Assembly (NCBI GenBank): GCA_964535385.1
Contig: CAZHSY010000001.1
Span: forward strand, 29,007 to 93,006
Origin: an uncultured Candidatus Saccharibacteria bacterium
GTDB taxonomy: Bacteria; Patescibacteriota; Saccharimonadia; CAILAD01; GCA-016700035
Length of the DNA stretch: 64,000 nucleotides
Direction of reading: 5' to 3'
In this document: positions 1 through 64,000 of the stretch, piece after piece
Layout of the letters: each line of letters starts with the position of its first letter
How positions within the stretch are numbered: the stretch's first letter is position 1
Notes under the pieces: generated by a model
Databases searched by the model: none
Seen by the model: only the letters and a program-made list of their open reading frames with translations
Told to the model about the DNA's origin: nothing
Translations under genes and position numbers: made by a program

Positions 1-538
1 GCTCAGGAAAGCTGTCCATGCCGCGACTACCAAGAAAATGACCTTGACCTGGCAAGCAAATCAAACGAGCTTCGAGCTGATGAGCTAAACGCCGCGTCCG
101 GTCAGGCGTTACGATCCGGTCATCATCGCTATACACACAGATACGCTCATGTACGACCTGCTTAATATGACTCCAGTCTGGGGCTGGCGTAAAGTAAGAT
201 TGAGCTCGATCATTTGGAGCATCAGAGAATCCACTCACACAAATCAAGCGCCGTAGTCTCCGATCTGCCGGATAGGCCTCCAAGAGCCGTAGCGATAGCC
301 AGCAACCAAGTGAGTGAGCCACAATAATCCCATCATCTGGCAGGAGAGCCGCCGCCCGCTGAAGCTGCTTCATCCAGTGCACAAGGTCAGGCTTAGGTTT
401 GGTTTGAAAGTGCGGCGCAATCGTTAAATACCCCTGTGCCGTTAACTCTTGTTGTAACCAATCAAGCCAGCCACTCGTAGGATCGTCGTCCCAGCCATGC
501 ACAAGTAAGACCTTCTTAGGTGTTGAATCAGCGACCAT
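1..538 (-). CDS. alpha/beta hydrolase (YdeN/RBBP9-like serine hydrolase), 3' end outside window
   Basis: My reverse-strand translation starting at the ATG at 536-538 gives MVADSTPKKVLLVHGWDDDP...VAHSLGCWL, with a GxSxG-like nucleophile motif. The ORF runs off the window edge. This ORF is not in the supplied track. Confidence 0.45.
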   Translation of the reverse strand, partial: MVADSTPKKVLLVHGWDDDPTSGWLDWLQQELTAQGYLTIAPHFQTKPKPDLVHWMKQLQRAAALLPDDGIIVAHSLGCWLSLRLLEAYPADRRLRRLICVSGFSDAPNDRAQSYFTPAPDWSHIKQVVHERICVYSDDDRIVTPDRTRRLAHQLEARLICLPGQGHFLGSRGMDSFPE

Positions 539-539
539 A

Positions 540-1682
540 CTACTTCCAATACCACCACTTAAGCACATTGTTATAGCCCTGCTGACTTGCAGTATCACCG
601 TAGGCGCCGGTCACAATAAAGGCAATAAATTTCTTCTCATTAAATTGTTGGTCAGACTCGGGCAACACAATATAAGTATAAGCTACTTGGCTGGTTGGCT
701 TATCAGCCTCACCAATAATCAGCTTCTCGGCTGGTAGATTCCCCACCGAAATTGACTCTCGCTTAATAACCGTCCTACCAGTCGTCGTATTCGTAATGAG
801 CTCTTCTAAAAACTTCTTTTGATCAAAGGCCTGGCCGTCGGCTGGCGATGACCCTGTAGGTGATACGAGATCAACATCACGATAAGTAGAAATGATGATT
901 GAAGAAATTTTTTGTTCACCATATGTGAGGTCAAGCTTGCAGGCAGCATTATTGTTCACCGTTGGATTGACTGGCACTTGAATGACATAGCATGGAGTCT
1001 CAACTTTAGTATTTCCTCCCTGAAGAGGCTGAGCCTCACGACTGCGTACCGAAGCTACTACTGTAGCTTGGGGAGTAGTGCTAACCTGAGGCGTAGATCG
1101 CTTGGCCATAAATTGCCAGCCAGCTAAGATAGCAATAAGTAGTCCGATGCCACCAATAATAACCGGTAGCCTCCACTTGGCTTTATGCGTTCCAGAGGTG
1201 TGAGCTGCTGGGGCAGAGGTTGGTAATGCAGCCGGTGCTACTGGTGGCTGGGAAGCGGCCTGTCCACTAAAAGGAGTCTGGCTAGCAGTCTGCTGATGAG
1301 CCAAGGCATGATGATCATCGGCTCGCGGAGCTGGTGCCAAACGTACTGGCGCCGGGACCGGGCCCGTATAGACAATTGGCTCCTCAGGTGGTAACTCAAT
1401 ATTTAAGCGAGTTGTGGGAGGGGTGATTGAGGCTTCATCAGATATGGATGAAGTGGTCTCTGAAACCGACCCTGCCCCAGGGGCGACCGCTGGCTGCTGC
1501 GCGTAATCATACTGATGGTCAGCTAGTGGGTTATGAAAAGCTGGCGGATCAAAGTGTGGCTCCGTCGAATGACCCTCAGGTGATTGAGTTAGCCCAGCGG
1601 CTGGTACCGGCAAAGGAAAGGCATCTGAATCATTTGGTTTCGGCTCTGATGGCGGTGTTGGTTTTGGATTGACAGGATCCAT
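540..1682 (-). CDS. proline-rich membrane-anchored hypothetical protein
   Basis: 380 aa ORF. Pro-rich N-terminus, a single TM helix (LPVIIGGIGLLIAILAGW), and a C-terminal extracytoplasmic domain. Confidence 0.5.
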   Translation of the reverse strand: MDPVNPKPTPPSEPKPNDSDAFPLPVPAAGLTQSPEGHSTEPHFDPPAFHNPLADHQYDYAQQPAVAPGAGSVSETTSSISDEASITPPTTRLNIELPPEEPIVYTGPVPAPVRLAPAPRADDHHALAHQQTASQTPFSGQAASQPPVAPAALPTSAPAAHTSGTHKAKWRLPVIIGGIGLLIAILAGWQFMAKRSTPQVSTTPQATVVASVRSREAQPLQGGNTKVETPCYVIQVPVNPTVNNNAACKLDLTYGEQKISSIIISTYRDVDLVSPTGSSPADGQAFDQKKFLEELITNTTTGRTVIKRESISVGNLPAEKLIIGEADKPTSQVAYTYIVLPESDQQFNEKKFIAFIVTGAYGDTASQQGYNNVLKWWYWK

Positions 1683-1712
1683 ATTGCTTGTATTATAGCA
1701 TGCACTTCTTGA

Positions 1713-2621
1713 TTAAGCTGCGCTGCGACCATCCACATGATCACCAAGATAGCGCTGATAACTATCAAAGCGCAGAGCAAACAAAGCGCAGACCAGCTCA
1801 GCTGCCAGTAAGGCCGTGCGTCTCTCAACATCCCGACTTGGATTTACTTCTACCATATCAACTACCCGAGGATGCAGACGACTCAGTTGGCGGGCGATGT
1901 AACTCGCCTCTCGATAGGTCAGGCCACCAGCGTTACGAATGCCAGTGCCAGGAGCGAATTGGGCATCAATGGCATCAATATCAAAACTGACATGCAGGGG
2001 GCGTTGGCCTACCCACTGACTAACCTGCTGCATGACCGACCCAATCCCCTCCTCAATGATTCGATCCATTGTAAAGTACGTCACGCGATTATCATCCAAC
2101 CAACGCTGTTCAGCTTCATCAATGTCCTTGATACCAAGAAAACAAATATCTACCGGTGTCAGGTAAGGACCAGTAAAAACCTCAGATAAGGTTTCGCCGG
2201 TAGCAATTGTAATCGGCATGCCATGCAGGTTTCCCGTTCCCGAAGTCTCTAGTCGGTGACAATCGGGATGAGCATCGACATACACAATCGCCGGCCGAGT
2301 CAGCCGACTCGCTGAGGCTAAGAGCGACGGTGCAGCCAATGAATGATCACCGCCGAGTACCAACAACTGGTCGTCAATTGGTACAGTAGCTAAATCAGCA
2401 CCCAGCTGATTAAGCCAAGTCAGCAGCTGATCGTGCCGACTTCCTGCCGTAGCCACTGGACGCGCCTGATGTTGGCGTAGCTCAAAGCCTGATTCCAGCA
2501 CTTCTGTCAGGCCTGTCTCGAGAATCGCCTCTGGCCCTCGCTCAACGCCGTCACTAAAACTGCCCTCAGCTGTCCCAGCCGAAAAAAGATGTAAGGTAGT
2601 CATAGTTATATTGTCCCACAC
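1713..2621 (-). CDS. arginase/agmatinase/formiminoglutamase-family ureohydrolase
   Basis: 302 aa. Carries the arginase-family metal-binding motifs DAHPD and SFDIDAIDAQFAPGTG. Confidence 0.75.
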   Translation of the reverse strand: MWDNITMTTLHLFSAGTAEGSFSDGVERGPEAILETGLTEVLESGFELRQHQARPVATAGSRHDQLLTWLNQLGADLATVPIDDQLLVLGGDHSLAAPSLLASASRLTRPAIVYVDAHPDCHRLETSGTGNLHGMPITIATGETLSEVFTGPYLTPVDICFLGIKDIDEAEQRWLDDNRVTYFTMDRIIEEGIGSVMQQVSQWVGQRPLHVSFDIDAIDAQFAPGTGIRNAGGLTYREASYIARQLSRLHPRVVDMVEVNPSRDVERRTALLAAELVCALFALRFDSYQRYLGDHVDGRSAA

Positions 2622-2683
2622 TTCTGCCTTTCCTGAAGATCAACAAGCGCGAAGATCTGGTCTAATTCCGGTACAATAGAAAT

Positions 2684-4039
2684 ATGTTGCGACACGTCAA
2701 AAAGCTCGTCCCCCAATCAGCCATCAATAGCTTTCATTACGTGGAAGCCCTAGCAGCTGACTTCGCCTACCGGCACCCGACCGGCAAGATGATCACAATC
2801 GGTATCGTTGGCAGCAAAGGCAAAACCACTCTAGCCAATCTTCTCTGGGCCAGCCTCTCCGGCGACGGCTCTAAAGTTGGGTTGGTTGGAACCGCCAATA
2901 TTCGGCTCGGTGACGACGAAGAAACCAACCCCTATCACATGACTATGCCTGGTCGGCACCGACTACAAAAAACCCTAGCGCGCATGGAAGCAGCCGGCTG
3001 TAGCTTTGCAATTCTAGAAGTGCCATCAGAAGGTCAGGCTCAATGGCGTCACGTTGGCGTACATTTTGATGTCTTAGTCTTCACCAACGTCACCCGTGAA
3101 CTCATGGCCAGCCACAATTACTCTCTCGAGATCCTCCATCAGCACAACCAACGAGTTTTTCATCAGTTTGCCAACTCTAAGACCAAAACACTTGAAGGTC
3201 GGGTTCAGCCAAAAATCCTGATCGCCAACGCCGATGCTGAACACTTCCCTACCTACTTCTCGCACCTTGCGGATATTAAGCGCAGCTATAGCGTGAAAGC
3301 CAAAAGTGACTATCAGGCTAAGTTCAAAACTGCCGACCATGCCGGCTCAAGCTTTGCGATTAATCAACAGACATACCATATCAATCTACCCGGCACCATC
3401 AATATCTCCAATGCCGCTGGCGCTATTGCAGCCGCCTTGGAGCTCGGCAAAACACCAGCCGCAATCGCCAAGGGTCTCAAGAATCTCGCCCAAGTAGCTG
3501 GTCGCATGGAGCGCATCGAAGCTGGTCAAGGCTTTACTGTTATCGTCGACTACGCTCACGAAGAAACTGGTATGGCCGCCCTCATGGAAAGCGCTCGACT
3601 CCTCGCTCAGTCATCAGCTCGAGTGATTACTCTACTGGGCGCCGAAGGTGGTGGTCGCGACGAGGCCAAGCGTCCAATCATGGGGCGGATCGCCATGAAA
3701 GGCAGTGACGTAGTAATCCTCACAAATGTTGATCCCTACTCTGACGACCCCGAAGCTATCCTGGACGACATTGCAGCCGGTGTCGAAAAAGCTGGTGGGA
3801 GACTCAATAAGACTTACTTCCGTATCGCCGATCGACGCCAAGGTATTCATCAAGCGTTAGCCCTCGCCAAAGCTGGTGATGTGGTTTTCATTACCGGCAA
3901 AGGCTCCGAGCAATCAATTATTATTGATGGCAAAAAATCAGCCTGGGATGATCGGCTCGTTGTCGCCGAAGAACTGACCACCCTAACCAGTCCCAGCACA
4001 AAAGCTAGTGGTGGCTCGAGGAATTCAAAAAACCGATAA
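2684..4039 (+). CDS. Mur ligase family protein (MurE/MurT-like, lacks N-terminal domain)
   Basis: 451 aa. P-loop IGIVGSKGKTT, typical of the Mur ligase central domain. A C-terminal Mur ligase domain is also present. Confidence 0.6.
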   Translation: MLRHVKKLVPQSAINSFHYVEALAADFAYRHPTGKMITIGIVGSKGKTTLANLLWASLSGDGSKVGLVGTANIRLGDDEETNPYHMTMPGRHRLQKTLARMEAAGCSFAILEVPSEGQAQWRHVGVHFDVLVFTNVTRELMASHNYSLEILHQHNQRVFHQFANSKTKTLEGRVQPKILIANADAEHFPTYFSHLADIKRSYSVKAKSDYQAKFKTADHAGSSFAINQQTYHINLPGTINISNAAGAIAAALELGKTPAAIAKGLKNLAQVAGRMERIEAGQGFTVIVDYAHEETGMAALMESARLLAQSSARVITLLGAEGGGRDEAKRPIMGRIAMKGSDVVILTNVDPYSDDPEAILDDIAAGVEKAGGRLNKTYFRIADRRQGIHQALALAKAGDVVFITGKGSEQSIIIDGKKSAWDDRLVVAEELTTLTSPSTKASGGSRNSKNR

Positions 4040-4436
4040 TAATCGCCGTCCACCACGCTAACTGTGAAAGCGATATAGAGATAACACTGGCAAGCTGAAA
4101 TTTGCGAGGAAGCTTCCAGAAATTATCCTGATTATAGGCAATCAGTCGCCGGCGGATTTGATCAAGTACAAACCCATTTACTACCAATATCACTACTGCA
4201 CTCAGTTTCAACACGGTTCGAGCCGAGATGTGATCTGGCAAGAGGAATATACCGCTCACTATCAACAAAACTACTGCCACCCAAATAATCTTCTGGGCAA
4301 TACCAGTGAGCCAGATCAATCGACGAGCCGGCACACAACCAAGCACCCAGAGGGCGCCCACAATATCCACACACATTACCGTGCCAAAACCAAGCCCGAA
4401 GCCAATCAGATGAGCGAATAAGAAAATGAGTCTCAC
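4005..4436 (-). CDS. small integral membrane protein
   Basis: 143 aa ORF with several hydrophobic helices. Confidence 0.4.
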   Translation of the reverse strand: MRLIFLFAHLIGFGLGFGTVMCVDIVGALWVLGCVPARRLIWLTGIAQKIIWVAVVLLIVSGIFLLPDHISARTVLKLSAVVILVVNGFVLDQIRRRLIAYNQDNFWKLPRKFQLASVISISLSQLAWWTAIIIGFLNSSSHH

Positions 4437-4744
4437 GGTTTAGGCTTCCCCCACCGCCAGCTCGGCTTCTCGCCAGTCTTAAGTGAAATCATAAAGAGCA
4501 CACCTGACCAGACAAAGCCAAACAACACGGCTAGTACTGGTGCCCAGAAACTAAAGTTAAGCCATAGATTCAAAATAGCGACAACAGCTGCAAAAACAGC
4601 AACCCACACCAGGAGAACGAGCCAGCCCTGCCAACGAGCTGGTGCCCAGCCCCAGCCATAATCTTTAGCTTTAAACCAATAGTCTGGTTTTGGTGTACGT
4701 TTCATCGTAGTTCTTTTCTCCATACTAATTTTAACCCAGACCAA
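4433..4744 (-). CDS. small membrane protein
   Basis: 103 aa with two hydrophobic helices. Its stop overlaps the start of the downstream ORF. Confidence 0.4.
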   Translation of the reverse strand: MVWVKISMEKRTTMKRTPKPDYWFKAKDYGWGWAPARWQGWLVLLVWVAVFAAVVAILNLWLNFSFWAPVLAVLFGFVWSGVLFMISLKTGEKPSWRWGKPKP

Positions 4745-5115
4745 TTATCATCGATAGCGCAAACCTTGACGTCAACGAGACCTACTGCCAATGCTTGGCC
4801 TCGAATAAAATCCTCCGTCAATTCCGAATCTCTAGACAAGGTGGAACTTCGTTTGGGCCACGATACCCAAAGCTGCCCATCCATCTTGATAGCCCCAATC
4901 AACTCCTCAAACTGGTCGCTCAATTCGATACAGCTATGGACAAAAACCTGTAGAAAGTCTAGGCTCAACGGCTCTAGTTGATTGCAAAACTCAAGATCAA
5001 GCGGAAGCTCACCAAGCAATCGATCATAATTATCCGGCGGATTCTCAAACATCACGCTCGTCTGCGGCTTGATACCAAGCTTCTTCACTAATGGAGTTTG
5101 CGAGTAACCACTCAT
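4702..5115 (-). CDS. hypothetical protein
   Basis: 137 aa ORF. Its stop overlaps the start of the next gene at 5112, suggesting the two are coupled. Confidence 0.4.
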   Translation of the reverse strand: MSGYSQTPLVKKLGIKPQTSVMFENPPDNYDRLLGELPLDLEFCNQLEPLSLDFLQVFVHSCIELSDQFEELIGAIKMDGQLWVSWPKRSSTLSRDSELTEDFIRGQALAVGLVDVKVCAIDDNWSGLKLVWRKELR

Positions 5116-5813
5116 GTCTTCATTCTAAACTGTTGTCCCTGACGCACCAAGAAGCCTTCGTCTACAAGTTCCGTTAACGCTTGATTCTGAACTGTCGCAG
5201 TAAATCCTGGTAGAGCTTTGCTGGCTTCATCAGATGTAAAACCACCAGCCAGAGCCAGGTCCAAAAGCAAACCGCGTAGCTGACGATGAGAGCCCTCAAA
5301 ACGACTCTGACGAACATGATGTACACTCTGACGATTGGGGTTCTGAATGGTTTGCGCCAAATATGAACCATAGTCCATTAGCGCCCAATACCACTCGCGT
5401 GGCGACTGCCCCTCAAGACTCTTGGCTACCAGCGGTCGGATATCATTATCATGAACTTTTGTCTTCACGTTATGAAAACAATGATGAATAAAGACTCGCC
5501 GGATATTGGTCTCAATGAACACAGCCGGTTCGTTATAAGCGTAAGCCAAAATCGCTCCGGCGGTGTTGTCACCGATGCCTTTAAGGGCGACCAATTCCGC
5601 ATGAGTTCGCGGAAAAATACTATTTTTTTCGGTGACTATTTGCTCAGCAGCTTGCTGTAACCACAAAGCACGACGGTTGTATCCCAAGCCTTTCCAGAGA
5701 GCAATTACATCTGTAAAATTTGCATTCATCAGTATCTGTATGGTCGGGAACGTATACATAAATTGTTCATACTTAGGAATCACACGGCTGACTTGTGTTT
5801 GCTGCAACATCAC
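5112..5813 (-). CDS. HhH-GPD base-excision DNA glycosylase (endonuclease III-like)
   Basis: 233 aa. Helix-hairpin-helix motif LVALKGIGDNTAGAILAYA and an Nth/MutY-like fold signature. Confidence 0.7.
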   Translation of the reverse strand: MMLQQTQVSRVIPKYEQFMYTFPTIQILMNANFTDVIALWKGLGYNRRALWLQQAAEQIVTEKNSIFPRTHAELVALKGIGDNTAGAILAYAYNEPAVFIETNIRRVFIHHCFHNVKTKVHDNDIRPLVAKSLEGQSPREWYWALMDYGSYLAQTIQNPNRQSVHHVRQSRFEGSHRQLRGLLLDLALAGGFTSDEASKALPGFTATVQNQALTELVDEGFLVRQGQQFRMKT

Positions 5814-6071
5814 CTCGCTGACGAGTATGCTGTACGGCGAAATATCATGCCGCCACGGTAAGTCCCGCGCATGCTGACGTTAATAATCCCAAACCTCAGT
5901 CTGTAGTGCTTGGAGTTGTGGTGAGTTTGGCATGATAAGAAATTATACGCCAAACCACTAGCTCAGCAGCCTGTCGGGTGTGCTTCTCAGCAAAAATCCA
6001 GCTCTGTTCTCTAGGATAAACCTACCCGATTTAGCCTCCGAATTGGCCTGAAAATAGGTATAATAACTCTA

Positions 6072-7505
6072 ATGCGCGATCGAAATCGTGTTTCTAACAC
6101 TCCACACACACCATCAGCTAGCAAGGCCGGCACGCGTCCGACGAGTACTGCCCGGCCTGATTTCCTGTATGATCCACTAAAAGACCGGGGCTCACGCCGA
6201 GGTCTAAGCAGTATAGCTGGTAAACCAAAACGAACATGGTGGAAACGCATCATTGTAGTACTAGTCATCCTTCTCGCTCTCGGTGGCCTCAGCTTCTTAG
6301 CCTACACACTACGCAACGTCGTAAAAGTCGCCCCTAATTTCTTTAAGTTTGATCAGAAGCTCAAGGGCGAAGACGAGGGCCGGGTAAATATTCTTTTGCT
6401 CGGAGTTGGTGACCCTGGGCACGACGGTGCTCCCCTCTCGGATACGAACATCCTCGTAAGTATTAACACACGTGATCACCAGGTCGCTATGACCTCTATC
6501 CCGCGCGATACGCGCGTCAAGATCCCCGGCTATGGCAGTACAAAGATCAACAATGCCAATGCCTACGGTGGTGTCGACCTCGCTAAATCAACCGTTGAGG
6601 ACTTCTTGGGTGTACCGATCCAATACTATGTCAAAACCGACTTCACCGGCCTCAAGCAAGCAGTCGATGCTGTTGGTGGGGTCGACGTCGACAACAAAAC
6701 TCTGCTCTACGATTCCGAGTATCCTTGTGATAATAATCAGTGGCGGAGTTGTGGATTCAAGATGCAGCCTGGCAAACAACATCTCGACGGCACGACTGCC
6801 CTCAAATACGCTCGCTGTCGTAAGGGCACTTGCGGGGATGATTTCGGTCGAGCGGCTCGCCAACAAGAAGTCTTGACCCAGATCCGAACTCGAGCTGTCT
6901 CGGCTGGGACGATCCTAAATCCAGCTAAGCTAGCCGGCCTAATCCAAGCTGCCGGTGATAACATCAACACGGATTTGTCAGTTGGCGAAATGCTGCGGGT
7001 TAATGAATTAACAAAAGATATTCCAGCCGACCAATTCACGAACTTCGTACTGTCCATGGAGGATAATGGTTTTCTGAAAGCTGCGCCAGATGGCAGCTCC
7101 GATTTAGTACCAGTCGACGCCACCCTAAACGACCTTCATGCATTCGTAAAAGACATTTTTCGACTTGGTCCGATATGGAAAGAAGACCCGACCATCGTGA
7201 TTCAAAACGGTACCGCCACAGTCGGTCTCGGTGCCAAGCTGGAGAAAAAAATCACTAATACAGGACTACCCATTACCATCGCCGAGGTGACAAATGCCCT
7301 TTCCAGAGACCATGCTACGACTCAAATCCTGGACTACACCAATGGCAGCAAACCAAAGACCAAGGCTACACTTGAAAGCGCGCTAAAGGTCACCGCCATC
7401 GTGCCAGAAAATATACCCAAAGCTCCAGCTCAGGACTTCATTATCATCATCGGAACTGACTATGATAACTACCTTCCAACTCCTACCCCAACAAAAGTGC
7501 AGTAG
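6072..7505 (+). CDS. LytR-CpsA-Psr (LCP) family cell-wall polymer transferase
   Basis: 477 aa. N-terminal TM helix, then an LCP domain (NILLLGVGDPGHDGAPLSDTNILVSINTRD...IPRDTRVKIPGYG). Confidence 0.8.
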   Translation: MRDRNRVSNTPHTPSASKAGTRPTSTARPDFLYDPLKDRGSRRGLSSIAGKPKRTWWKRIIVVLVILLALGGLSFLAYTLRNVVKVAPNFFKFDQKLKGEDEGRVNILLLGVGDPGHDGAPLSDTNILVSINTRDHQVAMTSIPRDTRVKIPGYGSTKINNANAYGGVDLAKSTVEDFLGVPIQYYVKTDFTGLKQAVDAVGGVDVDNKTLLYDSEYPCDNNQWRSCGFKMQPGKQHLDGTTALKYARCRKGTCGDDFGRAARQQEVLTQIRTRAVSAGTILNPAKLAGLIQAAGDNINTDLSVGEMLRVNELTKDIPADQFTNFVLSMEDNGFLKAAPDGSSDLVPVDATLNDLHAFVKDIFRLGPIWKEDPTIVIQNGTATVGLGAKLEKKITNTGLPITIAEVTNALSRDHATTQILDYTNGSKPKTKATLESALKVTAIVPENIPKAPAQDFIIIIGTDYDNYLPTPTPTKVQ

Positions 7506-7546
7506 AGTTTTCGATGTTTGTTCGTCCTATTTGATATACTAAAACC

Positions 7547-8773
7547 ATGTCAAAGTCACCCCCTGACCACCGACTGCCAGAATTTCGCCCCTTAGCCGAC
7601 CGTTTACGTCCTCAAAAAGTTAGTGACATGGTTGGTCAAAGCCAAGTCATTGGTTCTGGCGGCTTTATTCGTCAGCTCATCGATAAGGGCGAGGCCACGT
7701 CACTTATATTCTGGGGCCCTCCTGGATGCGGCAAGACGACGCTAGCCCGCATCATTGCCCAATCTGGTGATTATCACTTCGTCGAGATCTCTGCCGTCAC
7801 AGCCAGCAAGGCTGACGTTGTCCGGGTGATCACCGAAGCCCGTGACATGCAAGCTTTGCGACAACGCACCCTGCTCTTCGTTGATGAAATCCATCGCTTT
7901 AATAAAGCCCAACAAGACGCCTTCCTGCCCGTCATCGAAGATGGAACCATCATTCTCATCGGTGCCACGACTGAGAACCCAAGCTTCGAGGTCATTAGCC
8001 CCCTTCTGTCTCGCAGTCGAGTAGTCGTCCTGGAGGCTATTCCTAAGTCGGCCCTACTTCGGCTCCTGCAACGGGCCGCCAAGACTTACCCAGAGTCTCA
8101 ATTTGAACCCACTGCCCTCAAGGCCCTGGCCGAGCTAGCCCAGGGTGACGCTCGCACTGCGCTTAATGGCCTCGAGACGGCCGTGCAAATCAGTCCTATG
8201 CATATCACACTCGAATCCATTAAGCAGGCCATGCAGCACTCGCTAGCTCACTACGATAAATCTGGCGAGTATCACTACAACACCATCTCGGCGTTCATCA
8301 AATCAATTCGCGGCAGCCACGTTGATGCCGCCCTCTTCTATCTCTTCCGCATGATCAAAGGCGGTGAAGATCCGAAGTTCATTGCTCGCCGCCTTATTAT
8401 CTTGGCTTCCGAAGATATCGGCATGGCGGCCCCTGCCGCACTCAACCTCGCCACGAGCTGCTTCATGGCCGTCGAGCGAGTTGGCTTGCCCGAATGTGAG
8501 TACACCCTAGCCCACACTACTATCGCGCTGGCTAAGGCGCCCAAAAGTCGAGCTGTTGCCGACGCCATGAGCCAGGCTAAGCAGTCGGTTAAGAGCCATC
8601 CGACCGCCGAGGTTCCGTTAGAACTACGCAACGCGCCAACACAGCTTATGAAGGACCTCGGCTATGGCAAGCATTACAAATGGCAGGCCAATTTTCAGGC
8701 TCCGAGTGGCTTCCTGCCAGAGGAAATAGGAAATAGCCGGTTCTATTTTGAGCCTAAAGAAGACAACGCTTAA
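7547..8773 (+). CDS. rarA: replication-associated recombination protein A (AAA+ ATPase RarA/MgsA)
   Basis: 408 aa. Walker A GPPGCGKTT, a Walker B motif, and the conserved C-terminal MgsA domain. Confidence 0.9.
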   Translation: MSKSPPDHRLPEFRPLADRLRPQKVSDMVGQSQVIGSGGFIRQLIDKGEATSLIFWGPPGCGKTTLARIIAQSGDYHFVEISAVTASKADVVRVITEARDMQALRQRTLLFVDEIHRFNKAQQDAFLPVIEDGTIILIGATTENPSFEVISPLLSRSRVVVLEAIPKSALLRLLQRAAKTYPESQFEPTALKALAELAQGDARTALNGLETAVQISPMHITLESIKQAMQHSLAHYDKSGEYHYNTISAFIKSIRGSHVDAALFYLFRMIKGGEDPKFIARRLIILASEDIGMAAPAALNLATSCFMAVERVGLPECEYTLAHTTIALAKAPKSRAVADAMSQAKQSVKSHPTAEVPLELRNAPTQLMKDLGYGKHYKWQANFQAPSGFLPEEIGNSRFYFEPKEDNA

Positions 8774-8837
8774 GCTTTAAAAATATGTCTCTGCCTGATA
8801 AGGTAGTACATATCCGAGACAAGGGCATCGACTTTAA

Positions 8838-8870
8838 GCCAGCTGCAAACCAGCTGGCTTTTTTGTTTGT
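8838..8870 (+). terminator. rho-independent terminator, bidirectional between rarA and the alkylation-repair gene
   Basis: Hairpin GCCAGCTG-caaac-CAGCTGGC followed by a T-run (TTTTTTGTTTGTT). Confidence 0.6.
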
Positions 8871-8884
8871 TCTGCAATGAGAGC

Positions 8885-9601
8885 CTACAGTTCGCCTTTA
8901 AGATAGGCTTGGCGGCGGTCGGGTCTAAAACGCTCAATCGCGTAACGCAATGTCGTCCGTGGTAGCGTCTTATAGCGATCGCCCTCGAGTAGCCAAGCCT
9001 CTTCGACTGCTTGATCAACTCGTTTGCCAACCTCGCGTAGCATCCAACCAACGGCTTTTTGAATTAAATCATGCGAGTCATGCGCCAACAGCGTAGCAAT
9101 ATGTAGAGCCGGTTCGGGATCACCGTTTTTTGTAAAATAAAAACACGCTAGCATCGCGATCCGACGATCCCATAGCCAGTCCGACCTAGCTAGTTCATCG
9201 AGTACCAGCAAATCAGTTTCAACCAGATGCCGGCCAACGATGTACTCAGCCGAGCAATCAACCAGGTCCCAATTATTAATATATTGGGTGTTACTGAGAT
9301 AGAAATCATAGACTCCCTGCCTCTCAAGCACACTCCCCTGCCGATAGAATTTCACTAGTATCAAGCAGGCCGCGAGGCGGCCTTCATGCCACTGACTGCG
9401 TAGGAGCTTCTGAAGTTCACCAAAAGTCATGCTCGAGACTGGTTTTACAATCGCTCGCACCACCGGAACTCGTACACCATAAAATTTGTCACCCTCGCCA
9501 TACTGGCCCGGACCAGTCTTAAAAAACCACGCCGAGGTCTCAGCCCGCTCCGGAGTGCCTTGGTCCTTCAGAGCCTGAGAGATATCCTGAGCCGTTGTCA
9601 T
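8885..9601 (-). CDS. DNA alkylation repair protein (AlkD-like HEAT-repeat glycosylase family)
   Basis: 238 aa with overall similarity to the DNA alkylation repair family. N-terminal MTTAQDISQALKDQGTPERAE... Confidence 0.65.
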   Translation of the reverse strand: MTTAQDISQALKDQGTPERAETSAWFFKTGPGQYGEGDKFYGVRVPVVRAIVKPVSSMTFGELQKLLRSQWHEGRLAACLILVKFYRQGSVLERQGVYDFYLSNTQYINNWDLVDCSAEYIVGRHLVETDLLVLDELARSDWLWDRRIAMLACFYFTKNGDPEPALHIATLLAHDSHDLIQKAVGWMLREVGKRVDQAVEEAWLLEGDRYKTLPRTTLRYAIERFRPDRRQAYLKGEL

Positions 9602-9688
9602 ACATGTAGCTTATCAGAAAAAAGTCGCCGCCTGAGAAAATCCCAGGCGGCGATATGCGGAGCAATAGCTAGTCAGCCATCGCTACCA

Positions 9689-10123
9689 TTACAAAGCCCC
9701 AATTGCCCCCTTCAGCTGATCGATGAAATAGCTGATCCCTGGTTCTTCGAGACGAGCCACCCAGCGCTTATCGATCTCAAGATCGACGTGATAGACCGGC
9801 TCGAGGCTGCCCGTGCACAGCAGCACTTGACCCCGCAGACCCCAGATCGAACCAACTCGGCCAATCAATCGTTCTCGCGCGGCACCCTCCAGGACACCGA
9901 TCACATTCAGTGTCTGAGCTCGAGTTAGCAGCATAGTAGCAGCTGGCCGTTCACTAGAGCCGAGCTCTACGCATCGATTCGGCCAATCACGAGGGAGGTA
10001 CTGGGTCGACAGCACAATTGAGCCCCGCCCAACTCGAGTGCTGAGGCACGGATGAGCCAGCGAAAATCCCTTTGGCTTGTCTTCGGATACAGGTAATACG
10101 ACTGTCTGTCCGGTCATCTCCAA
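9689..10123 (-). CDS. hypothetical protein
   Basis: 144 aa ORF. No motif recognised. Confidence 0.35.
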   Translation of the reverse strand: MEMTGQTVVLPVSEDKPKGFSLAHPCLSTRVGRGSIVLSTQYLPRDWPNRCVELGSSERPAATMLLTRAQTLNVIGVLEGAARERLIGRVGSIWGLRGQVLLCTGSLEPVYHVDLEIDKRWVARLEEPGISYFIDQLKGAIGAL

Positions 10124-10183
10124 CCTTTCATCAGAAAATGAGATGAAAGGTTATGCTAACACAAGCTGGCCTACCTTTCAAGA

Positions 10184-10657
10184 CTAGGCTTCGCCGCGCC
10201 GTTTAGCAAAATACTGTTGATGATAGCCCTCAGCTGGCCAAAATGTAGTCGCCAACACCACCTGCGTCACGATTGGCGCATCGTATTTTCCCGATTGATT
10301 CAGCTCATCTAAGATCTGCTTAGCCTGCACGTGTTGGTCTTCATTATGATAAAAAATCGCACTCCGATAGTTCTCACCGACGTCCGGCCCCTGTCGATTG
10401 AGTTGGGTCGGATCATGCTCGGCCATATAGCGACGTAGGAGATCCTCGTAACTCACAATTCCTGGATTAAACGTCACGCGAACTGTTTCGGCATGTCCGG
10501 TGATATGACTACAGACCTGAGCATAGGTTGGCTTGGGCTGTTCGCCACCCTCGTAGCCAACTTCTGTTTTGACTACTCCCGGCAGCTTAAGGAAGACGTC
10601 TTCGATCCCCCAGAAACAGCCGCCGGCGAAATCTGCTTGTGATAATTTCTTCGACAT
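10184..10657 (-). CDS. msrA: peptide-methionine (S)-S-oxide reductase
   Basis: 157 aa. Contains the GCFWG active-site motif. Confidence 0.9.
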   Translation of the reverse strand: MSKKLSQADFAGGCFWGIEDVFLKLPGVVKTEVGYEGGEQPKPTYAQVCSHITGHAETVRVTFNPGIVSYEDLLRRYMAEHDPTQLNRQGPDVGENYRSAIFYHNEDQHVQAKQILDELNQSGKYDAPIVTQVVLATTFWPAEGYHQQYFAKRRGEA

Positions 10658-10660
10658 AAT

Positions 10661-11617
10661 CTATATCCCTGATAAATAATACTGCTCGATAGGTGCAAAA
10701 TCGTCAGTTAAAACCAAGCTACGCTGTGGCCGATAATCTTGCAACCACTTAGCCTCCGGAAAGGCCTTTAAGGCGGCAGGCAGGCGAGCTACTAAATCAG
10801 TATCACTCGCTAAGACAAGTACATTTTGAGCTTGTTCGTCTGGCAGAGGCCCATACACTTTGACTAAAGCTACTGAGTTAAATTGCTCACGGTAGACCGA
10901 GTAAATCGGCTCCACCACCGCCCGCTGAAAAATCGTGTCACGATCTGCTAAATTACCAGACTGCAAACCGCTTTGCGCCAGTAACCAGTACTAGACAAAT
11001 CCACAGCGCCAGGTCTAACAGGCACCAAAATAGTTGACGAGCACAGCGGTAGCTCAGGCCCACCAACACCACTCCGCCTAATTAAGTCCCGAGCAAGCTG
11101 CCAATTGTCGAAACAGCCGTAAGTCACCCAAGCATCCGACCGGTCTGATTCGCTGGAACAGGCTGCAGAGCCAGACGGAAGGCGTAGGGCGTCACCATGC
11201 CAATAATAATTGCGGCTGGTGCAAACAACATAATGACCGCCAAGAGACTACCAAACACCACGGCATGCATGAAAACCTGAATAATATGGCTGCAATGTTC
11301 TGACCCAAGAGACCAGTCAGCAACACCAAAACCGTCGCCGCAAATAAGATTCAAGCCAATACTTCACGGTTACTTACGCAATCAGCCAGACGACCACCTA
11401 GCCAATAGCCGATACTCAAGGACGCTAAAATATTAGACCAAACCAAGACCGAGCCACCAAAATATGGCGCCATCAGCCGTGAAGCCAATAGCTCAAGCTG
11501 CATCACAACCGTACCGCTACCAAATATTACTACTACCAGTACCGGTCTGCCAGAGGGCGCGCGTCCCTGCTTCCCCATCCGAACCCCCCCTTTTTTCATT
11601 CGACTATTGTACCGCAC
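10661..11617 (-). pseudogene. decayed spermidine-synthase-like membrane protein gene (three fragments in different frames, catalytic core missing)
   Basis: ORFs 11351..11617 and 11124..11354 encode the N-terminal TM region typical of fused polyamine aminopropyltransferases (LELLASRLMAPYFGGSVLVWSNILASLSIGYWLGG, ...GMVTPYAFRLAL). ORF 10661..10966 encodes a C-terminal piece (...LVLTDDFAPIE). The reading frames shift between fragments and the methyltransferase-fold middle is absent. Confidence 0.5.
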
Positions 11618-11661
11618 GAGAGGAGCTGTTGAGTTTTACAATAATGATAGGATGGTAGGTA

Positions 11662-12444
11662 ATGGGTCACGCAAACTTCTTTCTCAAAGCTCACGCTCGC
11701 CCGCTGCTGATCGCGCACCGGGGCGCCAACGACCAGGCTCCAGAAAACACGCTCTCGGCTTTTCGCGTGGCTGCCGAAAGCAAAGCCGACGCCTGTGAGC
11801 TCGACGTCCATCTCACCAAGGACGGACAAGTGGTAGTGTTTCACGATGCTACCCTCAGTCGTATGACCAATGGAGCTGGTCGTATCAGCGACTACCCCTG
11901 GCAACAGCTTAAGCATCTCAAAATCACCAACGGCAGTCATTGGGAACATTACGACGAGCACATACCGCTACTCTACGATGTATTAACTGACTTGGGTCAC
12001 AAATTGGCTTTTCAGATTGAATTAAAATCGTTCTACAGTCTACGAGGCAAGCACAAGCGCCAGCAGCTTGTCGAGGCCGTATTAAAGATACTGCACACCC
12101 TCAATCTCGAATCGCGAGTTGTAATCAAAAGCTTTGATCCGCTGGCTTTAAACGCCGTTAAGACCTACGCACCGCACGTCACGTGCAGCTACCTTCTTTT
12201 GCCGTACGCTCACGGTCTCGGTCAGATCGGACCTGGACGAAAAGCTTTTGCTGACTGCGAAATCATTGAGCCATCACCAATCCGACAGCAAGCTACAATC
12301 CAACGACTTCACGCTCAAAACAAACGCGTCATCACCTGGACAGTTGATAACCCTAACCAAGCCCATAGGCTACAAGACTGGAGGGTTGATGGTATCGTAA
12401 CCAATAAGATTGAAACACTCCGCTCCGCGCTCCAAAAAAAATAG
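11662..12444 (+). CDS. glycerophosphodiester phosphodiesterase
   Basis: 260 aa. GDPD motifs HRGANDQAPENTLSAF, ELDVHLTKDGQVVVFHD. Confidence 0.85.
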   Translation: MGHANFFLKAHARPLLIAHRGANDQAPENTLSAFRVAAESKADACELDVHLTKDGQVVVFHDATLSRMTNGAGRISDYPWQQLKHLKITNGSHWEHYDEHIPLLYDVLTDLGHKLAFQIELKSFYSLRGKHKRQQLVEAVLKILHTLNLESRVVIKSFDPLALNAVKTYAPHVTCSYLLLPYAHGLGQIGPGRKAFADCEIIEPSPIRQQATIQRLHAQNKRVITWTVDNPNQAHRLQDWRVDGIVTNKIETLRSALQKK

Positions 12445-12446
12445 CT

Positions 12447-12478
12447 CTGAAAACGGTGACGTTTTCAGAGCCTAGCAA
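12447..12478. terminator. bidirectional hairpin terminator
   Basis: GCTCTGAAAACG-gtga-CGTTTTCAGAGC with an A-run upstream, placed between two convergent genes. Confidence 0.55.
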
Positions 12479-12496
12479 TCGATACCTCGATTGTTG

Positions 12497-12829
12497 TCAG
12501 ACGAAAGAGCTACCAGCCGGTACGAGGCCTCGCTGGAGGGCGATGCCATGCAGTAGTTCACGATTCGTTCCCGAGGACAACTCGCTATACTGTTCGGGCT
12601 GCATATAGACTTCGCCATCGAAGGCATCTCGAAGACAGATCTGGTCGCCCAGGCTAATGGGTCGACGGTACAGCACATCGACGGGATCAAAGGCAGCTGT
12701 GTTACCGTAGTCATCCCTGATGATGACACAGCAGTCATTGCCGGCCGACTCATCATGATAGACCTCTGGGCAGCAGTCTGCCTCGTGGCACAGTGTCATC
12801 AGGTGACGGAGATGGGATTCCTGGGGCAT
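12497..12829 (-). CDS. Cys-rich hypothetical protein
   Basis: 110 aa with several Cys and His residues (possible metal-binding). Confidence 0.4.
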   Translation of the reverse strand: MPQESHLRHLMTLCHEADCCPEVYHDESAGNDCCVIIRDDYGNTAAFDPVDVLYRRPISLGDQICLRDAFDGEVYMQPEQYSELSSGTNRELLHGIALQRGLVPAGSSFV

Positions 12830-12919
12830 ATCAACTCAACTTTCTCTGGTACAGGTGCGGATTGGAAGATTTTACCTGATGCTGCTAGGACGGTCAAGGC
12901 AGTGGGCAGCTTCTAGTAC

Positions 12920-12948
12920 TTGAAAAAAGGCTATGTTTATGCTAGAAT
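12920..12948 (+). promoter_or_regulatory. sigma70-like promoter for the 12980 gene
   Basis: TTGAAA, a 17 nt spacer, then TAGAAT. Confidence 0.5.
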
Positions 12949-12979
12949 AGATAGCGTCGTAATCTGAAAAACGACAGTT

Positions 12980-13561
12980 ATGAACCACACAACTCGCCTA
13001 AAACAAAATCTTTCTACTGCACTGTTCGCAGTCGCCACGGCTTCTTTTGTCTCGGCGTTTGCGATCAGTGCACTTTTATTCCCAGCCAGCAGTGTTCGTA
13101 CAGCTGAAGCCCAGAGCGAGCTCGATCTCGCTAGCGCACAAATGATTTGCGCCCAAGCTACTCCAAGTACACCCGCCTACGGTACCTGCAAGGACATGAC
13201 TGATGCCATCGCCACCGCCCGAGCCCCTCGTGACTTGCGCAGTGACCTCAATCCGCCTTACAAGCAACTTAATGACTGTCGCGAGGCGGTTGATTATATA
13301 TTCAACGACCGCGTCGACTATACCCGAGCCATCCGAGTCGTCTACAGAGAGTCAACCTACAACCCCAATGCCCGCCGACCGGGTAGCCAGTATGCTGGCT
13401 GTGCTCAGCTCTCCAGCACACTTCAACGCCTCTTCTTAAAAGGTCCTTGGAATGACCCATATTATAACGTCCTCGCTCTACGTGATGCCGTTGATAACCC
13501 AGCCTGGGGCTGGTGCCACTGGGACATCGTAAACTACTGTAAACCAGGTGGTGAGTTCTAA
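12980..13561 (+). CDS. secreted hypothetical protein
   Basis: 193 aa. N-terminal signal peptide (LFAVATASFVSAFAISALL); the rest is Cys-containing. Confidence 0.5.
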   Translation: MNHTTRLKQNLSTALFAVATASFVSAFAISALLFPASSVRTAEAQSELDLASAQMICAQATPSTPAYGTCKDMTDAIATARAPRDLRSDLNPPYKQLNDCREAVDYIFNDRVDYTRAIRVVYRESTYNPNARRPGSQYAGCAQLSSTLQRLFLKGPWNDPYYNVLALRDAVDNPAWGWCHWDIVNYCKPGGEF

Positions 13562-13861
13562 AAATGCCCTCCCCTCCCCCACACTGACCCATAACCCGAG
13601 CCTTTGTTGTATCTTGTTTCCACTTAAGTACCGAGTTCTTTCCAGTGATATTGCCGCTGCGGCGGAATCCCGTCACAGCGGTGACTGGTCGAGGAATACC
13701 CCACGTAAAATTTCTCCGTTCGCCAGTATGCCGACCAGAAATAAACCGCGTTAGTAGCTTGACCAGTTTGTAGGTTTGTGGTACTCTAAATAGGTTCACT
13801 AACCCAGTCTGAAAGTCTCAGGGAGTACAGATATTTAAAGTACGCCAACCTGAGAAGTTGA

Positions 13862-13877
13862 GACCTTAGGCTTAGTC
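13862..13877. repeat. recurring motif GACCTTAGGCTTAGTC (15/18 match to GGACCTAAGGCTTAGTCC at 37565 and 39796)
   Basis: Lies about 100 nt upstream of the Rpf-like lipoprotein ATG. The two other copies lie inside the duplicated leaders of the membrane-protein genes. Confidence 0.4.
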
Positions 13878-13975
13878 ACGCTGCAGAAGACCATCGAAGC
13901 GTGGTAAGGATAGCCTACAACGTAGTGAACCCCATTCCGGGCCCCCTGCCCCGTACCTTGGAGTTGATCCAAATC

Positions 13976-14386
13976 ATGAAGAAAGTCCTGCCCAACAAGC
14001 GACGAGGTGTTGTCGCGGGTGTTGTCGTGCTCCTGGCCACTGGCCTCTTGAGCGCCTGCCAACCTCACGAGATCGCCGCCTGGAAAGCTATGGCCTCTCA
14101 TCGTCAGAGCATTCAGAACCACTCCTTCTTGGCGTGCGTTCGACACCACGAGTCAGATCGCGATGGACCCTCTCCCTACATCGGTGGCTACCAAGCCCAG
14201 AACCCGCGAAGCTCAGCTTCTGGTGCCTACCAGTTCCTGGATTCCACCTGGCGCAACGTGTCGCGTGATGCTGGCCATCCTGGCTACACCCGCGCCAAGC
14301 ACGCACCCGACTGGGTGCAGGACGCCGTAGCGCTCTGGACTCTCCAGAATGTCGGCAAGTCCCCCTGGGCTGGTACCGGCTGCTAG
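13976..14386 (+). CDS. Rpf-like transglycosylase-domain lipoprotein
   Basis: Start at MKKVLPNKRRGVVAGVVVLLATGLLSAC (lipobox). The C-terminus (C..HHESDRDG..YIGGYQAQ..GAYQFLDSTW..WVQDAVALWTLQNVGKSPWAGTGC) matches the transglycosylase-like/Rpf domain pattern. About 60% GC, against a roughly 48% background. Confidence 0.55.
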   Translation: MKKVLPNKRRGVVAGVVVLLATGLLSACQPHEIAAWKAMASHRQSIQNHSFLACVRHHESDRDGPSPYIGGYQAQNPRSSASGAYQFLDSTWRNVSRDAGHPGYTRAKHAPDWVQDAVALWTLQNVGKSPWAGTGC

Positions 14387-14419
14387 GACAATCAAGATCT
14401 CCTGGAGGGAGATACACTA

Positions 14420-14470
14420 GACCCCGAGGTGCGAAAGCATCTCGGGGTCTAAACTTTTTACTAAGATAAC
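14420..14470 (+). terminator. rho-independent terminator
   Basis: GACCCCGAG-gtgcgaaagcat-CTCGGGGTC followed by AAACTTTTTAC. Confidence 0.65.
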
Positions 14471-14508
14471 CGCAAACATCATTAAAAACCTTTTGTTATA
14501 GTTAGTGT

Positions 14509-15858
14509 ATGTCTTCAAATCGCCCATGGTCAGAATATCTATCCTCCGAGGCTCGTGATGACCAGAGTGACACTCTTGAACCCGAACTCGATGGTGAGCG
14601 CTATACTCGCTTAGCCCGAACAGTTGATACTTTGCGTGAAAATCCGATGCTTGCAAATATGGATCGTCAGTTAGCCCTTAAACTAGCTCGCATCATGTCG
14701 ATCTATACTGACACTCAGGCGGCCTGGGAACGTTATCAGACTCTCCAACCGTCTGTCCAAGATCAAGTCTTACCACTTAAGGGCTTAGATTTTGCAACTT
14801 TTGCTCATCTTCATAATGATATCCAAAACCTGGACTTAAGCGATATTGACCCATCTGATCGGCAAACGACGATTGGTAATATCGACAATAATCAAATCAA
14901 TCACTTAGAGACGGAACGCAGCCTAGAAACTATTCGTGACGACGGCCTCCATATCGAACTCGAGCCTGCACTCATTGATGATTTACGACAATTTGCCACC
15001 GAGACACCGCGCGAAGACTACCGGCGACGCCTCCCTTTAACTGAACTTTTCAAGAATGACAAGCGAGCTACCATCAATGGTTTAGCGAACTCTAAACTTT
15101 CACTCATAGCCCACGATGCCTTCGATCACATGTGGGGCTTCAATTTTGCGGAACAAACTGGCCTAAGTAACAAATATGCGGCTTTCTTCCAACAAATTGG
15201 CGATCCGGCCAAGACTGATATGTACAACCGACAATCAGAACTAGTGGCCACTACGCTCTTCGGCTATCGCCTCTTTAAAGATACGAATAATTCGTTCGAA
15301 CCAACCTTTGATATTGAAAAAGTTCACCGCGTCCTCAGCGCACAACAACTTCACCATCCCGAAGATTTTACTGTAAATCAAGCTGATGCTCTGGAGCTTA
15401 TCAACACCACCACTAACCCGCATGAGATTAGCTTGATTGGCTATAGTGTGAGTAATATCCATGATGAGATCGTCGAACAGCGGCGTAAACATGGCCGAAT
15501 TAAACTACTCGACGAACAAACCGGGGCTCCAGAGCGTGCAATGCGTACCCTCGAGCCTGAATACGTGGCTTTTGTTGTCGAAATGTTACATCAACTCTTC
15601 CAAAACGATCCACGCCTCCAACATGATCTGCTTGCTACTCAGGTTCTAACTGAACGCTATCTACACGAGATATCAGTCTCACCGCCTGGAAGCAGCGTCC
15701 CATCGCTAAAGCTTACACTCCAAGATATTCGTGATTGCGATCCATACGCTCCAGAACTACGCGAGGCTGGTCAAACCGATTGGTTTGTAGAGAACCCCGG
15801 TGCTCTCGCCAACAAGTATCGACCTCACGGCAGACCCGGTAACTTCTCCCCAGCTTAA
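14509..15858 (+). CDS. hypothetical protein
   Basis: 449 aa ORF. No motif recognised. Confidence 0.5.
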   Translation: MSSNRPWSEYLSSEARDDQSDTLEPELDGERYTRLARTVDTLRENPMLANMDRQLALKLARIMSIYTDTQAAWERYQTLQPSVQDQVLPLKGLDFATFAHLHNDIQNLDLSDIDPSDRQTTIGNIDNNQINHLETERSLETIRDDGLHIELEPALIDDLRQFATETPREDYRRRLPLTELFKNDKRATINGLANSKLSLIAHDAFDHMWGFNFAEQTGLSNKYAAFFQQIGDPAKTDMYNRQSELVATTLFGYRLFKDTNNSFEPTFDIEKVHRVLSAQQLHHPEDFTVNQADALELINTTTNPHEISLIGYSVSNIHDEIVEQRRKHGRIKLLDEQTGAPERAMRTLEPEYVAFVVEMLHQLFQNDPRLQHDLLATQVLTERYLHEISVSPPGSSVPSLKLTLQDIRDCDPYAPELREAGQTDWFVENPGALANKYRPHGRPGNFSPA

Positions 15859-16628
15859 TGCTTCTGCGCATCCTTCATGAGCGTATGAGCCGCAATCTTT
15901 GCTATGCCATGTAATTGCCGAAAAGCCGCCGCTATTTGAGGTGATTCTATAAGCACTCCAATCGTCTCTTCAGCATACGAAATGATTGCTGTCTTATCAC
16001 CATAAGTGTAAATATTGACTGGCTCGTTATAGGCCTCGCGTGGCAACCAAGCCATGTCCCGTCCTAAACGTTCGTCATTCTTTTTTGCATACCGCATCAC
16101 ATCTTCTTCAGCTGGTTCGATGCCATGGACTCCTAGGCCAAGCTCGTGACGTTTTTCAATGAATTTATAGAGCTGCTCACCAAGCAGGTTATTATCACCA
16201 TCTGACCGAATGAAATAGACATCCTTGGCAGTCCGGAGCTGATCGCGATACATGTCTAAAATCCCTTCTTTACCCTCAAAGTAGCGTACCCCTGGTCTGT
16301 TTTGATAGGTGTAGAAATAATTCAAGAGCGCCGGCATGCTGGCCTTCACCTGTTGCTCAGCCTGATGCACTTCCTTGCGGCGTTTCTCCATAAGCCTCTC
16401 GAGAGCGATTGGATTCTCCACCTCATAGGCTAATTTCTTGCCAATTTTATTGCGCTTCACCAGATTCAGCTCCTCGAGTCGCTCGAGGACGGTGTAAGCA
16501 TTGGTACGAGTTTCACCCGTGCGATCAGCTAGGGCTGGTGGGGTCATCTGTCCACCTTTAATCAGCTCCAAGTAAAGCCTCGCCTGTGATGATGTTAATC
16601 CAAGCTGTAATAACGTATTTTCATTCAT
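15855..16628 (-). CDS. TrmB-family HTH transcriptional regulator
   Basis: 257 aa. N-terminal winged helix (LGLTSSQARLYLELIKGGQMTPPALADRTGETRTNAYTVLERLEELNLV) typical of TrmB-like regulators. Confidence 0.6.
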   Translation of the reverse strand: MNENTLLQLGLTSSQARLYLELIKGGQMTPPALADRTGETRTNAYTVLERLEELNLVKRNKIGKKLAYEVENPIALERLMEKRRKEVHQAEQQVKASMPALLNYFYTYQNRPGVRYFEGKEGILDMYRDQLRTAKDVYFIRSDGDNNLLGEQLYKFIEKRHELGLGVHGIEPAEEDVMRYAKKNDERLGRDMAWLPREAYNEPVNIYTYGDKTAIISYAEETIGVLIESPQIAAAFRQLHGIAKIAAHTLMKDAQKH

Positions 16629-16699
16629 TTTGTCGGATTCATTACGACATTTATTATATAGAGTTTACAGATATGATACAACTTTTTAACTTTTCTATA

Positions 16700-16728
16700 T
16701 TGACATTTATATAATATTCTGCCATAAT
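16700..16728 (+). promoter_or_regulatory. sigma70-like promoter of the hammerhead-punctuated operon
   Basis: TTGACA, a 17 nt spacer, then CATAAT, in an AT-rich spacer. This is followed by a GC-rich leader ending in CGACAGAAGGAG and then the ATG at 16801. Confidence 0.55.
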
Positions 16729-16800
16729 GCACAAGGTCAAGGCATAGCGCCAAAACCCGGGCAGCGACGCCCGCCCGCACCCCGACAGAAGGAGAGCACC

Positions 16801-17064
16801 ATGCCCACCGCCACATCGCCCGAAGTCATCGAGGAATGGTACGAGGAGGAGAGTAACTCCGACTTCATCATCGTCAACTACCCTCTGGACGAGAGCTCAT
16901 CAGCAAGATGGACTCTCTACAGCGAGAGCGACGATGAAGAGTTCGGCACCTGCTACACCTACATCCACGACCGCACCTACGACAACTGTCCGGAAGGATG
17001 GGAGATGTGGGGAGCAGACCCGGATGAGGGTGGCTGGGACATGCCGGACTCTTGGTATGACTGA
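16801..17064 (+). CDS. highly acidic small protein (possible DNA-mimic/anti-restriction-like)
   Basis: 87 aa, extremely rich in D/E/W/Y (EEWYEEESNSDF, SESDDEEFG, DPDEGGWDMPDSWYD). About 60% GC. Confidence 0.5.
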   Translation: MPTATSPEVIEEWYEEESNSDFIIVNYPLDESSSARWTLYSESDDEEFGTCYTYIHDRTYDNCPEGWEMWGADPDEGGWDMPDSWYD

Positions 17065-17114
17065 GAGGAACTTCTCCGCTCCGGGAGGGCGGCGCACAAG
17101 CGCCCCTCCCCACC

Positions 17115-17170
17115 CCGACTCGGCCGAATGACGGCCCTGATGAGCTCACCGCAAGGTGGACGAAAGTCAG
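17115..17170 (+). ncRNA. candidate type III hammerhead ribozyme (copy 1)
   Basis: The element reads cCGAC-UC | GGCCG-aauga-CGGCC | CUGAUGA | GCUCACC-GCAA-GGUGGAC | GAAA | GUCAG. The cleavage triplet is CUC. Stem II carries a GNRA loop. It is preceded by a small hairpin at 17091-17104. Confidence 0.6.
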
Positions 17171-17190
17171 CCGCACCCCGAAAGGAAAAA

Positions 17191-17403
17191 ATGACGGACT
17201 ACGAGGCCCAGGCAAGAGCCGCAGAACTGCGCGGACAGGCAGAAGCCGCTAGGCTGCGGGCACGAGCCCTCGAAGAACAGGCTGCGCAACTTCTCCACAG
17301 CAGTAACGCGCCAATTCAGCCAGGGCAACACAAGTGCGAATGCTCAAGATGCGAAGTACCCTGGGGAACAATCGCCGACGCCTACGCGTCGCCTCGCATC
17401 TAG
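17191..17403 (+). CDS. small coiled-coil/Cys-motif protein
   Basis: About 70 aa. Start ATG is 8 nt after GAAAGGAAAAA. Sequence: MTDYEAQARAAELRGQAEAARLRARALEEQAAQLL...HKCECSRCEVPWG. The track ORF 17128.. starts inside the ribozyme and is probably too long. Confidence 0.45.
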   Translation: MTDYEAQARAAELRGQAEAARLRARALEEQAAQLLHSSNAPIQPGQHKCECSRCEVPWGTIADAYASPRI

Positions 17404-17423
17404 GCTCTGGCCGACAAGGTTCC

Positions 17424-17501
17424 GGGGCGTCCTTCCAAAACGCCCCCTGACTCGCGGGAACAGTCCCGCCTGATGAGCCCGGTCACCCCTGCGAAAGTCA
17501 G
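17424..17501 (+). ncRNA. candidate hammerhead ribozyme (copy 2) with upstream protective hairpin
   Basis: GGGGCG-uccuuccaaaa-CGCCCC hairpin, then CUGAC-UC | GCGGG-aacagu-CCCGC | CUGAUGA | gcccggucaccccugc | GAAA | GUCAG. The core boxes and stems I and III are conserved, but stem II pairs poorly in this copy. Confidence 0.5.
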
Positions 17502-17529
17502 CCCGCACCTCGACAGAAGGAGCAAGTAC

Positions 17530-18126
17530 ATGAGCAACGTTGTGATCCCCGACGGTCGCGAGATCTACATCTCGGTCGACATCGAAGCCGACGGGCCGAT
17601 TCCCGGCGACTACTCGATGGTCTCGCTCGGCGCCAAAGTCATCGGCTACGGCGAGGAGGAGTTCTACGCCGAACTGGCTCCGGTCAGTGACAACTGGGTC
17701 CCAGAGGCTCTGGCTGTCAGCGGCTTTAGCCGCGAAAAGACGCTCACCTTCCCCGACGCAGCCACTGAAACCACCCGATTTGAGGGCTGGCTCGATGGAC
17801 TCTACGCCCAGCACACCACCCTCTACGGTGGCAAGTGGGTACTCTTCCCCAAGCTGGTCATGGTCGGCTTCAATGCCCCCTTCGACTGGAGCTTCGTGAA
17901 CTGGTACCTGCACCACTTCGCTGGCCGCAACCCGCTCGGTATCAGTGCCCTGGACATCAAAGCGATATACCTCGGCCTGACCGGTTGCAACTGGGGTGAG
18001 ACCAGCATGCGGCGACTGCCTGCCGAGCTCCGACCGAGTGATGGCTTGAGCCACAACGCCCTCGAGGATGCTCGCGATCAAGGTCGCATGTTCGAGCAGC
18101 TCATGGCGCGGCTCCAAGCTAACTAG
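17530..18126 (+). CDS. DEDDh-family 3'-5' exonuclease (DnaQ/RNase T/oligoribonuclease-like)
   Basis: Start at AAGGAGcaaguacATG. Exo I motif SVDIEADGP, Exo II-like FNAPFDWSFV, Exo III HNALEDARD (H-x4-D). About 199 aa. Confidence 0.65.
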   Translation: MSNVVIPDGREIYISVDIEADGPIPGDYSMVSLGAKVIGYGEEEFYAELAPVSDNWVPEALAVSGFSREKTLTFPDAATETTRFEGWLDGLYAQHTTLYGGKWVLFPKLVMVGFNAPFDWSFVNWYLHHFAGRNPLGISALDIKAIYLGLTGCNWGETSMRRLPAELRPSDGLSHNALEDARDQGRMFEQLMARLQAN

Positions 18127-18140
18127 GCAAACAAGGTTCC

Positions 18141-18221
18141 GGGGCGTCCTTCCAAAACGCCCCCTGACTCGGCGAGTAATGCGCTCGCCCTGATGATGAC
18201 CACCGCTAGGTCGAAAGTCAG
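18141..18221 (+). ncRNA. candidate hammerhead ribozyme (copy 3) with upstream hairpin
   Basis: GGGGCG...CGCCCC hairpin, then CUGAC-UC | GGCGAG-uaaugcg-CUCGCC | CUGAUGA | u-GACC-accgcua-GGUC | GAAA | GUCAG. Confidence 0.6.
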
Positions 18222-18249
18222 CCGCACCTCGAAAAAAAGGAGCAAACAG

Positions 18250-18849
18250 ATGAAGAAAATCGTCCTAACTGGTGGCCCTTGTGCCGGTAAGACCAGCGTC
18301 GTACAGGCAGTCCAGCAGCACTTCGGCGAGGTCGTCAGCTTCGTACCCGAGGTTGCAACTATGCTCCTCTCAAGTGGCTGGCCCTTGCCCGGTCGCGATA
18401 TCGACTGGACTCCCAACTGGCGCGACACCTTCCAGCGAGCCATTGTCACGACCCAGCGAGAGCTTGAGGATGCCTACGAGCTAACTGCCCGGCAACACGA
18501 CCAGCAACTCTTGTTGACTGATCGCGGCATCATGGACGGCGCCGCCTACCACCCGAGCAATCGGGCTTTTCTTGAAGCCACTAACACCGATCACGAGGCA
18601 GCATTGAGCCGCTACACAGCCGTTGTTCATCTCGAATCAATCGCCGTGGCCAATCCCAGTCTCTATTCGCGGGGTAACAATCCCTACCGGTATGAGGACT
18701 TGGACGAAGCCATTTCCCTGGAGGCGGCCACCCGCCGAGCCTGGCTGGATCATCCACAACACGTCGTCATTGAAGGTGATGATCTGACCCACAAGACTCA
18801 GACTGTATTACAGCTCATCCAGGAGGTACTCGACAACGATTCACTCTAA
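18250..18849 (+). CDS. P-loop NTPase, AAA_28/NadR-type nucleoside-kinase-like
   Basis: Start at AAGGAGcaaacagATG. Walker A LTGGPCAGKTS. About 199 aa with a compact kinase-like architecture. Confidence 0.6.
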   Translation: MKKIVLTGGPCAGKTSVVQAVQQHFGEVVSFVPEVATMLLSSGWPLPGRDIDWTPNWRDTFQRAIVTTQRELEDAYELTARQHDQQLLLTDRGIMDGAAYHPSNRAFLEATNTDHEAALSRYTAVVHLESIAVANPSLYSRGNNPYRYEDLDEAISLEAATRRAWLDHPQHVVIEGDDLTHKTQTVLQLIQEVLDNDSL

Positions 18850-18857
18850 AAGGTTCC

Positions 18858-18936
18858 GGGAGGTCCTTGCAAAACCTCCCCTGACTCGGCCGAATGACGG
18901 CCCTGATGAGCTCACCGCAAGGTGGACGAAAGTCAG
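18858..18936 (+). ncRNA. candidate hammerhead ribozyme (copy 4) with upstream hairpin
   Basis: GGGAGGU-ccuugcaaa-ACCUCCC hairpin, with compensatory changes relative to copies 2 and 3. Then CUGAC-UC | GGCCG-aauga-CGGCC | CUGAUGA | GCUCACC-GCAA-GGUGGAC | GAAA | GUCAG. The core is identical to copy 1. Confidence 0.65.
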
Positions 18937-18963
18937 CCGTACCTCAAAAAAAGGAGCAAGTAG

Positions 18964-19437
18964 ATGTCCGAGATCGAACGCAAGTGGCGCCTGGATGATG
19001 TACCGGGACGGCTTCTCCGCAACGTCACCCCACAATTACTCCAGCAAAGCTACCTCATCGTAGCTCCTGACGAACTCCGATTGCGTAGTGATGGTGAGCG
19101 CAACTGGCTGACAGTCAAATCTGACGGTAAGCTCACTCGAGAAGAATGGGAGGTCGAACTACCAGACTGGGCCTACCGACAGCTCGCAATATCGGCTCCA
19201 TACAGCCTCGAAAAGCGCCGCTACCCAGTGATGGTCGAGGGACGCGTCTGGGAAGTCGATATCTACTCAGGGGCTCTAGCTGACTTGATCACTGTCGAGG
19301 TCGAGGTGGCCAGTGAAGCCGAGGCCCAAACTCTAGGCCTACCAACATGCTTCGGACACAGCCAAGAGGTCACCGACGATAGTCGCTACAAGAACAAACG
19401 ATTGGCCGTCGACGGACTACCTGGCACTGACGAGTAA
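18964..19437 (+). CDS. CYTH-domain protein (triphosphate tunnel metalloenzyme; class IV adenylate cyclase/triphosphatase family)
   Basis: 157 aa. The N-terminal MSEIERKW carries the ExExK signature of CYTH domains. Later acidic motifs (EVDIY, VEVEVASE) are consistent with the tunnel fold. Confidence 0.65.
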   Translation: MSEIERKWRLDDVPGRLLRNVTPQLLQQSYLIVAPDELRLRSDGERNWLTVKSDGKLTREEWEVELPDWAYRQLAISAPYSLEKRRYPVMVEGRVWEVDIYSGALADLITVEVEVASEAEAQTLGLPTCFGHSQEVTDDSRYKNKRLAVDGLPGTDE

Positions 19438-19443
19438 GGCCAC

Positions 19444-19497
19444 GATCCCGAAGCGTTAACATTAATGCGCTTCGGGATCTCAACTTTTTACTTTTTC
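19444..19497. terminator. bidirectional rho-independent terminator (end of ribozyme operon; convergent msrB)
   Basis: GATCCCGAAGCG-uuaacauuaau-GCGCUUCGGGAUC followed by TCAACTTTTTACTTTTTC. Confidence 0.7.
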
Positions 19498-19880
19498 TTC
19501 AGATCCAAGCTAGCCGAATTAATACAAAACCGCTGCCCTGTAGTCTCCTTCGGTCCGTCCTCAAACATATGTCCAAGGTGGGCTCCACACCGACTACAAA
19601 CTACCTCTGTGCGATGCATACCATCCGAGTCATCTGTGCGCATCACAATACTACCTGGCACGGCCTGGTCGAAGCTTGGCCAGCCACTCACCGACTCAAA
19701 CTTATGCTCACTACCAAAGAGCACTTGTCCGCAAACCTTACAGGTATAGGTGCCGTCGGTGTGCTCATCCCAGTACTTACCTGTAAACGGCGCCTCTGTC
19801 CCCGCCTTCTGGGTAATGTCATACTCTTCGGGTGTTAGGCGCTCTTTGAGCTTTTCACGGTCAACCTTATACTGAGTCAT
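19488..19880 (-). CDS. msrB: peptide-methionine (R)-S-oxide reductase
   Basis: 130 aa. CxxC...CxxC zinc motif and RCGAHLGHMFEDGP active-site region. Confidence 0.9.
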   Translation of the reverse strand: MTQYKVDREKLKERLTPEEYDITQKAGTEAPFTGKYWDEHTDGTYTCKVCGQVLFGSEHKFESVSGWPSFDQAVPGSIVMRTDDSDGMHRTEVVCSRCGAHLGHMFEDGPKETTGQRFCINSASLDLKKK

Positions 19881-19994
19881 TACCTTCTCCTTTTGTACTA
19901 CAATACCCCTTCTGCAACAGATACGAAATCATTGACTTTATCAATATTTGATGCTATTATACAAAAAGCACCTACCACCCCCTCAGGAGGGAAA

Positions 19995-20537
19995 ATGAGC
20001 ACAAGCACGGGTACCGAACTCGAGGTGGTCCGAAGGACCGTCCTCGAACACACCACCTACTACGACCACACCACCGGGCGCCCCATCACCGACCGCATCA
20101 ATCTTGCTGGACGCATCTCCTCCGAGATCGTCAAGCGCGACATGAGCATCGAGGACGCCCTGACCTGCCTGGAGACTCTGGGCACCGTCAAAAGTGCCAA
20201 CCTCACCGCGGTGATGCGGCTGGCTGATACCGGTTTGCCACTTCTCAACGTCCATCATCTCTTCGCCTTCTGCGATGAGCTGGCCGTGCCAGTCGACTTC
20301 GGTCGTGACTGGCTGCGTTTCTTCGCAGTCGAACTGGCAGACGAGGATGAGATAACCAACGCCATCATCATGGCAGAGGGTCTCATTCAGAAGCTCCGTG
20401 ACACCGAGCGAGATCCCATCCAGCAGAAGATCAATCATGACCGCGACAACACGAGCTTCCTCTCGGAAGTCCGTTTGCTCGCCGAGCAGCGACAGATCCT
20501 GGTCCTCGAGACCCTCTGCGACGAATTGATGATCTGA
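19995..20537 (+). CDS. hypothetical protein (high-GC)
   Basis: Likely start MSTSTGTELEVV, 7 nt after GGAGGG. The track ORF starts earlier, at 19893, in AT-rich sequence. The stop overlaps the next gene's start (TGATGA). Confidence 0.45.
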   Translation: MSTSTGTELEVVRRTVLEHTTYYDHTTGRPITDRINLAGRISSEIVKRDMSIEDALTCLETLGTVKSANLTAVMRLADTGLPLLNVHHLFAFCDELAVPVDFGRDWLRFFAVELADEDEITNAIIMAEGLIQKLRDTERDPIQQKINHDRDNTSFLSEVRLLAEQRQILVLETLCDELMI

Positions 20538-21442
20538 TGACCATCAAGAACCCGTTCAACGAACTGGGGCTCGCCCCGGCGGCCGTCAAGGCCGCTGGGT
20601 ACGAGCGCTGCATGGACTTGGCGCAAGCCATGTACCGGCAGATGTCGAAGTATCGACACCCTGACGTTGGTGGATCTGCCAAGAGCTTTGCAGCCCTCGA
20701 GGAGGCCATGCGCTTCCTCGAGGATCCGAGTTTGCGGAAGGAGTTCTACGACGAATATGTTGGCAAGTTGGGTGAAGCCCGACTACAGCAGGTTCGTGAG
20801 CAGAATGACTCCCTCAAGCTGGAGCTCAACATGGTTCGAGAGCGACTTAGTCAAGCTATCGGCGCGCCTTTCTCACCAGGTTCCATCCAAAACCTGACGC
20901 CGGGCACACTGCTGCTCATCTCGGATCACCCTGACTGGATCCTCTTGCGAGCCGATGAGGCTGGCGTGACGATGCAGTACCTCGAGGAAGGTGAGGCCAA
21001 GCGCCAAACCGCCCTCTGGGATAATCAGGGTACCGGCAGGTCATTCATCGTGACTCACACCCAACGAGCTTTCCACTGGGATCAAAGCAAGATCACCAAG
21101 GCTGAGGCTGGCTTCTGGCTGGCTGCACCAGCCGGTGAGACCAAGACCCAGTACCTGGCTCGGCTCGAACCCATTGGCAAAGCCGTAGCGGTTCCGTTCG
21201 ACCTGATCGCTTGTCTAGGATACAGTGTCGTAAACCGCAATACCGCTGATACGCAGAGGGCGCTGAATGCCAGCGTTATGCCACGTAGCGGAGTCGGCGC
21301 AGCCGCACTTTCGGACAGCAGTGCCCAGGCACTGAGTTTCCGTCCGGAGCTCGGCGCGACGCTGATCATCTCTCGGTATGCCGACGCGCGAACTTTCCAG
21401 CCCCTGGGCACCATCCAGGGCGGGCTGATCCCACAGCCATGA
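20537..21442 (+). CDS. J-domain (DnaJ-like) protein
   Basis: N-terminal NPFNELGL...AYRQMSKYRHPDVGG includes the HPD tripeptide of J domains. 301 aa, high-GC. Confidence 0.55.
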   Translation: MTIKNPFNELGLAPAAVKAAGYERCMDLAQAMYRQMSKYRHPDVGGSAKSFAALEEAMRFLEDPSLRKEFYDEYVGKLGEARLQQVREQNDSLKLELNMVRERLSQAIGAPFSPGSIQNLTPGTLLLISDHPDWILLRADEAGVTMQYLEEGEAKRQTALWDNQGTGRSFIVTHTQRAFHWDQSKITKAEAGFWLAAPAGETKTQYLARLEPIGKAVAVPFDLIACLGYSVVNRNTADTQRALNASVMPRSGVGAAALSDSSAQALSFRPELGATLIISRYADARTFQPLGTIQGGLIPQP

Positions 21443-21462
21443 GGCCAACTCGTGCCTCACCA

Positions 21463-21502
21463 CACCTCCTCACGGATAACGTGAGGAGGTGTTCTTTTTT
21501 TA
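21463..21502 (+). terminator. rho-independent terminator
   Basis: CACCTCCTCACG-gataa-CGTGAGGAGGTG followed by TTCTTTTTTTAA. Confidence 0.7.
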
Positions 21503-21506
21503 ATCT

Positions 21507-23285
21507 TTAATCAAGCTGCGCGATCCAGCCTTTTACAATCTCAAAGCCACCCCGCCAGAAATCTGGGCTCTCAATATCAACTCCGACCTCAGCCAAAACT
21601 GCCTTCGGCTCACGCGATCCACCAGCCGCTAAAATGGCCTCGATCTTCGGCACAAAGCTCTCGCCTTCTTGCTGATAACGAGCGTAGAACGACATACTCA
21701 AGAGATCACCGAAGCTGTAGGCGTAACAATAAAACGGTGTATGTACGATGTGTGGAATGTATGACCACTCGTACTGGAAGATCTCATCCAACTCCACCGC
21801 ATCGCCAAACTGCTGCTTGAGCCCCCTCATCCATTCCTTCTGCAAGTCCTCGACCCCAGCTCCCTCAGGAATCGACGCGTGGACTGCATTCTCAAACCTC
21901 ACAAAGTACGTCTGGCGCAGAATCGTCGCATAGCTATCAGCAATTTTTTCAGCTAAGAGTGCCTGGCGCTCGGTCTTGTCCTTAGTATTCGCAAGGATTT
22001 TATCGAAGAGCACCATCTCACCAAAGGTCGAGGCAGTTTCGGCCAGTGGTAAATTCGGATGCTGCGAACCAATCGGCAAATGCGCCGCATAGAGCGAGTG
22101 CACACCGTGACCAAGTTCATGAGCCAGCGTCGAAATATCTCGACTCCGGCCGGCAAAATTCAGTAAGACATAGGGTGCTAAATCAGGAGTAACCGTGGCA
22201 CAAAAGGCCCCACTCCGCTTATTTTTACGAGGATGCGAATCGACGTGACGTTCATCCAAAATCCGCTGAGCATGACCGGCAAAGGTTGGTGAAAACTCGC
22301 GATAGGTTTCCATCACCATGTCGACTGCTTCAGGGTACGTGTATGTGCTCTTGCTCTCTTCCAAAGGTGCGTAGAGGTCAAAGCGACGGAGCTTCTCGAG
22401 CCCCAAGCGCTGAGCCTTCCAGCGGAAAAAATCCTGGAAGATACCAGCTTCTGACTCACAGACGCTCATCAGAGCTTCGATGGCTTTGTCAGAGATTTGA
22501 TTAGCCGCATTGCGCATCGCAATCGGACTCTTGTAGCCACGCAATTTTGCCTCGTAAGCCCAATCTTTTACGACTGCTTGGTAGATCTTGAAGAACTTAT
22601 CTTGATTATCAGCGTATGGCTTGAAGAGCGCTTTATAGACTGCTTCACGGACAATTGGATCCGGCGAGTAAATGTTAGCCTTGAGCTCCTCATTGGTTTC
22701 GTAATGAGTGATCTTACCATTCACGTCCATGTCGTAGGTGAAATCCGTCTCCAAGCTTTCTCGCAAGTCAGTTAGTACACTCACTCCAGTGGCATCTTTG
22801 TGGCTAATGATGTCTTCTTCGCTCAGGCTCAGCGTATGCGCCGCCATTTCACGACTATAGGTTAAGTTGTACTCCATGCCTTCGACCGACTTAAATAACC
22901 TCTGGGCGTTCTTGTCATCCAGGAGCTCCATACCCTCCACCGGCTTACCCTTCAGCCACATACTAATTGGCCGACCAGCCTCTCGTAGCTTCAGTGATAG
23001 GTCCTGAGCTCGTGTCTTCAGGAGAGCTGGCTCACCAGCCTTGCCGTCAGTCGATTCCCAGAGGGCCGGCATGTCATACAAACGTGCAAGTTTTTCGGTC
23101 AATTCATTCTGCCACGCAAAGTACTCATTAAACTCTTCCGTAGTTATAGCCGGCTGCATGCGCTTCTGCCAAGATGTGAGCTCCGGCAGAGCTGCTTCGA
23201 TATCGGCGTAGGCTGATTCAAAATCTTTGAGGGGTAGCACTTGGTCGAGGTCCCAACGGACTTCTGCGGGAGTAGGTTTTGTCAT
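21507..23285 (-). CDS. pepF: oligoendopeptidase F (M3B family)
   Basis: 592 aa. Zinc motif HELGHGVH; overall M3 peptidase architecture. Confidence 0.85.
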   Translation of the reverse strand: MTKPTPAEVRWDLDQVLPLKDFESAYADIEAALPELTSWQKRMQPAITTEEFNEYFAWQNELTEKLARLYDMPALWESTDGKAGEPALLKTRAQDLSLKLREAGRPISMWLKGKPVEGMELLDDKNAQRLFKSVEGMEYNLTYSREMAAHTLSLSEEDIISHKDATGVSVLTDLRESLETDFTYDMDVNGKITHYETNEELKANIYSPDPIVREAVYKALFKPYADNQDKFFKIYQAVVKDWAYEAKLRGYKSPIAMRNAANQISDKAIEALMSVCESEAGIFQDFFRWKAQRLGLEKLRRFDLYAPLEESKSTYTYPEAVDMVMETYREFSPTFAGHAQRILDERHVDSHPRKNKRSGAFCATVTPDLAPYVLLNFAGRSRDISTLAHELGHGVHSLYAAHLPIGSQHPNLPLAETASTFGEMVLFDKILANTKDKTERQALLAEKIADSYATILRQTYFVRFENAVHASIPEGAGVEDLQKEWMRGLKQQFGDAVELDEIFQYEWSYIPHIVHTPFYCYAYSFGDLLSMSFYARYQQEGESFVPKIEAILAAGGSREPKAVLAEVGVDIESPDFWRGGFEIVKGWIAQLD

Positions 23286-23412
23286 ATCCCTATTGTCTCG
23301 CGATCAGCCCAAAATCGCTAGCGTAAGCAGGTCATTTCATTGACTTATAATAGATAAAGTTGTAATATATCAAACCGAATCATCTGTACCTTCGAGATTT
23401 TGGAGTAACTCC

Positions 23413-23760
23413 ATGCCTCACGTCCTTCCGTTCTACACCAAGGCCGGTAAGACCGCCATCATCGACACCTACGGCACACTGAAGAAGTTCGACAAGCACC
23501 TGGTGAAAGCCGTGCTCAACACCTTCAATTCCACCTGCGATGAGATAATGGACAAGGACAACGTCCCCCTCCACCCCTTCACCATCACCACCTCTATGCC
23601 GATCGATATCGAGCCAGTGATCGTGGCCTGGGACACCCCGGCACGCCATCCTCATCGACGCACGCTGGAGCACAAGCTCCGCCTGGCAGTACTCCCTGGC
23701 AACTTCCCTGTCCCCTGGCAGCTGAACCTTGTCTTCGCCGGTGATCGACGACTAGGCTAG
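23413..23760 (+). CDS. hypothetical protein
   Basis: 115 aa. Upstream TTGACT-17-TAATAT promoter and a GGAG ribosome-binding site. Confidence 0.4.
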   Translation: MPHVLPFYTKAGKTAIIDTYGTLKKFDKHLVKAVLNTFNSTCDEIMDKDNVPLHPFTITTSMPIDIEPVIVAWDTPARHPHRRTLEHKLRLAVLPGNFPVPWQLNLVFAGDRRLG

Positions 23761-23823
23761 AGGCCTGAAATACATTAAAAGCCCCGAGACGACACAAGTG
23801 TTTCGGGGCTTGTTTTAATAAAA

Positions 23824-23913
23824 TGGCGGAGAGAGAGGGATTCGAACCCTCGATACGGTTACCCGCATACACGCTTTCCAAGCGTGCTCCTTCAGCCACT
23901 CGGACACCTCTCC
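23824..23913 (-). tRNA. tRNA-Ser (anticodon GGA)
   Basis: Reverse complement reads GGAGAGGTGTCCGAGTGG...CTTGGAAAG...GGTTCGAATCCCTCTCTCTCCGCCA. It has a long variable arm and an encoded CCA. Confidence 0.8.
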
Positions 23914-24009
23914 AAATTTTTTAGCGTAACGCAGCTGATTATATCTGAAAACACTGACTCAAACCAAATAAAAAACTGGCCTAATCCTCATGCAAGAATT
24001 AGACCAGTA

Positions 24010-25107
24010 TCATCCGGCTATCAGTGTCTCGCCGGTAAGGGCACAAAACTCGTCGAGCCAGATGAGCGGATAGCGCTGGAGAGACTTCTGTGTTCCCCGC
24101 TGCGCTCGTTGAAAGTGATAATCCGAGACTACCAGTACCGCCGGCACTCGATAGCGCTCGAGCCGCTCAGCCACCACGAGATGGTTGGTGTAATCATCTC
24201 CCACCAGATAAGCAACACCCTGGTAATCCTCTGGCTCGCGCCACAGGAAGTGCTCGTGCACCCAGGTGGTCAGATCCATATCGATGTCACGCAAGTGGTG
24301 ATCGCGACGAACAATGCCGCGGGCACAAGCGTAGACTCGATACATGAAGTCCGCCAAGTCCCGGTCGGGCACCTGCAAGGGGTCAGCCCCATTCACGCAA
24401 GGCCCCAGCATCGGCGAGGCACGTAGCGCTTCGACGAGCTGAGCAAACTCCTGTCGCTGCTCTTGACGCCGCTCGTTCAGGAAACGATTGCAGAGCTCGA
24501 GACAGACACGCATCAAGATGTCCCAGTACTCTGGGTTACGCTGCAACAGCTGCTTCGGTCGGGTTCGCAGAGTTCGGAGCTGACTCTTCGTAGCACTGTC
24601 GCCATGACGCGCCAACAACTCCTCAGCCAAATCGCGGAACAAATCCCAATCCTCATAGGTGTGAAGATGCAAGAATTCACCGCGTTGTGTCATCTCGGGA
24701 ATGCGTACCAGCTCATCAAGCCGTTGGAAGAGCTCCATATCCCCCTCGGGAGCCCTGGAGCTCACCCGAGTAATGACACTCCAGCCAGTCTCTTCGAGTG
24801 CGAGGCGCTCTCGAACGTAGTTAGATGTCAGCGATGGGCTGTCCGGCGACTGCAGGAAGGCCGTCGCCTCGAAAGTGAACTGCTGCGGAGCTGCCTTCAG
24901 GCGTTCGGCAGCATCCAGCTGCAACGCCTTACGCAGGTATCCGAGGTTCAAACTCTGACTAATGTCCTGCATCGTGTGCCAGACATTCGGCCAATCCATC
25001 GCTACCACGGCCAGTCGTTCTGGCCCGTGAGCAGCCGAGGAATTGCACTGATTACCAAGTGACACGCTCATCTTCACCCCCTTTCGGTGAGAGCGCATAC
25101 CATTCAA
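24010..25107 (-). CDS. hypothetical protein (high-GC)
   Basis: 365 aa ORF. No confident motif. Confidence 0.45.
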   Translation of the reverse strand: MNGMRSHRKGVKMSVSLGNQCNSSAAHGPERLAVVAMDWPNVWHTMQDISQSLNLGYLRKALQLDAAERLKAAPQQFTFEATAFLQSPDSPSLTSNYVRERLALEETGWSVITRVSSRAPEGDMELFQRLDELVRIPEMTQRGEFLHLHTYEDWDLFRDLAEELLARHGDSATKSQLRTLRTRPKQLLQRNPEYWDILMRVCLELCNRFLNERRQEQRQEFAQLVEALRASPMLGPCVNGADPLQVPDRDLADFMYRVYACARGIVRRDHHLRDIDMDLTTWVHEHFLWREPEDYQGVAYLVGDDYTNHLVVAERLERYRVPAVLVVSDYHFQRAQRGTQKSLQRYPLIWLDEFCALTGETLIAG

Positions 25108-25192
25108 GGTACTATGGAAACAAATTGTAATATATTTTTACTAAAAGCGCAAGCCTTTCGTCCAGATTGCTGGGGTGTCAAATATAACCTTA

Positions 25193-25432
25193 CTACCCCT
25201 GCCCGCGCCGCCGCTCCGAGTACCGCCAGACACCATAGGCCACGCCCAGCGCCCCACATGTCACCAGCCAGGTCTTCAAGGCAAGCACCCAGCAGACTGA
25301 AGTCACGTCGTAACCCACGGCAATACAATCACCAGAGCAAGTTCCCCGTACGTAGCACTGGAGGAAGGCTACAGCGGCAGCGGCAATCGGTCCAATAACC
25401 AGAATGAGTGAGGCAAACCGCCACTGCTTCAC
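25193..25432 (-). CDS. small membrane protein
   Basis: 79 aa with two hydrophobic segments. Confidence 0.3.
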   Translation of the reverse strand: MKQWRFASLILVIGPIAAAAVAFLQCYVRGTCSGDCIAVGYDVTSVCWVLALKTWLVTCGALGVAYGVWRYSERRRGQG

Positions 25433-25443
25433 AACAAGAAACC

Positions 25444-26496
25444 TCAGGCTAGTTCCTTCTTAAAATCCTGCACCATATCAACCGGCGTCGGATCGATACC
25501 ATTCAAGATACCGAGATATGATGAGACGTAATCACCTAGCATAATCATCCAGAGCATTTGCCGAAGTGGGGTATCACCTTCTGCCACAATCACTTCTGGC
25601 CTGTAGCCGTGTTCTCGCAAGAGTTTATGAGTAATCTCCAAGCGCTTCTTAATGCGCGGGTTCTCAAAGCTCGATTCCAGTTGTACGGTGGCCAGAGCCT
25701 TTTCTTTCGGGAAAATCCACCCTTGAAATTCATTGTGATTGAGCTCCGGGAAGACATTGCACCAGGCGAGTTGCTTAGCGTTTTCGTTAATATCGATCTT
25801 CCACTTATATATAGCTGCCCGCAGCGCCTGGCCGCCATAAATCACCACTGGTTTATCCTGTAGAGCGAGGGCTAGCTTCTTAGCCGGGTTATCCTCTCCA
25901 GCAATGTTATCCAGACCAAGTGGAAACTTAGCTGTATCAAGCCAATCAGCGGCGTCCTGAAGCTCTCGGCGCAAATCACGCTCCCCCGCCAAGCCAGCAT
26001 CACCCAAGAGGCAGGCCAGCGCCCGCATGCCGGCCATGACAGCAAAACGCGGCTGCGACACCTGAGGTAATTTCAATGTCAGATAGCCTTTGGCCTGAGC
26101 TCGCTCCAGAAGCTGTCCACCAGCTGTCATGATTACAATTCGAGCACTACGCTTCTCGGCAGCCTCCAGAGCGGCCAATGTCTCTTCAGTATCTCCAGAG
26201 TAGCTCGAGAGGATCGTCAGTGTTGCCGGACCAACGTACCCAGGGAGTGTGTAGCTGCGGACGATCTCAAACGGCACGGTCAGATCGCTACCCAGCCAGT
26301 TCTTAATCCCATCAGCTGCCAGAGCCGAGCCGCCCATGCCAGCCAGTACTATACTTGAGAGACCCTGACCCCATTCCGGTGTCACATCATCACCCATACT
26401 GTCGGCGAATTGCAGTCGCAGCTGATCGGGCTGGGCATCAATGGCATCGAAGATGTGACTTTTGTCGAGTTTGGGGAGGTCGGCGAATTGTTTCAT
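25444..26496 (-). CDS. SIS-domain bifunctional phosphoglucose/phosphomannose isomerase
   Basis: 350 aa. SIS motif LAGMGGSALAADG. Size and architecture match the archaeal-type PGI/PMI family. Confidence 0.65.
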   Translation of the reverse strand: MKQFADLPKLDKSHIFDAIDAQPDQLRLQFADSMGDDVTPEWGQGLSSIVLAGMGGSALAADGIKNWLGSDLTVPFEIVRSYTLPGYVGPATLTILSSYSGDTEETLAALEAAEKRSARIVIMTAGGQLLERAQAKGYLTLKLPQVSQPRFAVMAGMRALACLLGDAGLAGERDLRRELQDAADWLDTAKFPLGLDNIAGEDNPAKKLALALQDKPVVIYGGQALRAAIYKWKIDINENAKQLAWCNVFPELNHNEFQGWIFPKEKALATVQLESSFENPRIKKRLEITHKLLREHGYRPEVIVAEGDTPLRQMLWMIMLGDYVSSYLGILNGIDPTPVDMVQDFKKELA

Positions 26497-26637
26497 ACTC
26501 GTATTATGGCGTAATCTCTTATCCCTGTCGAACCAGATGACATAAGGGGTTGATTTTTTTGCCAGAAAGCACTAACATAGCCCGCATCGGCAGCGTCGCC
26601 GAGAAAGCACCTATTCCTACAAGCAATTGGAGTTACC

Positions 26638-27048
26638 GTGCCCCAACGGAATCCTATGACCCTCAGTGAGTTCCAGTTGCAAGCCCGAGAACGCAGCAAC
26701 AAAGTGTTTGCAGGGCGAGCAGCGCAACCCTTGGCACTCCTGAACCGCGAGGTCACCGCCAATCCAGAGCCCTGGCAAGCCCTCTGCTCTGGAGCCATTC
26801 GCTTCGCCACCGCCTGCTGCATTCAGATCCAGCGTGGTAACGGCGAAATCTCGAGCGGCAACCGGCGCTTCCGGCAGATGATCCGCTGGATCGACGAGTC
26901 GATCGAGCGCTGGAACGGCGAGGTGAAAGAGCAGTACCGGGAACTGCGGCGCTTGCTCGCCGAGATCGATCCCGAGTGCTTGCCTGAGCGCGATGAGATG
27001 GACCGCGCCCGCAGCGCCCATCCCGATCCCGCTCTCAGCATCGCCTGA
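26638..27048 (+). CDS. hypothetical protein (high-GC)
   Basis: 136 aa ORF, followed by a terminator at 27062-27104. Confidence 0.4.
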   Translation: MPQRNPMTLSEFQLQARERSNKVFAGRAAQPLALLNREVTANPEPWQALCSGAIRFATACCIQIQRGNGEISSGNRRFRQMIRWIDESIERWNGEVKEQYRELRRLLAEIDPECLPERDEMDRARSAHPDPALSIA

Positions 27049-27061
27049 CGACCGGCCAACA

Positions 27062-27104
27062 ACACCCTGGTAGACAATGATGTCTACCAGGGTGTTTTCT
27101 TTAT
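27062..27104 (+). terminator. rho-independent terminator
   Basis: CACCCTGGTAGACA-atga-TGTCTACCAGGGTG followed by TTTTCTTTATT. Confidence 0.7.
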
Positions 27105-27243
27105 TAAAATCTAGGGATTAGAAGCTAAAGCTGGAAAGTAAGTCATGACCAGGAATATTATCCCCTAACTCCTAAATTCTCAATAAATAAAGAAGACCTC
27201 CAGCGGTTAGGACCGCTGGAGGTCTGATGTAGGTTTGGCGGTT

Positions 27244-27456
27244 CTACTTCCGGAGCTTCGTGGGCCTCGCCGGTCGACCGACGCAGTAGCGCATCGAGCT
27301 GTCGAACTCGTCGGCGAAGCGACTGGTGCGCTCCCGCTTGGGGATGCGCTGGCTGGGATCGAGGTCGTCACCGACCAGCGGCTCGGTCAGAGCACACTCG
27401 AGGTCCGACATGTAGTCGGCCTCGTAGGGGTCGGCTTCGATCATGGTCTTGGGCAT
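27244..27456 (-). CDS. small hypothetical protein (very high-GC)
   Basis: Probable start MPKTMIEADPYEADYMSD, preceded by GGAGGGAAGA. This is shorter than the track ORF. A terminator hairpin lies at 27197-27228. Confidence 0.4.
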   Translation of the reverse strand: MPKTMIEADPYEADYMSDLECALTEPLVGDDLDPSQRIPKRERTSRFADEFDSSMRYCVGRPARPTKLRK

Positions 27457-27472
27457 TCTTCCCTCCTGGGAG

Positions 27473-28003
27473 TCAGGCGTTGATGGACTCGAGGCTGGCC
27501 TCGCGACACCGGATGACAGTAACGAGGTCGACAAACTCACCGAGCTCATCGAAGCTCAGAGGCACCCGACAGTGACGCCGGTTGGTCAGCCACTGGCGAC
27601 TGGTCGAGTCGAGATGATCGAAGAAGCTCGACCAGTCACGGCGTCGGCTGGCGACCTCCACCACTTCGACACGGAACTGAGTCCAGATGGAGATGATGTA
27701 CTCCAGATCCGGATCGAGCTGCTCGAGGAGTCCGAAGAGCTGCTCGCGAGCGTGACGCTGGCGATCAGCCACCAGTTGCGGGGCAATCAACCCGGCGTGC
27801 AGGTTGGAACCGATGCTCCGCTGCGCGCTGAGCGAGATGTTCAGACGCGGATCCCTGAGGACCCGCTCGTAGTACCAGGCCGCTCGGGACTGGTCGACGT
27901 CGGTGATGGCTGGGGAGTCCATCATGGAACCTCCTGAATATATAGGTGCGCGGATAAAAAACGAGAACGCCTTTGCTCTGTTGAAGAGAAAACGCCCTCT
28001 CAC
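27473..28003 (-). CDS. hypothetical protein (very high-GC)
   Basis: 176 aa ORF in a 65% GC block. Confidence 0.45.
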   Translation of the reverse strand: MRGRFLFNRAKAFSFFIRAPIYSGGSMMDSPAITDVDQSRAAWYYERVLRDPRLNISLSAQRSIGSNLHAGLIAPQLVADRQRHAREQLFGLLEQLDPDLEYIISIWTQFRVEVVEVASRRRDWSSFFDHLDSTSRQWLTNRRHCRVPLSFDELGEFVDLVTVIRCREASLESINA

Positions 28004-28146
28004 AAAGTTCTATTGTATAAAACTTTCTGAGAGAGGACAAAACGTTTGGAAATGGCCCAGAGGGGCCGGGAGCAGATGCGGTAGGCATCTTCGTGGTAAA
28101 ACCACAGCTCCCAGCCCCTCAGCCGTGCCCCAGCCGAGCTTGCAGA

Positions 28147-28899
28147 TCAGCGGCCGAACTCGACCGCCTTCTTGTAACCTCGATGGCGATCGGGATCCTG
28201 GGCTCGCTTGGCTGCCTCCTCGCGACCGCGCTGCTGCGCCTTGCGCTTGGAGGCCGACTTGCCACCCTTCGACTTGCCGCCACCGTTGCCGGTGGGCAGC
28301 TCGCCGAAGTGACGCTTCGAGAGGAAGCTCAGCCGCTCGGCCGTCTTCTCGAGGGAGTTGGGGTGGATCTTCAGCCCCTTGCCCTCGAGGACGGCGTCGA
28401 GCGCCTGGACCTGCCAATCGAACATCTCGGCGCGAGCCGAGAAGACGAAGGCCTCCTCGTCAGCGATGTCGACGATGGCAGCGATGGCCCCCTTGGACCG
28501 CCGCGTGCGCTCCGCGTACTCCGCCTGGGTCTCGAGCACGGCCTGCTTGGCCGCGTCGTAGCCCTCGGCGTCGAGGTCCTCGTCACGCAGACGCGTGACC
28601 AGCTTCTTGAGCTTCTCGAAGCCCCCGCAGGGGACGATCAGCTCGAAGAGCTGGATCCAAGCCGCCTGGGCTCGGATCTGCCGCTCGAGGAGCTGCAGAC
28701 CGCGGTTGCGGCGCTCCTCGGAACTGGCCGAGAGCAGGTTGCGGATGACCTCCGCGTTCTGCGGGGTCAGTGCGGCGTCGCCGTACTGGTCGACCCAGGC
28801 GATGGCCTGGCCGAAGGTCTGGAAGACCTCCGGCTGCTCGAAGAGCTCGGTGATGTCGGTGTCGATGTGGGGGATGGTGGTGGTCTCGGTCATGATCAT
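28147..28899 (-). CDS. hypothetical protein (very high-GC)
   Basis: 250 aa, with a Lys/Gly/Arg-rich basic C-terminal tail (GNGGGKSKGGKSASKRKAQQRGREEAAKR). Confidence 0.5.
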   Translation of the reverse strand: MIMTETTTIPHIDTDITELFEQPEVFQTFGQAIAWVDQYGDAALTPQNAEVIRNLLSASSEERRNRGLQLLERQIRAQAAWIQLFELIVPCGGFEKLKKLVTRLRDEDLDAEGYDAAKQAVLETQAEYAERTRRSKGAIAAIVDIADEEAFVFSARAEMFDWQVQALDAVLEGKGLKIHPNSLEKTAERLSFLSKRHFGELPTGNGGGKSKGGKSASKRKAQQRGREEAAKRAQDPDRHRGYKKAVEFGR

Positions 28900-28940
28900 G
28901 GATCTGTCCTCCTAAGGGACGGTATTCCGAAAAACCAACC

Positions 28941-29012
28941 TGGTCTCCGGATATCTAATCCCTATCTGGTGCTAATCTGTACAATAGATAGGCTTCAGGT
29001 ATCCGGAGACGT
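28941..29012. promoter_or_regulatory. nested inverted repeats (operator-like) upstream of gene 28147..28899
   Basis: GGTCTCCGGATATC ... GGTATCCGGAGAC inverted repeat separated by about 40 nt, with an inner CTATCT...AGATAG repeat. Confidence 0.4.
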
Positions 29013-29156
29013 ATATTCCAAACGTTTTGTCAAAAAACAACTTAGTAATACTTGATTACCAAGTCGTCACAGTATAGCAAATAACGGTCTTTTTGTCAAT
29101 ACTCTATGACAGTTTATTTATTAGGGGCCCTACGGACCTACAATCTTTTGCGTAGC

Positions 29157-30656
29157 CTAGTTTGACTGTTTAATGCGCTGTTCGATCGTCGCCCGTAGAT
29201 TTCGTTCGGCCGTTGTCAACAGCCGACGATCTTCGTCTGTAGCTTGAGGCGGCCAGGTTTTTCCAGCGTAGTATGCAAGAGCATCTTTTTCTGAATCACA
29301 GATGGTAGAGATTAGCTGTCGGAGTTGTAAGCCGATTTGATAGTTTTCACTAGCCTGGCTACTCTCGGCTGATTGCTGAGCCTGAATGTCACTAAAGGGA
29401 TTATAAACAATGATGCCAGAATCATATTGCTGAGCACTTACCTCGGCACCTCCAAGGCCCTTGGCCTTGGCTTGAATGGGTATACGCCAGCTGGGTCGAT
29501 CTTCTGAAGGCAGAGTGTTAATGAGTTCAACATCAAAGGAGTGCTTACCTGACTCCCGACGGCCATCCATCGGTGCATCCTGTCGCCAGGTAGCAAACCG
29601 AACTTGATACTGACCCGGATCGGCGTTATCGATCGTGCAATATTGTCGTACTGCCAACAGATAGCTGACCAGCTCAAAGAGATCACCATTTGGAGCCTGA
29701 TTATGGTTGATGAGATCTTGGGCGGCCTCTGCCAAACTACCCAACTCCTGATGTATTAGCACGTCATAGCGCTCACTAAAAGTCCCTGCTTGTGAGTATC
29801 TTGCGAGGTGCGCTTCCATCGCAGGAGGGAACCGAGGCGAGACTGGCTCACTAGCAGTTTCTTCGGCTTGCTGTGATTGCTCCATACCAAACTGAGTTAG
29901 TAGCTGAATGTGCTCCAAGGCAGCACCATGGGTTATCTTAAGACACCGATAGCGCTGGGTGATCAAATCTTGCTGCTCTACTTCCGAGAGATTAGCTTCT
30001 TGAAGTCGCTCACCGATCAGAGCGTTCATACTTGAGGCCTTGCGACGAGCGTCGGAGATCAATTGATTGCGCTCACCAAAGGCGTGCTCGCGAGCTGGAT
30101 CACGCGAGCTGTCGAGTTTCATATCGAGACTGGTTAGAACGTCACTGATAGAACGTGAGGCCTTCTCTTGACCGACCAAAGCATCAAAGGAATCCACACC
30201 TCGAAACTTCAGGGTTGCGCTCAGGAGTAGGTCCGAAGCTTGCTCGAGGCGCTCCCCTTGATTATGTAGACTATTGAGAGTACCAAGCGAACGATACCAT
30301 TCGTCAGTGGTACGGGCGATCTCCCGAGCTTCATGACTACCAGGTTGGAGACTAGCCAGTAGACCTTCCTGATCAGCATACATATCGACCGTGGCCTGTA
30401 AACGATCATGACGGCGGGCATTACCTACAAAGGCTTCGACTGCGGCCGGATGGGCAGCGTGAGTCTCGGCCGCATTACGCCAGTAAGCGTCTTGAACCTG
30501 ACCCTCCTCGGTAGGAGTGTTAATATTAGATGCTAAAACATCGAGTGAGAGATGTCGCGGTGTCGCAGCCAGACTCTTCAGCTCTCCCGACAGATCTGAT
30601 GTGGTTTCATCTGGCAGTCTATCCGAACCAAGCGACTGAGATTCAATAATACTCAT
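29157..30656 (-). CDS. hypothetical protein
   Basis: 499 aa ORF at background GC. Confidence 0.5.
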   Translation of the reverse strand: MSIIESQSLGSDRLPDETTSDLSGELKSLAATPRHLSLDVLASNINTPTEEGQVQDAYWRNAAETHAAHPAAVEAFVGNARRHDRLQATVDMYADQEGLLASLQPGSHEAREIARTTDEWYRSLGTLNSLHNQGERLEQASDLLLSATLKFRGVDSFDALVGQEKASRSISDVLTSLDMKLDSSRDPAREHAFGERNQLISDARRKASSMNALIGERLQEANLSEVEQQDLITQRYRCLKITHGAALEHIQLLTQFGMEQSQQAEETASEPVSPRFPPAMEAHLARYSQAGTFSERYDVLIHQELGSLAEAAQDLINHNQAPNGDLFELVSYLLAVRQYCTIDNADPGQYQVRFATWRQDAPMDGRRESGKHSFDVELINTLPSEDRPSWRIPIQAKAKGLGGAEVSAQQYDSGIIVYNPFSDIQAQQSAESSQASENYQIGLQLRQLISTICDSEKDALAYYAGKTWPPQATDEDRRLLTTAERNLRATIEQRIKQSN

Positions 30657-30762
30657 GCTTCTAGATTAGCATACTGTCGAACATCAAGTATCACCTAAAT
30701 TAACTGACCAAAACAAAAAAACACCTCACTACCCGAAGGTAGTGAGGTAATGCTCCTGATGA

Positions 30763-31005
30763 TCAGGAGGCAGGAAGCGGCGCCGCTCGATACGGCGCGC
30801 CGGCCGGCCGAGCTGGCCGAGCCGTCTGCGTGGTGGTCTCGCCACTAGCCGCGACGGCCGGATTGGCCTCCAGCCACTTGTAGCCCCGCGACAGATCACC
30901 GTTGCCGTGCTTGGCCATGATCTGAGCGTCGGTCAGCCCCTCGTCACGCCACTGCGTGATCTGCTGTGCGATCTCTCGATCGCTCTTCTTCTTGCCAATG
31001 GCCAT
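30763..31005 (-). CDS. small hypothetical protein (high-GC)
   Basis: Probable start MAIGKKKSDREIAQQITQWRDEGLTDAQIMAKHG... A terminator hairpin lies at 30722-30748. Overlaps the 3' end of the next gene. Confidence 0.3.
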   Translation of the reverse strand: MAIGKKKSDREIAQQITQWRDEGLTDAQIMAKHGNGDLSRGYKWLEANPAVAASGETTTQTARPARPAGAPYRAAPLPAS

Positions 31006-32956
31006 GAGCCATCCCTTCATGTGTTGAGGTACTGTGGTGTATTGCCTCCACCTGCAATCGCTGAAGTAGCCGATTAACCAGTGGTGAACGAAACGGACTG
31101 GGCATCGCCGTGAGGTGCGCCCAGCTCTGACGAATACTTGACCAGTCAAGGTCAAGTTGGGAATAACCTGGCAATTCTACTAGATCAGGGTTATCCTGTC
31201 CACCAGAAGCGAGCCAGCTACCGAAGCTCCAGCTCGCTTGATCAGCTTCTGAAGTCACCTGCTGCACCCGGAAGTGAGCATCTGTCACCACCTCATGAGC
31301 CACGACTTGTGACGAGGTTAGGTCAGACAGCTCACTAAGAGCAAACTGCTGCCGAGTCCACCTATCCGTCGCATAGAGATGCATGAGCACCCCCAGCCCG
31401 ACTTGCATAGCCGGACGACCAAACTCCAGTACCGGATGAGGCCACTGAAATCTCTGCCGATCGCCTAAGAGGGTGTCCAGGTAGCGACCCGTACTACCAG
31501 CCACTTCGCAGAGCGGTTGCACGATCAGATCTTGCTGAACCTGTTCACGAAACTGAGGGTGTGCCTCATATCGCTCATCACACATATCCCAGAATAGCCC
31601 CGTATCTCTCTGACGGCTGCCACTCACCTGGTAGTACTGAGAGATCCAGCGAGACTGCAGCGATGCAGCTGTCGTGCGTTCCAGGCTCAAATCACGTCGT
31701 ACTCCACGACTGAGGTTCGTCTGGGCGTCTATTGTGGCGTCGTTAAAATCAAGCAGCACAGGATACCGAGCCATCGCTTGACCAAGCCAGCGTGCATACG
31801 CGCGGAGCGTGTCCTCGTCAGGCGCATATGAGGCCTGAGCTTCAAGTAGAAGCTCAGTATATTCAAGCACATCATTCACTTCGGCATCAAAGTCACTCCA
31901 TGCATCATCCCAGCACCAAGTCCGATGACTCAAGGTTAATCCTGGCTGGGTATCACCGAGCTCAGTAAGCAACTGATGGGCGCGACCCGGACTCACCACA
32001 TCATATGAGTGACGAGCTTGATAGCCAGATTTATCGAGAAAGTAAACCTTCTCTTGCCAGGGATCGCACACCAGCCACTCATCTGAGTTCAACTCCATCA
32101 CGACCATAGCATGCGGATCGGTGGTGGCACCTGCTGCCGTATCAGGGGTCATTTCCTCGTAGGTATCGAAGTCTGCTCGCATGAAAGTCAGCAGAGCTCC
32201 CGGCAACCCAATGCCACGAGCTTCACAGAAGCCCACGATGCGTCGACGCTGTTGGACGAAGCGGCGCCAGTGATATGAACTATCACTATCCACCAACCAA
32301 GCCAGCATGTAGGGTACTTCGGCCAATTCACACCAAGCAGCACACAGAATCGCTACCCCCAAGCAGGTCGGGAAAGTCGTCGTCTCCGGATACCGACCAA
32401 AGAGGTGTGGTAGAGCTGACCAGGGATCACGCTTTACGTCGTAGTGTTCAGCGTCTTCGCTAGCGCCTCGTTCCTCTCGATTGAGAAGCGCCTGAACCTG
32501 ATGCGATCTTGTCCATTGACTAGGAAACAGGAGATTAAAAGCCACGGAGACTTCAGCGGCTCGAGCATCCGGATCATTGATCCAGTGCATACGCTGTGCC
32601 GACATCTTCGCCTCTACTGGCAATGATTCCTGAGCTGCGGTAATGATTCGCGCACCAAAGCTCTCCACTTCCGCCACTTGGCGCAAGGATTCAAGACTCG
32701 GTGTCGCGGTTGGCATAAGGCCCCGCAAGTGTTTGTACGCTGTCTTATCCGGCTGACTTGAGAGCAACCGTGAAGACGTCTGCACTCCCACGCGCCCAAC
32801 GAGCTCCTGGTGGCGGCTCGGATTCCTAGCCGCACTCAAGAGCTCCAGTTCGCGTACATCACGCAAGCGATTGTGGCGCTCCTTGTCATGCTTCGGTGGC
32901 ACAGGGCCAAACCGCTTGATAACATCGGTGATTGCCATATACAGGCCTTTCTTCAA
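30944..32956 (-). CDS. hypothetical protein
   Basis: 670 aa ORF. No motif recognised. Confidence 0.5.
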   Translation of the reverse strand: MKKGLYMAITDVIKRFGPVPPKHDKERHNRLRDVRELELLSAARNPSRHQELVGRVGVQTSSRLLSSQPDKTAYKHLRGLMPTATPSLESLRQVAEVESFGARIITAAQESLPVEAKMSAQRMHWINDPDARAAEVSVAFNLLFPSQWTRSHQVQALLNREERGASEDAEHYDVKRDPWSALPHLFGRYPETTTFPTCLGVAILCAAWCELAEVPYMLAWLVDSDSSYHWRRFVQQRRRIVGFCEARGIGLPGALLTFMRADFDTYEEMTPDTAAGATTDPHAMVVMELNSDEWLVCDPWQEKVYFLDKSGYQARHSYDVVSPGRAHQLLTELGDTQPGLTLSHRTWCWDDAWSDFDAEVNDVLEYTELLLEAQASYAPDEDTLRAYARWLGQAMARYPVLLDFNDATIDAQTNLSRGVRRDLSLERTTAASLQSRWISQYYQVSGSRQRDTGLFWDMCDERYEAHPQFREQVQQDLIVQPLCEVAGSTGRYLDTLLGDRQRFQWPHPVLEFGRPAMQVGLGVLMHLYATDRWTRQQFALSELSDLTSSQVVAHEVVTDAHFRVQQVTSEADQASWSFGSWLASGGQDNPDLVELPGYSQLDLDWSSIRQSWAHLTAMPSPFRSPLVNRLLQRLQVEAIHHSTSTHEGMAHGHWQEEERSRDRTADHAVA

Positions 32957-33234
32957 GGTGCATCTGTCACGAAAAGTAACCGCGCTATTTTACAATCTCC
33001 ACCCCAGACACTCAAGGATAAGCAATATAAAAAGAGCCCCGAAAATGAGGCTCTTTTTATAGATCTGGTAAGAAAGTTTTCACTTAGTACCAGGTTACTT
33101 TCTAGTGCTCTGGCCAAGGCGCTAGCCCCGCATGAAATTGAGGCGTATATGTAATACGATGAGATTTCATAGGAGCGTACAACGCCGGCCAGGGTGCTAG
33201 AAAGAAGCCGTACAGTGAAAGCCGACTACCCGTC

Positions 33235-35138
<1,904 letters not shown>

Positions 35139-35212
35139 CGTTCCTCCTTTTTCATAACTCGTTATTCGTCATTACTCGAAATAAAAAATGTTAACGTCTT
35201 CCTCGGAAAACA

Positions 35213-35239
35213 TTAGCACTCTCAATAGTCGAGTGCTAA
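35213..35239. promoter_or_regulatory. CIRCE element (HrcA operator)
   Basis: TTAGCACTC-tcaatagtc-GAGTGCTAA, a perfect match to the CIRCE consensus, just downstream of the groES promoter. Confidence 0.9.
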
Positions 35240-35243
35240 ATCC

Positions 35244-35272
35244 AGTATAGAAATCTGATGGGCGACCGTCAA
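35244..35272 (-). promoter_or_regulatory. groESL sigma70 promoter
   Basis: On the minus strand: TTGACG, a 17 nt spacer, TATACT, then 4 nt before CIRCE. Confidence 0.7.
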
Positions 35273-35332
35273 GTAATAAAAAGAACCCCCGATCGAAATC
35301 GGGGGTATGAGACAAGATATTTGGACCTTGTC

Positions 35333-35758
35333 TCAGGATTCGGCCGCCGCCTCGGTCACTCTTGGAGGTAGCGGCTCGTCGAGGTTAAAGCTCCCTTCAT
35401 AGTCGGGGAACTGGATCTCGACAGAGCACGTTTTCTGCAACAGTGCAGGTGGCCCAGCCTCCACAACTGCAGCGAAGTGGAAGTGCTGGGCGTCAACACT
35501 GACTGCTCCATCGACAGAACGAAGCTCGCCCAGGCGAACTTCATCCTCCAAGGGAATGGCTTCGTTGTCATCGCTGAAGAAGTGAATGAAGATGCTGTAC
35601 GGTGCCGAGCCTGTGGCCAACGCCATCAACAACTTCTCTCGAGTTTGGGCGCTTCGAAGGCGCCAATGCTGTCGTTCCATGAAGGACCTTTCTGGTGTAG
35701 AGGGCCCAGCCGCAGACGCGGCCGGGCCCTGATGATCAGGACTTGGGTTGCTGACCAA
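35333..35758 (-). CDS. hypothetical protein (high-GC)
   Basis: 141 aa ORF. A terminator hairpin lies at 35283-35304. Confidence 0.4.
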   Translation of the reverse strand: MVSNPSPDHQGPAASAAGPSTPERSFMERQHWRLRSAQTREKLLMALATGSAPYSIFIHFFSDDNEAIPLEDEVRLGELRSVDGAVSVDAQHFHFAAVVEAGPPALLQKTCSVEIQFPDYEGSFNLDEPLPPRVTEAAAES

Positions 35759-36839
35759 CCTGCAACTGGAGTTGCTGATCGGTACCAGAGTCGCCTCCGA
35801 CGATCACCACACAGTTCGGGGTTGCGCCGCCCTGAGGTGGAGCATCCTTGCAGGCCTGAAGCAGTTCTTGCTGAGACTGGATCTGGCGCTCGGCGGAATA
35901 GCCAGGCTGACTGTAGAGCTCGCCGGCGTGAGCCGCCTTGGAGCGTTCCAGATCTACCCGTGCATCCTCCACACGCTGCTCATCAGCGATTCTGGCCAAC
36001 TCGGCAGAGGACTTCTCAGCGTTGTCACGTCGCTGCGTGAGCAAGGACTGTGCTTCGGGACTGGTCAAGGAGTTGAAGACAACCGTGAACGGTTCGCACT
36101 TGCCACCACTCGAGATGATCGCCGTAGAGCAGAAGATGTGCAGGTCCTCTGACATACCCATGATGGAGGGCAGCTCCTTGAAGGCCCGATCAGCGATCTG
36201 CTTGGCAATCTCCGGCCACTTGGACGGATCATTGATCACGAAAACATCGTAGAGTGGGACGACCTGAACGTAGGCGTGTTCCAGGGCTTTGTTGAGGCTC
36301 TCACGCAACATGTTCATCCAACCCGGATCGGACGACATGGCTTGTTCCTTGGGATCATCGGACTCGTTGTCCTCACCCGTGGTGCAGTTGTACTTCTGGC
36401 AATACTGATAGAAGGCGAAGAGCGCCCGGCAGGCGCCATTCTTGTCTTCTCTCAGACACTCATCAGTACCGCCATCGGGTCGGTTGATCGCGAAGTAGGT
36501 GATGAATGAACCATGCACCGTGTAACCAGGTGTCTTGCCATCATCAGACGGCTTCGACGGAGCCATCAGCTCCTTCTGACTATCTGCGCCATCGACGTCC
36601 TGGATGTTCCAGTTCCGAGCGTTGGCGTAGATGTATTCGACATCGTCGTCAGAATCCTTGCTGACCTCGTTGCCAGGCATGGCGATCTTCTTGACCTCGC
36701 GTGCGTCGCCAGTTCCCGCACCAAGCACGTAAGCCATGCGGTAGGGTGTCGGCTTAGCCGTGGAACATGCCACGAGCAGCACACCGAGCACTGCCAGGCA
36801 GAGCAAAGCTCCACCGATCCTGCGGGTTTTCATCTTCAC
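35736..36839 (-). CDS. secreted lipoprotein, hypothetical
   Basis: 367 aa. Signal peptide plus lipobox (LLVACSTAKP). High-GC. Confidence 0.5.
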   Translation of the reverse strand: MKMKTRRIGGALLCLAVLGVLLVACSTAKPTPYRMAYVLGAGTGDAREVKKIAMPGNEVSKDSDDDVEYIYANARNWNIQDVDGADSQKELMAPSKPSDDGKTPGYTVHGSFITYFAINRPDGGTDECLREDKNGACRALFAFYQYCQKYNCTTGEDNESDDPKEQAMSSDPGWMNMLRESLNKALEHAYVQVVPLYDVFVINDPSKWPEIAKQIADRAFKELPSIMGMSEDLHIFCSTAIISSGGKCEPFTVVFNSLTSPEAQSLLTQRRDNAEKSSAELARIADEQRVEDARVDLERSKAAHAGELYSQPGYSAERQIQSQQELLQACKDAPPQGGATPNCVVIVGGDSGTDQQLQLQVGQQPKS

Positions 36840-37246
36840 TGTCCTCTCTGTTGGGTTCGTGGGTACTGCTGAACTTCTTCATCATCCTCATCGACTGGTA
36901 GCCCGAGTTTGTCGTGCTCCAGCTTGTTGAGAAGCTGACGAATTTGCTTGTAATCGTTGCCCATGGAAATCTCAACCGTTGGTTCCTCATCAGCAAAGTC
37001 AACGACCCGCTTCAAAAGTTCCGTAGCCCGGTTGAACATCACTAGCAACTCTTCTTGCGAATAGCGGTGTCCGTAGGGCGCCATGTGCGCATCCCAATCG
37101 AGCTGCTTAAGGCGAAGCTCGTGAATGCGTTCCTGTTTACGCTCATGTGCGTCGTACCAGGTCTTGATCCCCCATCCTGCTAGGACGAGGAGAACGACGG
37201 CCAGCACGATCCAAATAGGAGCATACATAGCCAAATATTTAAGCAT
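36836..37246 (-). CDS. membrane-anchored hypothetical protein
   Basis: 136 aa. N-terminal TM helix (PIWIVLAVVLLVLAGWGI). Confidence 0.45.
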   Translation of the reverse strand: MLKYLAMYAPIWIVLAVVLLVLAGWGIKTWYDAHERKQERIHELRLKQLDWDAHMAPYGHRYSQEELLVMFNRATELLKRVVDFADEEPTVEISMGNDYKQIRQLLNKLEHDKLGLPVDEDDEEVQQYPRTQQRGQ

Positions 37247-37419
37247 ACCCCTCCTCCCAGAGAGTCATTGTGTAGGTGCGGATACAGCGGTAACGGTCAC
37301 TGAGCCGGAGCTATCGTATCGATTAAGCTCATCCCTGGCTCCCTCAACCAAAAACAGAGATCAGTTAATCTTAAAAACGTAAGGTAAAGTATAATATTTA
37401 CCTAATTATGTCAAGTAAT

Positions 37420-37655
37420 GACTGCAACAAGTAGGGCTTGTTGCCACCCTGAGCGGTCCCGTTATCCACTCATCACTCTGCTCGTGTTCTGTAAAAATCG
37501 TTTTCAGCGCTTGATGAATGGACAGAAAGATCAGGATTTTGGGTAAAAAAACACCGCTTGCCGCGGACCTAAGGCTTAGTCCTGGGCGAAACGGGAATTT
37601 CGATACCTATAGCGTATTTAACTGTAAGGGTAGTATAGCACGTTTCGTCAAGTTT
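37420..37655 (-). repeat. structured 5' leader element, copy A (duplicated upstream of two membrane-protein genes)
   Basis: About 85% identical to 39647..39895 in two conserved blocks around a diverged middle. A minus-strand promoter, TTGATA-17-TATACT, lies at about 37631-37665. Long-range complementarity UCCCGUU/AACGGGA suggests an RNA fold. Confidence 0.6.
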
Positions 37656-37764
37656 ATCAAGCTTTTCATCAAGAAATGGTGGTGAGTTAATCAAAAAGAA
37701 AACCCCTACGAAAAGTAGGGGTGGGTGGTGGGTGAAGCCCGAAGGCCCCACCCACCACAAGTGG

Positions 37765-39534
37765 TTAGCCAGTAGCAGACGATCGGCGATGACGTTCCTG
37801 GTTGAGGCGCGTCAGTTCGTCGAGCGTGGCGTCGAGCTTGCTCTGAAGATCTGCATCCGAGAGCGTAGCCAGATCGCCTGACGCCGGGGTAGTGGGATCT
37901 GCCACCTCCCCCGGATCCTGCTCGGACGGCGTGCCGCTGTACAGCACCCGCCCGATTTGGCCGCCGTTGAGCTCCATCGCCTGATCAAGCTGACCAGGAC
38001 GGATGCGAAGCAAGTAGCGCGGCTGCCCGGATCGAACCGCGAAGGCCGACCAGGTACCATCCTCTGCTGGGATGAACTCTTGCAACTCCCCTTCCTGCCC
38101 CTTGTTGAGGAAGGCCGGGTCGATACGCGAGAGGACATCGCGAGCGCGTCGCTCCAAGTCCTGCTCGGTGAGCAGTCCCTTGTCATCCTCGTTATGCACT
38201 TGGACACGCATGGGATTGAACTGACCGTAGGTCACTTGGTTCGAAGCCACCACCGACAGGGCGATGATGGTCTCGGCGCGACTAGCGCGCGGTGTCAACG
38301 GCGTGGCGTAGTAGACCTGTTGATCGAGGTTCGAGCGCAGCACATAGTCGGCTGCATTGCCCTTATTCGACGACAGGTCTACAGGGTCGAAACCAAACGA
38401 AGCATCGGCCCACTTGCGGCCAGCGCCCCAGTTGATCATCTCCCGTTGTTTCTGCGCCACACTGATAGGATAGACCGGGCCCTCGAGCTCGCCGGCCTTA
38501 ACCGAGTGCTTGTACTCGATGACCGGTTCACCCGACTCCGAGCCACGCACCACGATGACACCAGCTGGCACCTGGATACTCCGGGCACCATACCAGCGGT
38601 CTACCGTTGCCGGAAGCACGATGGTCGGCACGTCACCCTTGGCGCAATAGCCGTAGGCGTTGTACAGATCCCAGACTACGTCAGGAATCTCACGACGGAT
38701 CTGATCCGCAAGCGAGTTACCGAAATCGCCTGTCAGGGCGTAGTTCAGTTTGTGGTCACCTTCGAACCGGCACTGGTGCACCGTCTCCGGTGTCCCGTCC
38801 CACTCGACGATCGAGTCGATGTGAACCCGACGACCATTGCCGTCTCGGATGGCCGACCAACGTCCAGCGCCGCCCTCAGCGGGCAGATAGGCGTAGGTCT
38901 CGTCCAAGATGTCGGCTTTGGAGTCGCCGGTGGAGCGCTCGGCCATGACCTTCTGGGCACCTACCAGCGAGGCGGGACGCTCATCGAAACCTGCTTCCAG
39001 GAAGTCGATGGGACCCGTTTTCACATGGGCCTTGGGGTCATGATCACCGTCGAGATTAGCCAGGATACGCGGTTGCGCGTCCTTGTCGGCGTACTCGATG
39101 GTGATGGAGTTGACGAACGGCCGTGGCTCCAGCTTGAAGTCAGTCGTGAACGACATGACGACCAAGAGAGCGGCCAGACCAGCAGCGATACCAGACACCA
39201 CCACGTTGGTGAGTCCAGCCCGTGCATAGAACCGATCGACGGCTTTATCCTCTTCGGAAAGCTCTCGGGCGTAGAACCGGTTGCGCTCCGGCCTGGAACT
39301 GTAGGCCACGAAGGCCGCCAAGCCAAAGCACGCTGCCACAACGATCGACCAGAAGATCTGGCCAGAACGCGAGGTGAGCACGAAGCCCACCTCGTAGTAA
39401 CGCCGGGCGTTGAACCCAGCTTGCGGCCAGAGGGCGCCGATCAGAGCGCCGACTGCCAGCCACAGCACTGTGATGGCGAAAAACGCCGCCACAGTGCTGG
39501 CTATGCCGTACACGTACGGCCGGTATTTCTTCAT
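37765..39534 (-). CDS. large membrane protein, hypothetical (high-GC)
   Basis: 589 aa. Ribosome-binding site GGAGGGAAGATG. N-terminal TM helices (IASTVAAFFAITVLWLAVGALIGALW, and more). The 531 aa plus-strand ORF is judged to be antisense artefact. Confidence 0.55.
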   Translation of the reverse strand: MKKYRPYVYGIASTVAAFFAITVLWLAVGALIGALWPQAGFNARRYYEVGFVLTSRSGQIFWSIVVAACFGLAAFVAYSSRPERNRFYARELSEEDKAVDRFYARAGLTNVVVSGIAAGLAALLVVMSFTTDFKLEPRPFVNSITIEYADKDAQPRILANLDGDHDPKAHVKTGPIDFLEAGFDERPASLVGAQKVMAERSTGDSKADILDETYAYLPAEGGAGRWSAIRDGNGRRVHIDSIVEWDGTPETVHQCRFEGDHKLNYALTGDFGNSLADQIRREIPDVVWDLYNAYGYCAKGDVPTIVLPATVDRWYGARSIQVPAGVIVVRGSESGEPVIEYKHSVKAGELEGPVYPISVAQKQREMINWGAGRKWADASFGFDPVDLSSNKGNAADYVLRSNLDQQVYYATPLTPRASRAETIIALSVVASNQVTYGQFNPMRVQVHNEDDKGLLTEQDLERRARDVLSRIDPAFLNKGQEGELQEFIPAEDGTWSAFAVRSGQPRYLLRIRPGQLDQAMELNGGQIGRVLYSGTPSEQDPGEVADPTTPASGDLATLSDADLQSKLDATLDELTRLNQERHRRSSATG

Positions 39535-39646
39535 CTTCCCTCCAGGGGGTGATAGGTACAGGCATAACGATATCGGTCGTTATCACCGTGGCTTTCCTTG
39601 CGGTCAGCTCACATCTGATCTCATTACAAGAAATCACACGCGAGAT

Positions 39647-39895
39647 GACTGCGTGCAACAAGTAGGGCTTGTTGCCACCCTGAGTGGTCCCGTTATCCAC
39701 TCATTACTCTGCTCGTCCAGATGAGACTGTCGTCTTCAGCGCTTAATCAGTGGATAGTGTCTGAAAATTTTGGCAAAAAAAATACCGTCTGCCGAGGACC
39801 TAAGGCTTAGTCCAAGAGCGAAACGGGAATTTCGATACCTATAGCGTATTTAATTGTGAGAGTATCTTAGCGTACTTTGCGTATTTCGTCAAGTA
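39647..39895 (-). repeat. structured 5' leader element, copy B
   Basis: Direct repeat of 37420..37655. A minus-strand promoter, TTGACG-17-TAAGAT, lies near 39860-39890. The leader is about 280 nt long and ends at the ribosome-binding site of gene 37765..39534. Confidence 0.6.
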
Positions 39896-40839
39896 CTTTT
39901 GACAGACTTTTTTGGAGACCGTTTGCGAGTACGAATAACTGGCTTGACCGTAGCTGGCTGCGCAATTCCCCGCAGTACCTCCCACTGCTTACGGATATCT
40001 TGGCTATGATCATAGGCATGCAAGTTGATAATGTCTGGGCGCAGCCTTACGAAGGCTGCCTCTTGCAAATTATAACCCTGCTGGCTGACGTGCTTCAGAT
40101 GTATCCGATAGCCACGATCATCCCACTGGTCTAGCCAGCGCCAACCAGACCGATGAATCGTTTGACCACCGCGGGGCCATAGATGGTTTGGCGTACCCTC
40201 TCGCACCACTGGAGAGGTTTGTAAAACCTCCGACCAAGCTCGAGAACCATACACGGGTATAGCGGTGAGTAGCCAATAGATCAGATGCGGATGGGTTTCT
40301 CTCATGATGTCTCGATCCACATTCACCCCACGGGTTGTCAGGAACATCTCAAGGCTAAAACGCCCCGAGCGCACACCTGGTCGCTCTAATTGCCCGACCA
40401 TACGCAGCCACTGCCAAATAATAGCCTTAGCAACAAAGATTCGATTTGCAGTAGTCACCACCAGCAGGTCAATATCACTGGCATCAGATACATTACCGTA
40501 CGCAGCACTATTAATCACCACGATCGACTTCACGCACGGTATCAGACCGAGCCACCGCGCCCAAAACCGAGCCTTCTTCAGTAGCGTCTCCTGGAGTAAG
40601 TACTGTGAATCACTACGTGTGTAGCGGTGCCCATGTAATCCATACTCGTTCCCCTGGCGTTGGAGACGCTTTTCATTCATCAACTCTCGCACAGCCGATA
40701 CAATTGCCAGGTGATTGGCTCGGACAGGTAAGAATTCCACCAAGCGCTCCTGAGTAATCATGACATTGAAAACCGCGTAATAGGCCACCATATCCAGGAT
40801 GGCTTCGCGAACGGCTTGGTGTTTGGCCTCAGCTTGCAT
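39889..40839 (-). CDS. nucleotidyltransferase-domain protein (Pol-beta superfamily)
   Basis: 316 aa. Motif INSAAYGNVSDASDIDLLVV (G-S...D-x-D). Confidence 0.45.
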   Translation of the reverse strand: MQAEAKHQAVREAILDMVAYYAVFNVMITQERLVEFLPVRANHLAIVSAVRELMNEKRLQRQGNEYGLHGHRYTRSDSQYLLQETLLKKARFWARWLGLIPCVKSIVVINSAAYGNVSDASDIDLLVVTTANRIFVAKAIIWQWLRMVGQLERPGVRSGRFSLEMFLTTRGVNVDRDIMRETHPHLIYWLLTAIPVYGSRAWSEVLQTSPVVREGTPNHLWPRGGQTIHRSGWRWLDQWDDRGYRIHLKHVSQQGYNLQEAAFVRLRPDIINLHAYDHSQDIRKQWEVLRGIAQPATVKPVIRTRKRSPKKSVKST

Positions 40840-40875
40840 CTGATAATGATACTCGGCTTTTATAAAAGCAAAGAC

Positions 40876-42381
40876 CTAGGCCGTAAATTTCTTGATAGTA
40901 TTACGTAGTTCGGCTGCAGCTTTGGCTAGCTCGGTTTTAGTGTGGGCTTCGAGGTTAAATCGTACATATGGCTCCGTGTTACTGGGTCGTATACTAGCCC
41001 ACCAGCTGTGCTCAGTATCACGAACCGTCAGACCATCGAGCTCATCCAGCTGGTAATCACCGTATGTCTGCTTGAGGCCAGCTAGCAGTCGAGACCAATC
41101 TCTAACCGCAATATTCTCCTCTGGAATCGATACATACTTACGGTATGGCTTGATCAGTTCTGAGAGCTTTTTATCATTTTGGCTGATTATTCCTAAAACC
41201 ATCACGGCTGTAATCAAGCCTGAATCTGCCGAGAAATTATCCCGGTAAAAGAAGTGGCCAGCGTGCTCACAGCCGAAGATCGCACCATGCTTTATCATAG
41301 CTTCTTGTACGTAGGTATGTCCGACCGGACAGCGGATCGCCGTACCGCCATCGGCCTCGACAAGCTCTGGTACGATATCACCGATCACGGCGTTGTAGAT
41401 CACGGTGGCGTGCGGATTCTCTTGGAGAAAGGTATCAGCCAAAAGTGCGCCAAGCTGGCTGGCCGTAATTATTTCGCCCTTCTCATCAACGAAAAAACAC
41501 CGGTCGCCATCGCCATCGAAGGCAATACCACAATCTAGTTCGTTACGCGTGACATGCGTCTTAAGCTCTTCGACTGCTTCTGGCAACAAGGGGTTGGCTG
41601 GGTGATTCGGGAAGGTACCATCCAACTCCATGTAGAGGCCAGATATCTCTAAGGGGGTCAGCTCCTGCAGCTTAGGAGCCGCGATCGCCCCCATACCGTT
41701 CCCGGCGTCGATAGCGATCCGTAGGGGCTTGAGCTCCCCTCCTGCAAACGAGAGAGCATGCTCGACCCAATCGTTTAAGATATTCTTTTCAAGCTTCTTG
41801 CCTTCCTGCCCAGCTATCTTGTAGGCACCCCTTAGGACAATCTGCTTGATGTCCTGGAGGCCTGAATCCTGACCGACTGGAGTAACTCCAGCGACTGTAA
41901 GCTTAATGCCGTCATAGTCACCGGGATTATGACTAGCAGTAATCATTGCTGCACCCGCCAGATCGTACTGCCCAACTGCGAAGCTGGCCATATCAGTCGT
42001 CACCATGCCAATATCCAAAACTTCGCGACCCTGCTGCACGAGACCCGCCACAAAGGCTTCGGCCAGCGCCTCCGAATCGATCCGCATATCACGTCCAACG
42101 GCGATCGTTCCCTCGGGCGCAAAGTCAGCAAAAGCTCGGCCAATATCATGAACCAGTTCAGCATTTAATTCAGCTGGCACCAGACCGCGTATGTCATAGG
42201 CTCGAAAAACTGCATCCAGTCGCTTTGCCCGATCTGGATCAGATACCTGTGCTTGTGATGCCGTGTCGGCCTCTCCACCCTTCATGTCGAGTATTATAGC
42301 TGATTCCTGATTGGCCTGCTGAGGACATAAGGGAGTTTCATAAAAAAAATGAATCTCCCGATCTGCCGATCGAGGCATCAC
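40876..42381 (-). CDS. phosphoglucomutase/phosphomannomutase family protein
   Basis: 501 aa. Active-site region TASHNPGDYDGIK and the four-domain alpha-D-phosphohexomutase architecture. Confidence 0.8.
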   Translation of the reverse strand: MMPRSADREIHFFYETPLCPQQANQESAIILDMKGGEADTASQAQVSDPDRAKRLDAVFRAYDIRGLVPAELNAELVHDIGRAFADFAPEGTIAVGRDMRIDSEALAEAFVAGLVQQGREVLDIGMVTTDMASFAVGQYDLAGAAMITASHNPGDYDGIKLTVAGVTPVGQDSGLQDIKQIVLRGAYKIAGQEGKKLEKNILNDWVEHALSFAGGELKPLRIAIDAGNGMGAIAAPKLQELTPLEISGLYMELDGTFPNHPANPLLPEAVEELKTHVTRNELDCGIAFDGDGDRCFFVDEKGEIITASQLGALLADTFLQENPHATVIYNAVIGDIVPELVEADGGTAIRCPVGHTYVQEAMIKHGAIFGCEHAGHFFYRDNFSADSGLITAVMVLGIISQNDKKLSELIKPYRKYVSIPEENIAVRDWSRLLAGLKQTYGDYQLDELDGLTVRDTEHSWWASIRPSNTEPYVRFNLEAHTKTELAKAAAELRNTIKKFTA

Positions 42382-42467
42382 AGCGTTCCGAATAAGTTGA
42401 GGTTATTCTGCCCTACATCATCGTCACCTTGGGTTTTAATGTATGACGAATGATCTCTTCATTGACA

Positions 42468-42761
42468 TCAACCGTACCTACGAAGTAGCTGGCCGACCAA
42501 ATGCTGCGCGCCCCAATATACTTTGCGTAACCGGGGGAATTGTTTGTTCAGGGCTTGAGAAGTGGAAGACTTGAGGAGCCTCACCGCCATCCCGACCGAC
42601 TTCGTTGGATGGATAGAGGCTAGAATGTAGATATAATTCAGATCAGTATTAACTTCTTTAAAGATAATGCCTGGATGGTGCTCAGGCCACGATTTGAGGA
42701 ATTCTTTGAAGTAGCCCTGAACCCTGGGTTGAATATCCTGCATCGGTATTTGGTCGGCCAC
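42468..42761 (-). mobile_element. IS200/IS605-family TnpA (Y1 HuH transposase) remnant, N-terminally truncated and probably inactive
   Basis: The C-terminal half (VNTDLNYIYILASIHPTKSVGMAVRLLKSSTSQALNKQFPRLRKVYWGAQHLVGQ) aligns to the IS200 TnpA pattern, but the HuH histidines are replaced (YIYIL instead of HVHLL). The ORF is only 97 aa. Confidence 0.5.
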
Positions 42762-42818
42762 ACTAAATGATAATCACAAGTGAATACACAGTGGCTCATT
42801 CTTTATTAATTATTATTG

Positions 42819-43886
42819 CTACCAGAAAAGATTATGCTTTACTCGAGAATAGACCCTGTGAAAGACAGGCTCAAGCTTACACCAACGAGCATGAACGGCC
42901 GGCTTAAGCGGATACTCCCAGCAGCCAATAAACTGCGTAATGTCTTGATTAAACCCACTCTTAAACTGATACAGGCCGTACATATGATGCTCGGGTGTCA
43001 GCTGATCTTTCGGTGGCACGGCGATCAGATCATACTCCTTAGCGCCGCGCTCTCGTGCCCAACGCATGACTTCATACTGCAAGAGGTATGGTGCCATCAA
43101 ATTGCGCTTCGCCCCGGTTGAACCACCTTCTTTGTAATAGGACTTATCACCAAAGTGGAAGGCGTATTCGGCAGCCAGAATATCGCCCTCATGCACAGCC
43201 ACAAAGAACTGCCCGAGGCCTGCCTTAGCCATACTCTGCCAATAAGCTCCAAAGGCCTCCTTGGGGCGCAAGAAAAACCCAGCTCGACCTTGCGTATCTT
43301 GCATCAACTTATACATGGTGTCGACCATCTCGTCACTGGCCTGGCGCGGTTCAATCGTCACCCCTTTGCGCTCGGCCAAACGAATATTGTAGCGTGTCTT
43401 CTGCTTGAAACTTCCGAGCAGCTGCTCATCTGGCTTATCGATATCGACAATGATAGTGGCGCGGAATTGCAGATCATGCGGACTCTTCAGCCAGCCAGCT
43501 CTCTTGGGACTGAATTCACCATCGAAGACTTCTGGCTCGATCATCAGCATAAAGGCTGTTGGATCCGCTTCTTTCACGTACGTCTGGAGTTCTTTGGTGA
43601 AAGACATAAAGCGTCTTGTGTCTTCCTTGCGTGGCGCGTAACGAGGAAACATTCCTGGGCCCTTGGGGCAATACCAGATGCCGCCAAAACCCCTAGCCGG
43701 CTTGGTGAGTATCTGAAAAGCGACCCTCTCATTCTTGCTATCCCAGACTAGTTGCCGTGGCGTCCAGTCGTAGCCCTGCTTATACTCTCCCCACTCGACC
43801 GTCTGATAAATATGCCCTCGATCAGGATTCTCTTGGATGAGCTGGTCCCAGGCTTCGATTTCCTCTGGAGTGGCTGGACGAATCAT
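42819..43886 (-). CDS. FemAB-family peptidoglycan bridge aminoacyltransferase
   Basis: 355 aa with FemABX-like architecture (MIRPATPEEIEAWDQL...). Confidence 0.65.
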   Translation of the reverse strand: MIRPATPEEIEAWDQLIQENPDRGHIYQTVEWGEYKQGYDWTPRQLVWDSKNERVAFQILTKPARGFGGIWYCPKGPGMFPRYAPRKEDTRRFMSFTKELQTYVKEADPTAFMLMIEPEVFDGEFSPKRAGWLKSPHDLQFRATIIVDIDKPDEQLLGSFKQKTRYNIRLAERKGVTIEPRQASDEMVDTMYKLMQDTQGRAGFFLRPKEAFGAYWQSMAKAGLGQFFVAVHEGDILAAEYAFHFGDKSYYKEGGSTGAKRNLMAPYLLQYEVMRWARERGAKEYDLIAVPPKDQLTPEHHMYGLYQFKSGFNQDITQFIGCWEYPLKPAVHARWCKLEPVFHRVYSRVKHNLFW

Positions 43887-43946
43887 AGCTGTATTATACC
43901 TGGTTTTATATGTAATCTTTTATTGACTTAAGTATTATAAAGTTGT

Positions 43947-44726
43947 ATGGTAAACAAATCCGCACCTACCCCAGAAAAGGATGAGATGATGTCCCGACCC
44001 AAGCATACCGATGACTCGGTCATGGCCGCCGACGAGATCCGCGAGGCTCTCGTACAGGTCAACGAGACTCCGATGTCATTCGTCAACACCATCACCCAAG
44101 CCACCCTGATGGATGACTTCGACAGCCTCTGTAAGCTGATCGAAGACCTGGCCGCCCTGCGCGCCCATCACGCCCGCAACACGCAGAACCACAAGCTCTG
44201 GAAGAAGCCCTCACCAGTTGAGGTCAAGTACCAGCTTTCGCTTGAGAAGCTTGAGCAGGAGCGGGATGCCAAGCAGCGCAAGCGAGTCACCATCATGGGT
44301 CGCGTACTGATGGATAGCAAACAAGCTACGACGCTGCGCTTCAATGCTCTCATCAACCTACTCGCACTCGATGACCAGCAGGTTGCTTCACCCCTGAATG
44401 AGCGTTCTCGGGCCTTCACTCCCCTCCAGACATTCCGAGGCGGAGAGTTTGAGCCCACCATCTTCTCGATATGCTTGAACGCCATGCGCGAGGAATTTCT
44501 CTCAGCTGGAGATCAAAACCAAGCTCGGTCGATGGCACAACGCATGTTCCGTAGCTGTGATCCGACCGACTTCAATATCGATGTCGAAACTCACCGCAGT
44601 AGGTACGAAACCGAATCGGAAGAGGGGGTGTTCGAGCGCCTATTTGATCAGCTTCATGGCGACGGCACCTATGCCGAGCTGACTGGAGGCGGTGGCTGGG
44701 GTGCCTTGCCAGTAGGACACTTCTGA
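43947..44726 (+). CDS. hypothetical protein
   Basis: 259 aa ORF. Confidence 0.45.
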   Translation: MVNKSAPTPEKDEMMSRPKHTDDSVMAADEIREALVQVNETPMSFVNTITQATLMDDFDSLCKLIEDLAALRAHHARNTQNHKLWKKPSPVEVKYQLSLEKLEQERDAKQRKRVTIMGRVLMDSKQATTLRFNALINLLALDDQQVASPLNERSRAFTPLQTFRGGEFEPTIFSICLNAMREEFLSAGDQNQARSMAQRMFRSCDPTDFNIDVETHRSRYETESEEGVFERLFDQLHGDGTYAELTGGGGWGALPVGHF

Positions 44727-44781
44727 TCTAATTCAGGCCTCACCAAGAGGCACACCGGCTTTCTCTTGGAAGGCCGGTTTT

Positions 44782-45798
44782 TTATTTAAAACCACGCAGC
44801 TTTCGATACACCTCGTAAGCTCTATACTTCGTCTGCTTAATCGGAATATCCCACGTCCCCAGGGTCTGGACACGCTCCCCTCCAAAAGCTCGTTTGAAGC
44901 TGGTAATCCCTGCCCAAGCGTGATCGGCACTGTCATCTGGCGCCGCACCCCAGAAATCAAACCGTTTCAGTTCTGCAGCCTTAGCATCAAGAATCATCTG
45001 CCAACATGCCGAAACCGCTACCTTGTAATGACGATTCAGCTGCTGATCATTGCCGGTGTGAGCATAGTTACGAACCCCACCCCAGTCGTATATCAAAGAC
45101 ACACTGGCCACCTGACCCTCAACCCGTGAGACGTAGAAGCTAGCCACCCCTTTAGCGATTAGCACTTCGGCCAGAGACCGATAGTACCAATCTGGATAGT
45201 TGGTAATGCCGGCGTGCTGAGCTGTATCGGCCATCAGTCTCAGAAAATCATCGATTGGGCTCATATCACGTACCTGCTCGATCATAATCCCCCGCTTAGC
45301 CGTCCCGTTGACTCGATTACGATGCCCACTCTCGAGGCCAGCCTTCAAATCAGCTTCATCTGGCGTTAAATCCAGTACGAAGGTGTGCTGCGGTTGGACT
45401 TCTTTAATCTGGCGCCCTCCGAGAGTCTGTATATCGCCTGGTGTCACCATCCCTGTTGGTTCGAGGCGCACAAAGTCCGCACCCCGCTCACGAGCAGCTC
45501 TGAGAGCACTCTGGAGCGCCTCTGAAGCGCCTGAGTGCACGACGGGTCCATAAGGAACAATTACATAGTTAAGGCCGCGAGAATGCCGTATAAATCCCTG
45601 CCAGGCCCAATTGCCGCCACTGTCTCGTACGGCCGGCCGATCAATGGTCTGCTGGAAGTCAGCCCAGGCACTGCTCTGCAAAATCCCACCTCCGAGAATC
45701 TCAAGACGTTTATCCCAAGCAGTTTTGTCGTAGTTAGTAGCTGTCATGCCTATATTGTACTGGATGGTTGACTGTTTGCGGCGCCCCCCTGGTGACAA
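44782..45798 (-). CDS. FemAB-family peptidoglycan bridge aminoacyltransferase (paralog)
   Basis: 338 aa. Second FemABX-like protein. Confidence 0.65.
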   Translation of the reverse strand: MSPGGRRKQSTIQYNIGMTATNYDKTAWDKRLEILGGGILQSSAWADFQQTIDRPAVRDSGGNWAWQGFIRHSRGLNYVIVPYGPVVHSGASEALQSALRAARERGADFVRLEPTGMVTPGDIQTLGGRQIKEVQPQHTFVLDLTPDEADLKAGLESGHRNRVNGTAKRGIMIEQVRDMSPIDDFLRLMADTAQHAGITNYPDWYYRSLAEVLIAKGVASFYVSRVEGQVASVSLIYDWGGVRNYAHTGNDQQLNRHYKVAVSACWQMILDAKAAELKRFDFWGAAPDDSADHAWAGITSFKRAFGGERVQTLGTWDIPIKQTKYRAYEVYRKLRGFK

Positions 45799-45879
45799 AG
45801 CGCTGGCCTTCCGTTACAATCGCTCCATCCTAAAAGTTTCTCTGTCAACAAGACCACACTAAAGCAGAAAGGAGAAACT

Positions 45880-46062
45880 GTGCCGATATCAAGCACCTTT
45901 GGCGCGCGCGGCACCCTATACAAGATCCGTCAGCTCAAGGGCGGGCGGTCCGCTCGCATCATCGTGCGGCGACAATGGAACAACTGTCTCACCTTCGTCT
46001 TGCAACGAGTCGAGTGGGCTATCGAAGACTTCTACGACCGACTAGATAATCGGAAGCACTAA
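45880..46062 (+). CDS. small hypothetical protein
   Basis: 60 aa. GTG start after AGGAGA. A terminator hairpin lies at 46212-46250. Confidence 0.3.
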   Translation: MPISSTFGARGTLYKIRQLKGGRSARIIVRRQWNNCLTFVLQRVEWAIEDFYDRLDNRKH

Positions 46063-46864
46063 TGTCATCACGCTCCGTCTTGATCAAGCTGGTCATTTTC
46101 ACTGCCGTGGTACTGATTAGTCGACGAGCGATACGACAGCCAATCACCGCTCAACGTGAACGGTCGCACACCAAGAAGATCCGTGATAACCCCTATTATT
46201 CCTGGTGGTAATCAAGTAACCCCACCTCCTCAAGTCAGAGGAGGTGGGGTTTTAGCGCTGGTGACTATTTGGTGACTAAGCGAGCGGCAGCCGGCCTAAC
46301 AATGCTACTTCGACCTCGTCCATCAAAGCACACATCGTGCTGCGAGTCGGTAGTCTAGCAAAGCACTGGGGCGCAATTATGCACCGACGAGCATGCACCT
46401 GACTCAACCATACGGCTCTGGAGCCTTCGTAGTTAATTCGAGAGCGCCACAAAAGCGCGGCTCAATGTCAATGCTCAGCGTACAAAGCCCTACACGATTG
46501 AAATCTTCATCAAGAACAGTTGCTAAAGACAGCAGATCCGATGATCGATGCGCTATCGTACTCAATCGGAGTGGACTGATTGGCACGCCATGCAAACTAT
46601 GTAATGACATACCGGGTGCCGGAAAGCTACGAAGCTTGCTCGATTTCACAAAGTACGGCTAGCAGGGCAGCGTTGTATCCTTTGAGTGAATAGGTACAAT
46701 CGAACACCCTGGAGACCTAAAAAAGACCGCCTGAGCGGTCAATTTTGAAGATTATTGGCAGTCAGCACAACCCTGGCCGCTCAGTTCGGCCGGAGAGATA
46801 GCCATAAAATAACCAGTTAATAGCGTTGTGTTGCTTCATGATGAGCTGTATTATTCCATAGATT

Positions 46865-48052
46865 ATGAGTGGACACAAATCAATACAAACCATCCTGGCT
46901 ATCGAGTCGAGCTGTGACGAGACCGCTTGCGCTATCATTCGCGAGGGTCGTGAAGTGCTTGCTAATGTGATCGCCAGCTCAGCCGATATCCACGCTCTCT
47001 TCGGCGGCGTAGTGCCAGAAATAGCCGCCCGCAGTCATATTGAAGTAGTTTTGCCGGTCATCGAAGAGGCGCTCGAGACAGCTGACTGCACCTGGGGTGA
47101 CATTGACGCCATCGCCGTTACCCGCGGCCCCGGCCTAATTGGCTCGCTCCTGATAGGGGTACTCACAGCTGAGGTGCTGGCTGCTGAAAAAGAAAAGCCT
47201 CTAATCGGCGTCAATCACATTCTGGCACATGCCTACGCCAGTTTCTTAGTTCCACCTTTACCAAAGGATCGCGACCAGGAAAGGAGTGTTAGCTTGAATA
47301 CTCAGCCAGGTAACAGCGAGCAGCGGAGCGGAACTTACTCGAACATAAGTAAAACGAGCAGTGGAACTGGTAACGCCGCTCAGCGCCAAGATCACACCCC
47401 AGAATATCCCCTTCTTGCACTGATCGTCTCTGGCGGCGACTCTCGCCTCATGCTCTTCCACGAAGATCTGAGCTTCGAACTCCTCGGGCAAACCCGTGAC
47501 GATGCAGCTGGCGAAGCCTTCGACAAAGTCGCTAAGCTCCTCGGCCTCCCCTACCCTGGTGGTCCAAACGTTTCCAAGCTTGCTGTAAACGGTAATCCCA
47601 AAGCCTATCCTTTTCCAAAAGCCAAACTCGGCGACACGCTCGACTTTAGTTTTTCTGGACTGAAAACGGCCGTCTTGCGCCAAGTTCAACAGATCGTTGG
47701 TGATCAACCTGGCTTAGCCAATCTTAAGAAAACCTATAATCTGCCTGAGAATATCAAAGCCGACATTGCTGCCAGCTTCGAACAAACCGTGGTCGATACC
47801 CTGGTCGAGAAACTCCTTAAAGCCTACAACCAGCACTCCCCCGCTTCGGTGGTTATCGGTGGTGGCGTCTCGGCGAATAAGCGTCTACGTGAAAGTATTC
47901 TAGCCGCCATACCTGAAGCCCATGTGGTTCCTCCGGTATTCTGTACAGATAATGCAGCCATGATTGGCGCCCTCGCTCATCAAATGACACGGACACAGCA
48001 GCCCGTTTTCTCAGAGCTGTTAACCGCCGACTCAAGCCTAGACATCCTTTAG
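46865..48052 (+). CDS. tsaD: tRNA N6-adenosine threonylcarbamoyltransferase
   Basis: 395 aa. Kae1/TsaD motifs (LAIESSCDETACAII, HILAH). Contains a low-complexity insertion of about 50 aa (DRDQERSVSLNTQPGNSEQRSGTYSNISKTSSGTGNAAQRQDH). Confidence 0.9.
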   Translation: MSGHKSIQTILAIESSCDETACAIIREGREVLANVIASSADIHALFGGVVPEIAARSHIEVVLPVIEEALETADCTWGDIDAIAVTRGPGLIGSLLIGVLTAEVLAAEKEKPLIGVNHILAHAYASFLVPPLPKDRDQERSVSLNTQPGNSEQRSGTYSNISKTSSGTGNAAQRQDHTPEYPLLALIVSGGDSRLMLFHEDLSFELLGQTRDDAAGEAFDKVAKLLGLPYPGGPNVSKLAVNGNPKAYPFPKAKLGDTLDFSFSGLKTAVLRQVQQIVGDQPGLANLKKTYNLPENIKADIAASFEQTVVDTLVEKLLKAYNQHSPASVVIGGGVSANKRLRESILAAIPEAHVVPPVFCTDNAAMIGALAHQMTRTQQPVFSELLTADSSLDIL

Positions 48053-48094
48053 CAAAACTGGCATCCGCCCCAGATATAGGCTACTCTGTAAAAC

Positions 48095-50473
48095 ATGGAA
48101 AAAGCCTACCAGCCAGGTAAATATGAACCGCAGATTCGTGAACTGTGGCGAGAAGCCAATGCCTACAGCCTTGGTTCTAATTCCCCCACTCCAGAAGCTA
48201 AACCATTCACGGTAATCATGCCGCCGCCAAATGCCAATGGCTCCCTCCACGCCGGCCACCTTATGTACGTCGTCGAAGACATCATGACCCGCTACGCCCG
48301 CATGCAAGGTCGCCCAACGCTCTGGCAACCTGGTACCGACCACGCTGGGACTGAAACGCAATTCGTCTTCGAGAAGAAACTTGCCGAAGAAGGGCGTACC
48401 CGTCACGATCTCGGCCCAGATAAGTTTTACTCGGAAGTCTGGGACTTTGTTGAAGAACACAAAGGCGCCATTGTGCCCCAGATGCAATCGATGGGTTTCT
48501 CAGCTGACTGGAATAAACTCAAATACACGCTTGATGATGACATCGTCGAGATCATACTCGACACCTTTAAGAAGCTCCATGATGACGGCTATATTTATCG
48601 TGGTAATCGGATTGTTAATTGGGACCCAGTCACTCAATCGGCTTATGCAGATATTGAAGTTAAGCATGTCGAACGAGAAGATGAGATCTACACGCTGGAT
48701 TATGGCACTGTTCAGATAGCTACCACCCGGCCGGAGACTATTTTTGCCGATACTGCCATCGCCGTGAATCCCGAAGATACTCGGTTTACTCAAGTTACTG
48801 ACCAAACCGCTACCATTCCTTTGGTAGATCGCCAGATCCCCATTGTGCAAGATGACCACGTAGACCAAGAGTTTGGCACTGGAGCTCTAAAAGTTACTCC
48901 AGGGCACGATAAAAATGACTATGAAATCGGTCTACGTCATAATCTCCCCCAACTCACGGTGATCGACTTCGAGGGAAAGATGATTAATGTGCCCGAGAAA
49001 TATGCTGGGCTAACTGTTGAGGAGGCTCGCAAAGCAGTTGTAGCCGACCTCGAAACCGCTGGTAAACTGATCAAACGTGAGACTATTACCCACTCCGTCG
49101 CCATTCAAGATCGATCCGGGGCCGTGATTGAGCCACTCATTACCGAGCAATGGTTCATGCGTATGGCCGACCTCAATAAGCCCGTTATCGAAACGATTGA
49201 AAACGAGCAGGTCAAAATCTACCCTTCACGCTTCAAGAAGATTGCACTTGATTGGTTAAAGAATGAGCACGATTGGTGCATCTCCCGCCAAAACTGGTGG
49301 GGCATTCGCATACCGGTGTACTACAAAACCAGCCACGATCCTGAAAAAGCAGCCTATATTATCTCAAAATCTGAAGATGAAGTCCGCAAGTACTACGGCG
49401 AAGGCAACTACCGAGCCGAAACCGACACCTTCGACACCTGGTTCTCTTCTTGTCAATGGCCGTACGCCACCCTCATGACCAGCCTTGGTGAGAAATGGGA
49501 GGATAACTACCCTACTACCGTGATGGCTACGGCTCGAGATATTCTCCATAAGTGGGTCACTCGAATGATCCTCTTTTCTCTCTATAAGACTGGGAAGGTG
49601 CCATTTGAGAATGTCTATCTCTGGGGAATGGTTACCGACGAAAAAGGCCAGAAACTATCGAAGAGCAAGGGAAACTATGGCGACCCCATGGAGATCACCG
49701 CCGAATATGGCACAGACGCCTTGCGCCTAGCCCTTTCCATCGGTATTACACCTGGTAATGATGGCAAACTCTCCACTGAAAAAATCAAGGGATATCGGAA
49801 CTTCTGCAACAAGTTATGGAACGTGTCGCGCTTTATCACCGGGCGCCTTAGTAATTACTCACCAAAACCCCCTACTTTGGTCTCCCCTGCTGATCACTGG
49901 ATCCTCGAGAAAACAAATCAGACCATCGAGACTGTCAGCAGCAGCCTCGATACCTACCGTTTCTCTGAAGCCGGCGAAAGCGTCTATCACCTGCTCTGGA
50001 GCGAGTTTGCAGACTGCTATATCGAATACGCCAAACAGTCTCTCAATCCCGAAGTGCTGGCACATGTGCTCGAAGTTATCTTAAAGCTTGCTCATCCCTT
50101 CGCCCCGTTTGTCACCGAGGCCATCTGGCAAGAGCTTCCATGGACAAAAAGCCTTCTAATATCCGAACAGTGGCCGAATACTAGTATACAGACAAATAGC
50201 GAACAAGCCAAGCGTTTTGATATAGAAATTACTGAGATTCTAGCCGCCAAGGAGAAAGATGCCCGAGCTAGCCAGAAACAGAAGCTCGAAAAAGAGCTCG
50301 ACGCCAAGGCTCAACACATTAGGCTGATTGAGCAAAAACTAGCCAACCAAAGCTTCATTGACCACGCGCCAACAGAAGTAGTAGAGGCTGAGCGTGCTAG
50401 ACTAGAGACAGCTACTCATGCGCACAACGAAATTCAACAAGCCCTTACCTCACTGGCGTCCGAGGCGACGTAG
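48095..50473 (+). CDS. valS: valine--tRNA ligase
   Basis: 792 aa. HIGH motif (PNANGSLHAGH), KMSKS (KLSKSKGN), and the editing domain. Confidence 0.95.
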   Translation: MEKAYQPGKYEPQIRELWREANAYSLGSNSPTPEAKPFTVIMPPPNANGSLHAGHLMYVVEDIMTRYARMQGRPTLWQPGTDHAGTETQFVFEKKLAEEGRTRHDLGPDKFYSEVWDFVEEHKGAIVPQMQSMGFSADWNKLKYTLDDDIVEIILDTFKKLHDDGYIYRGNRIVNWDPVTQSAYADIEVKHVEREDEIYTLDYGTVQIATTRPETIFADTAIAVNPEDTRFTQVTDQTATIPLVDRQIPIVQDDHVDQEFGTGALKVTPGHDKNDYEIGLRHNLPQLTVIDFEGKMINVPEKYAGLTVEEARKAVVADLETAGKLIKRETITHSVAIQDRSGAVIEPLITEQWFMRMADLNKPVIETIENEQVKIYPSRFKKIALDWLKNEHDWCISRQNWWGIRIPVYYKTSHDPEKAAYIISKSEDEVRKYYGEGNYRAETDTFDTWFSSCQWPYATLMTSLGEKWEDNYPTTVMATARDILHKWVTRMILFSLYKTGKVPFENVYLWGMVTDEKGQKLSKSKGNYGDPMEITAEYGTDALRLALSIGITPGNDGKLSTEKIKGYRNFCNKLWNVSRFITGRLSNYSPKPPTLVSPADHWILEKTNQTIETVSSSLDTYRFSEAGESVYHLLWSEFADCYIEYAKQSLNPEVLAHVLEVILKLAHPFAPFVTEAIWQELPWTKSLLISEQWPNTSIQTNSEQAKRFDIEITEILAAKEKDARASQKQKLEKELDAKAQHIRLIEQKLANQSFIDHAPTEVVEAERARLETATHAHNEIQQALTSLASEAT

Positions 50474-51275
50474 CCTTTTTATTACCCTCTTTATTATTTG
50501 TATTATTGGATTCGTCGTGGCTCTGCCGTGGCTCATGCGCACAAACGGTGCTTTTATAGATCAACAAATCCAGGCTTCACGCTCTTTGCCTGATAGTAAA
50601 CGTGAAGAGACTCTTACTCAACTCCTGCGCGCCAGTGGCGGTGATGGACGAGTAGGAGAGGAGCTCGCTAGCTTCTATCGCGACCAGTACCGTTATAGTG
50701 CTGCCGCCAGCATTTATACCAAAACAAGACCACAGCAGTGGCTCAAGGCCGCTGAACTGTTTGCAAGGCAATATGACTATGCCGCTGTCGAACGAGCCGC
50801 TACCCAGGCCACGAGCACATCTCCCGAGGGCTACACTTGGCTTTCTCGAGCTCTCTTAAATCAAAATATGATAGACCAGGGCTGTAAGGGGATAGATAAA
50901 GTCCCATCCGGACAGCAAAACGATCTCACCACTGCCTGTACGCTAGCCCGTCAATCAAGCCTCTCACGATCAGATATATATCGACTGCGCGATCTAGGTG
51001 CTCCTGTGCTGGCAGCTGAGCGACTAGCAAGCCTAAAGCAAAAAACTACAGCTGACTGGCTCTTCTTAAGTGATGTCGCCTGGCGACAAGAAAACTATAA
51101 TCAATTTGCTAATGATATCGAACTAGCCTTCCAGCAAGACCCTTGGAATCGTGATGTTTTAATCAGTATTCAAAATGCGTGCAAAAGCCAATCAAATAAT
51201 GAAATAAACATTAAATCTGTCTGCGAAAAGCATGGTGAGGTTGCGACCAAAAATCTAACCCTCCTCCTTCAATAA
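50418..51275 (+). CDS. membrane-anchored hypothetical protein
   Basis: 285 aa. N-terminal TM helix. The track start overlaps the valS 3' end; an internal start, MRTNG at about 50535, is possible. Confidence 0.4.
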   Translation: MRTTKFNKPLPHWRPRRRSLFITLFIICIIGFVVALPWLMRTNGAFIDQQIQASRSLPDSKREETLTQLLRASGGDGRVGEELASFYRDQYRYSAAASIYTKTRPQQWLKAAELFARQYDYAAVERAATQATSTSPEGYTWLSRALLNQNMIDQGCKGIDKVPSGQQNDLTTACTLARQSSLSRSDIYRLRDLGAPVLAAERLASLKQKTTADWLFLSDVAWRQENYNQFANDIELAFQQDPWNRDVLISIQNACKSQSNNEINIKSVCEKHGEVATKNLTLLLQ

Positions 51276-51492
51276 TTAAATAAAGGTTAAATCTGCCACG
51301 TGGAAGGACGTTATGGTAGGGTTCTAAAAATGCACGCACTTTTTTTGTACACTATAAATGTTCTTCGTATGTTCGCACAAAATCCTTATAGTGTAGATAA
51401 CGAACTTGCGAGATAGTAGCTGTACCGTATAATTTGTATCTGCTACTATATATACCTAGCGCTTATTATATGGCGCATAGCAAGCAAAATGT

Positions 51493-51585
51493 GGAGAGGT
51501 ACCCAAGTGGCTGAAGGGGCTGGTTTGCTAAACCGGTAGGGGGGCGCAAGTTCCCGCGAGGGTTCGAATCCCTCCCTCTCCGCCA
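51493..51585 (+). tRNA. tRNA-Ser (anticodon GCT)
   Basis: GGAGAGGTACCCAAGTGG..CTGGT-TTGCTAA-ACCGG, a long variable arm, GGTTCGAATCCCTCC, and CCA encoded. Confidence 0.8.
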
Positions 51586-51842
51586 GATAAAATGGACATG
51601 GCCTTTAGGTCGTGTCCATTTTACTTTGCGATGAAAGGTGAATGAACCCTCGGGTTCGGTAATCAATTTGTGTAGAACTAGAGTAACTTTAGTTATCTTT
51701 GTCGAGCAGTGAAGATTATATCCTTCCGACTACGTCACAAGGAGCACTCCCCCCTCTCATATGTGCATGCTTGCACCTCAGGATAACTATGCTACAATAG
51801 GTGTAATTACGAACAAAAGCCATACAATACAGGAGGAGAAGA

Positions 51843-52133
51843 ATGAACAAACAATCGTTTCCCACCGGTACCCCGTTCCAGCAAAAAGTCTGGTCGGAGA
51901 TTGCCAAGATTCCTAGAGGCACTACTATTACATATACCGAATTAGCTATTAGGGTAGGGAAGCCAAGAGCCGTCCGAGCTGTGGCGTCGGCTTGTGGCAA
52001 AAATCCATTTATAGGTGAGATTCCCTGTCATCGCGTCATCGCCTCCGATGGCTCTCTCGGCGGCTACAGCGGGGAAGGGGGAGTGGCTCGCAAACGCCAG
52101 CTCCTCGTCGAAGAAGGCGCCATCTCGGCTTAG
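51843..52133 (+). CDS. methylated-DNA--protein-cysteine methyltransferase (Ogt/MGMT DNA-binding catalytic domain)
   Basis: 96 aa. Active site PCHRVI. An upstream promoter TTGCAC-16-TACAAT and an AGGAGGAG ribosome-binding site. Confidence 0.7.
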   Translation: MNKQSFPTGTPFQQKVWSEIAKIPRGTTITYTELAIRVGKPRAVRAVASACGKNPFIGEIPCHRVIASDGSLGGYSGEGGVARKRQLLVEEGAISA

Positions 52134-52194
52134 CCTCTCGAAAAATGCCTCGAAACCAGATATAATCAGCTGCGTTACTATCTCAATCAGACCT

Positions 52195-52287
<93 letters not shown>

Positions 52288-52393
52288 GAGAAGGCCCTGA
52301 TTTTATCAGGGTTTTGTCATCTGGCTAAGTTGTGAATTGAACCCATGGGGTTCGATAATCTCTTTACGATTATTTTGCTATCATAAAAACACC

Positions 52394-54349
52394 ATGCATC
52401 TCCCCCTCCAACCATATGGCTGGTTCGTAGCAGCACTCATGAGTACCGGTTTCATGGGCCTCTATACACTCGTTGTTTGGGCGGGTCTGAAGCACCTTAA
52501 AGTCGGCCTAAACCGAGGTGAAAACCTGGCTTTAAGCTTAGTAATTGGGATTTTAGCCTCTAGCTGGATTACCTTTGGTACCTGGTATGTTGCTGGCCAA
52601 GCTTGGGGGACAATGATCAGTTGGCTCATACCGCTCTGGATCATAGTCTGGCAGCGTGCCGCCATACTGAGGCTCACGGTCGACGCCTGGAAGGCGCTTA
52701 AACGCGTTTTGCGACACCCTCAACGCCTATGGTTATTGCGAGCTGGCTTTTGGGCTATCTTAACGCTTATAGCCGCCTGGATGTGCTACACGCACTTCTT
52801 ACAACCCTCCCCAGATGGCTGGCGCTCGGCTGGCAATACCTGGGCAGATCTAGCGCTTCATATGTCACTAGCCAGTCACTTTGTCGTTCAGGGCGTGCAC
52901 AACTTGATGCTTCCTGTCTTCCCGGCTGCAAAACTAACTTACCCCTTCCTGGTCGACCTTCAAGCGGCCCAGCTATACCAGACCGGCCATAGTTGGCAGG
53001 TTGCCTTTGGCTACACCTCTTGGCTACTGATCATGAGCAGCTGCTACCTCTTATACCGTATCGCCACCCGCATCACCGGCCGTAAGCTGGCCGGTATCAT
53101 TTGGGTTGTCCTAATCCTCTTGGCCGGTACAGCCGCTGGCGTAATACCGCTCTGGCGTGATCTTTTGAGTGGTAGCCTAGAAGCGACTAAAGATTACTCG
53201 CACCTAAGCGTTGGGGCAGCCGCCAGTCAAGAGCACTTTGCTAATCTCGTCACTTCGCATCTACTACCACAGCGCAGCTACCTGATGGGCTTGGCTGTTG
53301 CAAGTAGTTGTGTACTCCTCCTGCAAAGCTTTTTTGAGATCTTAAAGAATACAAAACTCCAACACTGGCTGGTGCTCGGTATCATTATCGGACTCCTCCC
53401 ACTGGCTCATGTCCATTCAGCTTTTGTCGCGGCCGGCCTGCTCGGTGGCGCCGCGATCTGGCTCAGTATTAAAAAACAGCCCCAAGCCCGCCTAGCATGG
53501 CTTGGGGTACTTATCGCTGGTGTAATTGCACTACCGCAGCTTATATGGCAGTTTGGTGGCAGTTTTCACGGCGGCTTCTCATATTGGCACCTTGGCTGGA
53601 TGACACCCGAGGGGGGGAGTACCTTGGTCTTCTGGTGGATTAATTGGGGACTCCTGCTTGTGTTTATTCCATTAGCCATCTGGCGGGCCAGTCGTCGGCA
53701 GTGGTCGCCTATTCTATGGTTACTCATTCTCGAAGCCGTCCTGATAATGATCGCCTGCAATCTCTACATCTTCCAGCCTAACCCCTGGGACAATATGAAG
53801 TTCATTACTTATGGCTATATTTGGTTGACGCTTCCAGTAGCTTGGCTCTTGGCAGACTTCACTCGACACGGATGGCCAGAGAAGATCCTCGTAGGAGTCA
53901 CCTTGCTCATCATCACAACGCCCGGCATGCAGTCCGTCTGGCTAGAGGGGACGCAAAACTACGTTTTTCTCAGTAATGGCGATCTGAAACTAGCTGACTA
54001 CGTGAGTCAAAACACCGCTCCGATCACCACGATACTGACCTCCGATCGACACAATCATCCAGTATCCACCCTGACTGGGCGGACGATTATTATGGGCTAC
54101 CGAGGCTGGCTGAGTAGTTATGGCATCAATTACGCATCAACCGAAAACGACTTAGATGCGATCTGGCTACAGGAAGAAACAACTGCTAATTTGATTAAAA
54201 AATACCAAGTTCAATACATCGTGCTCGACGACACCGAAGCCACCGAGAAGGGTGTCGATATTGAGAGACTCAACCAAACCTACTCTGAAATTTATTATCA
54301 AGACGGCTGGCATATCTGGGCGGTTGACCAAGTGGTCGGACAACGATAG
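52394..54349 (+). CDS. large polytopic membrane protein (possible GT-C-type glycosyltransferase)
   Basis: More than 12 hydrophobic helices. Likely start MHLPLQPYGW; the track start at 52337 lies inside a conserved intergenic palindrome. Confidence 0.45.
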   Translation: MHLPLQPYGWFVAALMSTGFMGLYTLVVWAGLKHLKVGLNRGENLALSLVIGILASSWITFGTWYVAGQAWGTMISWLIPLWIIVWQRAAILRLTVDAWKALKRVLRHPQRLWLLRAGFWAILTLIAAWMCYTHFLQPSPDGWRSAGNTWADLALHMSLASHFVVQGVHNLMLPVFPAAKLTYPFLVDLQAAQLYQTGHSWQVAFGYTSWLLIMSSCYLLYRIATRITGRKLAGIIWVVLILLAGTAAGVIPLWRDLLSGSLEATKDYSHLSVGAAASQEHFANLVTSHLLPQRSYLMGLAVASSCVLLLQSFFEILKNTKLQHWLVLGIIIGLLPLAHVHSAFVAAGLLGGAAIWLSIKKQPQARLAWLGVLIAGVIALPQLIWQFGGSFHGGFSYWHLGWMTPEGGSTLVFWWINWGLLLVFIPLAIWRASRRQWSPILWLLILEAVLIMIACNLYIFQPNPWDNMKFITYGYIWLTLPVAWLLADFTRHGWPEKILVGVTLLIITTPGMQSVWLEGTQNYVFLSNGDLKLADYVSQNTAPITTILTSDRHNHPVSTLTGRTIIMGYRGWLSSYGINYASTENDLDAIWLQEETTANLIKKYQVQYIVLDDTEATEKGVDIERLNQTYSEIYYQDGWHIWAVDQVVGQR

Positions 54350-54372
54350 CCTAAGATAAAGAGGGAGAAGAT

Positions 54373-54696
54373 ATGCGCAAACACGTTAATGGCTTTATAG
54401 AATTCATCCGCGAACAGGGCGTGGTTGGCTTGGCAATTGGTTTTATCCTTGGAGCAGCAGTAGCAAAGGTTGTCTCGTCTTTGGTCTCGGATATTATTAA
54501 TCCACTGATTGGACTCTTGCTTGGCAGTACTTCTGGCCTGAAAGAAGTCAGTGTGGCTGTGGGTGGAGCCAAACTAATGGTGGGTAATTTTCTAAGTGTC
54601 TTGCTTGATTTTGCCATTGTAGCTGGCGTCATCTATCTGATCGTTAAGGTCTTGCGGCTCGACCGTCTCGACCGGAAGAAAGATGACAAAAAATAA
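54373..54696 (+). CDS. mscL: large-conductance mechanosensitive channel
   Basis: 107 aa (MRKHVNGFIEFIREQGVVGLAIGFILGAA...), two TM helices, and a charged C-terminus. Confidence 0.85.
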   Translation: MRKHVNGFIEFIREQGVVGLAIGFILGAAVAKVVSSLVSDIINPLIGLLLGSTSGLKEVSVAVGGAKLMVGNFLSVLLDFAIVAGVIYLIVKVLRLDRLDRKKDDKK

Positions 54697-54758
54697 TCAC
54701 CAGATAAGAACGCGGGCGTAGATTTTTTCCGTAAGCTGAAGCATAATAGTGCTAGATT

Positions 54759-55490
54759 ATGCCTCCAGCCACACCCCAGCCAAATAGCGTGATGCCACCG
54801 ACACCGGAGGTGCCGGCTGGTGGAGTAGTTCAGCCGGATCTCGGTCAACCACCTGTAATTAATCCCGCACCAGCACCGGTTTTTGGAACCCCACTCGAGC
54901 AAATACCAATTACAAGTCCTAGTACTCCACCAACCTTTGGTGCTCAATCCAATGACCCAACGCTAGTCTCAGAAAACTCAGAACAGAGTGGTGAACCCGA
55001 ACAAACGGAAGCGGCACCCGATGATAGTACCGCACCACTCTTAGCTTGGGAAAATCAGCCAGCCAGCCAAGGCGCTCATCGGCCAACTATCTGGTACGTG
55101 ATTCTGGGGATTATTTTTGCCGGCAGTATTATCGCCGCCATTCTGACTCGCGCTTGGCTATTTATTCCTCTGGGGATACTCGTACCCTGGGCCTTAGCTA
55201 TGTATGCTGGGCGAGGCGAGGCCAGTCATCGTTATGCCCTGTATCCAGGCGGTATCGAGATCGATGACAAATTTACACCCTACGATACCTATAAAGCCTA
55301 TTTTTATGTACACGAAGATGGGCGATCGGTCTTCGAGCTCATTCCTACCCAGCGTCTGGGAGCTCTCGTAACCCTGCTGGCATCGCCGAACAATGTCGAT
55401 GATATCGATGATATCCTCAGTAGTGTTTTGCCAGAGACTGAACCACAGGGCAATGTTGGCGAATCAGTTTTCAAACGCTTGAAGTTCTAA
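54759..55490 (+). CDS. proline-rich membrane protein, hypothetical
   Basis: 243 aa. Pro-rich N-terminus followed by two TM helices. Confidence 0.45.
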   Translation: MPPATPQPNSVMPPTPEVPAGGVVQPDLGQPPVINPAPAPVFGTPLEQIPITSPSTPPTFGAQSNDPTLVSENSEQSGEPEQTEAAPDDSTAPLLAWENQPASQGAHRPTIWYVILGIIFAGSIIAAILTRAWLFIPLGILVPWALAMYAGRGEASHRYALYPGGIEIDDKFTPYDTYKAYFYVHEDGRSVFELIPTQRLGALVTLLASPNNVDDIDDILSSVLPETEPQGNVGESVFKRLKF

Positions 55491-55647
55491 CCTTTACGAC
55501 TCCACTGAAATACTGTAGAATAACCTCTGCTTTTGCACCTTCGATTCCAAAACAACCAATGGAGCGCTTGATTACTCAAACCATCTGTTTTTTTCAAAAT
55601 GGAGTAATGCAAAATGATTGGTTGTTTTGAAATTAAAAACTAGATGT

Positions 55648-55690
55648 GGGCTCGTAGCTCAGCTGGATGTTTCGCTTTAGCGAATTACAG
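55648..55690 (+). pseudogene. truncated tRNA 5' fragment (tandem partial duplicate of downstream tRNA-Arg with its upstream spacer)
   Basis: aaattaaaaactagatgtg-GGCTCGTAGCTCAGCTGGAT then diverges. The same leader plus 5' half recurs at 55747-55786 before the intact tRNA. Confidence 0.4.
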
Positions 55691-55765
55691 AAGGCAACGC
55701 ACTATCCTTACCGCGAGGAAGAGAAGAACTACGAAAGATGCCACAAAAATTAAAAAACTAGATGT

Positions 55766-55842
55766 GCGCTCGTAGCTCAGCTGGATAGAGCGCCAGTTTG
55801 CGGTACTGGAGGTCGCAGGTTCAAATCCTGCCGAGCGCACCA
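55766..55842 (+). tRNA. tRNA-Arg (anticodon read as GCG)
   Basis: GCGCTCG-TA-GCTCAGCTGGATAGAGC-G-CCAGT-TTGCGGT-ACTGG-AGGTC-GCAGGTTCAAATCCTGC-CGAGCGC-ACCA. Confidence 0.75.
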
Positions 55843-56370
55843 TTGACTAGAAGCTAGGGTTTAGAATTTAGGAGTTAGAAAATAGTTCTGATTTTGTCGT
55901 CACACTGGTTTCCAAGCCCTAGCCTCTAACTCAATTTGTCTTGTGTATTCGAGGAGAGGTACTGTCCTCGCTCGATCGCACCAGAGAAATCTGGTATAGT
56001 CAGGCAAGCATGCGTGTACCACCAGGGAAGTGGCCTCACAACCCACGAAAGTGTAAGCAGACAATAAAGATCGGTTACCGCCTTTATTGTCAGGTAGAGA
56101 AGCTTCACTGCACGCGTACTTCGTCGCTGCCACGTCCACCATACCTGCCGGGCTACAGACCCACGCGGACAGACGTGGCTAGTTCGCACCTTTAAAAGAT
56201 CTGGGTAACCAGATGTATGCTTGAGATACATATCCACTCTGCGGAGTAGTTGCCCGCCAGCAGTGGAGAGAGGCTTAAGTCTACCTTGATCAATCTCGCC
56301 CAAGGGTACAAGAGGTTGGTTAAAATGACTAGGGATAGGTGGCACTCAAGAACCATTTATCCTGTCCACG

Positions 56371-56428
56371 GACTGTAGCTTAAGGCAAAACGCCTACGGA
56401 GATAAAGGTTCGATTCCTTTCAGTCCGA
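56371..56428 (+). other. tRNA-like minihelix (acceptor stem plus T-arm, no anticodon/D arms)
   Basis: GGACTGT...AAAGG-TTCGATT-CCTTT-CAGTCC. A canonical T-loop with a 6-7 bp acceptor pairing and only a short internal hairpin (AGGC-aaaac-GCCT). Confidence 0.3.
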
Positions 56429-56482
56429 CGATCACGAGAGAGCTCGGTGTCGCCAACGCCACGTTAAGAGTAATCACGTGAC

Positions 56483-56557
56483 GAGGGGGTAAGCTCAAGT
56501 TGGTAGAGCACCCCGCCACGGCGGGGAGGTATGCTGGTTCGAATCCAGCCCCCTTCA
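56483..56557 (+). tRNA. tRNA-like gene with atypical 6-nt anticodon loop (possibly Arg-ACG)
   Basis: GAGGGGG-TA-AGCTCAAGTTGGTAGAGC-A-CCCCG-CCACGG-CGGGG-AGGTAT-GCTGGTTCGAATCCAGC-CCCCTTC-A. The D and T arms are good. The anticodon arm is 1 nt short, and no CCA is encoded. Confidence 0.4.
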
Positions 56558-56744
56558 CGATCGTTCCTTCTTCTGGTGAGCGCCAGAAGAGCTTTGTCGA
56601 CAAGACAAAAACCGGCCTGAGAGAGTACTCTCTCAGGCCGGTACTTCTTTCTTATTTAGAAAATCAGTTTTTATCATTGCGAAAAAAATATCGCTTGCGC
56701 TATAGTAGATTCAATACTTAGGATAATTAAAGGAAATTTTCAGC

Positions 56745-57491
56745 ATGCCGCCCAAGAAAGCACCGACAGAATCAGTAAAGGCTCAAGCAGCCAGTCCTGC
56801 AGGTGCGACTGCACTTATGCTTGACTACCCTGGAGCCTTTGGTCTATTCAAATCCAGTAAAGAAGCCATGGTACGCATTTTCGGTACCATAGTTTTGCTC
56901 TACCTCATCATACTAGCCATTGATATTGTCACCAGCATTATCACTGGTGTTATTGGGCTCGACAACTCAATACGCTCATTGATTTATAATATTATTAGCG
57001 GCGGCATTCAGATCGTTGCGATACCGATGTGGACCTACATTATGCTGCGCTCAGTCTACGGTTATAGGGAGACTGTTGGGACTGCCCTTGAGTATGCGAG
57101 GCCAAATATCCTTCGGTTCTTTCTAGCTAGTCTACTAGCGGGCCTAGCTATGGTTGGTGGGCTACTTCTCTTCATTATCCCGGGCATTATCTTCGCGATG
57201 CGCTTCTCAATGACTAATTATATTCTGGTTGATAACCCAGAGCTGGACGCCGTAGAAGCCATGCGCCGAAGCTGGCGCATGACCAAGGGTAATCTTAGTA
57301 AAATCTGGGGGATCGTCGGTGTAACTGTTCTCATGTTCATTCCTGTCATTACAATCATTGGGATTATCCCAGCTATCATTCTGCTCTACTTCTACGCCGC
57401 CGCCGGTACTATTCTCTACACCTATCTCAAGCAGCAGCCTGTCGAGCCTATAGCAGCCCCAACTCCTCAACCAGCCGTAGCCGCGAAATAG
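56745..57491 (+). CDS. polytopic membrane protein, hypothetical
   Basis: 248 aa with about six TM helices and a short Pro/Ala C-terminal tail. Confidence 0.5.
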   Translation: MPPKKAPTESVKAQAASPAGATALMLDYPGAFGLFKSSKEAMVRIFGTIVLLYLIILAIDIVTSIITGVIGLDNSIRSLIYNIISGGIQIVAIPMWTYIMLRSVYGYRETVGTALEYARPNILRFFLASLLAGLAMVGGLLLFIIPGIIFAMRFSMTNYILVDNPELDAVEAMRRSWRMTKGNLSKIWGIVGVTVLMFIPVITIIGIIPAIILLYFYAAAGTILYTYLKQQPVEPIAAPTPQPAVAAK

Positions 57492-57583
57492 CGACTAGTA
57501 ATTAGGGGCTAGAAGTTAGAAATTAGTAACTTTATCAGATATACTATCTCCTATCGTCTAGTTTCTAACTTCTAAGTTATTGC

Positions 57584-57660
57584 GCGCCCGTAGCTCAGCT
57601 GGATAGAGCGTTGGTTTCCGGTACCAAAGGTCGGGAGTTCGAATCTCTTCGGGCGCACCA
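57584..57660 (+). tRNA. tRNA-Arg (anticodon CCG)
   Basis: GCGCCCG-TA-GCTCAGCTGGATAGAGC-G-TTGGT-TTCCGGT-ACCAA-AGGTC-GGGAGTTCGAATCTCTT-CGGGCGC-ACCA. Confidence 0.85.
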
Positions 57661-57661
57661 C

Positions 57662-57753
<92 letters not shown>

Positions 57754-58064
57754 GAAAAGAGATTAGACTTTTAGGTCTGGTCTCTTTTCTTTTGTGAACG
57801 AAGGATTCGAGCTCGTCGTCCGAAGGACGGGGTTCGGTGGAGCGAAACTCGCGCACAGGTCCGCCAGCCGGCAGATCGAGCACGAGTGAGCGGAGAAGGC
57901 GCTTGTGCCGCTATACCACCCTCTCGTGAGAGGGTCATAGCATAATGAGGTTCGGGCCGTGTACGACAACGATCTGTAGTGGTCTGCAGTACTAATTACC
58001 GCCTAAACCCCTCTGTTTTACACGCACCCTCTGTCTACACTAGGATATGAGCTGGTTAATCCAT

Positions 58065-58724
58065 TTATTTCTTAGCCAGTGCGGCCGCATAGAGCGCGCC
58101 ACTACCGGCTGCCTTCAGAACCCTTGCGCACTCTGTGAAAGTCGCACCAGTTGTCACGACATCGTCAATTAATAAGATCCGCTGACCCTGCAATAAAGCT
58201 TCATTTTTGACTTGAAAATTACCTTGGATTTGCTTCCAGCGCTGCGTCCGACCGGCCCCGACTTGCGGAGTGTGAATATCACGCACCAGTAGCTGATGGC
58301 AGGGAATGGATAATAATTGAGCCAACTCACGAGCGACGAGCTGTGGCGCCACATAGCCCCGCTCACGCCGTCTGGTGGGCGTATCAGGCACAAACGTAAT
58401 CATATCGACCTTCGGCAGCTCAGCTTGAGCCAACTCATAGGAGACTGCCTTGGTGATATCCTCACGACCACTATATTTCACGCCATACACAACCTCCTCG
58501 CTAAACTCATCTAGTCGCCAGTGTGTAATAACCCGCCGCAGGGGAGTGCGCCACTGGCAGCGTGTACAGACTTTATCCTGAAGCGTCCGAGCATTACAGA
58601 GATAACAGCTACTTGTGCGTACGTGTAAATGGTCGACGCGACAACGGCGACACAAACCTGAGCCCTCCATATCGCAAAGTACGCAGCGATCGGGAGCGAG
58701 TAATCGAGCCAGTAATCTGAGCAA
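58065..58724 (-). CDS. comFC: ComF-family phosphoribosyltransferase (competence protein ComFC-like)
   Basis: 219 aa. N-terminal double Cys ribbon (CVLCDMEGSGLCRRC). PRTase motif ILLIDDVVTTGATF. Confidence 0.75.
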   Translation of the reverse strand: MLRLLARLLAPDRCVLCDMEGSGLCRRCRVDHLHVRTSSCYLCNARTLQDKVCTRCQWRTPLRRVITHWRLDEFSEEVVYGVKYSGREDITKAVSYELAQAELPKVDMITFVPDTPTRRRERGYVAPQLVARELAQLLSIPCHQLLVRDIHTPQVGAGRTQRWKQIQGNFQVKNEALLQGQRILLIDDVVTTGATFTECARVLKAAGSGALYAAALAKK

Positions 58725-58801
58725 AACTTGCGTATCTCCTAAAAACCTGGCTATAATACGGGCAAGCGAAGGCTTGAGTAAAGGTTAAGGAGTTTTGTTT
58801 T

Positions 58802-59239
58802 ATGACTCGACGGAATAATCCCGAAGAAGAGATCCTGCAAGACGAATTTCTCGATGAAGCCGCCAACACGTCAGATGACTGGATGGGGGGAGAGGAGTTT
58901 GAAGGGCAGCTTGCAGTAGATGTTTACCAGACCAAAGATTCGGTCGTGGTAAAGGCCCCTATCGCTGGTGTATTACCAGAAGATATTGATATCGCAATCA
59001 GCGAAGATGTGATGACCATCCGTGGTGATCGCAAAGAAGAAGAAGTGATCGAGAAGGAGCACTACTACGTACAGGAATGTTTCTGGGGGAGCTTTAGTCG
59101 CTCGATCATCCTGCCAACCTCAACTATTGCTGAGAAGGCTCAGGCTACCCTAAAGCATGGTGTGCTCATTGTCCGTGTGCCAAAGGTTGTCCAAGAAGAC
59201 AGAATCAAAAAGATCAAGGTTAAGCCAATCGCAAGTTAG
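58802..59239 (+). CDS. Hsp20/alpha-crystallin small heat-shock protein
   Basis: 145 aa. Alpha-crystallin domain (AVDVYQTKDSVVVKAPIAGV...GVLIVRVPK). Confidence 0.85.
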   Translation: MTRRNNPEEEILQDEFLDEAANTSDDWMGGEEFEGQLAVDVYQTKDSVVVKAPIAGVLPEDIDIAISEDVMTIRGDRKEEEVIEKEHYYVQECFWGSFSRSIILPTSTIAEKAQATLKHGVLIVRVPKVVQEDRIKKIKVKPIAS

Positions 59240-59250
59240 AAATTAGTACA

Positions 59251-59281
59251 AAAAAACCACTAAATCGGTGGTTTTTTTTTG
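59251..59281 (+). terminator. rho-independent terminator
   Basis: AACCAC-taaatc-GGTGGTT followed by TTTTTTTTT. Confidence 0.7.
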
Positions 59282-59346
59282 CTGTTGTATTGTCCAGATC
59301 AGGTTACATCAACTCATTTTATACACCATTTGATTTAGCATGTATG

Positions 59347-59367
59347 CATGTATACAATGTATACATG
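59347..59367. promoter_or_regulatory. perfect palindromic operator overlapping antitoxin start
   Basis: CATGTATACA-a-TGTATACATG, 10-bp arms. The ATG of the antitoxin lies in the right arm. Confidence 0.5.
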
Positions 59368-59628
59368 CAGAAGATTCAATATACAATCCGTAATATTCCA
59401 CCGGCAGTTGATCAGATTATTCGCAAGCGCTCGCAGCAGAGCGGTGAGTCTTTTAATCAGACTGTGGTAGATCTACTCACATTGCAAACCATTGGTACGA
59501 CAAAGCCTGTCGCCCAGGAAGGTTTTGAGTGGTTATTTGGCGCCAATACCCTAGATGAATCATTTGATAGAGCGATTAAGGATATATCAAGAATCGATGA
59601 GAAAATGTGGCGCGAAATTCAACCATGA
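59365..59628 (+). CDS. putative antitoxin (VapB-like DNA-binding protein)
   Basis: About 87 aa from MQKIQYTIRNIPPAVDQIIRKRSQQSGESFNQTVVDLL. The stop overlaps the PIN gene start (ATGA). Confidence 0.5.
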   Translation: MQKIQYTIRNIPPAVDQIIRKRSQQSGESFNQTVVDLLTLQTIGTTKPVAQEGFEWLFGANTLDESFDRAIKDISRIDEKMWREIQP

Positions 59629-60026
59629 AAATTACTCTTGATACCAGCGCCTATTCGGGTTTCAATCGCGGAGACAAGCGCTTACAACGCTTCTTTACTA
59701 TCAAAAATCAAATCCTTATCCCTATTATTACTATTGCTGAGTTAAGAGCTGGCTTCGCGCTCGGTGCAAGGGCTTCAGAGAATGAAGCCTTATTACAAAG
59801 ACTTTTAGATGCTCCAAATGTTTCTGTTTTCACAATCACCGATCAGACTACTAGGCTATTTGCGACTATTTTTTCTCAACTCAAGCAAGCTGGTACGCCA
59901 ATTAATACGAATGATATCTGGATAGCCGCCCTAACAATTGAGCATCAGGCTACACTTGTGACACTTGATTCTGATTTTCAACGTGTGCCAGGTCTAAAGC
60001 TTGCAAAGCTTTCACAAGCTTACTGA
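59625..60026 (+). CDS. vapC: PIN-domain toxin (VapC-like)
   Basis: MKITLDTSAY...IWIAALTIEHQATLVTLDSDFQRV. Conserved acidic residues of the PIN fold are present. Confidence 0.65.
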   Translation: MKITLDTSAYSGFNRGDKRLQRFFTIKNQILIPIITIAELRAGFALGARASENEALLQRLLDAPNVSVFTITDQTTRLFATIFSQLKQAGTPINTNDIWIAALTIEHQATLVTLDSDFQRVPGLKLAKLSQAY

Positions 60027-60047
60027 CTTATTGATCGAAGGAACGCA

Positions 60048-60115
60048 CCCCCGGTAAAGGGGGTGCGTTCCCGCTTCCAAGGCCTGGCCTGCGCGCAGGC
60101 CAGGCCTTGGAAGAT
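60048..60115. terminator. two adjacent GC-rich hairpins (bidirectional terminator region)
   Basis: GAACGCACCCCC-ggtaaa-GGGGGTGCGTTC and CTTCCAAGGCCTGGCCTGCGC/GCGCAGGCCAGGCCTTGGAAG. Confidence 0.55.
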
Positions 60116-60119
60116 GTGG

Positions 60120-61472
60120 CTACTTAACAGGGTATTGGGCGATAGTATTGCTAGCTCGAGTCTCGGCTTGGCGCACGGCTGGCTGTGGATCCAGCCCTGA
60201 GAGAACACTAATGGTGGCATCTGAGAAATAGTTATTCATCTCCTGATCATTGCCCTTATAGAAAATTTGCGAGGAGATGATTTGGCCTACAAACGGGCCG
60301 AAAATGGCGTTTGATTTCTGCGCCTCAACCAAGTCCTTGCGGCTGGTAGGGATGTGGTGAGCTTCATTAAAGCGCTGCTGCTGATCGCGAGTAGCGGCAA
60401 AGCGCAAGAAGTCCCAAGCATATTCGGAGTGGGCCGACTTACTACCCACACTCTCGACCCAGAACTGAGCTAGATTAATAGCCGCCTGACCATCAACCTG
60501 GGGCATGGTGGATGTTTTGTACTTGAGGCTGGGATTCAGGGTAGCAAGCGTTGAGGCTGTTTCTGGATAGTTAATCATAAAGGCTGCCTTACCGGCTGCA
60601 AACGCCTGAATATCGCTCCCTAGTGCGTCCTGATAGCTGTAGTTGGCCTTGGCTGGCTCGGCGAAGCTAGCATAGAAGTCCATAGCCTTCGCACCCACCG
60701 CCACACCAGCAACATCGTTCTGAGCAAACAGCGCCCGGGTTGGCGGATCGTCAGTCAGCTGAGCACCATTCTGAAGTATCAGCAGAGCTTCGATGTCAGT
60801 AGCGCGCGTAATATTTGTGGTACCGAGAGCAGCGCCAGACTGAGTAATGGTCGCGCCAGTTTTCTGAGTGAGTTTGCGACTCGCGGCTACGAACTGGGTC
60901 CAGTTCTTCGGCACCTCAACGCCAGCGGCTTGCAAGAGACTTGGATTATAAAAAAGTCCGAGGGTTGATGCGCCGTACGATACGCCTTTGATCTGACCAT
61001 TTGTAATGAGATTCTTGGCGACAACATCGGCGAACACCTCACGATAGGTCGCTTCTGAGTACACCGTACTCGGTGCTGCACCGAGGTAGCTTCGGTAGCG
61101 GGGGAGCCAGTCACTATTCACTGAGAACATATCCGGTAACGTACCGGCCTGAGCGGCTTGGGTTAACTGAGCTTGATACTGAGCTAGGTCGATCGTCTGG
61201 AGCTGAATGGTGACCATCGGATGAAGCTTTTTAAAATCAGCAATCGTAGCCTCGAGCGCACTATCGGCGCTACCCACACGCCAATACTGAAGCGTCACCG
61301 GCTTATCACCGTAGACTACTTGGCTCTTACTGTCAGCTGGCTCAATTAAGCCAGAGAGGGGATTATTCTGCCAGGGGCGGAATGAGAACCACAACAGCAA
61401 AGCTGCTACCAGTAATAGCCCAGCCGCCAAGCTAAGAATAAAATATTGTTTGAAATAAGCTCTAAACTTCAT
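60120..61472 (-). CDS. ABC transporter substrate-binding protein (sugar-type, family 1)
   Basis: 450 aa. N-terminal TM/signal anchor. Architecture of extracellular solute-binding protein family 1. Confidence 0.7.
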   Translation of the reverse strand: MKFRAYFKQYFILSLAAGLLLVAALLLWFSFRPWQNNPLSGLIEPADSKSQVVYGDKPVTLQYWRVGSADSALEATIADFKKLHPMVTIQLQTIDLAQYQAQLTQAAQAGTLPDMFSVNSDWLPRYRSYLGAAPSTVYSEATYREVFADVVAKNLITNGQIKGVSYGASTLGLFYNPSLLQAAGVEVPKNWTQFVAASRKLTQKTGATITQSGAALGTTNITRATDIEALLILQNGAQLTDDPPTRALFAQNDVAGVAVGAKAMDFYASFAEPAKANYSYQDALGSDIQAFAAGKAAFMINYPETASTLATLNPSLKYKTSTMPQVDGQAAINLAQFWVESVGSKSAHSEYAWDFLRFAATRDQQQRFNEAHHIPTSRKDLVEAQKSNAIFGPFVGQIISSQIFYKGNDQEMNNYFSDATISVLSGLDPQPAVRQAETRASNTIAQYPVK

Positions 61473-61578
61473 ATAGTCGTAAAAATAACTCCAGCGCTAA
61501 AAAGTAGCAAAAGCAAGTGTAAGCTACCAGACATAGCCACTATTGTAACAAACCCAGGTCATTACGCTTGCTGAAGTG

Positions 61579-61953
61579 TCAAAACTGTTTGAGGACGAAA
61601 TTAACAATCGCGTAGGCCAGGAGGGCTACAATGACACCGACGACGGCGTAGAGGATGGTGTCCTTAGCAGCCGTGGTATTCTTGGGGTCACCACCAGATA
61701 GAACGTAGCGTAAGCCACCGATCACGATCATAATCACTGCTACTGCACCAATTATGAAGAGCAGAAGATTAACGATCTTACCAATTGCAATCGGTACCGT
61801 AGTAGGGGAGCTACCACAGCTGACACCAGCGCCGACCGCATCACCACCGCTAGGATTGCCGCAAGCCGCCCGAGCTGTCGGCATAGTCAAACCAATGCCG
61901 AGAAAGATAGGGGTAAGCACAAAGGCTCGAGTCAGGAGGTAGCGTATTTTCAT
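61579..61953 (-). CDS. small secreted two-TM pilin-like protein (TrbC/VirB2-type T4SS pilin family, paralog 1)
   Basis: 124 aa. Signal peptide, and a conserved C-terminal block IGGLRYVLSGGDPKNTTAAKDTILYAVVGVIVALLAYAIVNF shared by all four tandem genes. Confidence 0.55.
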   Translation of the reverse strand: MKIRYLLTRAFVLTPIFLGIGLTMPTARAACGNPSGGDAVGAGVSCGSSPTTVPIAIGKIVNLLLFIIGAVAVIMIVIGGLRYVLSGGDPKNTTAAKDTILYAVVGVIVALLAYAIVNFVLKQF

Positions 61954-62039
61954 CTCTTGTATTGTAACAAGATTGGAGGCGGAACGAAAACAAAAACTCC
62001 TGTCTCTTCGACAGGAGTTTTTAGTCTCACAAAGGTTTC

Positions 62040-62435
62040 CTAGGTGCCTGACGATGCCCCGAATTGCCCGAGAATGAAGTTCACGATCGCGTAGGCCAGG
62101 AGAGCCACTACGATACCAACCACAGCGTAGAGGATGGTGTCCTTGGCGGCCGTGGTGTTGGTCGAGTTACCACCCGAGAAGACATAGCGGAAGCCACCAA
62201 CTACCAACATAATCACCGCCACAGTACCAATAGCGAAGAGCATGGTATTAGTAATGATTTTAATGTTAGCAACAAGGTCGCCGGACTGATTATTTCCCTG
62301 TGCAGCACCAGCACCACCACTAATACTCGTCGTATCCTGAGCAGCGTGTGCGGTACCAACCAAAGCGGTTGCTACCACTGCATTACCAGCCAAGGCGAGG
62401 CCACCTTTCTTAAGTAAGTCTTTGGCTTGACTCAT
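62040..62435 (-). CDS. pilin-like protein, paralog 2
   Basis: 131 aa. Same C-terminal block (VGGFRYVFSGGNSTNTTAAKDTILYAVVGIVVALLAYAIVNF). Confidence 0.55.
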   Translation of the reverse strand: MSQAKDLLKKGGLALAGNAVVATALVGTAHAAQDTTSISGGAGAAQGNNQSGDLVANIKIITNTMLFAIGTVAVIMLVVGGFRYVFSGGNSTNTTAAKDTILYAVVGIVVALLAYAIVNFILGQFGASSGT

Positions 62436-62607
62436 AATTACATTTTTCTCCTTATAATTGCTTATTATACCGCGCTAAAGCGCTTTTGCCATTACATTTT
62501 AGATGATTTTTTCAAAATGGTAGTGCTTATATGCAAAATAAGTCAGCCTCCACCTGGTCTAAGCCTGATCGGAGTGCCGAACAAACTAGTTATTTCCAAA
62601 CGACTTA

Positions 62608-63135
62608 TTAGCCCTTTAAGACACCAACCAGGAAGTTCACGATAGCCGAGCCCATGATCGCCACTCCGAGGCCAATTGCCGCATACATGATGGCATCCTT
62701 GGCCGTCTTAGCCTTGCCCGGATCACCAGCAGAAGTCGCATACATGATGCCACCAACGACGATCACTATGACAGCCGAGGCGCCAATCACCCACATAAAA
62801 AGGCCTAAGCCGGTATTAATCATACCTTGTAAGCTTGATTGGTTTTGCGCCACCGGCATGACGAAATCCACAATCGACCGAGCTAGGATAACGATACCAA
62901 ACCCAACCGCCGTATAGATGATGGAGTTCAGCGCCAGCTTCGTGCGGTCTGGCCGTCCAGCTGAGATGATGTAGAGGAAGCCCGAAGCCACCATCATAAT
63001 CACCGTTATAACCCCGGCTGCGTACATGGCGTAGTTAAAGATATTGTTGACTATTACCGCAGGATTATTAGATATGGTCGGTAGTACACCCGGGGCTGAG
63101 GGGAGACCGTCCGCAATATATGTAAGTCCTCTCAT
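62608..63135 (-). CDS. pilin-like protein, paralog 3 (internally duplicated, two pilin-like repeats)
   Basis: 175 aa. Two consecutive hydrophobic-pair modules (…SAGRPDRTKLALNSIIYTAVGFGIVILARSIVDF and …SAGDPGKAKTAKDAIMYAAIGLGVAIMGSAIVNF). Confidence 0.55.
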   Translation of the reverse strand: MRGLTYIADGLPSAPGVLPTISNNPAVIVNNIFNYAMYAAGVITVIMMVASGFLYIISAGRPDRTKLALNSIIYTAVGFGIVILARSIVDFVMPVAQNQSSLQGMINTGLGLFMWVIGASAVIVIVVGGIMYATSAGDPGKAKTAKDAIMYAAIGLGVAIMGSAIVNFLVGVLKG

Positions 63136-63977
63136 GATGCCCCCAGTATCTGCTTGACGATATTAAATATCAAACCAGCGGCCAGCACACCAAGGAAGCC
63201 AATCAGGCCGTAGGTGATCGTCTTGCGGGCACCCTGAATCTTTTGGGGGTTACCCGTAGCAGTGACCATCTGGATACCTCCAAAGATCACCATGAAGACG
63301 GCCAGGGCGCCGGCTGTAAATTGGATGTAATTAACAACAGCCATAATAATGTCGAATACGGTTTTCTTAGCGAAGCCACCCTGGATATCGACACCAAGAA
63401 AAGTACCACTCGTAACTCCAATTAAGCCCAAAATCAGTCGACCTGAAGCGAACAAGGCAATACTTGAAACCGCTAAAACAATTCGCCGTTTACCGGCCTT
63501 AAGGCCTTCCGGCGACCCGCCAGCTGTCATGACCTGCAGGAAGCCAACGGATATCATAATTGTCAAAATAATAGTCGCTAAGGAGAGAATATAGTTTGAT
63601 AGATTCTGGACTATCACTTGAATGGCATTGCCAGAACTGCCAGGCGGACAGAGTGTCTCGCGAACGAAGCCACCAGCACTAATATCTGAACTTAGCTCAT
63701 CGCAACTGCCTGCGTAGTGGCCTTGATTTTTAGGATTGCCAATTATAGGGCCGGAATTACCGGACTCACTACCACATCCGCCGTTAGTACCTGAATTTTG
63801 ACAGTATTGACCCAATGCATCCGCCTGAACTACTGGCGCCGACGGTAGTAATGCCCCAGTCATTAAAACCGCCAACGAAACGACTAGAATAATGTAACTG
63901 ACTATTTTTAGTACTTTCATTACCCTCATTATAAGCATGTTTGCTATACTTTGGATATCAAATGCGCAGTCAACCAA
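63132..63977 (-). CDS. pilin-like protein, paralog 4 (extended N-terminal domain)
   Basis: 281 aa. Signal peptide, a Gly/Ser/Cys-rich extracellular region, then two modules ending in ...TATGNPQKIQGARKTITYGLIGFLGVLAAGLIFNIV. Confidence 0.5.
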   Translation of the reverse strand: MVDCAFDIQSIANMLIMRVMKVLKIVSYIILVVSLAVLMTGALLPSAPVVQADALGQYCQNSGTNGGCGSESGNSGPIIGNPKNQGHYAGSCDELSSDISAGGFVRETLCPPGSSGNAIQVIVQNLSNYILSLATIILTIMISVGFLQVMTAGGSPEGLKAGKRRIVLAVSSIALFASGRLILGLIGVTSGTFLGVDIQGGFAKKTVFDIIMAVVNYIQFTAGALAVFMVIFGGIQMVTATGNPQKIQGARKTITYGLIGFLGVLAAGLIFNIVKQILGAS

Positions 63978-64000
63978 ATCATGTGGTATTAAAGCAGTTA

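What the first reader, a model, noticed from the sequence alone, without database searches (positions are those of the whole stretch)
37420..39895. Duplicated ~240 nt structured 5' leaders with their own promoters in front of two high-GC membrane-protein genes
Two direct repeats (37420-37655 and 39647-39895) share two highly conserved blocks of about 60 nt around a diverged roughly 90 nt core. Each repeat is preceded, on the minus strand, by a good sigma70 promoter (TTGATA-17-TATACT; TTGACG-17-TAAGAT). Each is followed 150-300 nt later by a membrane-protein gene (36836-37246; 37765-39534). The conserved blocks contain local hairpins (CAACAAG-nnnnn-CTTGTTG; CCAC-ucagg-GUGG). A long-range pairing (UCCCGUU with AACGGGA) encloses the variable core. 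Conserved ends around a variable centre is the signature of a folded regulatory RNA (riboswitch or other cis-regulator) rather than a protein-coding duplication. I could not match it to a known riboswitch class.
Basis: seen in the sequence. Interest (0 to 1): 0.6.

Follow-up and report, generated by a model that had tools for sequence, protein, structure and literature searches.

The report
New structured leader RNA in Saccharibacteria
The two repeats are copies of a previously undescribed, folded 5' leader RNA found only in one group of tiny episymbiotic bacteria (Saccharibacteria). It sits between a strong promoter and various cell-envelope genes and looks built to switch those genes on or off.

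Summary
The repeat is real. It is two paralogous copies, sense on the minus strand, of a 330-380 nt 5' leader. Each copy has its own sigma70-type promoter. Neither the window nor 13 related loci match any Rfam 15 family. I found about 37 members, all in Saccharibacteria/Saccharimonadia genomes or metagenomes.

The architecture is shared:
- **Module 1:** an invariant 29-nt 5' strand, then a long covarying hairpin with an AAGCCU loop and a U-tract. This is an intrinsic terminator at about +95. 93.7% of cells pair, 11 of 12 pairs show compensatory change, and 0 of 500 shuffles reach the observed value.
- **Module 2:** a three-segment toggle of two mutually exclusive helices. Both helices are kept in 14 different sequence variants.
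- **Module 3:** a small hairpin next to the ribosome-binding site (RBS), whose loop pairs with nucleotides just upstream, followed by RYACCU and the Shine-Dalgarno (SD) sequence.

The genes downstream differ between genomes. They include a 589-aa four-helix membrane protein, membrane-protein plus lipoprotein pairs, and an SPFH protein.

The best reading is a cis-regulatory attenuator or riboswitch-like leader whose signal is unknown. This is a new RNA family of a known kind. Interest is moderate to high.

The parts
39864..39892 (-). Promoter of copy A (TTGACG-17-TAAGAT). The likely transcription start is at about 39857.
   Evidence: Promoter scan. A TTGACA-17-TATAAT promoter lies at the same distance from the conserved RNA in nearly all of the ~30 family members listed.
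39775..39857 (-). Module 1 of copy A. Invariant 5' strand 39830-39857. Terminator-stem 5' strand CCCGUU 39822-39827. Inner hairpin GGAC-UAAGCCUUAG-GUCC 39796-39813. Stem 3' strand 39785-39789. U8 tract 39775-39782.
   Evidence: Covariance-model hit of 103 bits. Coordinates. Single-sequence fold of -17.7 kcal/mol. Covariation.
39678..39756 (-). Toggle of copy A. Segment 1 at 39744-39756, segment 2 at 39694-39706, loop UAACGGGA at 39688-39695, segment 3 at 39678-39687. Segment 2 can pair with segment 1 or with segment 3, but not both.
39655..39675 (-). Hairpin H4 of copy A (GCAACAAG-CCCUA-CUUGUUGC).
   Evidence: Homologs carry compensatory variants: GCAGCAAG/CUUGCUGC, GGCAGCCGGC/GCCGCUGCC and GGUAGCUAGUC/GACUGCUGCC.
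39535..39589 (-). RBS-proximal module of copy A. ACGG plus hairpin AUAACGA-CCGAUA-UCGUUAU at 39564-39589, where loop CCG can pair with the upstream CGG. GUACCUA at 39553-39559. SD GGAGGG at 39538-39543.
37765..39534 (-). Gene for a 589-aa membrane protein: an N-terminal helical bundle, a beta-rich ectodomain and a C-terminal helix. Function unknown.
   Evidence: ORF. No Pfam, NCBIfam or PDB sequence match. 347 representative homolog clusters. AF2 pLDDT 87.7. No fold match.
37693..37722 (-). Intrinsic terminator that ends operon A (ACCCCUACUUUUCGUAGGGGU followed by a U-tract).
37632..37660 (-). Promoter of copy B (TTGATA-17-TATACT, with TG before the -10 hexamer).
37545..37625 (-). Module 1 of copy B. 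Invariant strand 37598-37625. Inner hairpin 37565-37582. U7 tract 37545-37551.
   Evidence: Covariance-model hit of 100.6 bits. Fold of -21.3 kcal/mol. Coordinates.
37424..37524 (-). Toggle and hairpin H4 of copy B. Segment 1 at 37512-37524, segment 2 at 37463-37475, segment 3 at 37447-37456, H4 at 37424-37444.
37386..37414 (-). Sequence TTGACA-15-TATACT inside a 49-nt insertion that only copy B has. It may be a weak second promoter.
   Evidence: Pairwise alignment (columns 322-370). Coordinates. The promoter scan did not report it because the spacer is 15 nt.
37247..37308 (-). RBS-proximal module of copy B. CCGG plus a hairpin with loop ACCGUUA at 37285-37308. GCACCUA at 37273-37279. SD GGGAGGAGGGG at 37248-37258.
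35278..37246 (-). Operon B cargo. A 136-aa single-pass membrane protein (36836-37246), a 367-aa lipoprotein (35736-36839), a third ORF (35333-35758), then an intrinsic terminator (35278-35306).
   Evidence: Homologs of the lipoprotein occur elsewhere without the leader.

Best explanation
**What it is.** Each repeat is a complete copy of a clade-specific structured 5' leader RNA of Saccharibacteria (class Saccharimonadia). A strong sigma70-type promoter starts transcription about 12 nt before an invariant strand, ACAAYUUAAUAMGCUAUAGGUAUCGAAAA.

**Module 1.** A long three-part hairpin with an invariant AAGCCU loop follows the strand and ends in a U-tract. I read this as an intrinsic terminator at about +95. 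In most members I examined by eye I saw no second promoter, and the scan reports none in leader A. Expression of the downstream genes would therefore require read-through of this terminator (attenuation).

**Module 2.** In transcripts that read through, three segments form a toggle. The central GAGNGG pairs either with an upstream CCNCUC or with a downstream CCNCUC. The downstream copy abuts the next module.

**Module 3.** A small pseudoknotted hairpin, a conserved RYACCU and a partly sequestered SD follow. Together they probably set how efficiently translation starts.

**The signal.** Some signal recognised through the invariant 5' strand and loop would decide between termination and read-through. 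I lean towards a small molecule or ion (riboswitch) at about 0.4 and an RNA-binding protein at about 0.3.

**Shown versus inferred.** Shown: family membership, the promoter, the helices and their covariation, the U-tract, the mutually exclusive helices, and the variable cargo. Inferred: that the hairpin terminates transcription, that read-through is regulated, and what the signal is.
For: **Conservation independent of the pattern search**
- The leader lies upstream of orthologs of the 589-aa gene at 53-82% protein identity, found by protein look-up alone.
- The 5' strand is unchanged in all 9 such sequences.

**Family size**
- The genome scan gave 14 hits in Saccharibacteria or Patescibacteria plus 1 chance hit.
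- The metagenome scan gave about 15 true hits among 23.

**Module 1**
- Every one of the 31 sequences folded on its own gives a long hairpin closed by the P1 stem and followed by a U-tract. Most show the full P1/P1b/P2 shape.
- On the model-based alignment of 34 hits, 93.7% of cells pair and 11 of 12 pairs show compensatory change. No shuffle in 500 reaches this, and slid controls give 29-54%.
- Canonical intrinsic terminators end both operons in this genome.

**Toggle**
- Helix 1:2 is 92% paired, with 6 pairs showing compensatory change.
- Column 95 pairs with column 109 in 13 of 13 sequences, but with column 43 in only 6 of 13.
- The outer pairs 39-99 and 40-98 covary.
- Both helices are present in 14 sequence variants.

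**Other helices**
- Pseudoknot: 19 of 20 sequences have at least 3 Watson-Crick pairs between loop and upstream strand. The observed mean is 3.15 against 2.34 for shuffles, and 0 of 2000 shuffles reach it.
- H4 covaries.

**Whole-leader folding**
- z = -3.48 for copy A and -3.53 for copy B.

**Position**
- In every locus with enough downstream sequence, the element sits upstream of a membrane, lipoprotein or envelope-type ORF on the same strand.
Against: - No transcript data exist, so termination and read-through are unproven.
- No convincing conserved antiterminator was found. Nascent-transcript folds show only weak alternatives of -5 to -12 kcal/mol.
- The covariation counts for module 1 come from an alignment fitted to the model.
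- Part of the invariance of GCUAUAGGUAUCGA and AAGCCUUA in the scanned members is imposed by the search pattern. The loop does vary to AAGCCUAC and AAGCCUGA in protein-guided members.
- The pseudoknot is only 3-4 bp.
- The cargo proteins have no known function, so no ligand can be inferred.
- Most genomes may carry only one copy, which is unusual for a metabolite riboswitch.
Confidence: 0.65

Rival explanations
1. Module 1 is a stand-alone small RNA of about 95 nt with its own promoter and terminator. It acts in trans through its invariant 5' seed. The rest is simply the 5' UTR of a neighbouring gene, or the RNA has both roles.
For: - It has a strong consensus promoter, an invariant single-stranded 5' region, a hairpin and a U-tail, which is the classic sRNA layout.
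- Large contigs of 171-644 kb gave one exact-pattern match each.
- The window holds four sites complementary to 9-11 nt of the seed.
Against: - Conservation and covarying structure continue for another 100-450 nt, right up to the start codon of a same-strand ORF, wherever enough downstream sequence is held.
- The scan reports no second promoter in leader A of the window. I saw none by eye in other members.
- Of the complementary sites, the two I checked lie inside long ORFs. Their number is close to my rough chance estimate of about 2 for the 8-mer core.
Confidence: 0.12
2. The leader is a protein-operated switch. An RNA-binding protein binds the invariant strand and/or the AAGCCU loop and prevents termination, as in BglG/LicT-, PyrR- or ANTAR-type antitermination. 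It does not bind a small molecule.
For: - A long invariant stretch (29 nt) is not enclosed in a compact multi-helix junction.
- Only weak intrinsic antiterminator structures are seen.
- The leader is long and modular.
- The cargo is diverse and does not point to any metabolite.
Against: - No candidate RNA-binding protein gene is consistently linked to the element. The upstream 316-aa gene is absent from some loci (L013, L015, L023).
- From my own knowledge of those motifs, I see no RAT-, PyrR- or ANTAR-like pattern in the sequence.
- Some leaders carry an inserted aptamer-like domain, which is more typical of riboswitch architectures.
Confidence: 0.3
3. The leader is a physical stress sensor, such as an RNA thermometer. 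The RBS hairpin and toggle would melt or re-pair with temperature or ionic conditions, matching its usual place next to the heat-shock genes groES/groEL.
For: - In many loci the cargo lies directly upstream of groES/EL.
- The SD sits in small hairpins such as CCCCU-GAAA-GGGG and CCCUC-UAG-GAGGG.
- One cargo is an SPFH/Band 7 protein, a typical membrane-stress protein.
Against: - groES has its own promoter and a perfect CIRCE operator. Operon B ends at a terminator before it.
- From my own knowledge, thermometers do not need 29 invariant nucleotides, an early terminator or covarying long-range helices.
- No Rfam thermometer family matches.
Confidence: 0.08
4. Copy B is a decaying by-product of a segmental duplication or gene-cassette insertion and no longer regulates anything. 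The 136/367-aa operon would be driven by the internal TTGACA-15-TATACT.
For: - Copy B has a 49-nt insertion with a promoter-like sequence.
- Its second toggle unit is degenerate.
- Homologs of its lipoprotein cargo occur elsewhere without the leader.
- The closest relative (L002) lacks copy B altogether.
Against: - Copy B keeps an intact promoter, and module 1 scores 100.6 bits against 103 for copy A.
- It keeps a perfect 13-bp 1:2 helix, the 2:3 hairpin, H4, the RBS-proximal hairpin with CGG/CCG pairing and GCACCUA.
- It is only 79% identical to copy A and 80-82% identical to leaders of other genomes. It has therefore been maintained for a long time and is not freshly copied.
Confidence: 0.1
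5. The conserved promoter-proximal sequence is a DNA operator for a repressor, and the RNA structure is incidental.
For: - The invariant block begins at the transcription start.
- It contains a 6-bp palindrome, CTATAG, within an imperfect dyad, CGCTA-N4-TATCG (read directly from the sequence).
Against: - The left half of the dyad varies (C, A or T at position 12) without compensation.
- Four separate helices downstream show compensatory base changes, which DNA binding does not explain.
Confidence: 0.05

Closest known systems
Transcription-attenuating riboswitches whose sensor overlaps the terminator, for example the HMP-PP (thiS motif) riboswitch (my own knowledge; class mentioned in PMC8723152)
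   Same: - Both sit in cis in a 5' UTR.
- Both have an intrinsic terminator hairpin carrying highly conserved nucleotides in and next to it.
- Neither has a large separate aptamer in front of the terminator.
   Different: - There is no sequence or covariance-model similarity.
- Here a further 230-450 nt of conserved structure follows the terminator.
- The ligand is unknown and binding is untested.
ydaO/c-di-AMP riboswitch (Rfam RF00379; my own knowledge)
   Same: - Both are large, pseudoknotted leaders.
- Both stand in front of cell-wall or envelope and stress genes in Gram-positive-type bacteria.
   Different: - No hit to RF00379 at gathering score or at E<=10.
- The architecture is different.
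- The cargo here has unknown function.
T-box leaders (Rfam RF00230; my own knowledge)
   Same: - Both are long multi-domain 5' leaders with alternative helices.
- This leader contains GGGUGG, which resembles the T-box sequence.
   Different: - No T-box model hit.
- No specifier-loop architecture.
- The terminator comes first here rather than last.
- The cargo is not aminoacyl-tRNA related.
sRNAs derived from 5' UTRs by premature termination, for example riboswitch-derived SreA/SreB of Listeria (my own knowledge)
   Same: A promoter, a conserved 5' region and an early terminator could release a stable RNA of about 95 nt.
   Different: No evidence of trans targets was found. No transcript data are available.
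Orphan riboswitch candidates found by comparative genomics (Breaker-laboratory surveys: PMC6429828, PMC8632094, PMC11109978, PMC7266159)
   Same: Same type of evidence: conserved intergenic RNA, covariation, and consistent position upstream of genes.
   Different: - This motif is not in Rfam 15.
- Two of those surveys that I searched, PMC11109978 and PMC8632094, do not mention Saccharibacteria, TM7 or Patescibacteria.

Membership tests
Any Rfam 15 family (all curated riboswitch classes, T-box, ydaO, RNA thermometers, sRNAs) | The covariance-model score reaches the family's gathering threshold. | tested here: not met
   Only tRNAs pass in the window and in 11 related loci. At E<=10 in 37200-40000 and E<=5 in L025/L042, only chance-level hits appear, all far below their cut-offs.
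Intrinsic (Rho-independent) terminator / attenuator | A G+C-rich stem is immediately followed by a U-tract, and it lies between the promoter and the ORF. | tested here: met
   All 34 model hits have the P1 stem followed by at least 4 U within 0-3 nt. The distance from the promoter is fixed. The simple scan missed it because the enclosed loop is longer than 8 nt.
Intrinsic (Rho-independent) terminator / attenuator | A competing antiterminator structure or factor makes termination conditional. | tested here: inconclusive
   Nascent-transcript folds give weak alternatives. One is a CGAAA/UUUCG hairpin that holds the stem's 5' strand. Another pairs AGGU with ACCU. They are not uniform across subfamilies.
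Riboswitch (ligand-binding cis-regulatory RNA) | A conserved structured domain has covarying helices and highly conserved unpaired nucleotides. | tested here: met
   The 5' strand is invariant in 9 members found without the DNA pattern.
Riboswitch (ligand-binding cis-regulatory RNA) | An expression platform is present (a terminator and/or SD sequestration). | tested here: met
   A terminator at about +95. The SD lies in small hairpins.
Riboswitch (ligand-binding cis-regulatory RNA) | The RNA binds a small molecule or ion directly and selectively. | not testable with these tools
   This needs in-line probing, ITC or in vitro transcription. The gene context (orphan envelope proteins) suggests no ligand.
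Trans-acting sRNA gene | It is an independent transcription unit that is not tied to one downstream ORF. | tested here: not met
   In every locus with enough downstream sequence it is on the same strand as, and continuous in conservation with, the 5' UTR of a downstream ORF.
Remnant of a duplicated protein-coding gene | A reading frame or coding homology is conserved across copies. | tested here: not met
   The only ORFs in the repeat (42, 55 and 63 aa) are in different frames or are absent in the other copy. Indels between the copies are of 1, 1, 1 and 49 nt. The substitutions are compensatory within helices.
CIRCE/HrcA heat-shock operator | The inverted repeat TTAGCACTC-N9-GAGTGCTAA is present. 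| tested here: not met
   The only match in the window is at 35213-35239 in front of groES, not in the leaders.

The most novel reading that the evidence does not exclude
This is the first riboswitch class specific to the Candidate Phyla Radiation. Its sensor would be built from the invariant 5' strand and the AAGCCU loop embedded in a terminator. A downstream bistable toggle and pseudoknot would couple it to translation. The unknown small-molecule or ion signal might report host contact or envelope state, and would switch on interchangeable cell-surface gene cassettes in episymbiotic Saccharibacteria.
Probability: 0.3. Interest if true: 0.8.

Novelty: new member of a known kind. Interest (0 to 1): 0.62.

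Why it matters
Almost nothing is known about gene regulation in Patescibacteria/CPR. The literature I could search describes no native riboswitch or structured leader from Saccharibacteria.

This RNA is:
- strongly conserved;
- supported by covariation;
- tied to one promoter;
- placed in front of exchangeable envelope genes, which are the kind of proteins expected to mediate life on a host cell surface.

It offers three things. First, it is a concrete, testable handle on how these reduced bacteria sense a signal. Second, it is a candidate orphan riboswitch whose ligand could reveal new physiology. Third, it is a natural regulatory part for the genetic tools now being built for Saccharibacteria. 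PMC11665869 names riboswitches explicitly as a wanted tool.

Tried and rejected
**RNA-level ideas that failed**
- **Rfam matches:** none beyond tRNA.
- **Coding remnant or leader peptide:** the frames are not shared. The mini-ORFs AUG-AGC-GGA-UAA and AUG-AGG-GGA-UGA are not kept in other subfamilies (read).
- **K-turn / box C-D reading of GUGAUGAG...CUGA:** rejected. UGAUGA changes to UGGUGA together with a compensating U-to-C change opposite, so this is plain Watson-Crick pairing.
- **Trans targets of the 5' seed in the window:** 9-11 nt complements occur at about my rough chance estimate. The two I checked lie inside ORFs.
- **DNA dyad operator:** the half-site is not conserved.
- **Extended pseudoknot UA(U)AGG:CCUUA:** weakened, because the loop varies to AAGCCUAC and AAGCCUGA in protein-guided members. 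Only AGG(U):(G)CCU remains possible.
- **Long-range UCCCGUU:AACGGGA pairing:** possible in subfamily I, including with a second UCCCGUUA in toggle unit 2. It is absent from the other subfamilies and shows no compensatory change.

**Cargo function**
- A first AF2 model from 15 sequences was unusable, with pLDDT 52.7.
- The afdb50 library was unavailable.
- hhalign finds no link between the 589-aa family and the lipoprotein family.

**Limits of the family**
- There is no leader next to a 33%-identical homolog of the 589-aa protein.
- There is none next to homologs of the 367-aa lipoprotein.
- The RNA therefore marks a clade and a locus, not a protein family.
Full report
**1.

Repeat finding gives four collinear blocks offset by 2231-2232 nt: 63 nt at 97%, 54 nt at 89%, 47 nt at 87% and 28 nt at 82%. 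A 21-mer and a 31-mer from the repeat occur only at these two places, where shuffles expect 0. The sense strand is the minus strand.

The layout, read 5' to 3' on the minus strand, is:
- Promoter A, TTGACG-17-TAAGAT, at 39892-39864.
- Leader A.
- The ATG at 39534 of a 589-aa ORF, and an intrinsic terminator at 37722-37693.
- Promoter B, TTGATA-17-TATACT, at 37660-37632.
- Leader B.
- The ATG at 37246 of a 136-aa ORF, which overlaps a 367-aa lipoprotein ORF and is followed by a third ORF.
- A terminator at 35306-35278.
- groES, with its own promoter and a perfect CIRCE operator at 35213-35239.

This layout rests. The pairwise alignment shows that similarity continues, more weakly, to both start codons, and that copy B has a 49-nt insertion.

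**2. It matches nothing known**

In the window and in 11 related loci, only tRNAs reach an Rfam 15 gathering score. Relaxed searches of 37200-40000 and of two further loci give only chance-level hits. ORFs inside the repeat are short and lie in different frames in the two copies. Literature searches found no description of a native structured leader or riboswitch in Saccharibacteria/Patescibacteria.

**3. It is a family**

- **Protein-guided members.** The 589-aa protein has 15 close relatives. Their loci are syntenic: phosphoglucosamine/phosphomannomutase-like gene, 316-aa gene, this gene, then groES/EL. The leader is conserved upstream of them, promoter included, at protein identities of 82, 64, 63 and 53%.
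- **Pattern-guided members.** I scanned for GCTATAGGTATCGA-N15-32-AAGCCTTA. Among species-representative genomes this found 14 MAGs labelled Saccharibacteria, Saccharimonadia or Patescibacteria group, plus one chance hit inside a Bacillota gene. A slightly looser pattern in metagenomes found 23 loci, of which about 15 are true members.
- **Independent check.** Three further members were reached only through protein look-up. All carry the same invariant 5' strand. Two have a variant loop (AAGCCUAC and AAGCCUGA) that the pattern would have missed. The invariance of the 5' strand is therefore not an artefact of how members were collected. In the loop, only AAGCCU is truly fixed.
- **Limits.** A homolog of the 589-aa protein at 33% identity has an unrelated 5' region. 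The RNA is restricted to one clade.

**4. Anatomy**

*Promoter.* Nearly all of the ~30 distinct members listed have a TTGACA-17-TATAAT-type promoter at a fixed distance, preceded by an A-rich stretch.

*Module 1 (about nt 1-95).* It begins with the strand ACAAYUUAAUAMGCUAUAGGUAUCGAAAA. A long hairpin follows, made of P1, P1b and P2, with loop AAGCCU(UA)N. A tract of 4-8 U ends it.
- Each of 31 sequences folded alone gives a long hairpin closed by P1, and most show the full P1/P1b/P2 shape. Energies run from -16 to -28 kcal/mol. The window copies give -17.7 and -21.3.
- A covariance model built from 11 sequences finds all 34 members at E<=3e-6 and nothing else. In the window, with filters off, it finds only the two copies.
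- On that alignment 93.7% of cells pair and 11 of 12 pairs show changes on both sides. No shuffle in 500 reaches the observed values. Sliding the partners drops pairing to 29-54%.
- Caveat: that alignment is fitted to the model. The single-sequence folds are the independent check.
- This genome ends both operons with canonical hairpin-plus-U terminators. Module 1 should therefore act as a terminator too. This step is inferred.

*Module 2, the toggle.* A central segment (e.g. UGAUGAGCGGAUA) can pair with an upstream segment (UAUCCACUCAUCA, helix 1:2). Alternatively its GAGYGG can pair with a downstream CCRCUC (helix 2:3).
- Within the best-sampled subfamily, helix 1:2 is 92% paired, with 6 pairs showing compensatory change. 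These include the two outermost pairs.
- The variable position of the shared stretch pairs with its 2:3 partner in 13 of 13 sequences. It pairs with its 1:2 partner in only 6 of 13.
- Both helices have therefore been maintained, and they cannot coexist.
- Across 14 sequence variants from at least 8 subfamilies the sequences differ (CUCAU/AUGAG, CCAUU/AAUGG...), yet both helices are always present: 7-16 pairs for 1:2 and 5-9 pairs for 2:3.
- Some leaders carry two such units.

It follows the toggle and covaries.

*Module 3.* It consists of a short hairpin, for example AGCGA-CCGUU-UCGCU.
- Its loop is complementary to 3-4 nt just upstream. The variants seen are CGG/CCG, CCG/CGG, CAG/CUG, ACG/CGU, GCG/CGC, UCGG/CCGA and UGGC/GCCA.
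- 19 of 20 sequences have at least 3 Watson-Crick pairs. The observed mean is 3.15 against 2.34 for shuffles, and 0 of 2000 shuffles reach it.
- RYACCU follows in about 20 of 24 members.
- The SD comes next, often inside a small local hairpin.

*Whole leaders.* Leaders A and B fold better than dinucleotide shuffles, with z = -3.48 and -3.53.

**5. What lies downstream**

The cargo differs between members:
- **The 589-aa family:** 10 loci.
- **A 170-aa single-pass membrane protein plus a ~195-aa lipoprotein:** at least 9 loci.
- **An SPFH/Band 7 protein:** L020, Pfam E = 5e-22.
- **Other membrane-protein plus lipoprotein pairs:** L015, L023, L033 and window copy B.

Further points on the cargo:
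- Leaders that are 98% identical precede unrelated cargo in L018 and L024.
- Copy B is 79% identical to copy A and 80-82% identical to leaders of other genomes. It is an old paralog or an acquired copy, not a recent duplicate.
- Relatives of the copy B lipoprotein occur elsewhere without any leader.
- Profile comparison finds no relation between the 589-aa family and the lipoprotein family.
- The 589-aa family is large, with 347 representative clusters. A 73-sequence alignment gives a confident model, pLDDT 87.7 and pTM 0.81. The model shows an N-terminal helical bundle, a beta-rich ectodomain and a C-terminal helix.
- That model has no meaningful match in PDB or BFVD. Its function stays unknown.

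The common theme is cell-envelope proteins, often located immediately upstream of groES/EL but transcribed separately from it.

**6. Mechanism**

*Shown:*
- a strong promoter;
- an invariant 5' strand and loop flanking covarying stems;
- a terminator-shaped hairpin with a U-tract in every member;
- two mutually exclusive helices downstream;
- a small pseudoknot and a conserved RYACCU next to the SD.

The scan reports no second promoter in leader A of the window, and I saw none by eye in most other members. Copy B has a weak TTGACA-15-TATACT in its insertion.

*Inferred:* transcription stops at about +95 unless a signal allows read-through. In read-through transcripts, the toggle and pseudoknot set RBS accessibility.

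*Possible partners of the invariant AGGU:*
- the loop GCCU (picked by RNAalifold);
- the C-rich 5' strand of the terminator stem, which would act as an antiterminator;
- the RYACCU near the SD.

None of these can be tested by covariation, because one side never varies.

*My estimates for the sensor:* small-molecule or ion riboswitch about 0.4, RNA-binding protein about 0.3, and thermosensor, sRNA or other for the rest.

**7. Comparison and novelty**

It works like known attenuators and riboswitch leaders. The closest in spirit are terminator-embedded aptamers such as the HMP-PP riboswitch, and large pseudoknotted envelope-linked leaders such as ydaO. I make both comparisons from my own knowledge.

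It fails the membership test for every curated RNA family. Its order of parts is unusual, with the terminator first and the toggle and pseudoknot after it. It also behaves as a portable regulatory module placed in front of exchangeable cargo.

I classify it as a new RNA family of a known kind.

Noticed in passing
L006 about 7830-7890; L025 (two tandem copies), L029, L042 and L047, inside their leaders: A self-contained domain of about 55 nt (CGGUGCAGUUUGAAAAUAGCCUCGGUUAACCAGUAGGCAAUGAAAUAGACACCGC) is inserted between hairpin H4 and the second toggle unit in some leaders. L025 has it twice in tandem. It has no Rfam match, and only 5 copies are available, so covariation cannot be judged. It could be a separate aptamer-like module. 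It is absent from the window.
   Followed up: partly
window 35213-35239 (CIRCE) and 35240-35290 (promoter), minus strand upstream of groES 34869-35138: A perfect CIRCE inverted repeat, TTAGCACTC-N9-GAGTGCTAA, sits behind a TTGACG-17-TATACT promoter in front of groES/groEL. This means HrcA-type heat-shock control in this Saccharibacterium, separate from the leader operons.
   Followed up: yes
L018 versus L024: Leaders that are 98% identical precede unrelated genes in two MAGs: a 170-aa membrane protein plus a lipoprotein in one, and a 589-aa membrane protein in the other. This suggests recent cargo exchange behind a fixed leader, or that both genomes carry two copies as the window does.
   Followed up: partly
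window 37765-39534 (-): The 589-aa protein belongs to a sizeable uncharacterised family of 347 clusters at 50% identity. Its AlphaFold model is confident, but the beta-rich ectodomain matches nothing in PDB or BFVD. One distant member (P0025) has a sub-threshold N-terminal match to a type IV secretion pilin domain.
   Followed up: partly
L011 and L020: These two leaders are about 540 nt long. They contain two successive RBS-proximal hairpin/pseudoknot modules, so part of the leader has been duplicated internally.
   Followed up: no
window 51493-57748 (+): A cluster of seven tRNA genes on the plus strand, including an unusually short 60-nt hit at 56369-56428 (42 bits). One further tRNA lies at 23827-23913 (-).
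   Followed up: no
window 39889-40839 (-): The 316-aa gene immediately upstream of promoter A has no family match. It recurs directly upstream of the leader in many, but not all, related loci. Its stop codon overlaps the -35 region of promoter A.
   Followed up: no
L048 4300-7320: The closest relatives of the copy B lipoprotein lie in a run of small genes next to RNA ligase, RNase T-like and AAA ATPase genes. This looks like a mobile or phage-like region. The copy B cargo may be of foreign origin.
   Followed up: no

What the first reader, a model, noticed from the sequence alone, without database searches (positions are those of the whole stretch)
55620..56560. tRNA cluster anomalies: tandem partial tRNA duplication, a tRNA-like minihelix and a tRNA with 6-nt anticodon loop
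Three oddities sit in this cluster.
1. The leader and 5' half of tRNA-Arg (aaattaaaaactagatgtg-G[G/C]GCTCGTAGCTCAGCTGGAT) occurs twice in tandem, at 55629-55668 and 55747-55786. The first copy diverges into non-tRNA sequence.
2. Positions 56371-56428 fold as acceptor stem plus canonical T-arm (GGTTCGATTCC) with no D or anticodon arms.
3. Positions 56483-56557 have good acceptor, D and T arms, but an anticodon arm one nucleotide short (CCCCG-CCACGG-CGGGG) and no encoded CCA.
These may be decaying duplicates, recombination scars from integrative elements targeting tRNA genes, or unusual functional tRNAs.
Basis: seen in the sequence. Interest (0 to 1): 0.5.

Follow-up and report, generated by a model that had tools for sequence, protein, structure and literature searches.

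The report
Conserved tRNA-shaped RNAs beside large RNA
The three odd tRNA-like sequences are not decaying junk: they are conserved parts of an undescribed non-coding RNA gene cluster in a group of Saccharibacteria, in which tRNA-shaped RNAs without a normal anticodon loop flank a roughly 430-base structured RNA of unknown function.

Summary
All three observations are real. The window comes from a Saccharibacteria (Patescibacteria) genome. I found orthologous loci in five further lineages whose flanking protein is 43-71% identical. They have the same gene-free block after tRNA-Arg(GCG): a 430-570-nt structured RNA with no Rfam match, then 2-4 tRNA-shaped elements, then a terminator.

The "minihelix" (tRL-1, 56369-56428) is a deletion variant of a conserved 70-73-nt cloverleaf with a proline-type acceptor stem.

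The "6-nt-loop tRNA" (tRL-2, 56483-56557) is a cloverleaf in all eight sequences. Its anticodon arm is a 5-8-bp stem capped by 3-5 nt. Its stems covary, but G3·U70, the alanine identity pair, never changes.

The partial tRNA-Arg copy belongs to a conserved leader. That leader also carries a box complementary to the D-region of the downstream tRNA.

All canonical tRNAs encode CCA. Fifteen of the 16 distinct odd elements examined do not.

Best reading: these are functional, non-decoding tRNA-shaped modules in one transcript, most likely cut sites for RNase P and RNase Z. tRL-2 may also accept alanine.

They are not decaying duplicates, integration scars, ordinary tRNAs or group I introns. The function has not been tested.

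The parts
55493..55521 (+). Promoter-like site, TTTACG-17-TAGAAT. It is followed by a conserved transcript start region, CCUCUGCUUUUGCACC.
   Evidence: Consensus scan. The same hexamers and the following 16 nt are conserved in L085. Closely similar promoter and leader sequences occur in L136 and L216.
55544..55633 (+). Leader hairpin with 17-nt arms, 94% complementary.
   Evidence: Inverted repeat I2. 76% identity to L085.
55648..55765 (+). Pseudo-5'-half leader. It contains a copy of the tRNA-Arg acceptor 5' strand and D-loop (55648-55668), the hairpin UUCGC-UUUA-GCGAA (55671-55684), the anti-D box CGCACUAUCC (55698-55707), and a second copy of the 19-nt leader (55747-55765).
   Evidence: Repeat D2. 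The same element sits upstream of Arg-GCG in L085, upstream of Arg-CCG in L085 and L099/L100, and in degraded form in L097. RNAalifold pairs the pseudo 5' strand with the tRNA's 3' acceptor strand and pairs the box with GGAUAGAGCG of the tRNA.
55766..55842 (+). Canonical tRNA-Arg(GCG) with encoded CCA. It marks the 5' boundary of the block.
   Evidence: ARAGORN. Rfam 70.6 bits. 95% identical to L085.
55843..55934 (+). Poorly conserved spacer that forms a long imperfect hairpin.
   Evidence: Fold. Only 22% identity to L085 over all columns. A hairpin occupies this position in L099 and L136.
55935..56368 (+). Large structured RNA of about 434 nt. It has no known family and no conserved ORF.
   Evidence: Fold z -5.1. 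No Rfam match at E<=10. No Pfam match for its ORFs, and the ORF is absent in L085. 110 of 110 predicted pairs are kept against L085, 12 by changes on both sides versus 0-1 in slid controls. Homologous across six lineages, with 23 of 47 consensus pairs covarying.
56369..56428 (+). tRL-1, the 'minihelix'. It is a tRNA-shaped element with a Pro-type acceptor (C1:G72, A73), a T arm and a stunted central hairpin. No CCA.
   Evidence: Rfam 42.1 bits. Fold. Orthologs of 70-73 nt occur in L085, L088, L097, L099, L100, L136 and L216. The window copy lacks 10 nt of the anticodon arm.
56429..56482 (+). Spacer with a hairpin whose loop is UCGCCAA.
   Evidence: Fold. My reading finds a loop containing GCCAA or CCGCCA at the same place in L085, L088, L097 and L216. 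L099 and L136 are less clear.
56483..56557 (+). tRL-2, the 'tRNA with 6-nt loop'. It is a full cloverleaf with G3·U70 and A73. The anticodon arm is a 6-bp stem plus a CACG cap. No CCA.
   Evidence: ARAGORN 'tRNA-???'. Rfam 42.8 bits. Fold z -3.7. Pair tables over seven sequences, plus L216 read directly.
56558..56610 (+). Trailer with two small hairpins. It is the remnant of a 200-400-nt 3' domain present in the relatives.
   Evidence: Fold. Alignment with L085 shows about 190 nt missing in the window. The loop motif UCUACUGGCG is conserved in L085, L097 and L099, and as UCUCCUGGCG in L136.
56611..56655 (+). Intrinsic terminator: a perfect 16+16 palindrome followed by a U-rich tail.
   Evidence: L085 carries a compensatory U-to-C / A-to-G change in the stem.

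Best explanation
The three oddities are conserved parts of one non-coding RNA operon of about 1.1 kb (window 55493-56655). It is found in a subset of Saccharibacteria.

The inferred workflow is as follows. One promoter drives a transcript made of a structured leader, tRNA-Arg(GCG), a large RNA of about 430 nt, two tRNA-shaped elements (tRL-1 and tRL-2) and a terminator. The tRNA-shaped elements descend from real tRNAs: tRL-1 has a proline-type acceptor and tRL-2 an alanine-type acceptor. They have lost a usable anticodon loop but keep the L-shape, that is the acceptor, D and T arms. I think they act mainly as processing and structural punctuation. RNase P would cut at each 5' side. Because they lack CCA, RNase Z would cut just after each discriminator base. 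This would release the large RNA with defined ends, together with small stable tRNA-like RNAs. The MALAT1/mascRNA pair in mammals works this way.

tRL-2 also keeps the alanyl-tRNA synthetase identity pair. It may therefore be alanylated after CCA addition and serve a role outside decoding.

The partial tRNA-Arg copy is part of a leader that can pair with the downstream tRNA-Arg in an alternative fold. This may control the tRNA's maturation.

Shown here: conservation, covariation, the CCA split, and the absence of any known-family match. Inferred only: co-transcription, the cleavage events, charging, and any function of the large RNA.
For: The same block occurs after tRNA-Arg(GCG) in six lineages: the window, L085, L216/L217, L088, L099/L100/L136 and L097.

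Constraint is selective. Modules keep 67-79% identity against 22-32% for the neighbouring spacers.

tRL-2: every acceptor, D, T and anticodon-arm pair is a standard pair in seven sequences. Pair 1:72 varies GC/CG and pair 2:71 varies AU/CG/GC. D and T stems covary. G3·U70 is invariant in 7 of 7 and also in L216. Bacterial alanine identity is A73, G2-C71, G3·U70, G4-C69 and G20, and alanine charging works on minihelices (PMC9976931).

tRL-1: C1:G72, G2:C71 and A73 are invariant. Pair 3:70 varies GC/CG/AU. The T stem reads AAAGG/CCUUU in the window and GGAGG/CCUCC in L085.

All canonical tRNAs (6 of 6 in the window, and all Arg and Ser genes in the relatives) encode CCA. Fifteen of the 16 distinct odd elements do not. 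CCA-less precursors are RNase Z substrates, cut after the discriminator (PMC8549757).

Large RNA: fold z -5.1. Covariation is 12 against 0-1 in the slid controls, with 0 of 500 shuffles reaching the observed values. 23 of 47 family-wide consensus pairs covary.

The promoter-like site and the terminator are conserved, the terminator with a compensatory change.

Closely related genomes have different first cassettes (L099 versus L136, L216 versus L217). One cassette is a copy of the neighbouring tRNA-Arg with a 9-nt loop. So what is kept is tRNA shape, not decoding.
Against: There is no expression or processing data. Co-transcription, RNase P and RNase Z cleavage, and charging are all inferred.

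A pure punctuation role does not explain why G3·U70 is invariant.

The sample is small: six lineages and about ten distinct sequences. The large-RNA structure was derived from the same two-sequence alignment on which its covariation was counted.

The window's copy is the most reduced. tRL-1 has lost its anticodon arm and about 190 nt of the 3' domain are gone, so in this genome the unit could be on its way to being lost.

Distribution is patchy. The block is absent from L004, L091 and L213.

I did not check whether these genomes encode RNase Z or a CCA-adding enzyme.

The window's tRL-2 has A2-U71 and, by my numbering of its D-loop (AAGUUGGUA), U rather than G at position 20. That is only part of the bacterial alanine identity set.
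Confidence: 0.55

Rival explanations
1. tRL-2 is primarily an alanine-accepting, non-decoding tRNA. After RNase Z cleavage and CCA addition it would be charged by AlaRS and would donate alanine outside normal decoding, for example to cell-wall or lipid aminoacylation, to peptide tailing, or to a function tied to the large RNA. Under this view processing is secondary. This partly overlaps with the best explanation.
For: G3·U70 is invariant in all eight sequences while the neighbouring pairs covary. G4-C69 is also invariant. A73 is present in five of eight. AlaRS needs no anticodon (PMC9976931). The L216 copy has CCA directly after A73.
Against: Seven of eight copies have no encoded CCA. The L099/L100/L136 group has U73. 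The window and L085 have A2-U71. No aminoacyl-transferase gene is consistently linked to the block. A conserved hairpin follows directly and would have to be removed first.
Confidence: 0.25
2. The elements are decaying pseudogenes. They would be leftovers of tRNA duplications that are drifting towards loss.
For: The window's tRL-1 has a 10-nt deletion, and its 3' domain is truncated compared with L085. The block is absent from some relatives. The anticodon loops are destroyed.
Against: The elements persist in lineages whose flanking protein is only 43-47% identical. All stems stay 100% paired through changes on both sides. Module identity is 67-79% against 22-32% for the spacers. A pseudogene would lose its stems as fast as its loops.
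Confidence: 0.06
3. The oddities are recombination scars, such as att-site duplications, left by elements that integrate into tRNA genes.
For: L088 has an exact 18-nt direct repeat of the tRNA-Arg 3' end, 163 nt apart. The block is patchily distributed. Its tRNA-like genes lack CCA, unlike the host's own tRNAs, which fits a foreign origin for the block as a whole.
Against: The window's repeat covers the 5' half plus the leader, not the 3' end, and encloses only 79 nt. That 79-nt segment is itself conserved, with a covarying hairpin, upstream of two different Arg tRNA genes. No integrase lies nearby. No phage or viral match was found.
Confidence: 0.08
4. They are working decoding tRNAs with unusual loops, for example frameshift or recoding suppressors.
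For: They score above Rfam's tRNA threshold. Some cassettes in relatives have 7- or 8-nt loops, including Phe-GAA in L088 and an 8-nt loop in L099.
Against: tRL-2 loops are 3-5 nt and share no sequence: CACG, UGUU, UUCG, CUUG, CAACC, AAU and GAAA. The window's tRL-1 has almost no anticodon arm. In the tRL-1 copies that keep UGG, position 33 is C rather than U.
Confidence: 0.03
5. The large RNA is a group I intron, or the block is a split tRNA, as described for tRNA genes in Patescibacteria.
For: About 40% of Patescibacteria genomes carry group I introns, many of them in tRNA genes that standard tools miss (PMC13011429).
Against: Those introns sit at position 35/36 of the anticodon loop and were detected with RF00028 at E<1e-4. 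Here RF00028 gives nothing at E<=10 in the window or at E<=0.5 in five relatives. The RNA lies between complete cloverleaves, each with both acceptor strands.
Confidence: 0.02

Closest known systems
GOLLD and ROOL large ornate RNAs in tRNA islands
   Same: A large, highly structured non-coding RNA of unknown function sits directly beside or between tRNA genes. ROOL and GOLLD are 'often near tRNA islands', and tRNAs are sometimes inside the GOLLD linker (PMC12286853). Size is comparable at 430-570 nt. No protein partner gene is evident.
   Different: There is no match to the GOLLD, ROOL or OLE models at E<=10. The block is chromosomal in Saccharibacteria and has no prophage context. No phage match was found. 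The neighbouring tRNA genes here are non-decoding tRNA-shaped elements kept under selection, not ordinary tRNAs.
MALAT1-mascRNA (and MEN-beta) tRNA-like 3'-end processing in mammals
   Same: A long non-coding RNA is followed by a small tRNA-like element of about 60 nt with a stunted anticodon arm and no encoded CCA. RNase P cutting 5' of that element makes the 3' end of the long RNA (PMC13170383 abstract). That RNase Z and CCA addition then finish the small RNA is from my own knowledge of Wilusz et al. 2008.
   Different: This is a bacterial system with no homology to the mammalian one. It has two to four tRNA-like elements rather than one. No triple-helix 3' end was identified. Cleavage has not been shown here.
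tmRNA tRNA-like domain
   Same: An alanine-type acceptor (G3·U70, and A73 in the window copy) with a T arm and no anticodon.
   Different: tRL-2 is a self-contained 70-75-nt cloverleaf with a true D arm and a short capped stem. It has no mRNA-like domain. ARAGORN and Rfam find no tmRNA here. A conventional tmRNA 3' end is present elsewhere in a relative (L097 1-28).
Bacterial tRNA arrays containing non-canonical or pseudo-tRNAs
   Same: Clustered tRNA genes, some with aberrant loops, that may have been acquired horizontally (PMC4758250 and PMC8421152, listed).
   Different: Those arrays are defined as 20 or more mostly canonical tRNA genes. Here there are 2-4 elements, nearly all unable to decode, in a fixed order beside a large RNA.

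Membership tests
tRNA (Rfam RF00005), functional decoding tRNA | Score at or above the family gathering threshold (29 bits) | tested here: met
   56483-56557 scores 42.8 bits and 56369-56428 scores 42.1 bits.
tRNA (Rfam RF00005), functional decoding tRNA | Cloverleaf with acceptor, D, anticodon and T arms | tested here: inconclusive
   tRL-2 has all four arms. The window's tRL-1 has only the acceptor stem, the T arm and one short central hairpin. Its orthologs have four arms.
tRNA (Rfam RF00005), functional decoding tRNA | Seven-nucleotide anticodon loop with U33 and a conserved anticodon | tested here: not met
   ARAGORN gives 'tRNA-???' with a two-base anticodon. tRL-2 loops are 3-5 nt with unrelated sequences in eight orthologs. 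The tRL-1 arm is deleted in the window. Where UGG survives, position 33 is C.
tRNA (Rfam RF00005), functional decoding tRNA | A 3' CCA, encoded as in the host's other tRNA genes | tested here: not met
   The discriminator is followed by CGA in both window elements. All six canonical tRNAs in the window encode CCA.
Alanine-accepting RNA (AlaRS substrate) | G3·U70 wobble pair in the acceptor stem | tested here: met
   Present in 7 of 7 tabulated tRL-2 sequences and in L216. Pairs 1:72 and 2:71 covary around it.
Alanine-accepting RNA (AlaRS substrate) | Minor bacterial determinants A73, G2-C71, G4-C69 and G20 (PMC9976931) | tested here: inconclusive
   The window has A73 and G4-C69, but A2-U71 and, by my numbering of its D-loop (AAGUUGGUA), U at position 20. 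The L099 group has G2-C71 but U73.
Alanine-accepting RNA (AlaRS substrate) | Actual aminoacylation with alanine | not testable with these tools
   Needs a biochemical assay or charged-tRNA sequencing.
tmRNA | tRNA-like domain joined to an mRNA-like domain with a tag reading frame. Detected by ARAGORN or RF00023. | tested here: not met
   No tmRNA call in the window. A separate tmRNA 3' end occurs in L097.
Group I intron in a tRNA gene (Patescibacteria type) | Match to RF00028 and insertion within the anticodon loop of a split tRNA | tested here: not met
   No RF00028 match at E<=10 or at E<=0.5. The flanking tRNA-like elements are complete cloverleaves.
GOLLD / ROOL / OLE large ornate RNAs | Match to the family covariance model | tested here: not met
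   cmscan of 55400-57900 at E<=10 lists none of them. Five relatives at E<=0.5 give none either.
GOLLD / ROOL / OLE large ornate RNAs | Large conserved multi-helix structure next to tRNA genes | tested here: met
   This is a resemblance in kind, not evidence of homology.
GOLLD / ROOL / OLE large ornate RNAs | Phage or prophage context | tested here: not met
   The neighbours are housekeeping or membrane genes (ValRS, MscL, UPF0259, ComF-like). No phage or viral match was found.

The most novel reading that the evidence does not exclude
A previously unrecognised RNA system in Saccharibacteria. A new class of large ornate RNA would be made together with dedicated tRNA-shaped partner RNAs that lack a normal anticodon loop. 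One partner would be an alanine acceptor held by an invariant G3·U70. The large RNA and the charged or uncharged tRNA-like RNAs would work together, for example as an RNA-only complex that binds tRNA-shaped cargo, or as a translation-independent route for alanyl transfer. In one subclade the large RNA also carries near-exact copies of the 16S rRNA 790-loop and 530-loop sequences. If that is not chance, it would point to an interaction with ribosome-binding factors.
Probability: 0.2. Interest if true: 0.85.

Novelty: new variant of a known kind. Interest (0 to 1): 0.62.

Why it matters
Saccharibacteria have tiny genomes and little spare DNA. A block of 1.1-1.6 kb of non-coding sequence that is kept across deep lineages by compensatory changes is therefore likely to do something important.

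The block adds a candidate new class of large structured bacterial RNA, from a phylum where none seems to have been described. Like GOLLD and ROOL, it is physically tied to tRNA-like genes, so it offers a second, independent case for asking why large RNAs and tRNAs travel together.

It also gives a natural example of tRNA-shaped RNAs selected for shape, and possibly for alanine charging, rather than for decoding.

There is a practical point too. tRNA finders will report these elements as 'undetermined' or as spurious isoacceptors: Ser-AGA, Cys-ACA, Pro-GGG, Val-AAC and Phe-AAA were all called here. That distorts tRNA inventories and codon-usage inferences for these genomes.

Tried and rejected
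tmRNA (one-piece or permuted) is rejected. ARAGORN and Rfam give no call, both acceptor strands are local, and a normal tmRNA end exists in a relative.

RNase P RNA, 6S, SRP, OLE, GOLLD, ROOL, HEARO and all other Rfam 15 families give no match at E<=10.

Group I intron or split tRNA is rejected.

Protein-coding is rejected. The ORFs over the large RNA have no Pfam match. The 139-aa minus-strand ORF called in one assembly (L084) is absent in L085.

Phage origin has no support. Two viral-contig pattern scans and a BLAST of phage genomes found nothing relevant.

The metagenome pattern scan for the tRL-2 T arm plus trailer returned 104 hits. Nearly all were tmRNA 3' ends or Ser, Leu or Tyr tRNAs, and only L136 was a true homolog.

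I also asked whether the large RNA derives from or mimics rRNA. Exact 13-mers of the 16S 790 loop and 530 loop occur in L099, L136 and L216. Local-alignment tests against shuffles are significant only for L136 (z 3.9). They are null for the window (z -0.6 against 16S, 1.3 against 23S) and for L085. I kept this as a side note only.

MAFFT misaligned the D and anticodon arms of tRL-2, so I segmented the arms by hand. Two of my segmentations were off by one nucleotide: the L099 and L100 loops are 5 nt, and the window tRL-1 D-loop is AAGGCA. The stem tables were not affected.
Full report
**What is in the window**

ARAGORN finds a normal tRNA-Arg(GCG) at 55766-55842 and a 'tRNA-???' with a two-base anticodon at 56483-56558. 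Rfam's tRNA model also matches 56369-56428 at 42.1 bits and 56483-56557 at 42.8 bits, against a threshold of 29. A 39-nt direct repeat, 92% identical, joins 55630-55668 to 55748-55786. So all three observations are real at essentially the stated coordinates.

- It has no convincing ORF. Its ORFs have no Pfam match.
- It folds far better than shuffled sequence (z -5.1).
- It matches no Rfam 15 family even at E<=10.

A promoter-like site lies at 55493-55521, and a perfect 16+16 hairpin terminator lies at 56611-56642.

**Organism and relatives**

The ValRS gene 6 kb upstream places the window in Saccharibacteria/Patescibacteria. The nearest species representative is only 60% identical. The gene order ValRS ... 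tRNA-Ser(GCU), Ser(UGA), Arg(GCG), Ser(CGA) is widespread in the phylum. That nearest representative, L004, has only a protein gene after tRNA-Arg.

I then searched with the 243-aa protein just upstream and fetched the contigs that encode its homologs. This recovered five further lineages with a gene-free gap of 1.1-1.6 kb in the same place:
- L085, 71% protein identity
- L216/L217, 47%
- L088, 46%
- L099/L100, 45%, with L136 as a close relative of this group found by the metagenome scan
- L097, 43%

. Three lineages lack the block: L004, L091 and L213.

**Architecture**

In every positive locus the order is the same:
1. tRNA-Arg(GCG)
2. a poorly conserved hairpin spacer
3. a large RNA of 430-570 nt
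4. zero to two variable tRNA-like cassettes
5. tRL-1
6. a spacer hairpin whose loop contains GCCAA or CCGCCA
7. tRL-2
8. a hairpin with the loop UCUACUGGCG
9. a 3' domain of 200-400 nt
10. a terminator

The window has no variable cassette. Its tRL-1 lacks 10 nt of the anticodon arm, and about 190 nt of the 3' domain are missing compared with L085. It is therefore the most reduced copy.

**The 'tRNA with a 6-nt loop' (tRL-2)**

Folded alone, it is a clean cloverleaf. The anticodon arm is a 6-bp stem capped by CACG.

Across seven sequences, every acceptor, D, T and anticodon-arm pair is a standard pair. L216, which I read directly, fits the same pattern.
- Pair 1:72 is GC or CG.
- Pair 2:71 is AU, CG or GC.
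- The D stem reads GCUC/GAGC, GUUC/GAAC or GCUG/CAGC.
- The T stem also covaries.
- The anticodon-arm equivalent is a fully paired 5-8-bp stem. Its caps are unrelated in sequence: CACG, UGUU, UUCG, CUUG, CAACC, CAAAC, AAU and GAAA.

Against this background, G3·U70 never changes. A single U-to-C change would make a stronger pair, so this invariance points to selection.

G3·U70 is the main determinant for alanyl-tRNA synthetase, which can charge minihelices that lack an anticodon (PMC9976931). The window copy also has A73 and G4-C69, but A2-U71.

**The 'minihelix' (tRL-1)**

In L085 the ortholog is a 70-nt cloverleaf (z -4.8). The window copy keeps the same acceptor stem, CGGACUG/CAGUCCG. Its T stem has changed from GGAGG/CCUCC to AAAGG/CCUUU, a change on both sides at two positions.

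C1:G72, G2:C71 and A73 are invariant. L097 has the compensatory CGAACUG/CAGUUCG. C1:G72 with A73, together with a surviving UGG in L099, L100 and L136, point to descent from tRNA-Pro(UGG). However, position 33 is C in those copies, and the arm is a 4-5-nt-loop hairpin or is missing in the others. Decoding is therefore not what is conserved.

**CCA**

All six canonical tRNAs in the window encode CCA, as do all Arg and Ser genes in the relatives. Fifteen of the 16 distinct odd elements examined are instead followed by C-N-(A/G/C). The exception is tRL-2 in L216, which has CCA.

In bacteria, CCA-less precursors are cut by RNase Z directly after the discriminator. CCA-encoding precursors are trimmed by exonucleases (PMC8549757). 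The split therefore implies a separate processing route. It is also consistent with the block having a foreign origin.

**The partial tRNA-Arg copy**

This is not a recent slip. The element consists of a pseudo 5' strand with D-loop, the hairpin GUUUCG...CGAA, and the box CGCUCUAUCC. It occurs in these places:
- upstream of Arg(GCG) in the window and in L085
- upstream of Arg(CCG) in L085 and in L099/L100
- in degraded form in L097

.

The box is the exact reverse complement of GGAUAGAGCG, the D-loop and D-stem of the downstream tRNA. The window copy has one mismatch. RNAalifold, unprompted, pairs the box with that segment. It also pairs the pseudo 5' strand with the tRNA's 3' acceptor strand. 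The hairpin covaries. The window's own minimum-energy fold uses the same alternative acceptor pairing, although its energy is unremarkable (z -1.6).

I read this as a conserved leader that can hold pre-tRNA-Arg in an alternative fold. Its purpose is unknown.

**The large RNA**

Between the window and L085, all 110 predicted pairs are kept. Twelve are kept by changes on both sides, against 0-1 in the slid-partner controls, and 0 of 500 shuffles reach the observed values. The caveat is that the structure came from the same two sequences.

L216 bridges the subgroups. Its 5' part resembles the window type and its 3' part resembles the L099 type. A seven-sequence alignment gives 47 consensus pairs, 23 of them with changes on both sides.

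Conservation is selective. The large RNA is 69% identical to L085, tRL-1 67%, tRL-2 77% and the leader parts 72-79%. The two spacers are 22% and 32%.

**Comparison with known systems**

I found no paper linking Saccharibacteria with tRNA-like RNAs.

Group I introns are common in Patescibacteria tRNA genes, but they sit at position 35/36 and were found with RF00028 (PMC13011429). Here there is no RF00028 match, and the flanking elements are complete cloverleaves.

The closest kinds are two. The first is GOLLD and ROOL, large RNAs 'often near tRNA islands' (PMC12286853). The second is MALAT1/mascRNA, where a stunted tRNA-like element directs RNase P to form the 3' end of a long RNA. The resemblance is in organisation only. 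No homology was detected.

**Side observation**

In L099, L136 and L216 the large RNA contains exact 13-mers of the 16S rRNA 790 loop, in the same hairpin-loop setting. L136 also contains an exact 13-mer of the 530 loop. Shuffle tests are significant only for L136 and null for the window and L085. I do not build on this.

**Verdict**

The oddities are genuine. They are conserved and functionally constrained parts of an undescribed non-coding operon.

The mechanism I favour is tRNA-shaped punctuation for RNase P and RNase Z around a large RNA, with tRL-2 possibly alanylated. It fits the anatomy but rests on inference. The function of the large RNA is unknown.

Noticed in passing
L099 about 7078-7160, L136 (minus strand) about 1630-1715, L216 about 1530-1615. 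The homologous hairpin in the window is at 56243-56259.: The large RNA of one subclade contains exact copies of universal 16S rRNA motifs. GGAUUAGAUACCC (E. coli 785-797, the 790 loop) occurs in the same hairpin-loop context. CCGUCACAC (1403-1411) lies a few nt downstream. CCAGCAGCCGCGG (518-530, the 530 loop) occurs in L136. The similarity is significant only for L136 (z 3.9) and is absent in the window.
   Followed up: partly
L091 5617-5960 (also L092-L095) and L213 1787-2515: Relatives that lack the block have tRNA-Gly after tRNA-Arg. This is followed by about 380 nt of non-coding sequence containing a T arm, a 3' acceptor strand and ACCA, and a GAGAGA/UCUCUC-type terminator like the window's. 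There is no Rfam match. It may be a reduced or alternative version of the block.
   Followed up: no
L088 8922-8939 and 9085-9102: An exact 18-nt direct repeat of the 3' end of tRNA-Arg(GCG) brackets a 145-nt segment just before the large RNA. This could be a trace of an old integration or recombination event.
   Followed up: partly
L216 1664-1736. Also L099 7215-7290 versus L136 1510-1581, and L216 versus L217.: The first tRNA-like slot is swapped between close relatives whose large RNA is nearly identical. In L216 it has the acceptor and T arm of the neighbouring tRNA-Arg, but a 9-nt loop and no CCA. New cassettes therefore seem to arise by local tRNA duplication followed by loss of the anticodon loop.
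   Followed up: partly
window 55854-55886, 57495-57527 and 57558-57578: A repeated motif, CTAG..GTTAGAAA, occurs in direct and inverted copies and flanks both tRNA-Arg genes (families D3, I1 and I3). It may be a small intergenic repeat or a structural element.
   Followed up: no
window 55926-56345 (minus strand), also called as a gene in L084 at 3670-4089: A 139-aa ORF was called as a gene over the large RNA in a public assembly. It has no Pfam match and is not conserved in L085. It is probably a false gene call.
   Followed up: yes
Metagenome and viral contigs L106, L107, L109, L207, L209 and others: A family of estuarine viral contigs carries a tmRNA-like 3' end followed, after 15 nt, by TCTACTGGCG. 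This is the same ten bases as the conserved trailer loop after tRL-2. It is probably a coincidence of the search pattern.
   Followed up: no
window 55766-55842 and all Saccharibacteria loci: These genomes use tRNA-Arg(GCG) rather than the Arg(ACG) gene usual in bacteria. It sits in a conserved Ser/Arg tRNA neighbourhood downstream of ValRS.
   Followed up: no

What the first reader, a model, noticed from the sequence alone, without database searches (positions are those of the whole stretch)
61579..63977. Four tandem paralogous pilin-like genes, one internally duplicated
All four minus-strand genes encode signal peptide, a variable region, and a near-identical C-terminal module (RYV(L/F)SGG(D/N)..AAKDTILYAVVG..ALLAYAIVNF) with two hydrophobic helices. 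This is the architecture of VirB2/TrbC-type secretion pilins. Gene 62608..63135 carries two modules, and 63132..63977 has a long Cys/Gly-rich extension. Tandem diversification of a surface filament subunit suggests host-interaction or antigenic variation.
Basis: partly seen in the sequence, partly recalled or inferred. Interest (0 to 1): 0.5.

Follow-up and report, generated by a model that had tools for sequence, protein, structure and literature searches.

The report
Saccharibacterial type IV secretion pilin array
These four neighbouring genes encode six copies of the small pilin-like building block of the type IV secretion machine that ultrasmall parasitic Saccharibacteria need to live on their host bacteria; such pilin gene arrays were already described in 2023-2025, so this is a new example of a known feature.

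Summary
Four minus-strand genes (61579-63977) all pass Pfam's cutoff for T4SS_pilin (PF18895).

- Two genes, not one, carry two modules, so there are six modules in four genes.
- Only g1 and g2 have similar modules (68% identity); the other pairs are 18-42% identical.
- g3 has no signal peptide.

A contig 100% identical to the window end shows a divergent operon starting at 63962: VirB6-like, PrgI/VirB3-like, TrsD-like, VirB4 ATPase and a large cell-wall hydrolase. This is the chromosomal type IV secretion locus of a Saccharibacterium (Patescibacteria/CPR).

Published work already covers such loci. One survey found 441 VirB2-like arrays in Patescibacteria. In Southlakia epibionticum ML1 all six pilin genes are individually essential by Tn-seq.

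The antigenic-variation idea is not supported:
- The same array occurs in the same order in other species.
- Each gene is far closer to its orthologue than to its paralogues.
- I found no sign of gene conversion or phase variation.

The likeliest reading is a fixed set of non-redundant subunits that build a host-directed tube. That assembly is inferred, not shown.

By-products: adjacent modules are fused or split between lineages, and the family includes proteins with up to 17 concatenated modules.

The parts
61579..61953 (-). g1: single-module T4SS pilin-like protein (124 aa). It has a signal-peptide-like N-terminus, a conserved Cys-X14-Cys loop at the predicted mature N-terminus, then the helical hairpin.
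   Evidence: PF18895 at 52.9 bits, and PF04956 TrbC at 21.6 bits (below cutoff). The AF2 hairpin is H53-85/H90-123 with pLDDT about 80. Orthologues in L005-L008 are 57-68% identical and keep the Cys pair.
61991..62023 (-). Intrinsic-terminator-like hairpin (14-bp stem followed by a T run) just after g2.
   Evidence: Terminator scan. RNA fold gives -26.5 kcal/mol, z -4.2, with 0 of 200 shuffles folding as well. It is not conserved in L005/L006, where the g2-g1 gap is only 16-32 nt.
62040..62435 (-). g2: single-module pilin-like protein (131 aa) with no Cys. It is the most conserved of the four and the candidate major subunit (inference).
   Evidence: PF18895 at 37.4 bits. Orthologues are 67-72% identical. 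Its module is the reciprocal best hit in 9 of 9 other Saccharibacteria loci.
62448..62492 (-). Promoter-like site (ATGGCA, 17 nt spacer, TATAAT; 62492-62464) and Shine-Dalgarno AAGGAG (62453-62448) upstream of g2.
   Evidence: Consensus scan and the sequence itself. This is a consensus match only, not proof of function.
62608..63135 (-). g3: two-module pilin-like protein (175 aa, four helices) without a signal peptide. Its start codon overlaps the g4 stop.
   Evidence: PF18895 at 79.6 bits in 2 stretches. The AF2 model has four long helices with pLDDT 67. A conserved family of 172-190 aa proteins exists in about 29 clusters at 90% identity; the few that carry a source name are called Candidatus Saccharibacteria or just 'bacterium'.
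63132..63920 (-). g4: two-module pilin-like protein (262 aa from ATG 63920; alternative starts at 63929 or 63977). It has a signal peptide, a variable Gly/Ser/Pro-rich spacer and a conserved Cys pair before module a.
   Evidence: PF18895 at 48.3 bits in 2 stretches. Gene calls of 262 and 265 aa come from public contigs. The orthologue alignment shows invariant C73/C91. Its first module matches the free-standing first gene in L014 and L019.
63962..64000 (+). First 13 codons of the divergently transcribed VirB6-like (TrbL_3) gene. It heads the operon VirB6-like, PrgI, TrsD-like, VirB4, cell-wall hydrolase, which continues beyond the window.
   Evidence: L001 is 100% identical to window 60084-64000 and extends 9135 nt further. 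The position follows from window = 73136 minus the L001 coordinate.

Best explanation
The four genes encode six VirB2-like helical-hairpin modules (Pfam T4SS_pilin). They are the pilin set of the chromosomal, monoderm-type (MPF-FATA-derived) type IV secretion system of a Saccharibacterium.

**Shown**
- Family membership of all four genes.
- Direct adjacency to a VirB6-like, PrgI/VirB3-like, TrsD-like, VirB4 and hydrolase operon.
- A housekeeping chromosomal setting.
- Conservation of the same ordered gene set across species.

**Taken from the literature**
- The homologous locus, including each of its six pilin genes, is essential for epibiotic growth of S. epibionticum on its host. It lacks a relaxase and a coupling protein.

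**Inferred mechanism**
1. Each module inserts into the membrane with its N-terminus out, the charged loop in the cytoplasm and its C-terminus out. The Sec pathway handles g1, g2 and g4. For g3 the short N-tail crosses without a signal peptide.
2. The VirB4 ATPase extracts the modules and stacks them on the VirB6-like platform. The resulting tube passes through a wall opened by the linked hydrolases and reaches the host cell.
3. The six modules are non-redundant, position-specific parts, not interchangeable variants.
4. g2 has its own promoter and terminator, is the most conserved and carries no decoration, so it is the likely bulk subunit.
5. g4 (with a disulfide-type loop and a variable spacer, encoded next to VirB6) and g1 (with a Cys loop) are likely base or tip specialists.
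6. The covalent fusions in g3 and g4 tie together modules that sit next to each other in the assembly.
For: **Identity**
- PF18895 is passed by all four genes.
- A below-threshold TrbC/VirB2 match covers the hairpin. Many homologues carry precomputed PF04956 hits as well as PF18895.

**Neighbours**
- Searches show the operon, including VirB4 at 374 bits above the NCBIfam cutoff.

**Chromosomal, not mobile**
- The 28 largest window ORFs scanned are housekeeping genes or have no Pfam match. None is a relaxase, coupling protein or integrase.
- The full synteny hydrolase-VirB4-TrsD-PrgI-VirB6 / pilins / solute-binding protein (SBP) holds in L005-L007.
- Eleven Saccharibacteria loci have arrays of 4-6 genes and 5-6 modules.
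- dnaN or dnaA lies within 10 kb of virB4 in L012, L013, L014, L016, L017 and L019.

**Fixed set**
- Orthologue scores far exceed paralogue scores.
- All six modules are reciprocal best hits at the same position in L005 and L006. The g2 type is reciprocal best in 9 of 9 loci.

**Non-redundancy**
- ML1 genes SEML1_0014-0019 are all PF18895 and all scored GD/ES/ES in Tn-seq (growth defect at the first time point, essential at the two later ones) (PMC10633639 Tables S1 and S2).
- The main text notes an essential pilin series and no coupling protein or relaxase.

**Fold**
- Helical hairpins were predicted.

**Fusion and fission**
- The g4 pair is split into two genes in L014 and L019. The g3 pair is fused only in this clade.

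**Expression unit of g2**
-.

**Possible product**
- Cryo-ET of the Saccharimonadia parasite M. amalyticus shows a tube or 'lance' of unknown composition reaching into the host. It is 8.6-9.0 nm wide and 61-70 nm long, runs out from the inner membrane and has a barbed tip (PMC11880426).
Against: - No filament made of these proteins has been seen in any patescibacterium.
- The thin filaments solved from M. amalyticus are unrelated Ig-fold Pam pilins, and that preprint does not mention a T4SS.
- PF04956 is not passed.
- A family profile finds no solved pilin by sequence.
- Foldseek gives no significant match. The archaeal conjugation pilus 8dfu and T-pilus VirB2 8exh appear only among generic helical hairpins at E > 1.
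- The g3 model matched nothing meaningful.
- Position-specific roles, g2 as the major subunit and the link to the lance are inferences.
- The g2 terminator is not conserved in L005 or L006.
- Beyond the close clade, orthology of four of the six module types is ambiguous. The module tree has no bootstrap support.
Confidence: 0.72

Rival explanations
1. The paralogues are interchangeable variants. Alternative pilins would be expressed or mixed to evade recognition or to widen host range, as proposed for the virB2 families of Bartonella and Anaplasma. The first reader suggested this, and Quinonero-Coronel et al. raised it as a possibility.
For: - Pilins diverge faster than the machine. VirB4 is 86% identical between species, against 44-72% for the pilins.
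- The exposed N-terminal segments are the most variable part.
- Copy number differs between lineages at 4-6 genes, and L008 has an extra copy.
- The published survey reports low identity within arrays and raises this idea (PMC12102498).
Against: - The same ordered set of orthologues is kept across species.
- There is no gene-conversion signal at synonymous sites.
- There are no long repeats, invertible segments or simple-sequence tracts.
- All six ML1 pilin genes are individually essential, so they are not redundant.
- Covalent fusion of different modules fixes their ratio.
Confidence: 0.12
2. The modules never leave the membrane as a filament. They would form or line an in-membrane or wall-spanning channel or stalk of the T4SS, or act as assembly factors, with no extended pilus.
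For: - No VirB2-type filament has been imaged in Patescibacteria.
- Proteins with 4 to 34 predicted membrane helices exist in this family: two-module g3 and g4, and concatenated proteins of up to 17 modules. These seem awkward to extract from the membrane one subunit at a time.
- g3 lacks a signal peptide.
Against: - The N-out/C-out topology allows neighbouring protomers to be linked on the outer surface of a tube (inference).
- A pCF10 preprint reports that the monoderm VirB2-like protein PrgF is essential for conjugation and is modelled as a pilus on VirB6 (10.64898/2025.12.18.695078).
- An unassigned tube 8.6-9 nm wide exists in a relative.
Confidence: 0.14
3. The genes encode the mating pilus of an integrated conjugative element that transfers DNA.
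For: - VirB4 is closest to conjugative monoderm families: CD1110, and the Mycoplasma ICE VirB4.
- The modules resemble the Mycoplasma ICE pilin-like protein NF045849, with E-values of 1e-6 to 1e-17.
Against: - The window and the 9 kb extension hold no relaxase, coupling protein or integrase.
- The locus is syntenic with housekeeping flanks across species and lies next to dnaA/dnaN in relatives.
- The literature finds relaxases in only 103 of 3,035 genomes.
- The distantly encoded coupling-protein homologue of ML1 is not essential, while the other T4SS genes are.
Confidence: 0.02

Closest known systems
Pilin array of the Southlakia epibionticum ML1 T4SS (SEML1_0014-0019; Wang et al. 2023, PMC10633639)
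   Same: - Same phylum and class, and the same locus plan: hydrolases, VirB4, TrsD-like, PrgI, VirB6-like, then a divergent row of PF18895 genes.
- The downstream Hsp20, ComF-like and tRNA-Ser genes match window 58802-59239, 58065-58724 and 57662-57751.
- Both have six pilin modules in total.
   Different: - ML1 has six separate genes (132, 185, 103, 126, 127 and 138 aa). Here two pairs are fused, giving four genes.
- ML1 has a second VirB6-like gene.
- ML1 lacks the solute-binding protein gene and the PIN/RHH pair found here.
- I could not align the ML1 sequences directly, because they were not retrievable with these tools.
VirB2-like arrays of Patescibacteria (Quinonero-Coronel et al. 2025, PMC12102498)
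   Same: That survey found 441 arrays of 2-11 PF18895/PF04956 genes near virB4, most often in Saccharimonadia and Microgenomatia. They lie on the chromosome, often near dnaA, and usually without a relaxase. This locus fits that description.
   Different: - In the passages I read or searched, the paper does not mention multi-module (fused) pilins or orthology of array positions between species. It favours a variation or host-range reading.
- It reports a maximum within-array identity of 54%. Here g1 and g2 reach 65% over 85 aa.
VirB2/TrbC/TraA conjugative pilins of Gram-negative T4SS (Pfam PF04956)
   Same: - Small proteins with a signal peptide and two hydrophobic helices joined by a short basic loop.
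- Encoded beside VirB3, VirB4 and VirB6 homologues.
   Different: - The PF04956 cutoff is not reached.
- There is no detectable sequence link to solved pilins.
- The host is a monoderm with no outer-membrane complex.
- There are several obligatory paralogues and covalent two-module forms.
PrgF of pCF10 and VirB2-like proteins of Gram-positive conjugative plasmids (ter Beek et al. preprint, 10.64898/2025.12.18.695078)
   Same: A monoderm MPF-FATA-type machine with a small two-helix protein encoded close to virB6. That protein is essential and is modelled as a pilus growing on a VirB6 pentamer.
   Different: - Those systems conjugate DNA.
- Only one candidate per plasmid modelled clearly as a pilus.
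- I did not test homology between PrgF and these genes.
Mbov_0395-family pilin-like conjugal transfer protein of Mycoplasma ICEs (NCBIfam NF045849)
   Same: Every module matches this 80-residue model over nearly its full length, with E-values from 1.5e-6 to 6.6e-17.
   Different: Single modules score 25-28 bits against a cutoff of 40. g3 exceeds the cutoff only because two modules add up. The genes are related to this family but are not equivalogs.
virB2 paralogue families of Bartonella and Anaplasma
   Same: Several divergent virB2-like genes sit in tandem in a host-dependent bacterium.
   Different: Those families are held to be lineage-specific amplifications used for antigenic or host variation. 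Here the set is conserved by position across species, and its ML1 counterpart is non-redundant.

Membership tests
Pfam PF18895 T4SS_pilin | Whole-protein score at or above the gathering cutoff of 26.6 bits | tested here: met
   g1 52.9, g2 37.4, g3 79.6 (2 stretches) and g4 48.3 (2 stretches) bits.
Pfam PF04956 TrbC/VirB2 pilin | Whole-protein score at or above the gathering cutoff of 27.9 bits | tested here: not met
   g1 scores 21.6 bits (E 2.5e-4) and g2 17.4 bits (E 5e-3). g3 and g4 have no listed hit. Many homologues carry a precomputed PF04956 hit alongside PF18895.
VirB2-like pilin (functional class) | Small protein with two hydrophobic helices joined by a short charged loop | tested here: met
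   Hydropathy segments. AF2 helices H53-85/H90-123 in g1, and four helices in g3. The loops carry K/R, for example SGGDPKNTTAAKD.
VirB2-like pilin (functional class) | Cleavable N-terminal signal peptide | tested here: inconclusive
   By eye, g1, g2 and g4 have a basic n-region, a hydrophobic core and an AXA-type site. g3 has none. No signal-peptide predictor was available.
VirB2-like pilin (functional class) | Encoded in a cluster with VirB4 and VirB6/VirB3 homologues | tested here: met
   The VirB6-like gene starts 41 nt from g4. PrgI, TrsD-like and VirB4 follow. The layout is the same in 10 other loci.
VirB2-like pilin (functional class) | Fold resembles solved conjugative pilins | tested here: inconclusive
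   Foldseek against the PDB gave no hit with E <= 0.001. 8dfu (TM 0.62 on the target) and 8exh VirB2 (TM 0.45) appear among many generic hairpins. A hairpin fold is not discriminating.
VirB2-like pilin (functional class) | Polymerises into an extracellular tube (pilus), often with bound phospholipid | not testable with these tools
   This needs cryo-EM, cryo-ET or biochemistry. No multimer modelling was available.
Patescibacterial chromosomal T4SS (Quinonero-Coronel 2025) | VirB4 with TrsD, PrgI/VirB3 and VirB6 homologues nearby, and no relaxase in the cluster | tested here: met
   for the components. No relaxase or coupling protein was found in the 9 kb extension or among the 28 window ORFs scanned. 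VirB4 is 74-95% identical to the best 120 of the many metagenomic homologues found; the few with a source name are called Saccharibacteria or just 'bacterium'. I did not do a VirB4 phylogeny.
Patescibacterial chromosomal T4SS (Quinonero-Coronel 2025) | Located close to the replication origin (dnaA/dnaN) | not tested
   The extension contig ends inside the hydrolase gene. In relatives L012, L014 and L019, dnaA lies about 10 kb beyond virB4.
NCBIfam NF045849 Mbov_0395 pilin-like conjugal transfer protein (equivalog) | Score at or above the cutoff of 40 bits | tested here: inconclusive
   g1 27.8, g2 25.5 and g4 26.8 bits are below the cutoff. g3 reaches 61 bits only as the sum of two modules.
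Antigenically variable pilin paralogue arrays (Bartonella/Anaplasma type) | Recent lineage-specific amplification with interchangeable, redundant copies | tested here: not met
   Orthologue scores far exceed paralogue scores. Positions are reciprocal best hits. There is no conversion or repeat signature. The ML1 copies are individually essential.

The most novel reading that the evidence does not exclude
The pilin set is not a family of variants. It would be a parts list for a heteromeric, short, host-piercing tube, and perhaps for the unassigned 9-nm 'lance' seen by cryo-ET in a related parasite.

- Each of the five or six module types would hold a fixed position: adaptor on VirB6, shaft or tip.
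- The gene fusions (two modules here, up to 17 elsewhere in the family) would record which protomers are neighbours.
- Covalently pre-linked pilin oligomers would be a mode of conjugative-type pilus assembly not described before.
Probability: 0.3. Interest if true: 0.7.

Novelty: new member of a known kind. Interest (0 to 1): 0.3.

Why it matters
The T4SS of Saccharibacteria is reported as the first T4SS essential for the bacterium that carries it. Its pilin series is the feature that sets it apart from other monoderm systems (PMC10633639, PMC12857230). What the pilins build, and what passes through it, is unknown.

This locus adds no new kind of system. The comparison around it does sharpen the question in three ways:
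- The paralogues form a conserved, ordered and apparently non-redundant set. That argues for a composite structure rather than surface variation.
- Natural fusions and splits of adjacent modules give testable predictions about which subunits touch each other.
- Proteins with many concatenated modules suggest that pre-linked pilin oligomers are a common design in this family.

Tried and rejected
- **Foldseek of the g3 model against the PDB**. It returned only generic helical bundles with E > 0.2, so it was uninformative.
- **Foldseek of the g1 model**. Nothing was significant. Two conjugative pilins appear among many hairpins, so I use this only as 'compatible'.
- **Sequence and profile searches of the PDB**. 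They found no pilin, only chance matches to membrane helices.
- **Look-up of the contig for the L001-derived VirB4**. I reached relatives through the search for homologous proteins instead.
- **Bootstrapped neighbour-joining tree of 54 modules**. It timed out. I replaced it with a reciprocal-best-hit table. The earlier tree has no support values and is used only as an illustration.
- **Search for variation machinery**. I looked for direct and inverted repeats and tandem repeats in 61400-64000. The only finding was the g1/g2 paralogy at 77% over 173 nt.
- **Gene conversion between g1 and g2**. I rejected it: nucleotide identity is 68%, and codon identity at conserved residues is 0.62 within the genome against 0.33-0.59 between genomes.
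- **Mobile-element reading**. I rejected it after Pfam scans of 28 window ORFs found no relaxase, coupling protein or integrase.
- **'Internal duplication' of g3 and g4.** I rejected it as a recent event. The two halves are 32% and 21% identical, no closer than to modules in other genes. The g4 halves are separate genes in L014 and L019.
- **Pam pili**. I considered whether the 2026 CPR pilus preprint covers these genes. It does not; those are Ig-fold pilins.
- **hhalign against a hand-built VirB2 alignment.** I did not run it, because the Pfam TrbC model already gives that test.
Full report
**1. What is in the sequence**

| Gene | Coordinates | Length |
|---|---|---|
| g1 | 61579-61953 | 124 aa |
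| g2 | 62040-62435 | 131 aa |
| g3 | 62608-63135 | 175 aa |
| g4 | 63132-63977 | longest ORF 281 aa |

[quoted passage not shown] A profile built from the modules finds them in no other ORF of the window.

There are therefore six modules in four genes, not five. Each module is two hydrophobic helices joined by a short Lys/Arg-bearing loop. AlphaFold2 models give a hairpin for g1 (H53-85/H90-123, pLDDT about 80) and four long helices for g3 (pLDDT 67).

Several details in the finding need correcting.
- The quoted near-identical motif applies only to g1 and g2, whose modules are 68% identical. All other module pairs are 18-42% identical. That includes the two halves of g3 (32%) and of g4 (21%).
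- g3 has no signal peptide, and its ATG overlaps the g4 stop codon.
- g4 most likely starts at 63920 or 63929, as called on public contigs.
- In the g4 extension only one Cys pair is invariant among orthologues. The Gly/Ser/Pro-rich part varies in length or is absent.

**2. Surroundings**

A public contig (L001) is 100% identical to window 60084-64000 and continues 9.1 kb beyond the window end. A divergent operon begins 41 nt from g4, at window 63962 on the plus strand. It encodes the following proteins:

| Protein | Length | Evidence |
|---|---|---|
| VirB6-like | 787 aa | precomputed TrbL_3; PF04610 at E 4e-4 |
| PrgI family (VirB3-like) | 284 aa | PF12666, 52.6 bits |
| TrsD/TraC-like | 259 aa | precomputed PF26593; NCBIfam TrsD at E 0.005, far below its cutoff |
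| VirB4 ATPase | 619 aa | NCBIfam CD1110 family, 374 bits against a cutoff of 325 |
| Large cell-wall hydrolase | >1000 aa | precomputed VanY |

On the other side lie the following genes:
- a solute-binding protein (60120-61472);
- a PIN/RHH toxin-antitoxin pair;
- Hsp20;
- a ComF-like protein;
- tRNA genes.

The rest of the window is ordinary chromosome: ValRS, TsaD, FemAB, phosphoglucomutase, GroEL, PGI, a Mur ligase and LytR. None of the 28 ORFs scanned is a relaxase, coupling protein or integrase.

**3. Organism and relatives**

Homologues of g3 and of VirB4 come from uncultured Candidatus Saccharibacteria.

Three species-level relatives (L005, L006, L007) have the whole locus in the same order, including the downstream solute-binding protein. 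Identity to this genome is:

| Protein | Identity |
|---|---|
| VirB4 | 86% |
| TrsD-like | 74-78% |
| PrgI | 60-65% |
| VirB6-like | 40-54% |
| g4 | 44-50% |
| g3 | 52-54% |
| g2 | 71-72% |
| g1 | 58-68% |

Each pilin gene scores far higher to its positional orthologue (118-195 bits) than to any paralogue in its own or another genome (at most 104 bits). All six modules are reciprocal best hits at the same array position in L005 and L006.

Eleven Saccharibacteria loci were sampled in all. The arrays have 4-6 genes and 5-6 modules.
- The first two modules are fused in seven loci and split into two genes in L014 and L019.
- The g3 fusion is confined to the clade of the window.
- The g2-type module is the reciprocal best hit in 9 of 9 loci. 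The g4a type maps to the first module of the first gene in 8 of 9. The other types become ambiguous at that depth.

In several relatives dnaN or dnaA lies within 10 kb of virB4.

**4. What is already known**

This kind of locus has been published.
- Wang et al. 2023 (PMC10633639) described the S. epibionticum ML1 T4SS (SEML1_0006-0019). They noted a series of essential pilin genes, unusual for a monoderm system, and the lack of a coupling protein and relaxase.
- Their Table S1/S2 lists six PF18895 genes, SEML1_0014-0019. Each is scored as a growth defect at the first time point and essential at the two later ones. They are followed by Hsp20, ComF and tRNA-Ser, the same downstream genes as in this window.
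- Quinonero-Coronel et al. 2025 (PMC12102498) surveyed 3,035 genomes. They found 441 arrays of 2-11 VirB2-like genes, chiefly in Saccharimonadia and Microgenomatia. The arrays are usually chromosomal, relaxase-free and often near dnaA. The authors floated antigenic or host-range variation as an explanation.
- A 2025 review repeats that the ML1 array encodes six divergent VirB2-like pilins and speculates about a pilus-like conduit (PMC12857230).
- A 2025 preprint argues that monoderm conjugative systems also have an essential VirB2-like protein, PrgF.

**5. How it most likely works**

Shown here:
- family membership;
- adjacency to the T4SS core;
- the chromosomal housekeeping context;
- a conserved ordered set of orthologues.

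From the literature: the homologous pilins are individually essential for epibiotic growth.

Inferred mechanism:
1. The modules insert with the N-terminus out, the loop in and the C-terminus out.
2. They are lifted from the membrane by VirB4 onto the VirB6-like platform.
3. They form a tube through the wall towards the host.

This topology lets modules be chained by external linkers, which fits g3 and g4.

g2 has a promoter-like site, a strong Shine-Dalgarno sequence and a strong terminator hairpin of its own. It is also the most conserved pilin. I therefore propose it as the bulk subunit. The terminator is not conserved in L005 or L006, so this is weak.

g4 (encoded next to VirB6, with a conserved Cys pair and a variable spacer) and g1 (with a conserved Cys-X14-Cys loop) look like specialised subunits.

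A tube or 'lance' of unknown composition has been imaged in the Saccharimonadia parasite M. amalyticus (PMC11880426). It is 8.6-9.0 nm wide and 61-70 nm long. From my own knowledge, that width matches conjugative pili of the F type. The link to these genes is speculation.

**6. Rival readings**

- **Interchangeable variants for antigenic or host-range variation.** The faster evolution of the pilins and their exposed segments, and the variable copy number, speak for it. Positional orthology, the absence of gene conversion, the absence of repeats or invertible DNA, the essentiality of every ML1 copy and the covalent fusions all speak against it.
- **A membrane-resident channel without a filament.** This cannot be excluded, because no such filament has been seen. 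The filaments solved from M. amalyticus are unrelated Ig-fold pilins.
- **A conjugative element.** This is unlikely given the context.

**7. Membership**

- PF18895 is met.
- The classical TrbC/VirB2 model is not met, although there are below-threshold matches.
- The Mycoplasma ICE pilin-like equivalog is not met by single modules.
- No sequence link to solved pilins was found.
- The fold searches are compatible but not discriminating.

The genes are therefore members of the CPR T4SS_pilin family that probably work like VirB2. They are not demonstrated members of the TrbC/VirB2 family proper.

**8. By-product**

A profile of single-module pilins finds 74,792 cluster representatives at E <= 0.001. 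The top of that list is dominated by proteins with 2 to 17 modules. Their sequences show one signal peptide, then modules joined by short linkers. One six-module protein lies inside a pilin array and translates with the standard code. I found no description of this in the papers searched.

**9. Verdict**

The 'diversification / antigenic variation' gloss is not supported. The locus is a new member of a published kind of system, so interest is modest.

The useful additions are the positional orthology of the set, the fusion and fission of adjacent modules, and the multi-module pilins elsewhere in the family.

Noticed in passing
Protein ids P0179-P0325; L015 1777-3435: The T4SS_pilin family contains many proteins with 2-17 concatenated pilin modules, for example P0202 (1775 aa, 17 modules), P0197 (11 modules) and P0179 (6 modules). 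They have one signal peptide and short linkers between modules. P0179 sits inside an array of five pilin genes with 11 modules in total. I found no description of this in the papers searched.
   Followed up: partly
window 60120-61472 (-): A solute-binding protein gene (SBP_bac_1/SBP_bac_8) lies directly downstream of the pilin array here and in 8 of the 10 other Saccharibacteria loci sampled. It is absent in L013 and L018, and in S. epibionticum ML1. It may be functionally linked to the array or merely syntenic.
   Followed up: partly
window 59290-60026 (+): A PIN-domain toxin (PF01850, 58 bits) with an upstream weak RHH-type antitoxin sits between the solute-binding protein gene and Hsp20. 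In relatives such as L012, L016 and L019, Hsp20 follows the solute-binding protein gene directly, so this pair looks like a lineage-specific insertion.
   Followed up: partly
window 56483-56558 (+): ARAGORN reports a tRNA-like gene with an undetermined identity and a two-base 'anticodon (ac)', within a cluster of Ser and Arg tRNA genes (51493-57751).
   Followed up: no
L011 10786-15072: In a Candidatus Gracilibacteria contig, two single pilin genes are followed by a 1428-aa ORF whose N-terminus (aa 72-138) is a pilin module. It may be a pilin-anchored giant surface protein. The ORF was read with table 11, although Gracilibacteria recode UGA, so its extent is uncertain.
   Followed up: no
L009 7320-9026; L010 8638-10788: Candidatus Dojkabacteria contigs carry rows of 5-6 single-module pilin genes of 90-129 aa. 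Arrays of about six modules therefore recur outside Saccharibacteria.
   Followed up: partly
window 30944-32956, 37765-39534, 52337-54349, 29157-30656 (large ORFs): Several large ORFs of 499-670 aa have no Pfam match at E <= 1e-5. This is typical of CPR dark matter, and I did not examine them further.
   Followed up: no
L013 3718-8207; S. epibionticum SEML1_0011 and SEML1_0013: Some Saccharibacteria have two VirB6-like (TrbL_3) genes in the operon, where the window's genome has one.
   Followed up: no
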